Source of the DNA: Phaeosaccion multiseriatum
Lineage: Eukaryota; Protista; Ochrophyta, other classes
Assembly: GCA_965112735.1 (NCBI GenBank)
Contig: OZ218957.1
Location: 1,364,001 to 1,428,000, forward strand
Direction: 5' to 3'
Length of the DNA stretch: 64,000 nt
The position numbers and the translations under genes were made by a program. Positions 1-64,000 of this stretch are shown piece after piece; within the stretch, counting starts at the first letter, position 1, and every line of letters begins with the position of its first letter. The notes beneath the pieces are model-generated. The model saw nothing but the letters and a program-made list of their open reading frames with translations. It was not told the DNA's origin and did no database searches.

Positions 1-941
1 CCTCCAAAGAACTATGGGCAGCTGATGGAGAAGGCCAGCACGTGGCTCAAGCCGGAGGGAAAGCTGTTTGTGCACATCTTTTCGCACAAGGACTTCCCGT
101 ACCACTTCGAGATCGATGACGGCTTCATGGGAAAGTACTTCTTCACGGGCGGAACAAGTGAGTACAGCAGTGAAGGAGTGAGTCGAGTGGTGGAGGGAGG
201 GAGTAGGCGACTGTGTATGCGTGCGTGTGTGTGTGCGTGAATGGGTCGGTTGGCTTGGTCAGTGAAGTGAGTGAGCGAAGTGAGGAGTGAGGGAGTGAGG
301 AATCCATTGAGCGAGACAGGAAGAGGGTGTGCGTGCCTTGCTCTTTCACCAAGGTGACCGGCGCTCTCATCTTATGCTGGTGCCCCCCCCCCATATAGCC
401 TGCTCACCCCCCCCCCTCCCTCCCTCCCTCCCTCCCTCCCTCCCTCCTTCCCTCCCTTCCTCCAGTGCCTTCGGACGACCTTCTGCTCTACTTCCAGGAC
501 CACTTCAAGATCCAGCGTCATTGGAGAGTCAACGGCACGCACTACTCCAAGACGTCGGAGGCTTGGCTAAAGCAGATGGATGACAACAAAGCAGAGGTGT
601 GTGTGTATGTGTGTGTGTGTGGCTAAAGCAGATGGACGACAACAAAGCAGATCTGTGTGCGTGTGCTATGTGTGAGACAAACGTCACGAGAAGGGAACGA
701 AGGTAGTCCAATAGCTCCTCCTCTGATATCTCCTCCCTCTCTCCCTCCCCGCCTCTCTCCCCCCCCGCCTCTCCCCCCCCCCAAGATTATGCCCATTCTG
801 ACAAAGATCTACGGAGAGGGAGAGGAGACCAAGTGGTTTGTTTACTGGAGGCTCTTTTACATCGCATGCGCGGAGCTGTTCGGCTTCGCGGGTGGCGAGG
901 AGTGGCTGGTGAGCCACTACCTCTTCCAAAAGGCGACATAG
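1..941 (+). CDS. SAM-dependent methyltransferase, cyclopropane-fatty-acyl-phospholipid synthase / (S)-coclaurine N-methyltransferase-like, 3' part. Exons <1-157, 466-596, 786-941
   Basis: Spliced translation reads ...WLKPEGKLFVHIFSHK...YFFTGGT|MPSDDLLLYFQDHF...WRVNGTHYSKTSEAWL...|...YWRLFYIACAELFGFAGGEEWLVSHYLF, typical family motifs. Introns 158-465 and 597-785 are GT..AG and keep the frame. Confidence 0.9.
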
Positions 942-1618
942 ATCGCAGACACAATTTTGCCTCTTTTTTGTTATATCGTACAGCCACAGCCGTCTATACA
1001 CGACTGTGCCACAACATGCTTCATGCTCGGCCCTATCTTGTTTTACGCTCGCCCTGCTTTCGGGAGACTGCCGTACGACGACACGATCCTCCTTTCATTT
1101 TCATTTCGGGGCTAATCTAAGAACCTACTTCATCCTACATGGAAGTGTGCGCTCCGAAAGCTGTCGGCTGTTATAAAAATAGCCTTCGGGAGGGGCGAGC
1201 AATACATTATTACAGAAGAAACTATCTTTTAATCTAAAAAAAAACAAGAGGGGGGAGAAATCATCTCACCAAAGTACAGCTCCAGTCCCGAGGTATCAAC
1301 GTCCGCGCCTCTTCTTCTCCCTCGCCCCCACCATGCCCTCCTCCAGCACCTCCCACTCGTCCTGGTCTACAATAAAAGGATACCCCAACACCTCTCAGCT
1401 GGGTACCCCAACACCACACACCTCTCTGTAGGATATCCCATACACTTGTATGTATCCTGCGCGACAATCAAGAAGCACCTAATGCTTGACGTGTGCGCAG
1501 AGTATTGCGGTGCACTGTTGTGGTTTTCTCCCCGCCCCCCCCCCTCTCTCTTACAACTGTACCTCTCTCTGTTGTATGTATATGTGTGTGTGCTCATTTG
1601 CACCTTGCCTTCATCATG

Positions 1619-1669
<51 letters not shown>

Positions 1670-1697
1670 GTCTCTGTGTGTGTTTGTGCGCGCGTGC

Positions 1698-4242
<2,545 letters not shown>

Positions 4243-4579
4243 GCTGTCCGCGCCCGCAATGCTCCAATTAAAGTAGAAGTTCGCTGTGCTCACGTCGAGA
4301 GGGCCAACCCGTTGATAAAAGGGGGTGCAAAAGACCGCCATCGACTGCCTTCCTTTCTCAATCTCCCGCATTCCACTGCATCGCACTTTTGCACACTTTT
4401 GTTCTACAAACAGGCCCTTTAAACGACCACAACCTACTGAGATGAGGTAGACCAGATCAACACCATCCACCACGTCACCAGGCCTTTCCTGATGCTCGCA
4501 GCAGCAGCAGTAGACGCCACTGAAGAGGAAGGGAGAGAGCAGGGAAGAGACATTCTAAGAGAGGACTAGGCCTTTCCTG

Positions 4580-7500
4580 ATGCCAGCAGGGAATGGGAGA
4601 GAAAAAGGGGATGAAGGCGGACATGAAAGGCAGGAGGAGCCAGAGATGGTCTCGGAATGGGCCGCTCTGGCTTTCAACTATCTCCCTTCGATTGCAAAGC
4701 CCGACGGAGCTCTATCGAGACGAGCATCTGTTGTTGCAGTAGTGAATGCCTTTGAAGCAAAGCTGGAGGAGTGCTTGGCGACTCTACGGGCGCTTCGGGA
4801 CTCAGGTGTTCGTCGTGAGCACGAGGAAGGGGGCAGGAGGGGGTCCCCCAAGGATGAGGCAGAGGAGCAGGAGCAGGAGAGGGTTGCATCAGAGCTGACG
4901 GCCTGTAGACTGCAAGAAGTGGCCTGCGCAGAGCTCCCTTGCCTTTTTGAAGCGCTGCACATCTCGGCAAGCCTCGGGCCGAGGGAAGCGGAGCGGGTGG
5001 TGGCGTTTTACCGAGTTGTACTGCGCTTCATCACTGGCTGCTTGAGCCTCGACGTCCTCCAGCGCCGTCCTCACGCCTTCCCCCTGGAGCCTCTATACCA
5101 CATCCTCCTCCACTTGTCGTCCTTCGACCCACAGCCGCTGCAGTACCTAAAGAAGGCGTATCTGGGGACCACTCTATTTCAACACCACGGTCGGCCCGTG
5201 TGGCGCGCCTACCTGGCACGAAGCTCTCACTTTTGGCCGGACGAGGGAGGTAAGCTTGCTGTCCCTGTCGAGGCCGTGGGATGGAGAGTCTACGTGCATG
5301 ATGAGTGGGGCGAGCTCAGGAGTCGCGCACGGAGGAGGAGGCGGAGTAGCAGCAGCAGTAGCAGTAGTAGCACTGGCAGCAGCAGCAGCAGTAGACGAGG
5401 ACGGCATCAGGAGAGGACAGGGGGCGAACAGCAAGGAGGGGGGGCTCACCAGCAGCGACAAACCGGGGTCAGTCTCAGCCTGGAGAAGCCGTGGGTCCAG
5501 GCCACGATTGTGTCGGTGCGGCGAGTGCTGCACGGGGGTGGAGGGGGTGGCGAGGCAGAGACCACAACCAACTTGCATTCGCTCCGATTAGAGTGTGTGC
5601 TCTTGTCCGATCTCGACGCTCCAGACTATAGACAAGTGGGGGGTGCAGACGAGGCTTCGAGCCAGGGCGTAGTGGTAGAGGCTAATCTCAGTCATGTTAA
5701 CCTTCGCTGGGTGGAGCGTGTTTCAGACCAGACGGGCGGGAGTGACGCCACACAGGGGGGGGGCGTAGCAATAGGACCGCCTGGCTTCGAAGATCAGAGG
5801 GGCCCTGGAAGGCTCAGCCACAGTGCCGCTGATGAGGGGCGGCGAGTGAAAATCTGGTGGGAGAGGTACAACTGCTACTACCATGGGACCGTCCAGAGGT
5901 GGGACGCTGCCACTCGCGGGCACGTCATTGCCTATGACGACGGAGAGGTAAGGCCCTACCGAATGGAGACCAAGCAGTACTTCCTAGTGGGACCCGACAC
6001 TGAGAGCGACACGCAGCAGCACCACCAGCAGCACCAGCAGCAGCAGCAGCAGCAGTTGGTGGTACAGCAGGAGGAGGCTGTGCAGGAGGGGCTGCAGCCT
6101 GCGGAGTCGACGACCAACAGCGCCGCCCAGTGGGTGAGGAGGGTACCTGCGCATCAAGCCACCTCAGTCAGTCTGTACCAGCTGCAGCTCATGGAGGCCT
6201 TTGGGGAGATGGGTGGGTGGACGGCTGTGGCGTCTCATCTGAGGGCAGAGGAAGGCGTGTCCTTCGGAGATGTGCAGCTCTGTCTGCGGATGCTTCCCTT
6301 CCTGCGCATGAGACTTGCTCCGTGGGCCTTCAGAGAAGTGCTTTGGGACATGAAGGAGTGCCTCCCTTCGGCCATTCTCAGCCTCAGCGACGACCATGTG
6401 AGTGAATGAGTGAGTGGGTGAGGGAGTGAGTGAGTGAGTGAGTGAGGGAGTGAGTGAGGTGTGATGATGGGTGGATGGGTAGATGAATTAGATGGACGGA
6501 TGGATGGGAGGGAGGGAGGGAGCAGTACTGGACCTACCTGTGTTGCGCTTGGCTGTACACATGCACACATAACAATAAGGCTCGGCCGACTGGCCCTCCT
6601 CGTATTATGATCGAGATCGAGATCGAGATCGAGATCGAGATCGAGCCAGCCGTTGGTGCTGACTCACCCGCACCCACACACCCGCCTTCCTTCTTTCTTC
6701 CTTCCCCTTTCTCCTCCTCCCCCTACCCACAACACAACCCCCCCCCCCCTCTCTCTCCCTCTCTCTCTCCCTCTCTTTCTCTCTCTCCCTCCCTCTCTCT
6801 CTCTCTCTCTCTCCCCCTTTCTCTCTCCCTCTCTCTCTCCCCTTCTCTCCCCCCCCCCCCCTCTCTTTCTCTCTCTCTCTCTATCTATCTATCTCTCCCT
6901 CTTTCTCTCTCCCTCCCCGCCGTCTCTCTCCCTCTCTCCCCCTCGCCGCAGATCCGCTTGCTTAAGAAAGGCGATGTGGAGCATGCGCAGGCCCTCTTGG
7001 CCCAGGCCCTGACCCTAGCAATGGGCCAGACCAAGGAGGGGGAGCCCCACCCCCGCCTGCAGCACGCCCTCGACGTGCTCTCTCTGGACGTGTCTATGAG
7101 ACTCTTCCGCTGCTCGCAGGTGCGGAGTGAGGTGTGGGCTGACGTGTCTTCTTTCTCCTCCTCCTTCTCCTTCTCCTTATTCTTCTCCTCCTTTTCCTCC
7201 TCCTCCGCCTCCGCCTCCTCCTCCTCCCCCTGCTGCTGCTGCTGCTGCTCTTCCTGCTCCTCCTCCTCGCTCCTCTATCCTTCTTTACCACCTCATCCTC
7301 CTCCTACTGCTGTGCTGCTCTATCCTCCATCCTCCCTGCTTCTCCTTCTCCTTCTCCTCCTCCTCCTCCTCCTCCTCCTCCTCCTCCTCCTCCTCCTCCT
7401 CCTCCCTCCCTCCCTCCCTCCCTCCCTCACCTCTGTTTATTAATGCCCCCCCCCACCCACCCCTTCAGTTGGAGAAGCGGCTGCTGGGCCTCGGACAGAT

Positions 7501-9338
7501 CAAGGCGAAAGTAGAACAAGCAGCAAAGAGCTCGAGTGGTGGCGCGGAAGCAGCCTTTATAGAGAGGTGGCTCCTGGCCTCGGGCTTTGTGGAGGAATTG
7601 ACGGGGGACAGCATGAACGCAGAGCTTGTGCGGAGGGCGGAAGGCGTCCTGTGCTTCTTGGCGAACAGAGACGCCCTCTCCTCGTCTCACCTCGATGCGC
7701 TGTGGCAGGCTAGCTTAGGGAAGCATGAGGCGGAGCGGAAGGTAGGCAGGCTCAAGCGTGGGAGGGGGGCGGGGGGAGAGGAGGGGAATGTGATACATCT
7801 CTCGTTGCTTGGGAAAGGCTCCTTCCTCCTCCTCCTCCTCCTCCTCCTCCTCCTCCTCCTCCTCCTCCCCCTCCTCCTCCTCCTCCTCCTCCTCCTCCTC
7901 CTCCACGTTCTCCTCCTCCACGTTCTCCTCCTCCTCCTCCTCCTCCTCCTCCTCCTCCTCCTCCTCCTCCTCCTCCTCCTCCTCCTCCTCCTCCTCCTCC
8001 TCCTTCTCCTCCTCTCTTCCTACTGCTGCTGCTGCTCCCCCATCAGTGACACCCCCCCCGCCCCCCCTCGACGCCCCGTGCACAACCTCTCTACCTCTTT
8101 ACCTGGTGTCAGGCCCTGTACGAAGTGGTGGCGGGGCTTGTGTCGGTCCTGACACCTCCCAAACGCCTCGTGCTCTTCTCGTGTCTCGCGGAGACGCCCT
8201 TCCGCCACTGCATCAAGGCCACCCTCCACCTCATTTACGAATTCACAGTAAAGACCCTGCAAGCGACTCGACAACAGTCAGATGCAGCCACGGGAGGCAG
8301 CAGCAGCAGCGGCGGCGGCGGTAGTGGCAGTGGTGGTGCGGCAAGTGTGAAGCCACTCCTGGCAGCGTCGGGGGGGGTGTCTGGGGGAGCTTTACCGCTC
8401 TCTCTAGGCGACAGAGCTGGTGGCCCGTCGGGCTCTCCCGTCTTGGAGGCAGGTGGAGGAGATGGTGTGGGGGGAGCAGCAGCAGCAGCAGGAGATGTGG
8501 CGTCGACTTCGAAACTACGAAGGGGACAGGTGCGTGAGTTGCGAGGGTTTTTTTTACTTCCTGAGGATGTTTGTCTGTGCCCTCTCTTCTTGCGGCCGTG
8601 ATGGGTGAGGGATGTTATTTTCTGATCCATCTCTCGCGCAAACCATGACGCTTGTCCCTCCCTCCCTCCCTCCCTCTCTCCCTCCCTCCCTCCCTCCCTC
8701 CCTCCCTCCCTCCCTCCCTCCCTCCCTCCCTCCCTCCCTCCCTCCCTCTCTCCCTCCCTCCCTCCCTCCCTCCCTCCCTCCCTCCCTCCCTCCCTTCCTT
8801 CCTTCCTCCCTCCCTCCCTCCCTCCCTCCCTCCCTTCCTTCCTTCCTCCCTCCCTCCCTCCCTCCCTCCCTCCCTCCCTCCCTCCCCCCTCCTCCTCCTC
8901 CTCCTCCTCCTCCTCCTCCTCCTCCTCCTCCTCCGTACACCACCATCCCTTCCATCAGGTGGTACACTCTCTGGAGAAGGACTGGCTCGGCTATGGCCTG
9001 CTCTGGTCCTTCATCCAAGACGGTGGCTCCCCCAGCAGCAGCAGCACCACCACCACCACAACCAGCAGCAGCAGCAGCAGCCCGGCCGGAAGCAACGGGT
9101 CGGCAGGCATATCAGCAGAGCTGACGGCTGTGGCAGTGGACCTCCTAGTCCAACTGCTGCAGGAGCCCGAGATCTCCGAGCAGAGGGGCCCTCTCGTGAC
9201 CCGCTGCATCCAGAACCTGCGCATGCATCGCAGCGTGCCCACGTCCCTCATGGTGCTAAGGAGGGCCATTTGCACCCTCCCGCTGCAGACCAAGGGGTTC
9301 TTTGGCGGTTTCGTGGGTGAGTCGGGGAGAGAGAGAGG

Positions 9339-9370
<32 letters not shown>

Positions 9371-10575
9371 AGGGCTGGGTCTCCGTATGGGTCGCCCCAC
9401 ACGTGCTCACATCTAGTCCCCTTCCCTTGTGCCTCTACACGCCGTATGCGTCCTTCTCGGCAACCCCCCCCCCCCTTTCTCCTCCTCTCTCCCCCTCTTC
9501 CCCTCAACGACACCTCCCTCCTAACCCCCTTCGTTCTGCCTGCCCCTTCCCCTCCCTCTGCCCCGCCACCTCCCTCCCTTTGCCCCCTTGAACCAAAGGC
9601 TTTGGAAGGAGCAAGGAGAACAGCGTGAGCGGGGTGCTCAGTGACCTGGAAAAGTCTCAACAGCTCTCCAAGCTTCTCTTCGACGACCTACACGCCTATC
9701 AGGACTCCATTCGGACACAGTACATAGACATTGGTGGGGGGAGGCGAAGTAGCAGCAATGGCAGTGACTCACTACACTCGGACGCAACGGCAAAGACGAA
9801 GGCAGGGATGGGAGGAGGAGGAGAAGGAGGAGGAGGAGGAGGAGGAGCGAAGCATTCGTCCCGCAAGAGAGAAGCCAAGGCTCTGCAGAGGCTGGAGCAG
9901 ATGCGAGTGCGGGTGCAGGGTGTGGCGACTCGATACACACATGTGGAGCATCTCGAAACGCGCCTCGACTTCCTGCTCTTCACACTCACCAACTCCAGCC
10001 TCATGCTCGACAACACGCAGGTACGGCACGTCGGCGCAGTCGGTGCGGTGTTCGCAGAGAGAGAGAGAGAGACACACACACGCCAAAGAAGGAGGAGGGA
10101 ATGAGGAGGAGCGCGACAGCCCCTCGTGACTGACCACATTTACCCGTATGCCTGTGTACCCGCCTACTCTGCCCTTTGTTATCCTTCGGGGCTCTCATCC
10201 TACATCCGCTCTGCTCTGCTCTGCTCTGCTCTGCCCATATGCCTCTGCTCTGCCCTGCCTGCCCATATCCCTCTACTCTGCCCTGCCCTGCCCTGCCCTG
10301 CCCATACGCCTCTGCTCTGCCCTGCATGGCCGCTATACCTCTTTTCTGCTTCTCCCAGCTGGACTCTCTGTGGCGGTGCGTAGTAGAGGGCGCCATGACT
10401 GCGGCAAGCTGCGACGCTGCCCTCGACCGCATGCTCGTCCTCTGCGGCTCGGCCATGGGCAGCAGCGCCAGTGTAAGTGCTAGTGTGGTGGCCCAGCCTG
10501 TCCACTCACAGAATGTCAACCAAGCAGCCGTGTCGTCTTCGGCAGCAGCGGCGGCGTCGGTGGCATCAGCATCAG

Positions 10576-10606
<31 letters not shown>

Positions 10607-12537
10607 AGCAGCAAGCGGCGAGGGCAGCAGTGGCGTGAGGGGCATGAGGGGAGTGAGGAGCGTTGGGGAGGGCATTTTGGGGCCCATGCCTGCTGTGGCG
10701 GAAAGTGCCTTACCCTTCCTGCTGCGGGACGTGCTGCCCAGGATGGTGAACAAGGCACCCTCGGAAGGTAAGTACACAAAGAGGCCCACAGGACGGACGG
10801 ACTCAGGGAACACCCTTCTTGTTGTTGTTCTTGTTGTTGTTCTTCCTTCCTTCTTCTGCTCCTTCTACTTTCTCCCCCCCCCCCTTGTTGTTTTGGCTAG
10901 GGTTGGAGTGTTGTTTTTGTGCTGTCGTTTGACGAGCGCGTTGTGTGTCACATTTGAGTCACGCAAGTACAGTAGCAAAAGTTTTTTTGTTCTTTTTGTC
11001 TTTCTGAACCGACCAACCCCTTTCTCTTCTCGTGTTCGCGCTCTATCTCAGGCATGCGACCAGGCCTAGGGAGACTCTTCACTTTGCTGTTCCTGTACTT
11101 GAACGAGCAGGCCAAGTTCATTCTGAGGCTTGGGGGGGGACGGGGGGATGTGTCATCGTCAGACGTCACGGGAGGAGAGGAGGGGGGGCGGGGCTACAGC
11201 TAGGGACGGCAGCTGACGGCGGTCGAGGAGGAGGAGGAGGAGGAGGAGGAGGAGGAGGCGATAGCAGGAAGGGTTTAGGCATAGGGACACTCATCGAGAG
11301 TGCCAAGGCAGGGGCAGGGGCGCCAATAGCAAGCAGAGGAGGCGGGCCGAATGGGGCGAATGAGTGGGAGGGGTGGGTACGAGTGGCCTTGGATGTTGTC
11401 GGCTTGCATACGCTGTGGAGCCTCGCACTCGATGCCAGCGACAAACACGTGTGCCAGTCCGCCGGGGACTTACTCCTTCAGCTGCACCTACGCATTGGGG
11501 GAGGGGATGGGGGTGGAGGCATGTCCTCTTCGAGAGGAGGCAAGAAGGAGAAAGGAGGAGGAGGAGGAGGAGGAGGAGGAGGAGGAGGAGGGGATGCGAA
11601 GGGCAACGCCAATTCCTCCTCGTCCTTGGCTACGGCCTCAGCTTCACCCCTCGCTTCGGGCTCGCTCGCCTTAGTGACCTCCTCCTCCTCATCCTCCTCC
11701 TCCTCCGCCTCCTCCTCGGCGAGTCTGTCCAGGGAGGTACGGTCGCAGTTTGTTGACACTTGTCTGCAGAGGATCGGGGAGTCAGTGCCCATCATGCAGC
11801 GTCTCAGAGGCGGCGGCAGCAGCAGGAAGAGGAGTAGAAGCGGTACAAGTAGCTCCACGGCCACGCACACACCCGCTGCCGGCGGTGCTGTCGTCAGTGC
11901 GGAGGAAGATGGAGGAGGAGAGGGAGGAGGAGGAGGAGGAGGAGGAGGAGGAGGAGGAGGAGGAGGAGGAGGAGGAGGAGGAGGAGACGAGGCGCAGAAG
12001 CATACGCGGCGCGTGGGTAGATGCATCTTGCTGCTCAAGAGATTCGTAGACGGCGACAGCAGCAAGCCGGGAGGGGAAGGGCCGAGTCCGACGCACAGGG
12101 TGAGTGAGAGGCGGTCGGCCGGTCAATCGGCCGGTCAGTCACGCGGCTGGCCCCAGGGTACTAACTACGTTGCTCCCCGTTGGTTGTTCGCGTGTGTCTT
12201 GTCTTTGATCTATGCCCGAACTGGCCCAACGCCGCCTCACTCCCTCACTCCCTCCCTCCCTCCCGTATGTAGATGAGTGTTAATTCCTTTCGTCCGAGCG
12301 GCTGTAGCGATGGGTGTCTGTTTCCTTCATGTAAAATCATTCACTGACGTACTTACTTCCTTACGTACAACACACAGGCCGTGACCATTGTGATCCTGAG
12401 CGGAACGGGGCGACTGTCCCCGTTGTTTGAGGCCGACAGTTACGCTTGCAGCTCAGTTGCAAAGCTCCGAAGGGACATCGCCCTCTACATTGGCGAAGAC
12501 GAGAAGGACTTGGAGCTGTGCAAGCGCGTACAGCACC

Positions 12538-12587
<50 letters not shown>

Positions 12588-15500
12588 GGGGGGGGGGCTT
12601 TCGATCGATAGTCAATTGTGTCGTGTGTTATCCCCTCCGATCCGCTAGCGAACTGACGTCGTACTCTGCCCTGCTGTTCCTTGCGCGTTGCCCCTCTTCC
12701 CTTCCAACTCTTTATTACGACTCATTTCCTCCAACCCCGATGATCCGACTCGATCCCTGTCCGATTAGCTTCGGTACGGTGATGGAAGTCATCGAAGCCG
12801 ACGACACTTCGCTGGAAGCTGCCGGCATCGTGAGTAGCGAAGGGACGCCCCGCTTGCGTGGCTACGCTCATCCCAAGGCGAAGCTCAACGGCGTGACGTC
12901 ACCGGCCCCCCGGGGATGCGTGGTCTTGCGGCGCAGGGCCAGCATCGCCAAGGAGGAGAAGGAAGGGGAGGCGGTTGGGGAGGGGAGGGAGGGGAGGGAG
13001 GGGGGAAGCGACTTCGACGGAACTCCTCAACCTCCCTCTTCTCCCACCCCCCCCGGGACGGACTTGATCGTCCTCCCCGATCTCGAGGAGGGATTCTGTG
13101 CTGAGACGTCACCGTGGCTGTGGGCCTCTCTCGCTGTACCCCACGCGCACGAAGGGAGAGGGACAAACGTACGCCCCTTACGCCCTCACTGGAGGCGCTT
13201 CTTGCCGACTTTGCCTACCGGTACTGCTGGCACTGGTGCTGCTGGTGGTAGTGGTGGTGTTGGTACTACAGGGGGGCGTGATGAGATGAACAGCGCTGTC
13301 CCCCTTTCCGGCTCTTCTCACGGCGGGGGCACGGGGGGTGGCGATGCTTTGGAGGGTGGGCGTGTGCTGGCAAGTGTGCCGCGAACACCGAGCAGAATGA
13401 GCAGACCGAACACCGCGAGCAGCCCCGCCGCAAGGCCGCCCACCAAGGGAGGGAAAGGGGAAGGAGGTGTGTCGGGAACGGATGCCTCCACGCCATGTGG
13501 CACAGGGAGCGGCACGGACGGTGCTGGTGCTGGTGCTGGTGGCGGCGCGGCTAGCGGAGGAGGAGGAGGAGAGGAAAAGGCCGTTCCAAAGCTTAAGAGA
13601 ATCACATCTTCTCTTCGGCTGCCCCTTTCCCGCCCCCCTCTGCTGGCCAGCATTACCACAAGCCTCAAGAGCAGTTCTCCCGCCAAGGCTCAGCATCAGC
13701 AGCAGCCTGTCGGCAGCGGGGCCGCGGCGGCAGCTGCTGCCCATACGACTACCGCTGGTACTGCTGCTGCTGCTGCTGCGGCGGCGGCGGCCGCGGCCTC
13801 AGAGGGCGGGCCTCCCGTGGTGAGGGCAGGGGCGGGGGTAGATGGAGCAGGGGCAGGCGATAGTAAGGGGAAGGGGACTGGCCCGAGGGGCCCGAGCAGC
13901 TTCTCTCCCCGAGCGTTTCTGCGGAGCGCGTCTGCTGCTACTTCTGCTACATGCGGCGGTGAAGAGGACGCCGCTATTGGCAGTGGTAGCAGCGCTTCAG
14001 AGGCTGCGGACGACCTCAGGACTCTCCTGCCCTCTCCGCAGCCTCCCGTCAAGCACAAGAAGGGGGCCCTCGTGTTGGCTTTGAAGATGGGAAATGTGGT
14101 GAGGTCTCCACTCTCCGCGAGAGCGCTGCCTTCGCCTCCTTTGAGCGCGAGATGCATCGAATCATCGAGGGGGGAGGGAGGAGGAGTGGACGAAGGAGGA
14201 GGAAGAGGTGGAGGAGGAGGAGGAGGCGGGGGAGGGGGAGGGGGAAGTGAGCAACGAGTGCCAGGGGAGAACCCTTACCACTCCGAGCCCAGCAGCCTCC
14301 TCGGCGACACAAGTGCAGGCCTGAACACGAGCAATAACACCGCCCCGCTGCTGAACTACTTTGATCAGCTCTTCAGCATGCTGGACCTCGAGCTCGGCCC
14401 CACCAAGAGAGATGGCGCCAATGAGAGGGGCAAACTCGCCAGCAAGATGAGACGCACTACAGCTGCTGCAGAGGATTCAACAGCAGCAGTTGGTGACGGT
14501 ACATCAGCGTCGTCTGTGGACGTTCGTCGGTCTGTGTCTTCAATGGGGGCGTGGGACACAGGTGTGGACTTCAACGCGGCCATTTGGCACATTGTGCAAG
14601 CGCTGCCTATTCACATGTCGCTGCTCAACGAGCTCAGGAGTCTCAGCTTCGTGGGGAGTGGCTGCCACTGCACCACACAGTGCCCCAGCCCTATGCAATG
14701 CCCCTGTCCTATGCAATGCCCCGACCCTGCCGTGTGGTACTCTGTACTGGACCCCTCCTGCCCCTACAAGATGCTGTACGCACTGCAGGTGAGTGAGTGA
14801 GTGAGTGAGTGAGGGGGTGAGGGAGGGAGGGAGGAAGCCAGGGGGAGTGCGTGACTGAGTGAGGGAGTGAGTAAGTGGGTGGGTGGGTGGGTGAGTGAAG
14901 GAATGGGTGGATGAGTTGAGTGAGTGAGAGAGTGAGTCAGTGGCTGAGTGACTGGAGTGATTGAGTGGAGTGAGTGAGTGAGTGAGTGAGTCGAGGGCGT
15001 GACCCCGACCCGGGAGCTCTGCTCCTTCCTATCACCCTCTCCCAACGCTCTTCCTTCTCCCCCCCCCCTCCTCCTCCTCCTCCTCCTCCTCCTCCTCCTC
15101 CTCACCCTCCTCCTCCTCCTCCTCCTCCTCCTCCTCCTCCAGGTGTTGGATTCGCTCGCCACCGCCCCTGAGAACATGTTTCACACGTCGGCCTTGCTGA
15201 CGTGGTCCCTCTGCTTCATCGAATTGGGAGGCGTGACCCATTTAATCGCCGTCCTCAGGGACCTGTGCAGGCAAATCGTCTCCCTAGAAAAGGCAAAAGC
15301 AGCAGCGGCGGCAGCAGCTGTAGCAGCGAGAGCAGGCGGGGGGAGGAGTCAGAGAAGAAGGAAGAAGAGCGGGAACGGGGTGGGGGATTTTCCTGCCTCT
15401 TCTGCACCTGCATCTGCATCTGCATCATCGTCTTCCTCTGTCCCCTCCTCCTCTTCTCCTTCTTCTCCTTCTTCCTCTTCGTGGTCGTGGTCGTCCACTA

Positions 15501-18500
15501 AGCTGGAAGTGCGGAGTCTGTGTGTGGCCGAGGTGTGTCGCCTGCTGCACCACTTCGCGCAGTTGGATAGCATGTACCGCGCCTCTGTGCCCGCTCTGCA
15601 CCGGTGGCCCATTGCTGAGCTCTTTCACAGGGAGATGGTGGCCGTGGGGGTGGGGGTGGGTGGTCGTGGAGCTGGTGGTGATGATGAGGTAGGAGGCCAG
15701 TCAGCTTCTTGTGCTTCTTCTTCTTCTTCTTCTCCTTCCTCTTGCTCAAGTGGAACAACAGTAGCAGCAGCAGAATCGTCACCACAGGCACAGGCGACAC
15801 AGGTGCAAGTGGCGGAGACGACAGGCGTGGTAGAGACACAGACAGAGACACAGACAGAGGGGGAGCAGGCACCAGCAGGGGCACCAGCAGGGGCACAGAC
15901 AGAGATACAGACAGAGACACAAGGAGGGCGGACAGGGAGGGTGGGGCAGGCAGAGCGTGCTCGGGTCTTGTCCGCTGCAGGGCGCATGGCTCCTCTGCAC
16001 GAGCAAGCCTCCGCCCTCCTGCATGGTACTATGAGGGTGCTCCTATCTCTCTCCAGGTGCGGCACACCCGAGGGGCCTTTGCTGTCGTGTGTGTGGCATG
16101 GGCTGTTGCTGTGTTCGGGTTGTATGAGCGTGGCCCCGGGGGGCGCTCGAGCCTTTGCAGCGTTCCCCGCACTGGGGTCTTGGCTACGGATGTTTATTCT
16201 CAGGGTGGCGAGTACCGATATACGTCGGGTCACGTGCGGTTTACTGTATCGCATATGCGAGCAGCGGAGGACGACATTGAGGCAAGGAGGAGAGCATCGG
16301 GAGCGGCAGCAGCAGTTGGTGAAACAGCAGCAGGAGCAGCAGCAGCAGCAGCCGGACGAGGAGAAGGGGGAGGAGGGCGAGAAGAAGAAGAAGAAGCAGG
16401 GAGGCAAAGCTGAAGAAGGCATTAGTCGTGAAGTAACGCTTGAAGGTATACTCCTGGGCCACATTGTCCGAATGATTCCGCGTGTAACCGCGGGGAGGAG
16501 GCGGGGCAAGCTCTCGTCCTCGTCATCATCAGAGCCCTCTCCAGGGGACGGCAAGAGCGATAAGAGCGGCCATACCTTGTCCGGGGGGGGCATCCCCCAG
16601 GCGGCCGGGAGGGAGGGTGCGCAGACAGGGAGCGGGAGTGGTCAGAGTGACATCGAGAAGGAGAAGGAGAAGGAGAAGGAGAAGGAGAAGGAGCTGCAGC
16701 TCAATACGCTGTCCGCTGTGACTGTGAACAAGCCCTCTTCTCGAGCTGACAAAGGGGGCGGGAGGGGCGCTGAGAGAGGCTCTGAGCTTGTGGTGCCCGT
16801 TTCAAACTGTGCGGACTTCTTCAAGTTCACAGCGGCCCTGCTCCACGTGCGTGTATTCCGGGAGGCGGGGTCTAAGGAGGATGCACCACAGCTTCAGCAG
16901 TTGGTCATACAGCAACCGGTACCGCTACCGTCGACGTCGACATTGGCTGGAGTCCCGAGCCTTTGTGTCAGAGGCACTTCGGAGGGGGAGGAGGAGATGT
17001 TCGGCTTTCTGCTGCGGGAAGTGGTGGGCCGCATTGCGAGACATGAGTTCACGGAAACCTTTGCTTCTCTGACGCTGCCCGACGAGCCCCTCATCGGCTT
17101 GCTCCGCTTGCTGCTTGTGCTCATCACGGCTTCTCCCGAGAGGCAGCAGCTGTGTTGTCGGCTGTTTGCAGAGGTGTCGGGGTCCCGGGGGAGAGGCAGA
17201 GACAGGCGTCTATCGGCCCCGGCGGAAAGCAAACGCCACACTGAAAGGGCAAGTGCGGACGGGAGAGAGGGGGAAGGCAAAGGGAGAAAAGAGAAGGGGA
17301 AGGAGCAGCTGGTTCGGTTTTTGCTTCTCGACTGTCTGTTTCCCCCGCACAATGTCGAGGATATGCTCGGAGAAGGCACCGGCGCTCTTAGCAGCGGCCG
17401 TCTTAGTGAGGGGGGGGGAGGTGAGGGACCTGCTGGGAAGCGACTGGATGAGGATAGGCGTGATGTTGATGCTGATGCGGATGATGATGATGCTGCTGCT
17501 GCTGCTGCTGATGATGATGATGATGACACGGATCTTGGGGGGGATGATATCGCCGAGTATGTTGATGGTGAGGAGGTGGTGGTGGAGGAGGAGGAGGAGG
17601 ATAGCGACGAAGATGACGATGACGATGAACATCATAAAGAAAGCGGAGGGGAAGAAGGCCACCATAAACAAGAGGAGGAGGACGACGACGCTGACGAGGA
17701 GGAGGACGAGGACGACGAGGAGGAGGAGGAGGAGGAGGAGGAGGAGGAGGAAGGAAGTGAGCGGGAAGATGGAGAACAAGGCCAGGACGAGCAAGAGCAA
17801 GGGATCGAGGGCAGGGAAAGAGAAGAAGCAGTAAGCCCCAGGAGGCAAGAAGGGAGGCAGGAAGAAGCTGTGGCGGAGTCAATACTGGGCCCCAAGTGTA
17901 AGACTGCCGAGAGCCGTGCTGCCGTTTTTGCTGTGCTCAGCGAGCTGTGCAGAGGCTCTCCAGACACCTTGGTCCTCGTCACGGAGGTGAGTGAGTGAGT
18001 TAGTGAGCGAGTTGAGTGAGAGTGTGAGTGTGTGAGTGAGCGAGTGGGTGTGGAAGTGGCGAGTAAGTGAGTGAGGGAGTGAGGGAGTGATTGAGTGCAT
18101 TGTTACTTGTTTTGTTGCTTTGTATACGTGTGTCTTGCCCATACACCTCGTTGATGAACATCTCTTGCCCCCTGCTTGCCTCCCTCCTTTCCCTTGTGCA
18201 GATGCTCTCGGACGAGCTGACGCTTTTGCTATCGCCTGACCAGAGTCACTGGGACTATGACCCAGGGGTGGAGGTCAAGGACATGGGGCCCTACGTCGGG
18301 CTCAAGAACCAAGGAGCAACATGCTACATGAACAGGTACGTAGTTTCAGCCCAATCCAACCCAATCCACCCCAGCCCAACCCAACCTAACCCAACGCAAC
18401 CCAACTCCATACAACCCAACACAACCCCAACAGTCTCTTGCAGCAACTCTACCACGTGCCCCAGTTCAGCAACGCCCTCCTCGGTCTACAGCCCGACACG

Positions 18501-21500
18501 CCCCTCGCCTTGACCAACAGCACCAGCAAGGACGGGCAGGGGCAGGGGCGAGGCGGCGAGGCGGAGGCCCAGGAGGCGCAAGAGAGCGAGGAGAGTGCGA
18601 AGGTGCTGCTGCAGATGCAGGTGGCCTTTGCCTTCCTGCGCATGAGTCAGCGACAGTTCTACGATACAAGGCCTCTGTGCGCTGTGTTCCGGGACTACGA
18701 CGGGTGAGTGAGTGGAGAGCAGCAGCAGCAGCGTGGAAGGTAGAGCTCTACATGAGAATGTTGAGGAGCAGCGTCGGGGTTTGCAGCTTCTAATACCACA
18801 CTTCTCTTCACTTTTGTATCTCTCTCTCTCTCTCTCGCTCTCTCTCTCTCTCTCGCGCTCTTGCTCTCTCGCTCTCTCTTCGTGGGGGCCAGCGGCTTGA
18901 TGAACATGGGCGAGCAGAAGGACGTGAATGAGTTCTGCACGCAACTCTTTGAGAAGCTGGAGCGCTCTGCTAAGGCAGCGGGGCCGCTCATCAAGGACGT
19001 GTTCGGAGGCTCCCTTGTCTACCAGGTAGAGTGTGGCCAACGATGTCTGTACCGTAAGGGCATAGAGTGAGGCTAATGATATCGGTATCGTAACGATGCG
19101 CTACTATGCGGGCATGTTGAACCCATTTTGACCACACCTTTGGACCCTTTTTTTGTCATTCTCTCCCCCCCCCCCCACCCCCCTAATCTGTCCCCGCAGG
19201 TCATTTCCAAGGACAGTGAGTGTCGCCACACCTCTCAGCGAGAGGAGCCCTTCGTCATGCTCACGGCAGAGGTACGAGCACGTCCAGCAAGTCATGTCCT
19301 TAGCAGCAGCAGTTGGTGATACAGAAGCAGTAGTAGAAAAGCAGCAGCAGCAGATCTCTCTCCTCCTCCTTTGCACGATTCACCACCCTCTCACTCCCCC
19401 ACATTTCCTTTCCTTTCCCCCCTCTCTCTCCATCTCTCTCTCCCTCTTTCCCTTCCGCCCGTCTCTTTCCCTCGCTCCCTCTCCCTCTCCCTCTCCCTCT
19501 TCTTCTCCCCAATACCCCTCCCTCTCCTTTCTTCCCTCCCTCTCCCTACCCCCTGCCCCACCCAATGCACAATGTAATACAGGTGCAGAACAAGTCGTCA
19601 TTGGAGGACGCCCTTGAGCTGTATGTTGCCGGCGAGCTCCTCAGTGGGGATAACGCCTACCTCTGCGACAAGTGCAAGCGGCATGTCACTGCCCAGCGCC
19701 GGTGCGCCATCAAAACGCTCCCACCGGTGCTAATTGTGCATCTCAAGCGCTTTGAGTTTGACTTGGAGACCTTCACAAGGAGCAAGCTTGATCACTACTG
19801 CTCTTTCCCTATCGGAGAAGGAGGAGGAGGAGGAGGTGGTGGTGGTGGTAGTGGTGTCCTTCCTCCCGACTATCTTGATATGGAGCCCTACACAATGGCC
19901 GGTATCGAGGCTCGAGAAGTCTCGCTCAACAGAGGACTTGACCACTCAAGCCTCTCCACCCCGAGAATGAGCAACGACAGCGGCGTGCAGGGCTCTTACC
20001 ATCTTTCGGAGCAGCTCCTGGCGGGGCACGGCAATAGTGGCGAGTCGAGGATGAAGCGAGACCACAGCATCGCGAGCAGTGCCATCACATCGGACGAGGA
20101 CGACGACGACGACGACGACGACGACGATGATGATGATGATGATGACGACTTGGAGTTCTCCTCGATGAGCAAGAACAGCTTGAACGACTTGAATGACGGT
20201 TACGGGAGGCGGCCTTCCTCGCCTTATTCCATTGGAGGAGGGGGAGGGGGGGGCTCTGTGCAAAGTAAGGGCAAGGGCGAGGGCGGACTCTCTCTGCGCC
20301 CTCCCCGGACGCCGAACAGTCAGGCAGGCCGCAAGCACCACCCGCAGCAGTTGGTGGTTCAGCAGCGCTTGCAGCACAGGGGCCGTCAACGAAGCGTGAG
20401 CGCCGCCTCCTCCTCCTTTCGAGCCATCTCCAGGGTAGAGGCGGGTCAGGGTCAGCACATGTATCGGCTCAAGGGAGTGGTGGCACACAAGGGCACGGCC
20501 AGCACGGGGCATTACTACAGCTTTGTGCGCGTGGGGGGAGAAGAAGAAGGAGGAGGAGGAGGAGAAGACGGGGGGGGCGTCACCAGCAGAGGAGATGGCG
20601 GCGGAGGAGGAGGCGCGGGGGGGCAGCGAGGGCAAGGAGCAGCAGGCGGAGGAGGAGGAGGTGGTGGTGGTGGTGGAGCAGGAGGGGGGAGTAGTAAGAA
20701 GCAGAACTCAGGTTGGTTCGAATTCAACGATCATGTGGTGTCCCCCTTCGACGTCAACGACATCCCCGCAGAGTGCTTCGGCGGCACCACCAAGACCAGG
20801 AACGCTCAGGGAGTTGTGGAGGAGAAGGTTCGTGTTGCGTTGGTTGGTTGCGTTGGTTGGTTGCGTAGTAGAGTCCGGGTTTGGCTTGGTTGGTTGAAGA
20901 GAGTCCAGTCCCACAGAAGTGTTCAGCCTCTGGTCTTTGTGCTGCTCTTGCACGAGGGTTTCTGTATCGATCTTCCTCGACCCAACCATTGTCGCTCGGT
21001 AGCATGTGGAGGGGGGGGTCTCATGTAGAGGTATGCTTCCACGACTGCCGCCCCTCCCCCCCATTCCACCCACGACCATCTTTTTCTCGCCTCTTCGTCG
21101 CCCCTCATCACGTGTTTTTTTGTATGCCTGCCCCCCCCCCCCCCCCCCCTCCTCCTCCTCCTCCTCCTCCTCCTCCTCCTCCTCCTCCTCCTCCTCCTCC
21201 TCCTCCTCCTCCTCCTCCTCCTCCTCCTCCTCCTCCTCCTCCTCCTCCTCCTCCTCCTCCTCCTCCTCCTCCTCCTCCTCCTCCTCCTCCTCCTCCTCCT
21301 CCTCCTCCTCCTCCTCCTCCTCCTCCTCCTCCTCCTCCTCCTCCTCCTCCTCCTCCTCCTCCTCCTCCCCCTCCCCCCCTCCTCCTCTCCTCCTCCTCCT
21401 TCTCCTCCTCCTCCTCCTTCTCCTCCTCCTCCTCCTCCTCCTCCTCACTCGCGTCAACACCCCATCGCCTTTACTCTTATCGATACCCGATGGATTGATG

Positions 21501-24226
21501 GATGGCAGCCTATCCAAAAGAGCGCCTACTTGCTCGTGTACGAGAAGGTCCTCCCGGAGCAGTCCCAGCAACTCGACACTGAGTCTATGGCCATGGATGC
21601 GTACTTTAGCTTCAGTGGCACAGGCATGCTCACTCCGAAGAGCGCCAGAGGAGGCGGGGGGTGGGGGAGGGAGGAGTCTTTGGGAGGCTGGGACAGTGTC
21701 ATGAGCACTCCGAGAAGCCAACACGGGGGCCAGGCGTGGGCCGGAGACGCAGACCAAACAACACCAGCAGGAGCCTCAGCAGCCCCCGCCGGCGGAGACC
21801 TGCTCAGTAGCTCTGCCAAGAGCACGAGCATGTCGATGGGAAGCCGCCTCAACCTCAACACGAACATCAGCACGAACACGTCCGGAGGGGGAGGAGGGGG
21901 GGGGGCGTACTCGCAACCACCTGCGAGGTCGACTTGTGCTCCACGCGTTTCTGGCTCTGGCTCTCGGACCGCAGCAGCGGACTTGGGGCCCGTCGCTGTT
22001 GGTCAGTCGGTCTGGGAGAAGGCAGACAGCTGCGCTAGTCTGGACTGGCAAAGTGGGGGCGGGGGGGGCTTCAACGGTGGTGGCAGTGGGTATATAGGGG
22101 GAGCTTGGGGCATGTCTGGAGGTCGAAGTGGTGGTGGTGGTGGTGGTGGTGGTGGTGGTGGTGGTGGAGGAGGAGGAGGAGCAGGTCAGGTTGGACAGGC
22201 TGTCTTCCTCGCGCCCCAGGCACTCCGCGCTGTGTGGGAAGAGAATATGTCTCTCCTGCTGGACACTTTTGTCTTCGACACGGACTTCCTTCGCCTCGTG
22301 TGGGGCCTTTTGGACGCGGGGGGCGCAGCAGCGGTTCGATCCTCATCCTCGTCCTTGCCCGAGGGGGCGGCGTTACCCGAGGGGGCATCACCCGAGGGGG
22401 CATCACCCGAGGGGGCATTACCCGAGGGGGTACAGGCGGCCCTGGCTATGAGAGCTGGCCTGAAGGTCGGGGCTGAGGTGCTTGCTCGAGCGAGGGCATT
22501 GTCCGTGGTGGGGCCCTGGTGCTCCAAGCTGACGGACATGGCGGTGAAGCATGACGAAGCCGCCGTTGCCGCCCTGGAGACAATGACCACGTCCGGACGA
22601 AGAGCAGGGGAAGGGACAGAGACAGCGGCAGGGGCAGAGGGAGTGAAGTTTCCTCTTGCTGCGCCGTCGTCGAAATGGCTGGCAGACGTGCTGCTGCGAT
22701 GCCCCCATCGCTCCACTCGCACGGCCTTCGAGGGGCTGCTGAGCGCTGCCGTGGCCAAAGCTCAACGTCGTCCCGACCTTCCTTTGCGAGCTTCGGTTCG
22801 CCTCTTCATCACCGCCGCCTGCGGTATCTTGGACGACGCCTTGGTGGAGGCTGGAGGCGCTGGCGGAGGAGGAGGAGGAGGAGGTGGTGGTGGTAGTGAT
22901 GGAGGAGGAGGAGGCCAAGGCAGCAGAACGACGGGGCAGGCAGTAGAAGTCACTGGCTCTGCTCCGACTACTGAGACTGGCACTGGAGAAACCCAGACCA
23001 ACCCGACAGGACAGCAGAGCCCCACTAGTAGAGTGGCAGGAACTGCGGCGGTCGGTCATGTGGAGCACCTGGTGCATGTGCTGGCAGCCGCGGCGGAGAC
23101 TGGCGCCCCGGCTTGCCGGGCCTTGATGCAGCTGAAGGTGCCCGCTCTAGCGATGGACCTTATCGACCTTAGCCTCACGCACACGTCAGCGAGCTCTCCA
23201 CCAGAGGTAGCTTCTTCTTCCTCCTCCTCCTCCGCGTCCTCCCCATGGTCGAGCAAGCTAGTAGCCAATTCCGCTCTCTTCACCGCGGTGTCGAGGCTGC
23301 TTTCTGCCGTGGCCCTACGGCTGGGTCCGGCGTCAGACTCAGGTTCGCCTGATTCTCCTCCTCTTGCTTCTGGCGCCCCTGCTGTGGACGAGGAGGGGGG
23401 ATCAGTGACGAAGGTCGGGGAGGATGGATTTGGGCTCTGCCTGGGCAAGCAGCTCATGCACCACGGGTACTTGATGCGGGCAATGGTGGAGCACACTCCT
23501 TCCGTTGCCGCTGGTGCATGGGTAGCCCTCTTGGCAGGTGTGGACCCCGAGAGAAGTGACTTGTACGGAGAGCTGATGGGTCTGCTGTTTGGTGCCATCG
23601 AGCAACGAGCAGAAGCGGGCACACCTCCTGTCAGGGAAGGCGGGGCTTCGTCTTCGTGTTCGCCTTCGCCAACGTCGTTGTCATCTGCAGCGGCTGTAAC
23701 TGGAGGGAGGGGAGGGGGGGAGGGGGAAAGAGGAGGAGGAGGAGGAGAAGGAGAAAGTGTCGACGGAACGGGGCCTTACATGACCATCCTCTCAGCGCTG
23801 CTGCACATATCGGATGCCTACACAGAAGCGAGAGTCAAGGCCGCCACGACCATCTTCGTGCCCCTCGTTGGACGCGTGCTGGACAAGAACAAGAGGGACA
23901 AGATGGGGGGGAGGCAGGAGCTCATGTACTCTGCGTGTAAGACGCTCTTGTCCCTATATTGCCACGTGCCCGTCAGTCGTGCGGCGATACTCAGCTGCAA
24001 AGGCGAGTGGCACGGATGGGCAAGCGCGAGTGGGGGTGGAGGAGGGGCAGGGGGGGTTGGCGAGCGAGGCTCCGATGGCGGCTCGGGCAGCACCAAAGCT
24101 GAGAAGTCGAAGGGTTCATCCCAAGGAGTTTCCAGGAGATCAAAGCTCGGGAGCTGGGTCACGGGCAGCAGCAGCAGCAGCAGCAGCAGCAGCGGCGGCG
24201 GCGGTGCAACAGCCAGTACAAGGTAG
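4580..24226 (+). CDS. Ubiquitin carboxyl-terminal hydrolase (peptidase C19), USP9X/USP24/USP34-like, ~4,800 aa. 17 exons: 4580-6397, 6952-7119, 7469-7741, 8113-8529, 8959-9316, 9599-10020, 10359-10767, 11052 or 11111-12099, 12378-12538, 12769-14788, 15143-17986, 18202-18335, 18434-18703, 18893-19025, 19200-19271, 19583-20827, 21509-24226
   Basis: Cys box [21 protein letters not shown], then EQKDVNEF, YLCDKC and LPPVLIVHLKRFEFD. His box YRLKGVVAHKGTASTGHYYSFVR, then WFEFNDHVV and SAYLLVYE. The long helical N-terminal region has family-like segments (LEKRLLGL, ELVRRAEGVLCFLA, VVGLHTLWSLAL). Splice phases are consistent except at the ambiguous exon-8 acceptor. Confidence 0.9.
5835..5985 (+). other. 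Tudor-like domain in the N-terminus of the USP
   Basis: GRRVKIWWERYNCYYHGTVQRWDAATRGHVIAYDDGE matches the G-x-x-V-x-x-x-W...Y-x-G-x-V...H-x-I-x-YDDG Tudor/SH3-like pattern. Confidence 0.7.
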
Positions 24227-24813
24227 ATGAGAAGGTCCGACGTCTCCGCCACTTCGTCAGCATGTAAATACACCATTAGTGTTACCATAATGTAGAAAGT
24301 TTTTTCCCTCTCCCTTCTCCCCTCTCCCAAACACTGGGATGTATAGCAAGGGGTTTGCACCAGGCCCGAAGGCCAGGCTCTTATCGTAGTTCTTCAATCA
24401 CTCGCCACACACATTGCTGAGGAGGGTGAGGAGGGTGAACAGGTGTGCTTGGCCTTAGCTACGCTCGTGCTCGTGCGGCTTGTGCGCTTCGGTAAAAGTA
24501 TTCTTTGGGGATGGGTTTTGCAGATATATCCACTTTCGCAGTCTATGGTACGTACCATGTTTGTTCCACACGCCCCTCTGTGACATGAGCGGGGAATACG
24601 ATGCATTTCATTCTCTGGGGTATTGTACTGTTCGGGAAGGGCGTTAAGCGGATGGCAGCAGAGGGTGTACAGCACCACAAAGGAAGGCCTTTTACCTCAA
24701 TGCAAGGCAAGGGCTCTTCGGCTCTTCTCATCCCCCAACTGGGATGGCCTCTGCACCAGCGGACAGGCGCGAAGGTTTAGACCGTGGTCCTGAGGAGGCA
24801 ACAAGAAACACGA

Positions 24814-24814
<1 letters not shown>

Positions 24815-24857
<43 letters not shown>
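24815..24857. repeat. (AT)n microsatellite between the convergent 3' ends of the USP gene and the giant gene
   Basis: Perfect TA run of about 20 units. Confidence 0.95.
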
Positions 24858-24860
<3 letters not shown>

Positions 24861-24990
24861 TAACGCCCTCTAAGTGCCATCTAACCGACTCACATCGGCA
24901 ATCAATCCTACAAGATTGGCTGTCATTCAGAATGTAAATACTCCACCTCTCGCTCTGCTCTTCTCCCCTCCCACCTGTCCACTCTGGCCC

Positions 24991-27900
24991 CTACCCGGGT
25001 CCTGCTCGCGGCCCTTCCTGCTCTCCTCCTTCTCCGCCTCCCTCTCCCTTGTCCTCGGAAGCCGATGGCACCGCCTGAGCAACTTGACCCTCCGCCGCTG
25101 CCCTGGTGGCTTCCGCTCGATTCAGCGGCTCTGCCCTGAGAGCCTCGGCCTCGACCGCCTCACTGGCAATCACACTGGCCGCCCCTACCGCCTCACTGGC
25201 ACTCACACTGGCCGCCCCTACCGCCTCACTGGCACTCACACTGGCACTAACACTGGCACTCACACTGGCCGCCCCACTGGGCCCTCCCACGTCACTGGCA
25301 CTCACGCTGCCATTCACACTGGCACTCACACTGGCAGCTCCTGGAGCTCCAGTGCTCGCCAATGAGCCTTGTGTGGCAAGCGGCACCCCTCGGCTGCCCG
25401 CACCTACGCTGATTGGCAATGCCGCAGGAGCAGCAGCAGCAGCAGCGGCGGCGGTGGATGATGCGACAGAGCCCTGCGGCACCACAACCTTTTGCTGCTC
25501 TGCCAGCTCCTCTGCAGTAAGCAGGCTCCTGGTAGACACCGCTTGACTCAGCGGCATACCAAGGGGGTGCCTCACCTCCCGCTGTGCAGCAAGTATAGTG
25601 CTGCTACCCGGCCCAGCCTTCGAGCTAGACTTGGTCTTGGAGTGGTGGTGGCGGTGGTGGTGGTGGTGGTGGTGGTGCTTGTGCCGGTCTCCTCCTCCTC
25701 CTCCTCCTCCTCCTCCTCCTCCTCCTCCTCCTCCTCCTCCTCCTCCTCCTCCTCCTCCTCCTCCTCCTCCTCCTCCCCCTCCTCGTCCTCCACCACCACC
25801 ACGACCTTCTCCTCCTCCTCCACTGCCTCCCCCTCCTCCACTGCCGGAATGGTGTGTCTTCTTCTTGGCCGAAACGTAACGGCCGACGTTACACGCATCG
25901 CACACCAACTTCATCTCCTGATAGTACGCCCTGTTCCTCATCTTGGTACCAGCGCTGCTTGCGTTGCCTCCACTCTCCCCCAGGGCACACAACGCCACAG
26001 CAGGCGAGCATGCTCTCGCACTCATGACCTGTCCAATCTTCTTCTCAAGACTTGCTTTGCCCTCATCCTTGACGAGCCGCTCCAGTACGCCTTCCCAACA
26101 CTCGCGGTACACACGGCAACCTCGCAGGTGAGCGTTACGGTGGGCAACCCTCACGAGTTCTCCACACTGACACTTCCACTTCATCTTGAGGCAAGCCTTT
26201 GCCTCATGTGCGTGGAGCTCCTTGAAGGGCACCTTCTGCCCGCAGCCCCTGGGACACGCCACAAGCCTTTCAGGGCACTCTTCCTTTGCGTGTTGGTGCT
26301 CCAAAACGCCCCGCTTGACGTTCTCCCCGCAGTCGGGGCAGTGCACCATCTTCTCCTTACACTCGTGCGCTTGGTGTCTCGGCATGGCCGTCGCTCCAAA
26401 CGACTCGCCACAATCCGGACACGGCAAGGGTGCTTCGGGGCACTCGCCTGAGCCTGGCCTGACGTGCTCCTCCATTCGAGCCTTGGCCACCAGCACATGG
26501 CACTGAGGACAGGGCAGCATGGAGCAGCCCGAACGCTGGTGCATGCCGAGGAGAGACACGGGAACGGACACCCCGCACGCATCACACGGCCCCATGCGTA
26601 GGGGACAGGAGTAGGCGAGGTGGTCCTTCACATCGGCGTATGCCATTTGTAGGTTGCAGCCGATGTTAGGGCATGGCACCTCCCGCTTGTCGCAGTCCTC
26701 CTTCAAATGGCGAGGCAGGTCCTTGGCCGGCAGCAGCAGCGGAGTCGTATCACCACCATCTCCAGCAGCTGTAACATCGGAGGAGGGCATTCGGGCAGAG
26801 CACTGTCTCGGACAGCTCACAAGACGGTCCTCGCACAAATCCCTGTCGTGCTTGGCCTTCTCCTTGCTCATGAAAGCCGCTCCGCAGCTACACACCACCG
26901 TCCGCAGGGGACACTCCTTCTCCTCATGAGCCAACCTGTCCGCCTGCCGGGCCTCAAAGCCACAGCCATAGAGGCAGGTGGAGGCCGGGTCGGCGCATTC
27001 GTATCTCTCGTGATGGGCTCGATTGCGAGCCTTGAGGGTGGCCCCGCAGATGCAGGTCCAAGGACGATCAGGACAGAGATCCCGTTGGTGCTCAGGGAGG
27101 TCAGCCTTGACCACTTCCTCTCCGCACTCTTCACAGTTGACGACCCGCTCGGAGCACTCCTCTTTCTCGTGAATGGCCTTGGCTTCGAAGAGCATTTCCT
27201 GGCCGCAAATACACGTCCACTGCCTTTTGCTGCACTGCATCTCCACGTGGGTTTCCGTGGTGAGGTGTTCCATCATCTTCCCACACCCAAGGGGGCACTC
27301 CACCATGCGATACGCGCACTCGGTGGCGCTGTGCTGCTCGAACTCCGACCGCAGCACGTGAACCCCACATCGGCACAGCCTCAGCATCGGACACGTGGCC
27401 GCCTTGTGCCCCTCGAGGTTGCGGGCCTTGACCTTGGCTTCACAGAACTCACACTCCACCGCCCTCTCCTGACATTGGGTCTTCTCATGCACTTCCAGCA
27501 GCCGCTGCACCACCCGCTTGCCGCAGCGCTGCGGGCAGATGACGAGTCGCTCCGGACACTCTTCCTCCTCGTGGAGCATAACAGAGCGGTCCCGTAGGTC
27601 CGCCCCACAGCCCAGAGAACACAACGCGGCAGCAGGAACGGGGACAACACCCCCGGGGGCAGGACCCCTGGGGACAGCCTCCTCCCCCCCCGGGGAGGCT
27701 TGCTGTTGGACCTGTTGGGCCTCGGCAGTGGGTTTGTTGTCTCCGTCCTTCTCGCCCTCGTCCTCGGACTCTGGGGCGAACATACCCTCGTCGTCTGGTG
27801 CGCCGCCACTGCCGACACCCTTCTCCTTCTCCAACTCCTTCTCTGCCTCTTTCTTGTGCACAGCAGCAGCAGCAGCAGGATCCGGCGCCATCGTTGTTGG

Positions 27901-30900
27901 GGGAGGAGGGGTTGCCATACCTCCTTCTCCTCCTTGCCCCTCGATGTTCCCATTCCCATCTCCATCGCCCAGGATGCGTCCGTCTGCTCCTACCTCCCCT
28001 TCAACAGGCATGATGCGCTGTGACTTGCCCATGCCGCGTCCACTGCGCCACATCCTTCGCGAGAAGCGGGTGCGCAGGAAGCTTCGAGAGAGTAATGGCA
28101 AGATGCCCCGCTTGAGCAGCAGCATCAGTGGCTGAGTCACCACAAACGCGATGAAGAAGGTGAGGATGAGGGTGCCCAGCCATGCTGCAGCCTGGTCTCC
28201 GTCCTGGTCCACCATGGTGTCAGGGCAGGTGGAGCATGCATCCACGTCTACTCCTTCCAAGTCTCCTGCAGTGCAGCAGGTAGGGAGAGAGAGAAGAAGG
28301 GGTGTGTATATGGGCGGGCAGAGGTGAGGGTGAGAGAGAATGAGAGAGAGAAAGGTGCGAAGAAGAGGGAACAACAGCAAGATGAGCAAAAGGGACAAAC
28401 AACACATGAGTCGATGAATGCCACGCAAAGGCTTTTTCCCTTTCTTTCTTTTTCCCTTCCTTCCTTCCTTCCTTCCTTCCTTCCTTCCTTCCTTCCTTCC
28501 TTCCTTCCTTTCTTCCTTCCTTCCTTCCTTCCTTCCTTCCTTCCTTCCTTCCTTCCTTCCTTTCTTCCTTCCTTCCTTCCTTCCTTCCTTCCTTCCTTCC
28601 TTCCTTCCTTCTAAGATTCGCGAGAGCAAGATCAATCCCTCTTGTGCCCCACCCCCCCCCCCCTCTCTCTCTCAACCTCTCACCTGCATATACGTCGCAG
28701 CCACTTCCATTGTCCCCCTTCCCACACGGACAGTCACTGCACTTGTTGAGGAACACGCTAAACGCCAACACATAATACGCACACATGGCCGCGTAGCTCA
28801 GCCCCACCACATACACCGCATGGGACACCCACTCCGGCCACAGCTGCGCCATGTACGCCGCCTTGCCCTTCCTAGGCATGACAGCCTTGCGATACACAAG
28901 CCGAGCAGCCGTGTTGAGCTTCGCCAAGGCGGCTTCATGCCTATCGAGGGTCGCTTGTTGCTCGGGGTTGAGGGTGGATCGATATTGTTCCTTGACCTTT
29001 CGCCTCTTGACTTCTCTCCGCTTCATGATACGAGCATACCCCTTGAGATCATTGGTCAGACTGTCCACTTCCGTGTTCAGCTGCGTACGGTAGTCCGCGT
29101 TGAGCTTGCGCGAGGCCTCTTGCGCCTTCTCCACCGCCAATTTCGCCGCCAGGAGTGACTTTTGATTCATGCGTACCGCCGCTTCAAACCTAGTCTTCAA
29201 CTGCAGCTTCTCATCGGGTCGTAAGTCACTCCTCCCCTGTGCGTTGGCCTCTTTCAGCGCCTTCCTTAGCTCTTTCTGTAACAGCTTTTGTGTGGCTCGA
29301 AGCGCCGTTTTTGACTCCTTGACGGCAACATTCGCAGACCGCACTCGCTTGCGCATCTCCACGGGAAGCCGTAGCCCCTCCGGTATGTCCTCGATTGGCA
29401 TCCCCCCTCCATCTTTTCCTCCTGCTCCTCCTCCCAATTGACTGCTGTCAATGTACCTGTCCTCAAGGTACACCTTCCGTCCCGTCCGTTTGAAGAGCAG
29501 CACCAACACCAGCGCAATGGGCGTGGCCAAGATGGTAGCCATAACCGCCATGTACAGCTGCACCTGCAACCACTCACCAAAGTTGTCCTGGTCGGATTCG
29601 AACTCCATATAGAGGTACGCATTGACGGCCAAGTGGCCGCTGAGCACACTCAGCAACACCATCATGCGCTGCGGCCTGGTGAAGACGGCTCCGCTGCCGC
29701 TGCCCCCACCATAATACACTGAGATGATACGATGCTCCTGCTTTAGCCCTTTCCAGTATTGCCTCAGGAGGCGTTTGATCATGCGCTGTCTCGACTCTTT
29801 AATCTCAAGTTCGTCCACAAAGCGATGAGAGGAAGTGGCCACCGCGCCAGAGGCAGAGGCGCCTGTATCACCAACTACTCCAGCTGCAGCTGCCTTGGCC
29901 TTGGCTTCCTCCTGCTCCCTTCTCTCCTCCTCCTCATCAATTCCAATCTGCAGCATGGTGAGCTTGTCTTTGCGATCAAGGTATCGCCCCCACACGCACC
30001 CCAGCACGAAGAGCCCATACAGCGCCAGCAGCGTCGTGACCACAGTCAAGTTCTCCAGTATGTCCGTCAGGCTAATGCCCGCCGACAACACTGTGCTGGC
30101 CAGCGCCGCCGAAGAGCCAAAGCGACTGCCAAAGTCCGTCAGATGGGTGCAGCTGCAAGTAACCGAGTTGGTTGTATAGTTGGCTACTGTGCAGCCCTCG
30201 TCGCTCCAGGTCAGGCTCGTTGCGTTGAACCAAGAGCAAGTAGGCTCGTCGGCTGGGCAGATGAGCTCCTTCGTTCCCGAGGCCTCGCATGTCTCTGTGT
30301 AGTTCACGCCACTGGGACAGTAGAAGGTAATGTTCTCACCCGCCGCCGTGCAGCTGGCATTCAGCACCACGCTCTCCGTATCCAGGCTTGTGGTGAGGTC
30401 GATGGTAAAGACAAGCGGAGTGGTCAGATTGGCGACGCTGGATTCCACCCCGTCCACCTTCATGTCGATGCTCACGCCCCCGCTTGCAATGGCCTCGCCC
30501 GTTACACTCGCGTACGGATCGAAGGTTGTGGCACTCATGGTAACGTCTAACGCACTAGTTGAGTTGCCTCCCGTCAGCTCACTCACTGAGCCAATGCTGA
30601 GGTTGCCCACATTGGTCGCGTCAAGGGTAGTGTCCACTCGACTCACAAGGAGCATGAGGTTGTCGGAGCTAATCTCGGCCGACATCCCCACGAACATGGC
30701 GTTAACCTGTTTAACGGGGGTGGGGGTTAAGCAAGAATGGAGTAAGAGGGTGGTGGAGAGAGGGCTAAAGGGGGGCGAGAATGTCCCACCTTGTCCGAGA
30801 AGACCCTGTAATGGGTGCTTAACAACGAGTTAATGGACGCTTAACAGCTCGTTAATGGACGGGTTAACGTGTGCTTAATGTCGTATACTCCTTACCTTGG

Positions 30901-33900
30901 CCTGCGCGAGGTCCCCAGTGGTTGCGGATATGTTCATCAGCGCCTCGTACTCAAATGCCTGCGCAGCAGCGATGGCAGCGGACGACGACGAAGAAGATGA
31001 CGAGGCGGAGGAAAGGTGACGACGGTGAGCCCCCAAACTGGCGGAAGAGGTGGAGGACAGGCGTCGGCGGCGGGCCTCCGAAGTCGTGGAAGAGAGAGAT
31101 TCCATGATGAGAGAGAGGGTAGACACCGCCCCGCTTGCCGCCTCCTCACTGATGCCCGAGCCAAGAGAGGCGGAGGAGCTCATGAGTGAGCCGATGAGGC
31201 TGATGGCGGTGGTTTGGGAGTCCTCGTCGAGCTCGTTGGGGTCGGAGACGAGGCCGCCGATGGCGTTGGTTTGGCTGTCCACATTGTCGCTCGTCACCTG
31301 GTTTGGTGGAGTGGACGAGTGAGTGAGTGAGTGAGTGAGTGAGTGAGGAACAAGCAAGGGGAAAGACAGCGTCTTGATGTAGCTGATCGAGCTCAATCAA
31401 GTGAAACTGAAGCTGACAAGCCTCAAACTAGCAACTGAGACCCACCTCGAGGGTAGAAGATGCAGACAGCAGCGAGTCCAGCAAAGAGGAGCGAAGGGCA
31501 ATTCTCGCCTCAGTGTCGGCATCGCTTGTGGACGTGGCCGAGTTCAGCACCGAAGTGAGTGTCGAGGAGAGCGCCAAGACTGTATCAGGATCGCCACTCT
31601 CAAAGGCAGATGCGATGAGGTCTGTGCTATTGGAGAGGAATTCCGTGAGGTCACCCGAGCTTATGACCAAGGCGGTGACGACGGCGCTCGCCGTGCTGTA
31701 CGAAGAAGCGTCGTACTTGTCCTTGACGAGCCCGATGCACGTGACGGTATAGTTGGCGCCGGCCCCCTCGGGTAGGATGGTTTCCGTGCTGGCGCTGTAG
31801 CCGTATGGGCTGACAGTGGTTGTGCCCGTCTCGCCACTGTATGACTCGGCCACTATGTACGAGAACTTGTACCTGGGGTGTTGTGGTCACAATTGGCACA
31901 ATTTGAATGGATTGGTTCATTCGAGTCGGGGGGGGGGGGGAAGGGGGGTTAGAAGTGAGTGAATGGCAGCGGACGGACGGCAGCGAGAGGGCCTTGGCCA
32001 CTGACTGACTCACTGCTGACTGACTGACTGACTGACTGCCTCACGATTGACTGACTGTCTGACTGACTGACTGACTGACTGGCTGACTGACTGACTGATT
32101 GACTGACTGACTGATTGACCGACTCACTGATCACCCCCCCCCCCTTCCCTCCTCCTGACTTACTGCAACGGGTAATCGTCCACGTCGTCGACCCACTGTG
32201 AACTCTTGAAAGTAAAACTCGTATCCAGTGACGTGCCCGTCGTCGGAGTGAGAGACAAACTCCCTGAGGTGGGCGCAGAGTTCATCACCACGTCAACAGT
32301 GGAACTCCCTGTACTATTGAAGACGTCGGTGGCCCTAAGGAAGAAGCTGTAGGTCTGTCCGGCGGTCATGGCGCCGAGGTCAAGGACGACGTAGGTCCAT
32401 GTGTTGGAGGCATAGACCGTGCTTGCGAACACGCTAGGGGTGTTAGTGCGTATCACGAGATGAGTGAGGGAGGAGGAGGAGGAGGAGGAGGAGAGGTGGG
32501 GAGACGGTAAGTAAGTCAAGCAATTGCAAAGAAGTATCAAACCAAAGCGAAGAGGTTTTCAGAGTGGCACAGAGCATCACAGAGAGCGAGTCAATCAATG
32601 CCACTCCCTTCCCCTCCCCTCCACTCCACTCTACTCTTCTCCACTCCATTCCACTCACTCACTCACTCACTCACTCACCCACTCACTCACTCACTCACCT
32701 GGAGCCATCGCTGGGATCGTCTCCGTCAATCTTTTTCCACGTAAAGTCAAGTGTGTCATCATCCAAACTCGCATCAGCCGTCGCGAAACCGTCAAGCTGC
32801 AAAAACGATCCCGAAACCGCCGAATATTTGGCCTCCGAGGGCGTCTCCAGCTCTACACTCGGAGGCAACCCTGCCTCGTACGTAATCTCTACACTCGACG
32901 AAGCGTTACGCGTCTCTTGGCTTCCCGCATGCACCAGCAGCGAGAGCGTGAGTGTGCCCACATCCATCACACTCGCCTCGATTGAGGCGGTGGAGGAGTT
33001 GCCTAAGTCGAGCAACTCATCGCCCACAAGGGTGCGGCAGGCGGCTCCAGTGGCGTCCTCGCACGACCACACATAGTACAGCTCTACGGTGGGGTCTTCT
33101 TGGTCGGGGTCGTAGCTCGAGGACCCATCGAGGTCGAGCTGCTGCATGGTACCCGTGGTGCGAGAGCCTCCGCCGATGACCGACACCAGCTCTTGCACTC
33201 CCACCTGTTGATGTTGAGGTGAGTTGGTGTGATTAGTCAGTGTTTAGTATGTATGTATGTCAGTACCTGGTACCCATTAAACAAGCATGACGCACGTACG
33301 CCGGAAGAAAGGAAGGAAGGAAGGCTGCAGGGAGAAAGAATGTTCTCCACCCACCCACCCACCCACCCACCCACCCACCCACCCACCCGTCCACTCACCC
33401 TGCCCACCCACCAGCCCACTTACTCATCCTCCCACCCATCCATCCACTCATCCTCCTACCGACCCACCCACCCACCCCCCTACGCACTCACCCACCCACT
33501 TACCCACGTACCCACCCATCCACCCACCCACCCACCCACCCACCCCCCCACTCACCCGACCACCCACCCACCAACTAACCCATCCACCCACGCACCCACT
33601 CACCCACTCACGCACCCACACACTCACGCACCCACCGACTCACGCACCCATCCACCCATCCTTCCACCCAGCCATTCAGGCACCCATCCACCCACCCACC
33701 CACCCACTCACACACCCACACACGAACCCACCTCGATGGTGACGGAGTCGGTGTTGTTGACCGTGCCGTTGCCCGAGGCCATGAGAACCGCACCCTCCAG
33801 CACGTAGCTGGTGTTGGCTGAGAGAGTGTCCGCTTCGAAGGAGATGACTCGCGCGTTGGTGGTCTGATAAGTGCTGGCGGCGTCGGGTAGATGTGAAGTC

Positions 33901-36900
33901 TTTTCTGACCATACGAAGCTGAGCTGAAGGTCGTCGAAGCTGACGCCGGTGTCGCAGCTGAGGTCGGGGGGTCCGGCGGTCATCTTGAGAGAGAGAGAGT
34001 CGCTGCGTTTGATGGAGATGACCGAATCTCCATCGATGGAGACGCTGTTTGCCAATGACGGTGAGAGAGAAGAGAAGGGGGAGCGTTAGAGGTTCAGATA
34101 GAATACCATTGGGAGATTGAGAGTTGAAGTAAAGAGTTGAAGTCAATGAATTGCGTAGGAAAGAGAGCATCTTCGTACCTGGGTGCCGGGTAGCCGAGTT
34201 TTTTTACGGAGGTAGAGGTGGTGTCGCCGAGCCCTTCAAAGTTCTCCACGTACACTTGCAGATTGTATGTGGCCCCGCCCTCCAGAACGTCATAGGGCAG
34301 CGTCACGGCACTCGAAGTGCTCCCTGAAACCGCCGCTAGGGCGGCCGTTACATTGGCCACCAGCCCATTCTCATCTGTTGCCGTTGTGCTCTCCAACGAC
34401 CACGTGAATGAGAGGTCTCGGCCCCCGCTGCCCGCGCTGCTGCCTCCATCCAGGGTGAGGTCGTCGCAGGTGCTGATAGAGGACGGGTTTTCGAGTATGG
34501 CCACTGCCGAGATACCCTTTGCCGCGGCCTCGACAATGGCGCTCTCCCCCGTGGCGTAGAGAGTAGCGAAGTTCTGACTGGACTTGAGTACGTCGTCCAT
34601 CAAGTACACCACGTCCCCAGACACAAGGGTCGCCGAGGCTCCAAAGGTCAATGCCAACACGCTGTCGCTACTCCACGAGCATGTGCTCCCCGTTCCCAGC
34701 CCGACGGTGGTAGAAGTATCCACGAGCAGGGAGCACGCAAAGGTCCCTGACAGATCCGCTCGGTCCGTGCCGGCACCAAAGGTCAGAGTCAAGCCCGCGA
34801 GGTCGTTGTCGAATTGCACGCTCGAGAGGCTCGGGGCGGCAACCGAATCCGCCGAAAAGTAGAGCGACATTTCCACCGACGTCGTCGCCAGCCCATTGTA
34901 CACGGCATCTCCAGCGCTACTTACAGTGTGGGTGAGCTCCTCCAATCGCAAGAGGGCCGCGGTGGACGTGGCAGACTGGGCTTCAGTCTCTGTCAGGCCA
35001 GCACCTACCACAAACGTCCCCGCGGTGGTGTAGTTGGAGGGTGAGAAGACCATGCTCCAAGGATTGACAGTGGTGGAGGCGTCGAGCGAGGCGTGATCCA
35101 CCGCTATCACCACAGTGTCCTGCGGCTCTGTGAGCAGCTGCACCTGATACTCGGCTGTGAAGGTGCTATTTCCGTCATAGTCACAATAGACCGTGAGGGA
35201 AGACTTGGTCACCAGCACAGCAGCTTCGTCATCATCCACCACACGCACCCTGACCTCTCCCCCCGACACTGAGGAAGTTTCCGAGTTGTCGTTGTAGGCC
35301 GGGTCGAGGGAGGTGACGGTGTAAGAGAAGTTGGCCCAGCGGGAGGGGAACTCTACCAAGTCATCCGTGATGATAACCGTGACTGTTTGGGTGGCCGGGC
35401 GGTTGTTGCTACCCACTCCGGCGACGGAGAAGTTGAGGCTCTGCGCACTGAGGGAGGCCTCCGGGCTGGTACTTGTGAAGTTGAGCAAGACGTCGTGGTA
35501 AGGGCGACTGGCCACGCCAACTGTGAAGTGACACTCGGTCCCCTCTGTGCATTCAATGGTCAGCAGGCCAGAGCCAGAGCTGGAGCCAGAGTCAGAGGAG
35601 GTCGGAGTGAGCACCAGTGATGCTGTATCATCGTCCACCACAAGCACAGACACATTGGGGCAAGATGCTTGGTCGAATGCGGCGTCGCTACTCGAGAGGG
35701 CAAAGGTCACCGTGTCGGCATGGGGCCCATCGTCCCATTTGTTGGGTAAGCCCTTCACTTCAAAGCTTTGCAGGTCCGCCCAGGTGTCCGCGGTGAAGGT
35801 GAGTGCGCTTGGGTTCACGCTCACATACCCATTCTCACTCAGAAGTGACACCTCCACGTCCGCCGCCGGAGGAGCGAACATGTTCACCGTAACCGTCTCC
35901 GGGTCAGACCCGTTCTCAAAGAGCCGAACGGAGGGCCCCAAGGTATCCGACGATCGAGAGACATTGAGCGTGTACACCCTTGCGAGGATGTCCAGCACGG
36001 TCGACGCAGAGGCTCCAGAGTCTGTCTCTGTGGCGGTGGCGGTGAGGGTGAGGGGAAGCTCACCAGTCCAACCGGACCGAGGCAGGAGGTAGATGGACTG
36101 TGCCTTGCTCTCGTCCTCCAGGCCGTTCGCGTAGGGAAGGATGAAGGTGGAGTACACACTGGTAGTGGTAGAAGTAGTGGTAGTGGTGTTGCCATCTGTG
36201 CCATCGCCGCTCTCGCTGCTGGATGACCAGCTGCTGCGGTTGAAGGAGCCCACCTCACTCGGGGTGGAGCTCACGTCCTTTAACCCCGCGTACAGTCCCT
36301 CCAATGTGAGGGTAAGAGCCTCTGATCCGTCTCCGTCCACAAGATCCAACTGAGTGAGGTTGTACTCCACGTACGCCAAGTATGAGGGCAGGCTCACCGT
36401 CGTGCTGCTGCCGTTGAGCAGAGGCGCATCGGGCACACTCTCCCACTCCGCACTGAAGCTCGCGTTGGAGGTAATGGACATACTTGAGCTGTCCGCCACT
36501 GCCACTCCTTCACCTCCTCCTTGGCTCGACATGACGGCACTATTGGCCAGGCTCTCCTCCTCCACAGCCAGGGTCAGCGTGCAAGTTAGCGCCCCGCTGT
36601 AGTCAGGCTCAGGCACAAGGGTCAAGTTCGTGGATCCCGACGTGCAAAGGTCGTCGCCGGTATACGTGTAGCTCCAGCTGTTGGTACTCCAGCTGTTGGT
36701 GCTGCCACTGCTGCTACTGCTGCTGTTGTTGGTGCTGGTGGTGCTGGTGCTGTTGTCATCATTCGTCGTCGTCACCAAGTCAAGAAGAACTAGCGGGATC
36801 TGTTCGTCGTTGGCGGTGACGTTGGCGAGGGGGCTGCTGCTGGATGACCAACTGCCGCTGCTGGAGGAGCAGGCCAGAGTCCACGCGTAGGTTTCCGAGC

Positions 36901-37003
36901 CGTCCTGGTCGAGAGGATAGCACCCCTCCACACTCAAATGCAGCGCAGAGTCCTCGAGACTGCGGAAGGTATCGTTCGAGTCATGCATGCCTGCCCCGTA
37001 GGC

Positions 37004-37034
<31 letters not shown>

Positions 37035-40000
37035 GGGGTCCAAGAGTTGAAGTAGGTGGTGTCTCGCTCGACGGTGATGCTGATGGGCTCCACCACCGGA
37101 GAGACCAGCAGGAGGATGTCCGCCTGCACGAAGGACACGCTCTCCAGCGAGCACGCCGCATCGCTGGTGAATGCCACCAAACTCAAGTTGAAAGCCCCCG
37201 AGGAGTGCTCGGCAGCAAGCACAGTGAGGCTATCCGAGGTCGCATTGGCAGCAGCGATGGAGTATGCGACTTCATATCCACGAAGGGTGGTAGCGGCGGG
37301 TGTCAGCAGCACGCCGGCAGCACGTACTTCCTTCAATTCGTCGGTAAACGCCAGCAGCATCACGTCGAAGGTCTCCGAGTCGTCACTGTCCTCTCGTACC
37401 ATCAGCTCCACAAGGGGAAGCACCACCGCTTCATCCTCCAACCCCTCCACAGTCGCATTGGTGACAAGCGTGGGCTCCTCCGCCCAGGGCTTGACGCAGG
37501 TGCTAATGGTGTAGTAGCTGGAGACGTTGCGGCTTAGCCCGGTGGCAGGGTCGGTGTCGGTTACGGTGGCGAGAAGCTCGAACCACAACGGTCCGGCGTA
37601 GTCGCGCAGGCTTTGTAGAGTGAGGGTACCGTTTACTACCTCCGGCCAGGGGGCACCACCAAAGCCGACGCCATCGCCATCGGTGATATAATAATCGTGG
37701 ATGAGGAGATCGTATGCGTGTGCCGGCTCCTCCCCGTCGCTCAGAGCGAGGCCTGCGACACTCGCACCCTCAATGGAGGTGAGCGGGACACCGGCGAAGG
37801 AGACATTGTTGAACGTCTGTTGCATCGTGTCGTTATCCGAGGAGGTCAGGAGTGTCAGTGTCAGGACTTCATTGCCGGTGACTCCAACGGCGGAAGCAGA
37901 GGCGATGGTGACGTTGAAGGCGCTGTCTTCTGTAACGCCGGCGAGGGCGTAGGAGAGAAGCACCACAGGGGGGTCGGCGATGGGCTTGACATTCACAGTC
38001 AAGCTCTCCGAGACCGAGGCGTAGGAGGCCAATGGTGATGATGATGATGAAGCTGATGACGTGTCGAGGAGGAGGCTCGTTTCGGCGACAATGAGCTCGA
38101 CATCGAGGGTCAAGTCGCCGAAGAAGTTAGCCACGGGGCGGATCTGCAGCTCCACTGAGCCTGGGATGGTGTCCCTCGTCCAAACACTACTCGTGCTACT
38201 GCCGTTCATCACGTACACAAACCACTCGTCCCCTCCCTCTTCCTCCAATGAAGAGGATGAAGCCGCCTCCGGACCGAGGGCGCTAAAGACAGGGGCCGCG
38301 GTGGGCATGAAGGAGAAGGCTGGAGAAGGCGTGTCACCGAGAGACGAGTTAGACGACGACGACGACGACGACGACGAAGACGAGGAGGAGGACAGTGAGG
38401 TAGTCACGGTCGCCGTGACGTTGGTGGCGGTGCCCGACACCAGGTACTCTCCGTTGAGCGTCACGGAGGCGAGCTGCACAGAAGAGTACAGCTCGAGGAA
38501 GGCAACCTCCGACCCGTCTGAGTCCGACAGAGCGAGCCCCGACAGGGTCATGTTGATGGTCTGGTCCTCCACGCCCACCTCCACCAGTGCCTTATCCAAA
38601 GTCATGGTTGGCGCATCCGGAACAGCCGTTACTGTAACTGTCGTCTCCATGCTGGTTTCCGCGCTGGCGTTGAGGCGACTCACGAGTGAGTCGGATAGTG
38701 CGCTGTAGTCCTCCGTAGCGAGAGCCACTACTTGCACTTGGAAGGAGCCGCTGTAGTGCGTGGCAGGAAGCAGGCTGAGCACCACATCCTCTCCTGCCTC
38801 GGTCAGTGCCACGGCCTCGGAGGGAAGCTCGTAGACATCATAGTAGTACACGTCGCCGTCGCCAACGCTGACAGCGAGCCTGGAGGAGGAGGCGTTGAGG
38901 GCAGCTCCATCGTAGAAGATTCCTCCCAGGGCATCTGCATCTGCATCCGCAAGGCCGTCCGAGTCACTAGCAGCAGCAGCAGAAGCAGCCTGTACGCGCA
39001 CCTCCAAGGAGAGGGTTTCCGAGCCTTCGTCATTGTCCATGAGGGCAGCAAGTGTGACCGTCAGCTCCACCGCCTCGTCCTCCTTCGTCTGCAGGGAAGT
39101 GGACTGGAGGTCCAGGCTTGGTTGCTGCGGGGCCGAGGGTATCTCCAATGTGATGACACTGGACAGCTCGGCAGTGGAATTGAGTCGGCAAGCCGGGCAC
39201 ACGAGGGAAGGCGGGTCGAGTGCGTGCTCCGTGGACACGGCGACGAGAGTAACGTCCATGCGGGAGGGCGCCTTGACGCTGACGTTACCCGAGGCGGCGC
39301 TGCCCAAGGCGTAGACGTAGAGGGTTTCCACGCCGTTTCGCATCTCCGTTGGAGAGAGCAGAACAGAGGAGGACGACGACGAGGACGAGGAGGAGGAGGA
39401 GGAGAGCTCCTGTCGCACTTGAGTGGCGTTGCTGGTCATTCGAAGCTGCATCGACACGTCTTCGGAGCCATCCTTGTCGCTTGCCTGCATACCCTTCCAA
39501 CCCAAGGTGAGCCAATCGATGGACAGACCCGCCACCGTGCTCCCCGCCGCCGGACTCAGCACGAGGGTCTCCGGGTCGGGAACATCCGCCACGGGGGTTA
39601 CGAGGAAGCTCCAGTCGCTGGAGGTGCTCATGGTGCCGTTGTGGGTGGAGAGATTGTAAGCCGTGGCCACAAGGCGGAGAGAGAGATCGCCACTATAGTC
39701 CTGCCCCGGGTGGGCGATGAGAGTGCCCGTGCCGCCACCGGAGCCCAGCAGGGAGGAGGGGGCCTCGTACACAAATGTTGTCCATTCCTCACTACTGCCG
39801 CTGCTCGTGCTGCTGCTGCTGCTGTTGGTGCTGGCTGTCGAAGAAGTCGAGGAAGCGGAGTAGTTGCGTGTGAGGGTGAAGGCCTCCCCGGTAGCGTTAT
39901 AGACGATAGAGGCGAGCTCTGCAGCAGTGGCATTCGTATGCACCTCTAGCCGGACCGTAGAGCCCCTCCCTGTCATTTCATCGTCAACATGTAACGACAA

Positions 40001-40299
40001 CTCCTCCACCATCAGCGCCGCTCCGTCTGGGTCGTCCTCGGAAACCCTCCAGTCCGCCTCTCCGAGTGTCAGGACCGGGGTGTCCAGTAGTGCTTGGAAG
40101 TGGAGCGTAACGGCGGTTTCTGTAACCGCCGAGGCGTTCCTCTGCCCCTCCCATAGACTGGAAGGGTACTCACTCCAGTCCTCGGTAGCAGTGGCCTCGA
40201 GCACGATGCCCAAGTCGCCGTAGTAGCCCTCGGTGGTGGCAAACGTCAAGGTCAAGCTGGTGGAGCTGCTCAACCCTCCCGCACTGCTACTACTACTGC

Positions 40300-40332
<33 letters not shown>

Positions 40333-41406
40333 CGAGGCTGTCAAGGCCGACGAGACTGCTCAGATTGTAAGTCCACCACTGACCGTTACCACCGCTGGAG
40401 GAGGAGAAGGCAGTCTGCGTCCCGTTGAGGAGCAGCACTTGCGCGTGGCCGTCATCGGAACCGTCGTCGGAGTGCGAAGATGAAACCGATATGGAAGTGA
40501 GATGTGCGTGGGAGGCATTGGCGATGCGCATCAACAGAGACAGACTCTCCTCACCCCCGTCCGTGTCGTTGAGTGCCACCGACTCAATCATCAGGGTGGC
40601 CTCCTTGTCCTCGAAGGTCGACACCACTTGGTCTCTGCTGACACCGCTGCCGAAGGTCAGGGTCGGTGGCTGGGGCTCCGGGAGGACAACGAGGGACACC
40701 ACAGTGGGGCGCTCGCTGATGGAGCTCCATGAGAAGGCAGCGCCTCCTCTTCCTGCCACGACTTCTTCCTCCGACACGGCAACGAGGGTTATAGTGGACG
40801 ACTGCGAAGCAACAACACTGATGCTTCCGGAGGATTCCAACGCGTCACTATTCCCCTCCTCAATCGCAAAGACAGTCATCTCATCGATATTGCCATCTGT
40901 GATTCCATCGTTGGATGATGATGTCGTGCCGTTGAGCGCCTTGCCCTGGAAGTAGATGCCGCGGACAAACCCCCCGCTACTGCTGCTGCTGTCCACTCTC
41001 GCCTCCAACCGAATGGCCTCAGAGCCGTCCGTATCCGCTGAAGACAGGCCTGACCAAGATACCACGGCCGCCTCGTTCTTGAGCGCGTACAGAGTAGTGG
41101 TGGAGGTAGACCAGGAGGAGGAGGAGGAGGAGGAGGAGAGAGATTCCGAGTCGACGTTCACGGTCATAAGCGGTGGATCTGCACGCGGTACCACAAAGAG
41201 GTCCCAAGCCACTGCGGTCTCCGCGGTACGAGACACCTGATTGCTGGCAAGACTCTCGTTGTACGCCACCGCAACGAGCGACATGGAGATGTTGCCACCG
41301 AAGTCCGCGATGGGGTAGACCGACAACTCGCCCCCGCCCGCTTGGAGGAGAGAGGCGGGTGCCGTGTATGTGTAGAGCGTGGTCACACTTGTACTCATGC
41401 TAGTCG

Positions 41407-41446
<40 letters not shown>

Positions 41447-44400
41447 GTTTGTGGCCGTGCTGGTGGTCGTACCGGAGCTGCTCACCGGATTGGACATGGC
41501 CACCGAGAAGGCCTCTCCATTGTACTCGATACGATCCACAGACTGTGCGCTCTCTTGCCACAGGCGCACCTCCAGGTTGAGCAGTTCGGATCCGTCGTCG
41601 TCGGACAATGAAACGTCGCCAATCTCACACACCGCCGGCATGGAGTCGTCCTCCATCACCCAGGAAGTGAGGGAGGTGACGTTGAGGGTAGGGGCATCAG
41701 CCACTCCCTTGACGTACATGACCCCTGTGTGGCTCCGAGAGGTGGAGTTGCCTCCATCCATCACGTGGGCAGTGGCAATGAGCTCAAAGTACAGCGTGCC
41801 CGCAAAGTGCGTCGCAGGGAGAATGCTGACTGTGCTGTTCTGGGCATGCCCTCCCAGCCAGCCCGGAAACCACAGCTCGTCCACCAAGGCGTACCGGGTG
41901 CCCGTGTTCCAGCTTTGGTTGCGATCCTCCCCCTCCCCAACCGGGCTGCTTGAGACAATCATTTGCCCATTAAACTCCACCGAGGTGACGTTGGAGGGCC
42001 CTAACCACAGCTCCAGTGAGAGGTACTCATCGCTGCCACTCGCACGGGCCTCCTCGATACCCACCACCACCGCCTCGTCCTCCTGCACCGTCAACCTCAA
42101 ACTGGGGATGATGAGCACTGGCGGTGAAGCTGCTGCCGCCTCCACCTGAACCAGCACCACCGCCACCCGCTCGGCCTCTGAAACCGCCGTACGTGTCTGC
42201 GCTTCATCCTCTTGTGCAAGACTCTCTGAGGTCCGTAGGATGACGGAGGCCGAGAACGAGCCGGGGGAGGCCGTCGTGAGCAGCAGTGTGCCGGAGGAGG
42301 GGAGACTCGAAGGAGTCCACACCAGTCCCTCCGCGAAGTAGTCACATTCACCACCAATATCATCATCCTCATTGTCGTCGTCGTCACCGTTGGCATTTGA
42401 GGCGGACGAAGCAGACGTGATCGACGAAGAGAACATGGAAGTGGCGGCCGAAGAAGAAGCGTTGAGCGAAGTCCCCGAGAAGGAGATGTCGGACACTGCC
42501 CCACACGTAATGCGCAGCACCAGTTGCATCTCCTCGGATCCATCGGTATCCTGGAAAGCCATTCCGCTCAACTCGAGCGTGATCCTCTCACCCTCCGAGC
42601 CATCCCAATGAGTCTCACTTAGCTCAAACAAGGCTGCGTCTGCTCTTGGTGCCACCACGAGCTCGACAAAGACCGAAGTAGAGGCCGTGGAGTCGTACCG
42701 CGCCTCTGAGGAAGTCGCCACCACATCCATATCGAGCACGCCGGACCAGTCGGGAGAGGCCAGCAACTCGATGCTGCCTTCGCCGGCCTCCACCAGACCT
42801 GAGGGCACCGCCACTGTCCACACATTGCTCTCTGCGTCCAGCGTGGCCCCACTGAGCAGATCCTCCCCATCGAACGTCAGCTGAGACACATACGCCATGG
42901 TGTCGTCAGACAGCCGCAGAGCCAGGCTCACGCTCTCGCGACCCCCGTCGGTATCATTTGCACGGACGGAGGTCACCACGATGTCAACTGTGCTGTCTTC
43001 CAGTCCCATCACTGTCGCTGTCTCCAGCTCCAGCACGGGCGCCTGGGCCGATGGAATCACGAAGGTAGACAGCGTCACTGCTCGCTCGGCTGAGCTGCCA
43101 CTTGACGCAAAGTCTACGCCGGCCTCATCCGCGACGGCCACCACACTCAGAGACGAGCTCTTGGTCATGGCCACCCCGAAGGAGCCACTCTCCTCCGTGC
43201 CCAGCATGTACGTCACGCCGGACCAGCTCCCGCTCTCCGTCAACATGCCCTCGAGCTCCACACCGCCCAGCCACACACCGCTCACACTACCATCGGAAGG
43301 CACGCGAAGCTCCATAGACGCGCTCTCCGTTCCGTAAGTGTCAAGAGCCGCCAAGCCGGACCAAGTTAGGTTCACACGTTGGTCCTTCTCTCCGATGACA
43401 GTGCTGTTCACCACCACTACGTCCACCCAAGGGGCGTCCGCCACAGGCACCACCAACACCTCCACAGACACCGAAGTAGAGGCCGTGGAGTCGTACCGCG
43501 CCTCTGAGGAAGTCGCCACCACGTCCATGTCGAGCACGCCGGACCAGTCGGGAGAGGCCAGCATCTCGATGCTGCCTTCGCCGGCCTCCACCAGACCTGA
43601 GGGCACCGCCACTGTCCACACATTGCTCTCTGCGTCCAGCGTGGCCCCACTGAGCAGATCCTCCCCATCGAACGTCAGCTGAGACACATACGCCATGGTG
43701 TCGTCAGACAGCTGCAGAGCCAGGCTCGCGCTCTCGCGACCCCCGTCGGTATCAATGACTGCCACCGCAGCCACGACGATGTCAACTGTGTTGTCTTCCA
43801 GTCCCATCACTGTCGCTGTCTCCAGCTCCAGCACGGGCGCCTGGGCCGATGGAATCACGAAGGTAGACAGCGTCACTGCTCGCTCGGCTGAGCTGCCACT
43901 TGACGCAAAGTCCACGCCGGCCTCATCCGCGACGGCCACCACACTCAGAGACGAGCTCTTGGTCATGGCCACCCCGAAGGAGCCGCTCTCCTCCGTGCCC
44001 AGCATGTACGTCACGCCGGCCCAGCTCCCGCTCTCCGTCAACGTGCCCTCGAGCTCCACACCACCCAGCCACACACCGCTCACACTACCATCGGAAGGCA
44101 CGCGAAGCTCCATAGACGCGCTCTCCGTTCCGTAAGTGTCAAGAACCGCCAAGCCGGACCAAGTTAGGTTCACACGTTGGTCCTTCTCTCCGATCACAGT
44201 GCTGTTCACCACCACGACGTCCACCCAAGGGGCGTCCGCCACAGGCACCACCAACACCTCCACAGACACCGAAGTGGAGGCCGTGGAGTCGTACCGCGCC
44301 TCTGAGGAAGTCGCCACCACATCCATGTCGAGCACGCCGGACCAGTCGGGAGAGGTCAGCATCTCGATGCTGCCTTCGCCGGCCTCCACCAGACCTGAGG

Positions 44401-47400
44401 GCACCGCCACTGTCCACACATTGCTCTCTGCGTCCAGCGTGGCCCCACTGAGCAGATCCTCCCCACCGAACGTCAGCTGAGACACATACGCCATGTTGTC
44501 GTCAGACAGCTCCAGAGCCAGGCTCACGCTCTCGCGACCCCCGTCGGTATCATTGACCGCCACCGCAGCCACGACGATGTCAACTGTGCTGTCTTCCAGT
44601 CCCATCACTGTCGCTGTCTCCAGCTCCAGCACGGGCGCCTGGGCCGATGGAATCACGAAGGTAGACAGCGTCACTGCTCGCTCGGCTGAGCTGCCACTTG
44701 ACGCAAAGTCTACGCCGGCCTCATCCGCGACGGCCACCACACTCAGAGACGAGCTCTTGGTCATGGCCACCCCGAAGGAGCCGCTCTCCTCCGTGCCCAG
44801 CATGTACGTCACGCCGGACCAGCTCCCGCTCTCCGTCAACGTGCCCTCGAGCTCCACACCGCCCAGCCACACACCGCTCACACTACCATCGGAAGGCACG
44901 CGAAGCTCCATAGACGCGGACTCCGACCCATACGCGTCCACCGCCGTGAGAGCGGACCAAGACACATTCACCCGTTGGTCCTTCTCTCCGATCACAGTGC
45001 TGTTCACCACCACTACGTCCACCCACGGGGCGTCCGCCACAGGCACCACCAACACCTCCACAGACACCGAAGTAGAGGCCGTGGAGTCGTACCGCGCCTC
45101 TGAGGAAGTCGCCACCACATCCATGTCGAGCACGCCGGACCAGTCGGGAGAGGCCAGCATCTCGATGCTGCCTTCGCCGGCCTCCACCAGACCTGAGGGC
45201 ACCGCCACTGTCCACACATTGCTGTCTGCGTCCAGCGTGGCCCCACTGAGCAGATCCTCCCCATCGAACGTCAGCTGAGACACATACGCCATGGTGTCGT
45301 CAGACAGCTCCAGAGCCAGGCTCACGCTCTCGCGACCCCCGTCGGTATCATTGACCGCCACCGCAGCCACGACGATGTCAACTGTGTTGTCTTCCAGTCC
45401 CATCACTGTCGCTGTCTCCAGCTCCAGCACGGGCGCCTGGGCCGATGGAATCACGAAGGTAGACAGCGTCACTGCTCGCTCGGCTGAGCTGCCACTTGAC
45501 GCAAAGTCTACGCCGGCCTCATCCGCGACGGCCACCACACTCAGAGACGAGCTCTTGGTCATGGCCACCCCGAAGGAGCCGCTCTCCTCCGTGCCCAGCA
45601 TGTACGTCACGCCGGACCAGCTCCCGCTCTGCGTCAACGTGCCCTCGAGCTCCACACCGCCCAGCCACACACCGCTCACACTACCATCGGAAGGCACGCG
45701 AAGCTCCATAGACGCGCTCTCCGTTCCGTAAGTGTCAAGAGCCGCCAAGCCGGACCAAGTTAGGTTCACACGTTGGTCCTTCTCTCCGATCACAGTGCTG
45801 TTCACCACCACTACGTCCACCCAAGGGGCGTCCGCCACAGGCACCACCAACACCTCCACAGACACCGAAGTAGAGGCCGTGGAGTCGTACCGCGCCTCTG
45901 AGGAAGTCGCCACCACATCCATGTCGAGCACGCCGGACCAGTCGGGAGAGGCCAGCATCTCGATGCTGCCTTCGCCGGCCTCCACCAGACCTGAGGGCAC
46001 CGCCACTGTCCACACATTGCTGTCTGCGTCCAGCGTGGCCCCACTGAGCAGATCCTCCCCATCGAACGTCAGCTGAGACACATACGCCATGGTGTCGTCA
46101 GACAGCTCCAGAGCCAGGCTCACGCTCTCGCGACCCCCGTCGGTATCATTGACCGCCACCGCAGCCACGACGATGTCAACTGTGTTGTCTTCCAGTCCCA
46201 TCACTGTCGCTGTCTCCAGCTCCAGCACGGGCGCCTGGGCCGATGGAATCACGAAGGTAGACAGCGTCACTGCTCGCTCGGCTGAGCTGCCACTTGACGC
46301 AAAGTCTACGCCGGCCTCATCCGCGACGGCCACCACACTCAGAGACGAGCTCTTGGTCATGGCCACCCCGAAGGAGCCGCTCTCCTCCGTGCCCAGCATG
46401 TACGTCACGCCGGACCAGCTCCCGCTCTGCGTCAACGTGCCCTCGAGCTCCACACCGCCCAGCCACACACCGCTCACACTACCATCGGAAGGCACGCGAA
46501 GCTCCATAGACGCGCTCTCCGTTCCGTAAGTGTCAAGAGCCGCCAAGCCGGACCAAGTTAGGTTCACACGTTGGTCCTTCTCTCCGATCACAGTGCTGTT
46601 CACCACCACTACGTCCACCCAAGGGGCGTCCGCCACAGGCACCACCAACACCTCCACAGACACCGAAGTAGAGGCCGTGGAGTCGTACCGCGCCTCTGAG
46701 GAAGTCGCCACCACATCCATGTCGAGCACGCCGGACCAGTCGGGAGAGGCCAGCATCTCGATGCTGCCTTCGCCGGCCTCCACCAGACCTGAGGGCACCG
46801 CCACTGTCCACACATTGCTCTCTGCGTCCAGCGTGGCCCCACTGAGCAGATCCTCCCCATCGAACGTCAGCTCAGACACATACGCCATGGTGTCGTCAGA
46901 CAGCTCCAGAGCCAGGCTCACGCTCTCGCGACCCCCGTCGGTATCATTGACCGCCACCGCAGCCACGACGATGTCAACTGTGTTGTCTTCCAGTCCCATC
47001 ACTGTCGCTGTCTCCAGCTCCAGCACGGGCGCCTGGGCCGATGGAATCACGAAGGTAGACAGCGTCACTGCTCGCTCGGCTGAGCTGCCACTTGACGCAA
47101 AGTCTACGCCGGCCTCATCCGCGACGGCCACCACACTCAGAGACGAGCTCTTGGTCATGGCCACCCCGAAGGAGCCGCTCTCCTCCGTGCCCAGCATGTA
47201 CGTCACGCCGGACCAGCTCCCGCTCTCCGTCAACGTGCCCTCGAGCTCCACACCGCCCAGCCACACACCGCTCACACTACCATCGGAAGGCACGCGAAGC
47301 TCCATAGACGCGGACTCCGACCCATACGCATCCACCGCCGTGAGGGCGGACCAAGACACATTCACCCGTTGGTCCTTCTCTCCGATGACAGTGCTGTTCA

Positions 47401-50400
47401 CCACCACTACGTCCACCCAAGGGGCGTCCGCCACAGGCACCACCAACACCTCCACAGACACCGAAGTGGAGGCCGTGGAGTCGTACCGCGCCTCTGAGGA
47501 AGTCGCCACCACATCCATGTCGAGCACGCCGGACCAGTCGGGAGAGGCCAGCATCTCGATGCTGCCTTCGCCGGCCACCACCAGACCTGAGGGCACCGCC
47601 ACTGTCCACACATTGCTGTCTGCGTCCTGCATGGCCCCACTGAGCAGATCCTCCCCATCGAACGTCAGCTGAGACACATACGCCATGGTGTCGTCAGACA
47701 GCTGCAGAGCCAGGCTCACGCTCTCGCGACCCCCGTCGGTATCATTTGCACGGACGGAGGTCACCACGATGTCAACTGTATTGTCTTCCATTCCCATCAC
47801 TGTCGCTGTCTCCAGCTCCAGCACGGGCGCCTGGGCCGATGGAATCACGAAGGTAGACAGCGTCACTGCTCGCTCGGCTGAGCTGCCACTTGACGCAAAG
47901 TCTACGCCGGCCTCATCCGCGACGGCCACCACACTCAGAGACGAGCTCTTGGTCATGGCCACCCCGAAGGAGCCGCTCTCCTCCGTGCCCAGCATGTACG
48001 TCACGCCGGACCAGCTCCCGCTCTCCGTCAACGTGCCCTCGAGCTCCACACCGCCCAGCCACACACCGCTCACACTACCATCGGAAGGCACGCGAAGCTC
48101 CATAGACGCGGACTCCGACCCATACGCGTCCACCGCCGTGAGAGCGGACCAAGACACATTCACCCGTTGGTCCTTCTCTCCGATCACAGTGCTGTTCACC
48201 ACCACTACGTCCACCCACGGGGCGTCCGCCACAGGCACCACCAACACCTCCACAGACACCGAAGTAGAGGCCGTGGAGTCGTACCGCGCCTCTGAGGAAG
48301 TCGCCACCACATCCATGTCGAGCACGCCGGACCAGTCGGGAGAGGCCAGCATCTCGATGCTGCCTTCGCCGGCCTCCACCAGACCTGAGGGCACCGCCAC
48401 TGTCCACACATTGCTGTCTGCGTCCAGCGTGGCCCCACTGAGCAGATCCTCCCCATCGAACGTCAGCTGAGACACATACGCCATGGTGTCGTCAGACAGC
48501 TCCAGAGCCAGGCTCACGCTCTCGCGACCCCCGTCGGTATCATTGACCGCCACCGCAGCCACGACGATGTCAACGGTGTTGTCTTCCATTCCCATCACTG
48601 TCGCTGTCTCCAGCTCCAGCACGGGCGCCTGGGCCGATGGAATCACGAAGGTAGACAGCGTCACTGCTCGCTCGGCTGAGCTGCCACTTGACGCAAAGTC
48701 TACGCCGGCCTCATCCGCGACGGCCACCACACTCAGAGACGAGCTCTTGGTCATGGCCACCCCGAAGGAGCCGCTCTCCTCCGTGCCCAGCATGTACGTC
48801 ACGCCGGACCAGCTCCCGCTCTCCGTCAACGTGCCCTCGAGCTCCACACCGCCCAGCCACACACCGCTCACACTACCATCGGAAGGCACGCGAAGCTCCA
48901 TAGACGCGGACTCCGACCCATACGCATCCACCGCCGTGAGGGCGGACCAAGACACATTCACCCGTTGGTCCTTCTCTCCGATGACAGTGCTGTTCACCAC
49001 CACTACGTCCACCCAAGGGGCGTCCGCCACAGGCACCACCAACACCTCCACAGACACCGAAGTGGAGGCCGTGGAGTCGTACCGCGCCTCTGAGGAAGTC
49101 GCCACCACATCAAAGCCGAGCACGCCGGACCAGTCGGGAGAGGCCAGCATCTCGATGCTGCCTTCGCCGGCCTCCACCAGACCTGAGGGCACCGCCACTG
49201 TCCACACATTGCTGTCTGCGTCCTGCATGGCCCCACTGAGCAGATCCTCCCCATCGAACGTCAGCTGAGACACATACGCCATGGTGTCGTCAGACAGCTG
49301 CAGAGCCAGGCTCACGCTCTCGCGACCCCCGTCGGTATCATTTGCACGGACGGAGGTCACCACGATGTCAACTGTATTGTCTTCCATTCCCATCACTGTC
49401 GCTGTCTCCAGCTCCAGCACGGGCGCCTGGGCCGATGGAATCACGAAGGTAGACAGCGTCACTGCTCGCTCGGCTGAGCTGCCACTTGACGCAAAGTCTA
49501 CGCCGGCCTCATCCGCGACGGCCACCACACTCAGAGACGAGCTCTTGGTCATGGCCACCCCGAAGGAGCCGCTCTCCTCCGTGCCCAGCATGTACGTCAC
49601 GCCGGACCAGCTCCCGCTCTCCGTCAACGTGCCCTCGAGCTCCACACCGCCCAGCCACACACCGCTCACACTACCATCGGAAGGCACGCGAAGCTCCATA
49701 GACGCGGACTCCGACCCATATGCGTCCACCGCCGTGAGGGCGGACCAAGACACATTCACCCGTTGGTCCTTCTCTCCGATCACAGTGCTGTTCACCACCA
49801 CTACGTCCACCCAAGGGGCGTCCGCCACAGGCACCACCAACACCTCCACAGACACCGAAGTGGAGGCCGTGGAGTCGTACCGCGCCTCTGAGGAAGTCGC
49901 CACCACATCCATGTCGAGCACGCCGGACCAGTCGGGAGAGGCCAGCATCTCGATGCTGCCTTCGCCGGCCTCCACCAGACCTGAGGGCACCGCCACTGTC
50001 CACACATTGCTGTCTGCGTCCTGCATGGCCCCACTGAGCAGATCCTCCCCATCGAACGTCAGCTCAGACACATACGCCATGGTGTCGTCAGACAGCTCCA
50101 GAGCCAGGCTCACGCTCTCGCGACCCCCGTCGGTATCATTGACTGCCACCGCAGCCACGACGATGTCAACGGTATTGTCTTCCAGTCCCATCACTGTCGC
50201 TGTCTCCAGCTCCAGCACGGGCGCCTGGGCCGATGGAATCACGAAGGTAGACAGCGTCACTGCTCGCTCGGCTGAGCTGCCACTTGACGCAAAGTCTACG
50301 CCGGCCTCATCCGCGACGGCCACCACACTCAGAGACGAGCTCTTGGTCATGGCCACCCCGAAGGAGCCGCTCTCCTCCGTGCCCAGCATGTACGTCACGC

Positions 50401-52942
50401 CGGACCAGCTCCCGCTCTCCGTCAACGTGCCCTCGAGCTCCACACCGCCCAGCCACACACCGCTCACACTACCATCGGAAGGCACGCGAAGCTCCATAGA
50501 CGCGGACTCCGACCCATATGCGTCCACCGCCGTGAGGGCGGACCAAGACACATTCACCCGTTGGTCCTTCTCTCCGATGACAGTGCTGTTCACCACCACT
50601 ACGTCCACCCAAGGGGCGTCCGCCACAGGCACCACCAACACCTCCACAGACACCGAAGTGGAGGCCGTGGAGTCGTACCGCGCCTCTGAGGAAGTCGCCA
50701 CCACATCCATGTCGAGCACGCCGGACCAGTCGGGAGAGGCCAGCATCTCGATGCTGCCTTCGCCGGCCTCCACCAGACCTGAGGGCACCGCCACTGTCCA
50801 CACATTGCTGTCTGCGTCCTGCATGGCCCCACTGAGCAGATCCTCCCCATCGAACGTCAGCTGAGACACATACGCCATGGTGTCGTCAGACAGCTGCAGA
50901 GCCAGGCTCACGCTCTCGCGACCCCCGTCGGTATCATTTGCACGGACGGAGGTCACCACGATGTCAACTGTATTGTCTTCCATTCCCATCACTGTCGCTG
51001 TCTCCAGCTCCAGCACGGGCGCCTGGGCCGATGGAATCACGAAGGTAGACAGCGTCACTGCTCGCTCGGCTGAGCTGCCACTTGACGCAAAGTCTACGCC
51101 GGCCTCATCCGCGACGGCCACCACACTCAGAGACGAGCTCTTGGTCATGGCCACCCCGAAGGAGCCGCTCTCCTCCGTGCCCAGCATGTACGTCACGCCG
51201 GACCAGCTCCCGCTCTCCGTCAACGTGCCCTCGAGCTCCACACCGCCCAGCCACACACCGCTCACACTACCATCGGAAGGCACGCGAAGCTCCATAGACG
51301 CGGACTCCGACCCATATGCGTCCACCGCCGTGAGGGCGGACCAAGACACATTCACCCGTTGGTCCTTCTCTCCGATCACAGTGCTGTTCACCACCACTAC
51401 GTCCACCCAAGGGGCGTCCGCCACAGGCACCACCAACACCTCCACAGACACCGAAGTGGAGGCCGTGGAGTCGTACCGCGCCTCTGAGGAAGTCGCCACC
51501 ACATCCATGTCGAGCACGCCGGACCAGTCGGGAGAGGCCAGCATCTCGATGCTGCCTTCGCCGGCCTCCACCAGACCTGAGGGCACCGCCACTGTCCACA
51601 CATTGCTCTCTGCGTCCAGCGTGGCCCCACTGAGCAGATCCTCCCCATCGAACGTCAGCTGAGACACATACGCCATGGTGTCGTCAGACAGCTGCAGAGC
51701 CAGGCTCACGCTCTCGCGACCCCCGTCGGTATCATTGACTGCCACCGCAGCCACGACGATGTCAACGGTATTGTCTTCCAGTCCCATCACTGTCGCTGTC
51801 TCCAGCTCCAGCACGGGCGCCTGGGCCGATGGAATCACGAAGGTAGACAGCGTCACTGCTCGCTCGGCTGAGCTGCCACTTGACGCAAAGTCTACGCCGG
51901 CCTCATCCGCGACGGCCACCACACTCAGAGACGAGCTCTTGGTCATGGCCACCCCGAAGGAGCCGCTCTCCTCCGTGCCCAGCATGTACGTCACGCCGGA
52001 CCAGCTCCCGCTCTCCGTCAACGTGCCCTCGAGCTCCACACCGCCCAGCCACACACCGCTCACACTACCATCGGAAGGCACGCGAAGCTCCATAGACGCG
52101 GACTCCGACCCATATGCGTCCACCGCCGTGAGGGCGGACCAAGACACATTCACACGTTGGTCCTTCTCTCCGATCACAGTGCTGTTCACCACCATGACGT
52201 CCACCCAAGGGGCGTCCGCCACAGGCACCACCACCACCTCCACAGACACCGAAGTAGAGGCCGTGGAGTCGTACCGCGCCTCTGAGGAAGTCGCCACCAC
52301 ATCAAAGCCGAGCACGCCGGACCAGTCCGGAGAGGCCGTCACCTCGATGCTGCCTTCGCCGGCCTCCACCAGACCTGAGGGCACCGCCACTGTCCACACA
52401 TTGCTTTCTGCGTCCAGCGTGGTCCCACTGAGCAGATCCTCCCCATCGAACGTCAGCTGAGACACATACGCCATGGTGTCGTCAGACAGCTGCAGAGCCA
52501 GGCTCACGCTCTCGCGACCGTTGTCGGTATCGTTTGCACGGACGGAAGTCACGACCATCTCCACCACTCCATCCTCCAGTCCAAGTGGTTGAATGGTCTC
52601 CAGCTCCAGCACCGGTGCCTGGGCACTTGGTTTGACGAAGGTCGAGAGCACGATTGCTCTCTCTGCCGTCGAAGAGGTGGACACACAGTCCACTGCTGTC
52701 AACAAGATTGAAACGAACCCCCGCACCAAGAACCAAGAACAAACAAACGTTTGATGTCAATGTTAAGAATAATAGCATGATTTGGGGACGCTCTCCTCCC
52801 GGATGCCCCCCCCCCCCCACTCCGAGTGGAGAGACACTGGAGAGACAATGTCGTGGGAGAGAATGGAGAGGCACTCACCTCGATGGCTCCATGCCCCGAG
52901 CCAGACGAGGGCGAGCCGACTGAGGTTGGCGAGGCCCTTCAT
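24991..52942 (-). CDS. Giant polycystin-1/REJ-like surface receptor or adhesin, 8,598 aa. Exons 52942-52879, 52695-34179, 34044-33732, 33204-32699, 32433-32164, 31872-31446, 31297-30896, 30706-28684, 28265-24991
   Basis: Nine GT-AG exons sum to 25,797 nt with every splice phase matching. Order: signal peptide MKGLANLSRLALVWLGAWSHRAVDC; Ig/cadherin-like repeats (PVADAP, ED, D-x-DGSE); Calx-beta-like domains; PKD/REJ segments (LTLDGGSS...FTWS, LDLDGSSSYDPD...YVWSC, APTSGSLSLTPTTGTSLDTSFTF...WVDD); GPS CSWFN...WSDEGC...VTCSCTHLTDF; PKD1-type EH...S...FTRPQR and 5 TM helices; cytoplasmic zinc-finger array. Confidence 0.92.
25150..25340 (-). repeat. Coding minisatellite encoding GAASVSAS(EAV) repeats in the C-terminal tail of the giant protein
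   Basis: Repeated cactggccgcccctaccgcctcactggcactca units. Confidence 0.8.
26116..27622 (-). other. Array of 18 TRAF-type (C-x1-4-C...H-x3-7-C) zinc fingers, followed by a UBA-like helix bundle (~25940-26040)
   Basis: Counted from CSLGC...HEEEEC to CQC...HLRGC, linked by CP-x-R-x-V-x-C spacers. IGQVMSARACSPAVALCALGESGGNASSA resembles a UBA-like motif; this part of the call is weaker. Confidence 0.85.
28112..30050 (-). other. Polycystin-1-type five-TM membrane domain, with no PLAT domain and no 6-TM channel half
   Basis: TM1 LTVVTTLLALYGLFVLGCVWG; LKQEHRIISVY...FTRPQR then TM2; TM3 LYMAVMATILATPIALVLVLLF; cytoplasmic coiled coil; TM4 AVYVVGLSYAAMCAYYVLAFSVF; Cys-rich loop; TM5 WLGTLILTFFIAFVVTQPLMLLL. 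Confidence 0.8.
30130..30245 (-). other. GPS autoproteolysis motif (C-terminal end of the GAIN domain), HL/T site intact
   Basis: PTCSWFNATSLTWSDEGCTVANYTTNSVTCSCTHL|TDF. Confidence 0.92.
34860..35970 (-). other. Three Calx-beta/Ig-like domains
   Basis: Repeated E-x-G...V-x-L...P...V...P-x-x-L-x-F-x-x-x-x-W/Y...SSD-x-x-Y/F...V-x-V-DDD pattern. Confidence 0.65.
35970..42640 (-). other. About 13 diverged Ig/cadherin-like domains with poly-Ser insertions
   Basis: Recurring domain boundaries (PRADAA, VADAP, PRADPP, EPQPP, LLDTP, PVADVP, VPDAP, PIADPP, PWAEEP, PVVEP) followed by ED and D-x-DGSE motifs. Confidence 0.75.
42640..52690 (-). repeat. Coding tandem array of 12.5 units of 798 bp (266 aa). 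Each unit is two Ig/cadherin-like domains, A and B (13 A, 12 B)
   Basis: Near-identical segments recur at exact 798-bp spacing (43102, 43900, 44698 ... 51880) with few substitutions and no introns. Confidence 0.97.
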
Positions 52943-53232
52943 CCCAGGGCCTATTCGACCTCTACGCGGACCAGACCCCTGCAGGGATCAGAGCAGATGG
53001 CATTGCTTTAATTGTTTTTGCCTGCCTGCGTTATGCGCGCAAGATCCGCGGCTAGGCTACCGGACAGGATTTTCCGTTACCTCTGAATTTCGAGTTTCAG
53101 CCCGGCTGGGTGAAACTGTTGCTTCAAACGACTTCCTCAAACGGACTGGGGTGGCTCCGCACCCACTCCCTTTTGGCTTTCGACTCTTCAAACAAATAGT
53201 ATTAAGGGAACTACTGCGCGGCGAAGAGAATT
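52943..53232. promoter_or_regulatory. Putative bidirectional promoter (290 bp between ATGs) shared by the giant gene and the single-repeat gene
   Basis: Divergent ATGs at 52942 (-) and 53233 (+). No specific promoter element identified. Confidence 0.55.
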
Positions 53233-54714
53233 ATGAAGGGTATTAATGCGTGGCGCGCACTCATCTTTGCCGGTATGCAGTGGAGCCGAGCCGGTAAGTC
53301 GCTCTTGCTTCCGCGCAACATCATTTTCCTTCTTCATGGAGGTCATAACTGTCGCCCGATTCCAGACGACGCTCACCCTCACCACCCAAGAAAAGGCAGC
53401 CCCCCTAACCACCGTGTGCGATGCGCTTGACCTGCTGTCTCCCGCTTTTTGGACTTGCTTGGTGCTCGAGCAGGAGCAGACACACTCGACTTCGTGACTA
53501 CCTCTTCGACGGCAGAGAGAGCGATCGTGCTCGATACCTATGTATTCCCAAGTGCTCAGGTATGTTTCATGCACACACATCCGCCCGCAAACACTTGCTG
53601 GGCCACTCTAAATGAGAGTTCTCTCTGGTTTCTCTCCCAACCCCTCCCTCTGGCAGCCACCTGTGCTGGAGCTGGAGACAGCAATAGTGATGGGACTGGA
53701 AGACGACACGATAGACATCAGGGTGATTAATGTCCATGCAAACGATACCGACGAAGGACGCGAGAGCGTGAGCCTCGCCGTGCATCTATCTGACGACACC
53801 ATGGCGTACGTGTCTCAGCTCATGTACGATGGGGAGGACCTGCTGGGCGATAATGCCGTGATGGACTCTGAGACCGACGAATGGACAGTGTCAATACCCT
53901 CAAATATTGTGGACGAGGAAGAGGGCACTATCCAGGTGGTGGCCTCACCGGACTGGTCCGGCGTGCTGAGCATGGATCTAGTGGCCACTTCCTCAGAGGC
54001 ACGGTACGACTCGACGGCATCTACTACGGTATCTGTGGAGCTCGTGGTGGCGCCTGTGGCTGACGCTCCTTGGGTTGACGTCATGGTGGTGAACAGCACT
54101 GTGATCGGAGAGAAGGACCAACGTGTGAATGTAACCTGGTTCGACCTTCGTTCGGTTGACTCGGACGGATCGGAGAGCGCGTCTGTGGAGGTGCGTGTGT
54201 GCAAGGGAGGGGGGGTGGCAGTGGATGGGCGGGGGGGGAGTATGGGAGGGGAGGAGCGGACAGACGGATGGAGGGAGAGGGGGATACTCTTAGGCTTTGG
54301 AAGGAGCTTTACTCGCCAGGAGTAGGGAGGGATGAGAAAGTGTGTAGTAGGGGAGTGGGGGGGGGAAGGGCAATAGCTCTCACCACTGACACTCTCTACC
54401 ACTCCTGACATTCAGACGCTACTGATTAGACGACTGCACTACCGCTACCGACTGACACACTCAGCACACGCCCCCCCCCCCTCCCCCCCCCCCTCCTCCT
54501 CCAACAGCTTCGTGTGCCCGACGACGGCAGTGTGAGCGGTGTGTGGCTGGGCGGTGTGGAGCTCGAGGGCACGTTGACGGAGGGCGGGAGCTGGTCCGGC
54601 GTGACGTACATGCTGGGCACGGAGGAGAGCGGCTCCTTCGGGGTGGCCATGACCAAGAGCTCGTCTCTCAGTGTGGTGGCCGTCGCCGAGGAGGCATCAG
54701 CAAGCTTTGCTTAG
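53233..54714 (+). CDS. Secreted single-unit paralogue of the giant protein's 266-aa repeat, 295 aa, circularly permuted. Exons 53233-53293, 53474-53559 (alternative acceptor 53480), 53657-54190, 54508-54714
   Basis: Four GT-AG exons total 888 nt in frame: MKGINAWRALIFAGMQWSRA|GADTLDFVTTSSTAERAIVLDTYVFPSAQ|PPVLELE...VAPVADAPWVDV...SESASVE|LRVPDDGSV...SSLSVVAVAEEASASFA*. Homology to the repeat resumes exactly at each splice junction. Confidence 0.88.
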
Positions 54715-55463
54715 ACTCCGTGTCTCTTTGTTTCGTTCGTTTTGTTTTTCGAGAGGCCACAAAACACACCCCCTGCTGGCACAACTAAAACTTGTGTGTC
54801 GCAGCCCGGTATACGTGCTCCAAAACAGTCCGGGGTATCAGTAAAGAAATACTGTACGTATAAAAATGATGTCTTACAACCCTCAGCTCCTCCCGCTGTT
54901 GTACACCCTGTTTTGCGAGTCGATGGGGAGGTGGCGCAAAAAGGAAACTCCTCCAAACCAAACGCAGTCAGATCCCCCTCTTACAACCAAAAGAGCATCC
55001 CTGGCCCTCCAAGCCCCTCCCTCCGTTGTCTCGTGTCACTGTTGTGTCGCTGTTGTGTCGCTGTGTGGAAAGGAAGGGAGAAGCGAAGCGCCGTGCCAGT
55101 TTGCGATCTTTGCGGCCGTGAGCGCGTTGGTTTGTTTAGTAGGCGTGTTATACCCTCTTTTTATTTGGGGGTGCTGCTTGGTTTGTTTGGGGGTTCTGCA
55201 TTATATAATTTATTTTTGTATGATAGCTTTCTTTTCTTATTATACTATATACTGGTGGGCAGCGCTCAGCGCTCAGGTTGGCCTTTTGCCCCTGGTGGGA
55301 CGGCTTCGAGGGCCAACAGTACGAAACGCCGAAGAGAAACAATGTGTACAGAAAATACAGATGGGTGATGGAAAGAAAGACAGATGGGTAGAACGTATCA
55401 TGTGTCTGCAACGGGAGACATGGGTACCCCAGGCGTAGACTTAAGCTCGACCACGGCTTTCGA

Positions 55464-58400
55464 CTAGCTGCTCGACCACGGCTTTCCGCAGATCCCCTTG
55501 TGGACGGGCCAATCCGCGTTCTGCACAGTGGGGAAAGGGAGAAAGAGACACACCACAGAGAGAGAGAGAGAGAGTGAGAGGGAGATAGAGAGAGAGAGAG
55601 AGAGAGACAGAGGGAGACAGAGAGAGAGGGAGAGACAGAGGCAGAGAGAGAGGGAGAGAAAGAGCGAAGCAAAGTGATTTGAGACTCCAAAGGCAATCCA
55701 ATCGCTTTGTTGAGAGACACACTCACAGAGGGAGACAGAGAGAGAGGGAGAGACAGAGGCAGAGAGAGAGAAAGTAGGAGAGAAAGAGGCAAGCAAAGTG
55801 ATTTGAGACTCCAAAGGCAATCGAATCGCTTTGTTCCGGGGGCAACAATCGAAGCCAAAGTTCCGTAGCAACCCCGTCCGCCAAGAAAGGGAGGGAAGGC
55901 GAAGACATCGGACGGCGGAGGATTCCGTCAGTCAGTCAGCCAGTCAGTCAGTCAGTCAGTCAATCGTCTGTCGCCCGCTCGCCCCCTGCCCCTCTCTCAC
56001 CTGACACTCTCTGCCGCAATAGTTAGGGCAGGGCACCCTCTTTCCCCTGCACCCTTTGCACCGCTTGAGTTTGGAGAAGGACTTGACCGACCCACACGCC
56101 TGGCACGACGCCGTGGTCTCGGGGATGAGTCGAGGCTCCTTGGCAGCGTCTGTGGCAAAGCGCATCAACCCCCGTGCCCCAATTCCCTTCTCGAGGTAGA
56201 TGGTGTCTCCCGTCTCCTTAAATTGCTCCGCCTTCTGTTGCCCTCCTCCTCCTCCTCCTCCTCCTCCTCCTCCTCCTCCTCCTCCTCCCACTGTTGCGTC
56301 GGCAAACACCCTGTCGCTCTTGCTGGCCCAGGCAGTAGCAAACATACCGTCCAGGACGCTAACCACAGGCTTGCCTCCGTCTAGAGTCGCAGCGCTGTCG
56401 GCGTAGGTTATTGCTGCTGCTCCTTCTCCTTCCGCTGGGAAGAGCTTTTGAAAGCTGCTAAAGGCGGAAGAAGCCTCTTGGAGGTACTGCTGGAGGTGAC
56501 CGTCGGACACGGTCAGAGACAGGGTCACGGCTTCTTGCTCCCACTGATTCGGTGGGTGGGTGACAGAGATGAGGGAGGGAGGGAGGGAGGGAGGGAGGGA
56601 GGGAGGGAGGGAGGGAGGAGGCAGACAGGGAGGCAGGAGGGAGTGACGGGAGGAAGACGGTCATGTAAATGTCTCCTTCACACTCGATTGCACTCGATGG
56701 ATCGTATCACCACATGATGGGAAGAACCGAGACGAGGAGGCAGCACACAGCTTCAGCCCTGCCCTTTGATGGGCCTTTTGGGGGGTATAGTTACCCAACC
56801 ACACGCACATGCTGCGCCGCTATGCAAAGCTCCAGCTGTTCCCGAACGGCGGGATACAGCTCGCCACAGCTCCGGTAGCTCTGGTCCAGGCTGAAGTGCC
56901 ACAATCTCGTTCTTGTGGTTGCCTCCACCACCATGCCGTACAGCGCACAACTGCTGTCTCGCAGCGGCATCTCTCGCACCTGAGGGGGTCGCAGTAAGAG
57001 CGGCCCCAGTAGCAAAGGGGGGAAGGTAGGCAAGAGACGCAGAGAGGCGAAGCGGGAGGAAGGGGTGGGAAGAAGGGGCGCGTAGAGTGGGGTGTGAGGG
57101 AGCAGGGCGAGAGGGAGGGCAGGCAAAGATAGACCAGAGAGAGAGAGAGAGAGAACTCCAGCGCCAACAATACAACATACAACGGACCCATTACCAATAC
57201 AACATACTACAACAGACCCATCACCAATACCACAGGCCACAACAGGCCAGAGTCACCGCAGAAGGCCGGTCTACAATATCACAGGCCACAACAGGCCAGA
57301 GTCACCGCAGAAGGCCGGTCTACAGTACCACAGGCCACAACAGGCCAGAGTCACCGCAGAAGGCCGGTCTACAGTACCACAGAACAACAACAGGCCAGGG
57401 TCACCGCAGAAGGCCGGTGCCCCCCCCCCCCCCCCTTTCATTCCATGCGCAATACCTCAACGTGAAGCTTGACGTGTCTTGGGGTGGTCGGCGACGCTGT
57501 CTCTCTCGAGGCCGTCGACATGGCTGTCGTCGTTGTCGTCGCCGCCTGGCTTGCTTGGGTTGCTTGTGTCGCTGGGGTTGCTGGTCGTCGTCTACACGAC
57601 CTTGCTCGTTCCTTGCGCTCGTGATCTGTTACTTTTCGCCTTTCTTGCTCCTCCACGCGGCTCACTTCTTCCTTGCGTTCTTGCTCCCGCCGCGCCCGAT
57701 TCTCCTCCACCCTTCTCAGGGCGGTCCTCCGGGCCTGCTCCGCCCGCTCCCGCAGCCTCTTCCTAGCTGCTGCTGCATTCACTTGTCGCATTTTTTCTGC
57801 TGCTCCTTCTTTGGGTCCTTTTGCGGTTGCTTCTTCCATTGCTGCGATTCCGCGTGCCTCTGCTGCTGCATCCAGTTGCTTGAATAATTCCATGGTTATT
57901 TCGATTGCTCCAACTCCTTCTGCCTCTGCTGCTTCGATTGCTGTGATTCCTCTTCTTTCTGCGAGGGCTCCTGCTGCTTCCTCTTCTTCTTGCTCCTTTG
58001 CTATTGCTGCTGCTGCTGCTTCGACTGCTGCTGCTGCTTGTTCTTCTAAAGCTACCGCTTTTGCTTCTGCCTCTTCCGCTACTATATTTGCCTCTTCCAA
58101 TGCTCGATCTGCGAGTACGATTGCTGATTCTCTCTCTGCCGCAGCTTCTTCTTCTGCTGCTACTGCTTCTCCTGCTGCTGCCCCATTGTCTCCCCCCTCC
58201 CCCCCCTCCCCCCCCGGGAAAACGACCCTCCCTCCCTGGACCCTGAGGCTCCTCAAACAGCGGCAACTCTGCGCAGCCTTGAGCCGATTCAAAAGCGCCT
58301 CCTGTGTCTCGCTGATGCCCTCGGCCATGTCCCTCGACGCCTGGAAGAGTCTCTTTCTCGCCTCGCGCAGCGGCTTTGACATACGGTACTTCTTCTTACC

Positions 58401-60101
58401 TACTGCAGCCAGAGAATATTTGGCACACGTGACAAAAGAAAGCAGGGCGATGATTCGAAAGCGTGATCCACAAAAGCACGTGGGGGGCGGTGGAAGGGAG
58501 AGGAGAGGGGCAGGCAGACGAGGCGTAAGAGCACAGCACATACGACGCCAGATGTAAGTCTCCAGGAGGAGTGAGGAGGGCGAAAGCTGCTGTGCTTTAC
58601 TGCGCCCCGCTAGGCTGTGGAGTGGGCGGCAGCAATCATCACCGCGCGACTACTCCTTCGAAGTAAGTGAGGCACAGGGAGGGGAGAGAGACAGACCCCT
58701 TTCGTCCCGTTGTTGTGGGCAGTGGTCAGAGAGATGAGGGGTCGACTTGCCCACTCACCTAGGCCCTTCGGCTGGAGACACCTCCAACAAATGTCGACGC
58801 CGGCGGAAACGCATATCTCGGAAACCTGCCCGTAAAACAGATTCACCAAGACCATCGGCTTGAAAGAATCCTGGATGTGTGCAGGGAGAGTAAGGGGGGG
58901 GAGGTAGAGTACGACGAGGAAGTGGGAGCGCAGCGAGCATTTGGGAGCACATGTGGAGAGAAGGTGGAGAGGAGGGGGGGGGGGGCGAGTAGGGTACGGT
59001 GAGAAGGTGGGAGGGCAGCGAGCATTCCAGACACGGATCTGTCCATTTCTCTATACACATGGCAGCAAAAATCGCTCAGGCAGCAAGAGAAGCCGCCGTA
59101 CTAGAAAATACAGAGACACTACAGATGCAGTACAGATACAGATACAGATGCAGTACAGATACAGATGCTATGGATCACCCTCACCTTCACAAACATGGCC
59201 GTGGCCTGTGAATAGTAGAAGGCTTTCGTCTCCCTGACGAGGTTGGGTGGGGTGTCTATGAGCTCGCGTACGAACTGGAGCACCAAAGGAGAAGGGGGGA
59301 ATGGTTACGGACGGAGGGTGAGTGTAGTGATTGCGGAGAGGGCGCAGCTCCGTGAGTATTCAATCAATCGTACTGCCCTTCATCAGCCAAGCCTGGAGTC
59401 CCTGTAACACTGAGCACCCACCCGCCAGGCCCTCTCCTCCTCCCCCTCTTACCTTGATAAGGTAAAATTCAGCTTCCTTGTAGATCATGTCCTTCTGCGC
59501 TTGTCCCTTTGTCCCACCCTCATAAGGAAGCCCCGTGCAGACGAGCGTTTCCAGACCCTTTTGGAGCTTCTTCGTATTACCCGGCATTGCCCCTGCAGTC
59601 CGGGCCATGGCAGTCGTAGGAGCACCGTGGTTGCAATTGTCGGCCGCGCACGCCGACCCCCCACCCCCGAAATGTTCTTGGAAGCGCCCCCACATCGCCT
59701 TTGGTAGTACATCTTTTGGGTCATCGTAGGGTAGCCCGGTGTATGCTGTGAAAACGGCAAGGTAAGACTCCGCATCGACGCACGTGTTCGTGGACAGAAG
59801 CGATTTCTGACAGAAGGGGGGGGCAACGGGGGAAGGGCGCTCAGCACAGGGCCACCCCGGTAGAAGACACTCAAACAACACACCTTACCCGATTCAAGAA
59901 AATAATGAGGGCCAGTCCGAACACGAAGGGGAGGGCGCTGAGGATAAACGGTGCCTCTGCTGCCCACGCTTCCTTGGCTACCCTCCAGGCATAGGGTAGA
60001 AAAATAAAGGCAGGAAGGATTTTGAAGAACCGCTCCAAGCTCCACACCGAGCTCCATCGGACACGCCCGTTCCGGCGGGGACGGGCGCTCAAATCGGCCA
60101 T
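55464..60101 (-). CDS. Membrane-anchored coiled-coil protein with a C-terminal MYND zinc finger, ~793 aa. Exons 60101-59889, 59806-59453, 58858-58759, 58399-57456, 56979-56809, 56543-56001, 55520-55464
   Basis: The MYND finger CQAC...LKRCKGC...YCGRECQ|NADWPVHKGIC is completed across an intron. The N-terminus has two hydrophobic helices and the middle has an Ala/Glu/Arg coiled coil. Exons total 2382 nt with consistent phases. Confidence 0.75.
57231..57418. repeat. Intronic 49-bp minisatellite, about 4 copies
   Basis: Repeated unit cacaggccacaacaggccagagtcaccgcagaaggccggtctaca(g/a)ta(c/t). Confidence 0.9.
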
Positions 60102-60432
60102 TGCAATAAGCTCGGGTTAGGGGGGGGGGGGTAGTTGGGAATCCAGTTGTGCCATTTGAGATCCGCTATCGCCGGCGCCAGCCGGCACGCTATCCGCTAT
60201 CGCCGGCGCCAGCCGGCGCGCTATCGAGAAAGTGGGCGATAGTGTATCAGGGGTCGACTATATTATTCACAGCCCCCAGCCAGGCACTTCGCCTCTCTTC
60301 TCTGCAGAAGGCAGGCACGACAATGTTTAAAAAAAAGTATAATCTGTACAAAAAAAAAAAAATTTCGCCTTCTGCAAAGGAGGAATGCCCCCCTCCCCCC
60401 CCCAGCCCTGGCTTAGGTGTGGGCTTCCACCC

Positions 60433-62049
60433 TTACAACGTCCCCACAACGGGATACAAGCGCGTCTTCTCAAACTTGTCTACCCACTCCTGCAGCGTCG
60501 TTCGCTGCTCCTCCGTCAAGTCTGACGTGTCGGGCTTGTCCAGATTCGCCGCATCAAAAGACATGAGTGCCAATGCCCGCGACGCGTCCCGACCAGCAAA
60601 CAGGTGGTAGGCTCCCCCCTTGGCATAATGAGACGATCCCCCGAAGCTCATGTCAAACACACGCCCGGCCACGCCGACTAGAATGGGCGCCGCAGCGTAC
60701 CCTGTTGGGATGGGCCCTGCTCGGATACCGAGTTATCACAGTCATGTAAGGAAGGAAGGGATGCAAGCCCCAGGTCAGAGGATATCGTCAGAGGCTGAAT
60801 CTCCTAAACACATAGACACTGGGGCTGGTGTGATGGTGTCACTATTACAATCAGCGGATCATGAATCATGTCAAGAGGTCAAGCGTCAAGTCGATGGTGG
60901 TGTCCTCCTTCTCCCTCTCTCTCTCTCTGCCCCTCTCCCGCTCTCCCCTCTCCATCCCATGTATCCCTCTCTTGCCTCTCCCGCCCCTCCCCTCCCCTCC
61001 CCTCCCCTCCCCTTCCCTCTCTCTCTGTGTCTGTCTCCCTCACCTGTGCCGTCATGCTCTCTTAGCTCCTCCACGGTGTACTTTCGTGGGTTCTCCGTGG
61101 CACTCTCCACCACCCTGCCCACTTCAGGGTACTGCTTGTAGACTTGGAAGGTCTCTATCCAGCCGTCCAGGGCCTCCCTCTCGCCGAACGACAAGTGGCC
61201 CCACCTGAGAAGCACGCAGCGCAAAGGAGTTGAAAGCGGTTCGGTTTGCTTCGATCAGTGCGTGCATAGTGGCATCTGATCAATCCAATCAGGCAAGTGG
61301 AGAGAGAGGTTGGAGTCGTCAAGACAAAAATATTCGCAGCTGCTGCATGCCCACCGACCACCACCCCCCAACTCCCTCCCACGTAGCGTCTCTCACCGAC
61401 CACCCCCACACCCGACTACCGTGCATATGAATACGGCAGCTTCCTTCCTTCCTTCCTTTCCTCCTTACTTCATGACGTTCAGGTCCGCCTCGTCGAAGCT
61501 CATCTTGGCGAGATTGGTCGTGGCGTCCCGCCCCGCAAAGACATGGTAGCTCCCCTCCGGCCCGTAGAAATCTTTGGCCTCAGAAACGTCGTACACTACT
61601 CCTTTGATGCTCACATAGATGGGCTTGCTCTCCCCTGTCTCCTTGCCATCTATACCGACCACTGGCGTTCCATCAAACTCCTTGAGCTGCGCCAGAGTGA
61701 AGTTGCGAGGAGGCTCGCTCTTCTTCTCTTCGTCTGAGGGTCAACACGGAGTGGAGGCAAAACGGGAAGGCTGATCAAAATACTCTCTCATCCTGCCGAC
61801 CGACCATTCTCTTTCTTTTCATGTCCTCCTTCCCTCTCCCGTTCTTCTTTCCTTCCTTCGCCTCTCCCCTCCTCCCATTCGGCCTCTCCTGCTCCTGTGG
61901 CCGCTCCGCCACTCACCTTCGCCTCCCCTCTTGCTCTTGCCGTGTGGAAATGGGCATTCACCTGCCCTCGCCATGCTCACGCATCTGGCAACAAGATAGG
62001 CTGCCGCCACCGTCCCCAGAGCGGCCAGCAGCGGAAGCGGAAACTCCAT
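60433..62049 (-). CDS. MAPR/PGRMC-like protein, 280 aa, with an N-terminal TM and two tandem cytochrome b5-like heme/steroid-binding domains. Exons 62049-61917, 61733-61469, 61204-61044, 60716-60433
   Basis: Domain 1: RNFTLAQLKEFDG...PIYVSIKGVVYDVS...FYGPEGSYHVFAGRDAT...KQYPEVG. Domain 2: KYTVEELREHDG...PILVGVAGRVFDMS...HYAKGGAYHLFAGRDAS...LYPVVG. 843 nt in frame. Confidence 0.92.
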
Positions 62050-62176
62050 CCCCTTCGCCACCCTGTAGTCCCGCCTACTCTTCAAAGGAAGAACCGTAAT
62101 AAAGACGGAGAGAGAGAGGAGAGAGAGAGGGATCAGAAGGGAAAGGGAAAAAGGGAAAATTGAACAGGGACAGCCG

Positions 62177-64000
62177 ATGGTCCTTCCTTCGAGTGCCATC
62201 CGAATCAAGAGATGGAGTGCTTCAAAGAAGCATTCAGGAGACTCCGTTGCCGAGGCAGCAGACTGGGATGGAGTGAAGGTGCTGACCCTCAGTGTTGCAA
62301 ACGTGGGCTCCATCAAGAGTCTGTGGGGCTTGTCCAGAGTGGTGGATGCAGTCGTGGGGAGGCGAGTTGTTCTACACTGCTACCTGAAGCGGTCCAGCAG
62401 AGAATGCTGAAGATGCTCGAGCACCAGCAGCGACTTGAGCTTGAGCCATCTGGGGAAGGAGGAGCATCCTCTGCTGGTGAGGCTGGACAAAGACCATGCG
62501 TCGAGGAGGAGCAGCAGCGGGCCCAGCAGTGTGGAGAGGGAGGAAGGGAGATTCCCAACGAAAGGCATTTTCCGGTCAGCGCTGTCACGCTGGGCTTTGT
62601 ACAACCGCAGCACTTTCCATTGGGTGATATTTTGGCGGCGGACTTTGCCCTTGTCCAGGAAGGGCTGAGAGTGCTCCCTCCCTCGTGAGGCACATTCGCT
62701 TGGGAGATGCTTTCAGCTTTCTTTCCTTTTTGGGAGACGGTTTTCCGAAGAGGTCAACCTTCCGCACGCCTTGAGGGAGTTGAGCTTCCATCCTGAGTCC
62801 ATTTACAATCGTCCTTTGGACCTCCCCCCATCGCTGCGGAAGATCACGTTTGGGTGCTTGTTTGACCATGACGTGACTCTTCCCACCTCTCTTGAAGAGC
62901 TGAAGTTTGGCGGCCAGTTTAGTCGTTTCAATCGTCCATTGAAGCTTCCTGCCTCTCTTCGGACTCTGCAGCTGGGAATGCAGTATGACCAGCCCCTATC
63001 GGATCTGCCCGACGGACTGAAGGAGCTGAGATTTCCCTATATCTCGAGGTTTGATCATCCGTTGATCCTGCCTGCCACTCTTGGGACTCTGCGGCTGGGA
63101 AAGTGTTACAGTCACTCTTGGGACTCTGCGGCTGGGAAAGCGTTACAGTCAGCCCCTATCGGATCTGCCGGATGGGCTGAAGGAGCTGGTTTTTTCCTAT
63201 ATGTCGAGGTTTAATCATCCGTTAACCCTGCCTGCCTCTGTTCGGACTCTGAAGCTGGGAATGGAGTATAACCAGCCCCTATCGGATCTGCCGGACGGGC
63301 TGAAGGAGCTGGAGTTTCCCGATGAGTCGGAGTTTAATCATCCGTTGATCCTGCCTGCCTCTCTTCAGACTCTGCAGCTGGGGATGAAGTTCACGCAGCC
63401 CCTATCAGATCTACCGGACGGGCTGAAGAAGCTGATATTTGCCAATGACTCGGTGTTTAATCATCCGTTGATCCTGCCTGCCACTCTTCGGACTCTAAAG
63501 CTGGGAGAGGAGTATAACCAGCCCCTATCGGATCTGCCGGACGGGCTGAAGGAGCTGGAGTTTTCCGATGAGTCGATGTTTGATCATCCGTTGATCCTGC
63601 CTACCCCTCTTCGGACTCTGCAGTTGGGATGGGTGTATAATCAGCCCCTATCGGATCTGCCGGACGGGCTGAAGGAGCTGAAATTTTCCTATGACTCGAT
63701 GTTTGATCATCCGTTGATCCTGCCTGCCACTCTTCGGACTCTGCGGCTGGGAAAGTGTTACAGTCAGCCTCTATCGGATCTGCCGGATGGGCTGAAGGAG
63801 CTGGATTTTTCCAAGTGGTCGAAGTTTAATCATCCGTTAACCCTGCCTGCCTCTGTTCGGACTCTGAAGCTGGGAATGGAGTATACCCAGCCCCTGTCGG
63901 ATCTGCCGGACGGGCTGAAGGAGCTGAAATTTTCCGATGAGTCGGAGTTTAATCACCCGTTAATCCTGCCTGCCTCTCTTCGGACTCTGCAGCTGGGGTG
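62177..64000 (+). pseudogene. FNIP/leucine-rich-repeat gene, 5' part broken by a stop and frameshifts; continues beyond the window
   Basis: Repeats of the form LPDGLKELxFxxxSxFNHPLxLPASLRTLxLGxxYNQPLSD. There is an in-frame TGA at 62408, frame breaks near 62685 and 62742, and a 37-bp duplication (63078-63151) that shifts the frame. The start is uncertain. Confidence 0.65.
62990..64000 (+). repeat. 123-bp (41-aa) coding tandem repeat, at least 8 units
   Basis: cagcccctatcggatctgcc-type motif at 62990, 63150, 63273, 63396, 63519, 63642, 63765 and 63888. Confidence 0.95.

What the first reader, a model, noticed from the sequence alone, without database searches (positions are those of the whole stretch)
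42640..54714. Candidate eukaryotic donor-strand-complemented filament: a secreted, circularly permuted Ig subunit encoded head-to-head with its giant polycystin-like anchor
Seen in sequence: each 266-aa repeat of the giant protein is two Ig/cadherin-like domains, each ending in a strand plus P-x-A-x-AP linker. Domain A ends ...STSVSVEVLVVP|VADAP and domain B ends ...SSAERAVTLSTFVIP|SAQAP. The divergent + strand gene encodes a signal peptide, then B's last strand (TSSTAERAIVLDTYVFP), then all of domain A, then domain B, stopping at ...SSLSVVAVAEEASASFA* just before that last strand. The mature giant protein also begins with an orphan copy of that strand (TSSTAERAIVLSTFVKP). The two free strands are identical over 11 residues (TSSTAERAIVL) and differ from the internal copies (SGSSAERAVTL). 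Established knowledge: an N-terminal extension that completes the neighbour's incomplete Ig fold is how chaperone-usher pili polymerise, and TasA-like and archaeal bundling filaments also use donor-strand exchange. Inference: domain A lies between the strand and its groove, so the subunit should not self-complement. It could dock on the anchor's tip strand and polymerise head-to-tail, extending the covalent 12.5-unit stalk into an open-ended fibre rooted in a REJ-GPS-5TM receptor. I know of no described eukaryotic system with this layout; the PKD2-anchored Ig-containing mastigonemes of Chlamydomonas are a loose analogy.
Basis: partly seen in the sequence, partly recalled or inferred. Interest (0 to 1): 0.96.

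Follow-up and report, generated by a model that had tools for sequence, protein, structure and literature searches.

The report
Split cadherin-like domain shared by neighbour genes
Next to a giant algal surface-receptor gene lies a small, evolutionarily maintained gene whose protein carries a spare beta-strand at its front and lacks that same strand at its back, so copies could click together and onto the giant's tip, although neither expression nor assembly has been shown.

Summary
The minus strand carries a gene with a signal-peptide exon and a 6211-codon exon: 13 A and 12 B domains at an exact 266-residue period, then REJ, GPS, membrane helices and TRAF fingers. A 4-exon, 295-aa gene lies 290 bp away, head to head. 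It encodes a signal peptide, a copy of domain B's last strand, all of A, then B ending 4 residues before that strand.

AlphaFold2 and fold searches show tandem cadherin/Ig-like sandwiches, each ending in strand plus P-x-A-x-AP. The spare strand is not folded back in cis, and B loses confidence without its last strand.

The small gene is not a dead copy. All splice sites are intact. Its domain A keeps the family-profile score that random replacement destroys (0 of 300 simulations).

The polymer idea survives every test I could run but has no direct support. No RNA data, no orthologues and no multimer model were available. The layout can also arise passively from an in-register inverted duplication. 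The identity of the two free strands fits common descent and patchy gene conversion.

Trans strand complementation, as cap or fibre, is the best single reading (about 0.4). ZP-module filaments are a eukaryotic precedent for the principle. This pair was not found before on other DNA.

The parts
52879..52942 (-). Giant gene exon 1: MKGLANLSRLALVWLGAWSHR, signal-peptide-like, phase-1 donor GTGAGT
   Evidence: 8-residue hydropathy maximum 2.24
52628..52678 (-). Spare (orphan) copy of domain B's last strand at the giant's mature N-terminus: TSSTAERAIVLSTFVKP
   Evidence: Coil with pLDDT 47-67 in the AlphaFold2 model
42632..52615 (-). Array of 13 A and 12 B cadherin-like domains with a 266-residue (798-nt) period and no introns
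35981..42628 (-). About 14 older, diverged domains of the same family, each ending strand + P-x-A-D-x-P, with serine-rich insertions
31431..33204 (-). Exons matching the REJ domain
   Evidence: E 1.4e-17, 4.6e-15, 8.7e-09
28223..30697 (-). GPS motif (CTHL/TDF) followed by at least three hydrophobic membrane segments
24994..28635 (-). Cytoplasmic TRAF-type zinc-finger array
   Evidence: zf-TRAF 108 bits, 7 stretches
52943..53232 (.). 290-bp spacer between the two start codons; presumed shared divergent promoter (inference)
   Evidence: no residual inverted homology here
53233..53293 (+). Small gene exon 1: MKGINAWRALIFAGMQWSRA, signal-peptide-like, phase-1 donor GTAAGT, in-frame TAG 12 codons upstream
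   Evidence: hydropathy maximum only 1.59
53474..53559 (+). Small gene exon 2, carrying the spare strand TSSTAERAIVLDTYVFP (53500-53550); alternative acceptor at 53480
53657..54190 (+). Small gene exon 3: complete domain A (53657-54070) and the first 40 residues of domain B (54071-54190)
54508..54714 (+). Small gene exon 4: the rest of domain B up to strand F and 8 tail residues, then TAG at 54712. B's last strand is absent and homology to the array ends here
54506..54695 (+). Tract 94.7% identical to the array units, against 78% for exon 3: recent gene conversion from the array
54077..54130 (+). 18 codons nucleotide-identical to the giant's unit 1, including the unit-1-specific Met: a second short conversion tract

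Best explanation
Shown: the small gene is an old, selectively maintained, head-to-head partial paralogue of the giant gene's 5' end. It covers the signal-peptide exon plus one repeat period, in the same register as the giant's second exon. Its product would be signal peptide, spare G strand, complete cadherin-like domain A, then domain B without its G strand. The giant's mature N-terminus carries the same spare strand and has no incomplete domain.

Inferred: both proteins enter the secretory pathway, probably from a shared 290-bp divergent promoter. B cannot finish its sandwich on its own. The spare strand of the same chain sits at the far pole of A, so it cannot reach B in an extended two-domain rod. 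B is therefore completed in trans by the spare strand of the giant or of another small subunit. Each such joint would reproduce the array's normal B-to-A junction with a nick in the long F-G loop. The result would be a cap, or an open-ended chain, of small subunits prolonging the covalent 12.5-unit stalk of a REJ-GPS membrane receptor. New subunits would add at the distal end, which always shows a free strand. No chaperone is implied, so the mechanism would resemble the chaperone-free strand-donation filaments.
For: Gene structure and register.

Fold and domain limits:
- AlphaFold2 mean pLDDT 90.5. A's G strand is model residues 143-156 and B's is 274-287, each followed by the linker.
- Three-domain matches to cadherin-23 EC13-15 (model 27..421) and protocadherin-1 (Z 10.8).
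- Single-domain matches cover model residues about 22-157.
- About 40 in-register domain copies.

No cis rescue, and a weakened B, in the strand-A-B-minus-G proxy. Two-domain hits align over 19..270, so the model is an extended rod.

A real, selected gene:
- Three GT..AG introns excise in frame.
- The signal exon is homologous to the giant's, although intron 1 and the promoter have lost all similarity.
- dN/dS is 0.32-0.42 at dS 0.4-0.5.
- The only indel in the coding alignment is one in-frame codon.
- Domain A scores 81.9 bits against an independent family profile, against 82.4 and 88.2 for the giant's units. Simulated copies with 19 or 38 random replacements score 65.7 +/- 7.1 and 44.7 +/- 9.5, and 0 of 300 reach 81.9.
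- The small B keeps a canonical D-S-D-G-S-E motif.

Other points:
- Three N-x-S/T sequons, no cysteine and a very acidic composition fit an extracellular cadherin-like protein.
- The four inward-facing positions of the strand (I, L, T, V) are kept in both free copies, while the three differences lie at outward positions. This is weak (about P 0.25).
- No second copy of the strand and no + strand exon lie downstream.
Against: - Nothing directly shows transcription, secretion, binding or polymers. No RNA run was listed, and the four runs that hold the locus are DNA.
- No orthologue or related small gene was found, so conservation of the layout is untested.
- The predictions used a proxy from the giant (77% identical), were monomers, and gave no coordinates. 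Contacts were not inspected, and a drop in pLDDT does not measure stability.
- The layout has a passive origin: an inverted duplicate that starts where exon 2 starts and ends one period later.
- A random end point falls in the 13-residue F-G loop about 5% of the time, and more often if an intron once lay there.
- Patchy gene conversion can explain the identity of the free strands and part of the low dN/dS in B.
- The groove-side half of the small B is essentially the array's own sequence, so there is no sign of co-adaptation with the free strands.
- The small gene's signal peptide is weak by hydropathy.
- A subunit with both a groove and a donor strand should polymerise inside the ER. No control step is evident.
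Confidence: 0.4

Rival explanations
1. A functional secreted two-domain paralogue with no strand exchange. The gene is real and selected for domain A, for example as a soluble competitor or ligand of the giant's partners. The truncated B is a floppy or partly folded tail. The N-terminal strand is an inherited, disordered leftover of the repeat register.
For: - The selection signal is demonstrated only for domain A.
- Similarity in B is largely due to conversion.
- The spare strands are predicted as coil.
- The layout follows automatically from the register of exon 2.
- The second half of the strand differs between the two free copies: DTYVFP against STFVKP.
Against: - An Ig-like sandwich without its G strand exposes a hydrophobic groove, which ER quality control normally retains (established knowledge from pilins).
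- The small B keeps family-consensus features at least as well as the giant's B: 44.3 against 42.1 bits, with a canonical DSDGSE motif.
- A matching strand is present on the same protein and on the divergently encoded neighbour.
Confidence: 0.33
2. A decaying or silent partial duplicate. The inverted copy is no longer expressed, or never was, and its open frame is kept looking healthy by occasional gene conversion from the array.
For: - No RNA evidence.
- Conversion tracts exist.
- Pairwise dN/dS of 0.33-0.49 does not by itself exclude neutrality on one branch.
- A stop-free frame has P 0.03-0.16 under neutral change.
Against: - Exon 3 is only 78% identical to the array, so most of it has not been recently converted. 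It still has no stop or frameshift.
- Its replacements avoid family-conserved positions: 0 of 300 neutral simulations reach the observed score.
- The 97-nt and 317-nt interruptions absent from the array have exact GT..AG ends, polypyrimidine tracts and in-frame excision, which only makes sense if they are spliced.
- The signal exon keeps ATG, a hydrophobic core and a phase-1 donor, although the neighbouring non-coding DNA is unalignable.
Confidence: 0.1
3. Gene-model error. The true transcript differs, for example through an unseen 3' exon that supplies a last strand or a membrane anchor, or a different 5' exon without a signal peptide. The protein would then be neither permuted nor secreted as described.
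For: - The model rests on sequence alone, with no transcript data.
- The downstream + strand ORF 54866-55438 contains hydrophobic stretches.
Against: - No usable donor lies upstream of TAG 54712.
- No second AER..L strand is encoded anywhere else in the window.
- The next recognisable ORFs lie on the minus strand.
- Exon 1 and its phase match the giant's exon 1.
Confidence: 0.1

Closest known systems
Chaperone-usher pilus subunits (donor-strand complementation and exchange)
   Same: An Ig-like sandwich lacks its seventh (G) strand. An N-terminal extension with alternating hydrophobic residues could fill the groove of the next, more distal subunit. A closed dimer is geometrically excluded, so the product would be an open chain.
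   Different: This is a eukaryote, with no periplasmic chaperone or usher. A complete extra domain sits between donor strand and groove. The donor is a literal copy of the missing strand. The base is a membrane receptor that donates a strand but has no groove, and growth would be distal. There is no sequence relationship.
Chaperone-free strand-donation filaments: TasA (PMC9674648), archaeal bundling pili (PMC9245690), threads (PMC9715654)
   Same: A secreted subunit self-assembles by donating an N-terminal strand to the neighbouring subunit.
   Different: These are prokaryotic, with different folds and single-domain subunits. None is rooted on a covalent array of the same domains.
ZP-module filaments such as uromodulin (PMC7486124, PMC7737619)
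   Same: A eukaryotic extracellular polymer is held together by enchained beta-sheet complementation of incomplete Ig-like subdomains. In uromodulin a donated strand pairs antiparallel with strand F.
   Different: The donor is the ZPN-ZPC linker, not an N-terminal strand. Assembly is licensed by proteolytic removal of a blocking strand. No ZP module is detected here.
Chlamydomonas mastigoneme: MST1 polymer tethered by MST3/PKD2/SIP (PMC11015965, PMC7265326)
   Same: An extracellular fibre rich in Ig-like domains is rooted in a polycystin-type membrane protein. The authors liken it to PKD1.
   Different: MST1 assembles through cysteine-rich domains and polyproline helices, not by strand donation. 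The anchor there is PKD2-like, and the proteins are unrelated to these.
Bacterial cadherin-like adhesin repeats (tandem-95 repeat proteins, Pfam Cadherin_5 and Big_9, T1SS/RTX adhesins)
   Same: The domain pattern is shared: E-D...D-x-D-G-S-E...S-G...V-x-V-x-V-x-P-V-x-D-A-P. The profile search retrieves them. P0001 scores 212 bits with tandem-95. The fold matches AFDB RTX, tandem-95 and cadherin entries.
   Different: The window's own domains stay below every curated threshold. The domains here are longer, 130-136 residues against about 95.
REJ-GPS receptors (polycystin-1 / sea-urchin REJ family; Ectocarpus Esi0130_0068, PMC4700764)
   Same: REJ domain, GPS site and several membrane helices. 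In Ectocarpus such a gene is expressed in male gametes.
   Different: No PLAT or polycystin channel domain is detected. The tail is a TRAF zinc-finger array, and the ectodomain is a 40-domain cadherin-like stalk.

Membership tests
Chaperone-usher type donor-strand system | Subunit with an Ig-like fold that lacks the C-terminal G strand | tested here: met
   By homology and by AlphaFold2 on the giant's units, B's G strand is model residues 274-287. The small gene stops 4 residues before it.
Chaperone-usher type donor-strand system | N-terminal extension able to supply that strand | tested here: met
   TSSTAERAIVLDTYVFP follows the signal-like peptide and keeps the four inward-facing residues of the internal strand.
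Chaperone-usher type donor-strand system | Dedicated periplasmic chaperone and outer-membrane usher | tested here: not met
   The genes are eukaryotic and spliced, and no such genes lie in the window. It is not a member; at most it works like one.
Chaperone-usher type donor-strand system | Strand actually inserted in trans, giving a stable polymer | not testable with these tools
   Only monomer predictions without coordinates were available.
Cadherin-like beta-sandwich repeats (Cadherin_5 / Big_9 / tandem-95) | Curated HMM match above threshold | tested here: not met
   Pfam gives no hit for the units. The NCBIfam tandem-95 match scores 14.2 bits against a cutoff of 90. The relative P0041 reaches Cadherin_5 at 27.3 bits overall against a 26.5 cutoff, but no single stretch passes on its own.
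Cadherin-like beta-sandwich repeats (Cadherin_5 / Big_9 / tandem-95) | Tandem seven-strand sandwiches with the last strand followed by a short acidic or proline linker | tested here: met
Polycystin-1 / REJ family | REJ domain plus GPS site upstream of the first membrane helix | tested here: met
   REJ E 1.4e-17, and GPS 30.2 bits against a cutoff of 22.5. CTHL/TDF precedes the first hydrophobic segment.
Polycystin-1 / REJ family | PLAT domain and polycystin-type channel-like membrane region (11 TM) | tested here: not met
   Pfam gives no PLAT or PKD_channel hit. Only three hydrophobic segments pass the threshold, with one more seen by eye below it.
ZP-module polymers | ZP-N/ZP-C module | tested here: not met
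   No Pfam hit in either gene.

The most novel reading that the evidence does not exclude
A eukaryotic, chaperone-free donor-strand fibre. Secreted strand-A-B(minus G) subunits add head to tail onto the free N-terminal strand of a REJ-GPS receptor. They would extend its covalent 25-domain cadherin-like stalk into an open-ended, non-covalently 'nicked' filament. The filament's length would be set by subunit supply from a shared divergent promoter.
Probability: 0.22. Interest if true: 0.9.

Novelty: new variant of a known kind. Interest (0 to 1): 0.62.

Why it matters
Strand donation is the main way bacteria and archaea build thin, very stable surface fibres. In eukaryotes only the ZP module is known to use a related trick.

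A cadherin-like domain split between two neighbouring genes would be a second, independent eukaryotic case. The subunit and its membrane anchor would be encoded side by side. It would show how a covalent repeat array can turn into a self-assembling polymer simply through the register of a duplication.

It would also give a handle on giant REJ-GPS surface receptors of ochrophyte algae, whose relatives in brown algae are candidate gamete-recognition proteins. Even the conservative reading has value: it is a clean example of a selected partial paralogue with patchy gene conversion against a homogenised array.

Tried and rejected
- RNA evidence: the first run search returned only four runs that hold introns and spacer at even depth, so they are DNA.
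- Relatives of the small gene: the word-indexed protein search with exon 3 found nothing. The metagenome contig scan found nothing. The profile search with A6 returned one uninformative 814-aa protein.
- Eukaryote-like relatives P0028, P0084 and P0041 lie on contigs of 1-2.3 kb with no context. Their 'N-termini' are internal fragments. Mapping P0028 onto its contig was too messy to place introns.
- Orthologue hunt with the non-repeat end of the big exon: the six hits have no domain of this family and look like bacterial Calx-beta/PA14 proteins. They were also too long for the contig look-up.
- Sequence searches for a named family: Pfam, NCBIfam and PDB sequence searches gave only noise for the units.
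- Rejected: taking the 11-residue identity of the free strands as a sign of co-adaptation. One synonymous difference in 11 codons is not unusual at dS of about 0.4, and conversion tracts are demonstrable.
- Rejected: a closed reciprocal dimer. In an extended rod the donor strand and the groove sit at opposite ends (inference).
- Model coordinates are not exposed to scripts, so strand contacts could not be measured.
Full report
WHAT IS THERE

The minus strand carries one very long open frame, 34094..52729 (6211 codons). It has no ATG of its own. A 64-nt exon at 52879-52942 (MKGLANLSRLALVWLGAWSHR, donor GTGAGT, phase 1) joins in frame to tandem acceptors at about 52695/52692.

The mature protein then begins with a few residues and TSSTAERAIVLSTFVKP-SAQAP, followed by the array. 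SAQAP recurs 13 times exactly 266 residues apart and VADAP 12 times in register, with a 13th A domain ending VVAPRADAA. That makes 13 A and 12 B domains at 42632-52615.

An iterated profile shows that A and B are homologous to each other and to about 14 older, serine-interrupted domains further on (residues 3368-5583). Every domain ends in a strand plus P-x-A-D-x-P. The N-terminal TSSTAER... segment aligns to the last 30 or so positions of the domain profile.

Downstream exons match REJ (E down to 1.4e-17), a GPS motif (30.2 bits; the site reads CTHL/TDF) and TRAF zinc fingers. No PLAT or channel domain was found.

THE SMALL GENE

It lies 290 bp from the giant's ATG, on the other strand. It has four exons:
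- 53233-53293: MKGINAWRALIFAGMQWSRA, donor GTAAGT, phase 1, with an in-frame TAG 12 codons upstream.
- 53474 or 53480 to 53559: ...LDFVTTSSTAERAIVLDTYVFPSAQ.
- 53657-54190: all of A and 40 residues of B.
- 54508-54714: the rest of B to ...SSLSVVAVAEEASASFA, then TAG.

All three introns are GT..AG with pyrimidine tracts, and they excise in frame. The internal repeats read ...VVAVADEAGVDFA-SSGSSAERAVTLSTFVIP, so the small protein stops four residues before B's last strand. DNA homology to the array fades within a few bases of the stop codon, with no trace of the strand afterwards.

No other copy of the strand is encoded in the window. The next recognisable ORFs lie on the minus strand. Contigs from four DNA runs of one sample cover 52500-54113, 54100-54481 and 54639-55500 without differences, so the arrangement is not an assembly artefact.

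FOLD AND DOMAIN LIMITS

Pfam, NCBIfam and PDB sequence searches give nothing significant for the units. A profile of eight domain copies finds 467 representative proteins. They include bacterial tandem-95 and RTX-type adhesins and several eukaryote-like fragments.

I used these as an alignment for AlphaFold2 on giant residues 13-440 (spare strand, A1, B1, A2). The model has mean pLDDT 90.5:
- A1 spans model residues 28-160, with last strands at 126-138 and 143-156.
- B1 spans 163-290, with strand F at 255-264, a long lower-confidence loop, and strand G at 274-287, which is SSAERAVTLSTFVI.
- A2 spans 294-422.
- The spare N-terminal strand is coil, with pLDDT 47-67.

Foldseek and VIA-align match the whole model to three-domain cadherin stretches: cadherin-23 EC13-15 over model 27..421, and protocadherin-1 at Z 10.8. 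They also match titin and a bacterial ice-binding adhesin. Single-domain hits to the second model cover about 22-157. That range includes A's own last strand and excludes the spare strand.

DOES THE SPARE STRAND FOLD BACK, AND DOES B NEED IT?

The spliced small protein has no single reference, so I folded the contiguous equivalent from the giant, residues 13-282. This is spare strand, A1 and B1 cut exactly where the small protein ends, and it is 77% identical to the small protein.

Residues 1-27 again show no beta ladder. Domain A is unchanged at about 95 pLDDT. The truncated B drops from a mean of about 89 to about 77, with a trough of 53. It loses the strand at 172-176 and most of 224-239.

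Two-domain structural hits align over 19..270, so the model is an extended rod. In such a rod the spare strand hangs from the pole of A that is farthest from B. Cis insertion or a closed reciprocal dimer would need a U-turn at the short PVADAP linker.

These results go in the direction the hypothesis requires. They are still only monomer predictions on a proxy.

IS THE SMALL GENE ALIVE?

- Identity to the array is 78% in exons 2 and 3 and 94.7% in exon 4. The promoter, most of exon 1 and intron 1 have lost all similarity apart from ATGAAGGG. The duplication is therefore old, and only coding parts were kept.
- Pairwise dN/dS is 0.32-0.42 at dS 0.4-0.5. This alone does not exclude neutrality on one branch. 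A stop-free frame has P 0.16-0.03 under 74-148 random substitutions.
- The stronger test uses a family profile built only from the diverged domains and foreign homologues. The small gene's A domain scores 81.9 bits, against 82.4 and 88.2 for the giant's units, despite 38-43 replacements. Simulated copies with 19 or 38 random replacements score 65.7 +/- 7.1 and 44.7 +/- 9.5, and none of 300 reaches 81.9.
- The small B scores 44.3 bits against 42.1, and keeps a canonical DSDGSE where the array has DAYGSE.
- The only indel in the coding alignment is one in-frame codon.
- The two interruptions absent from the array behave as true introns.

I conclude that this is, or very recently was, a spliced and translated gene under selection for its fold.

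WHAT WEAKENS THE ADAPTIVE STORY

The codon-by-codon comparison shows a mosaic:
- Exon 4 is almost the array's sequence.
- Eighteen codons at 54077-54130 are nucleotide-identical to unit 1, including its private Met.
- The strand core is 32/33 nt identical to the giant's free strand.
- The segments in between are heavily replaced.

Short gene conversions between the two inverted neighbours are the simplest explanation. They account for the '11 identical residues' without co-adaptation. One synonymous difference in 11 codons is not unusual at this dS.

The three differences between the two free strands all fall at outward-facing positions, and the inward I, L, T, V are kept. With three changes this has a chance probability of about 0.25.

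The permuted layout also has a passive origin. The copy begins where the giant's exon 2 begins (VDCVS and LDFVT align to the loop residues VDFAS) and ends one period plus about four residues later. An in-register duplication, or a breakpoint in a former loop intron, would produce it. A random end point falls in the 13-residue loop about 5% of the time.

WHAT COULD NOT BE TESTED

- Transcription: none was listed.
- Secretion: the small gene's hydrophobic core is short, with a hydropathy maximum of 1.59 against 2.24 for the giant.
- Multimer structure.
- Conservation. This genome's proteins are not in the protein libraries. Relatives sit on 1-2 kb contigs. Searches for orthologues of either gene failed.

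Earlier scan notes call the organism an unidentified ochrophyte alga related to brown seaweeds. I did not check this.

MECHANISM AND ODDS

The gene is real and its domains are kept foldable. A cadherin/Ig-like sandwich without its seventh strand should expose a groove between strands A' and F, as pilins do (established knowledge). The only matching strands are the two free copies, and cis use is geometrically unlikely.

The most economical reading is therefore trans complementation. The giant's free strand, or another subunit's, completes the small protein's B. This recreates the array's normal junction with a nick in the F-G loop. Once that works, nothing but concentration stops further subunits from adding distally, so 'cap' and 'fibre' are one mechanism.

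My odds:
- Trans complementation, cap or fibre: about 0.4 (about 0.22 for a true open-ended fibre).
- A functional paralogue without strand exchange: about 0.33.
- A silent or decaying copy: about 0.1.
- A wrong gene model: about 0.1.

COMPARISON WITH KNOWN SYSTEMS

It would work like chaperone-usher pilins, but it is not a member. There is no chaperone or usher, it is eukaryotic, and an extra complete domain sits between donor and groove. In being chaperone-free it is closer to TasA and the archaeal bundling pili and threads (PMC9674648, PMC9245690, PMC9715654).

The principle is not new to eukaryotes. Uromodulin and other ZP-module filaments are held by enchained beta-sheet complementation of Ig-like subdomains, which the authors describe as reminiscent of donor strand complementation (PMC7486124).

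The Chlamydomonas mastigoneme is a polymer rich in Ig-like domains, tethered by a PKD2-like protein. It assembles by other means (PMC11015965).

REJ-GPS receptors are known in brown algae as male-gamete genes (PMC4700764).

The domain family itself is a long form of the bacterial cadherin-like adhesin repeat.

VERDICT

If true, this is a new variant of a known kind of system. It merits a multimer prediction and one RNA-seq data set before anything else.

Noticed in passing
window 54506-54695, 54077-54130 and 53500-53532 against the array at 51900-52678: The similarity between the small gene and the giant is a mosaic. Near-identical tracts (94.7%, 54/54 nt and 32/33 nt) alternate with segments at about 70% identity. 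This points to repeated short gene conversions between inverted neighbours about 0.8-2.5 kb apart.
   Followed up: partly
window 52689-52698 (-) and 53472-53480 (+): Both genes have tandem in-frame acceptors at intron 1 (CAG|CAG in the giant, CAG GAG CAG in the small gene). Either choice keeps the frame, so the mature N-terminus just before the spare strand could vary by 1-2 residues.
   Followed up: no
window 53560-53656 and 54191-54507: The small gene has two introns inside the repeat unit that none of the 12.5 array units has. One lies exactly between the strand (PSAQ) and domain A. Either the array spread from an intron-less unit or the small gene gained them. Intron 3 holds long poly-G/poly-C runs.
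   Followed up: partly
window 28223-30697 (-): The GPS motif reads CSCTHL/TDFG, the classic autoproteolysis site. The roughly 7000-residue stalk may therefore itself be held on the membrane part only by a non-covalently bound beta-strand. An (EGRK)n low-complexity run follows the last hydrophobic segment.
   Followed up: no
window 54071-54190 (+) against array B domains: The small gene's B has the family-consensus D-S-D-G-S-E loop. All array B domains have D-A-Y-G-S-E or D-T-Y-G-T-E, so the small copy looks more ancestral at this presumed Ca-binding site.
   Followed up: no
window 34097-35980 (-): The end of the big exon, after the cadherin-like domains, contains three repeats of a ...VTV...DD pattern. 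In the word search these pulled out bacterial Calx-beta/PA14 giants (P0152-P0157). They are probably Calx-beta-like domains in front of the REJ module.
   Followed up: partly
window 55557-55835: An (AG)n microsatellite and a 124-bp tandem duplicate lie just downstream of the small gene. The minus-strand ORF here is low-complexity (SLSLPLSL...).
   Followed up: no
window 55956-56528 (-): This ORF has a poly-Gly run and a C-terminal cysteine pattern (CQACG...CKGC...CPNYCGRECQ) that resembles a MYND-type zinc finger. It is the next gene after the small one.
   Followed up: no
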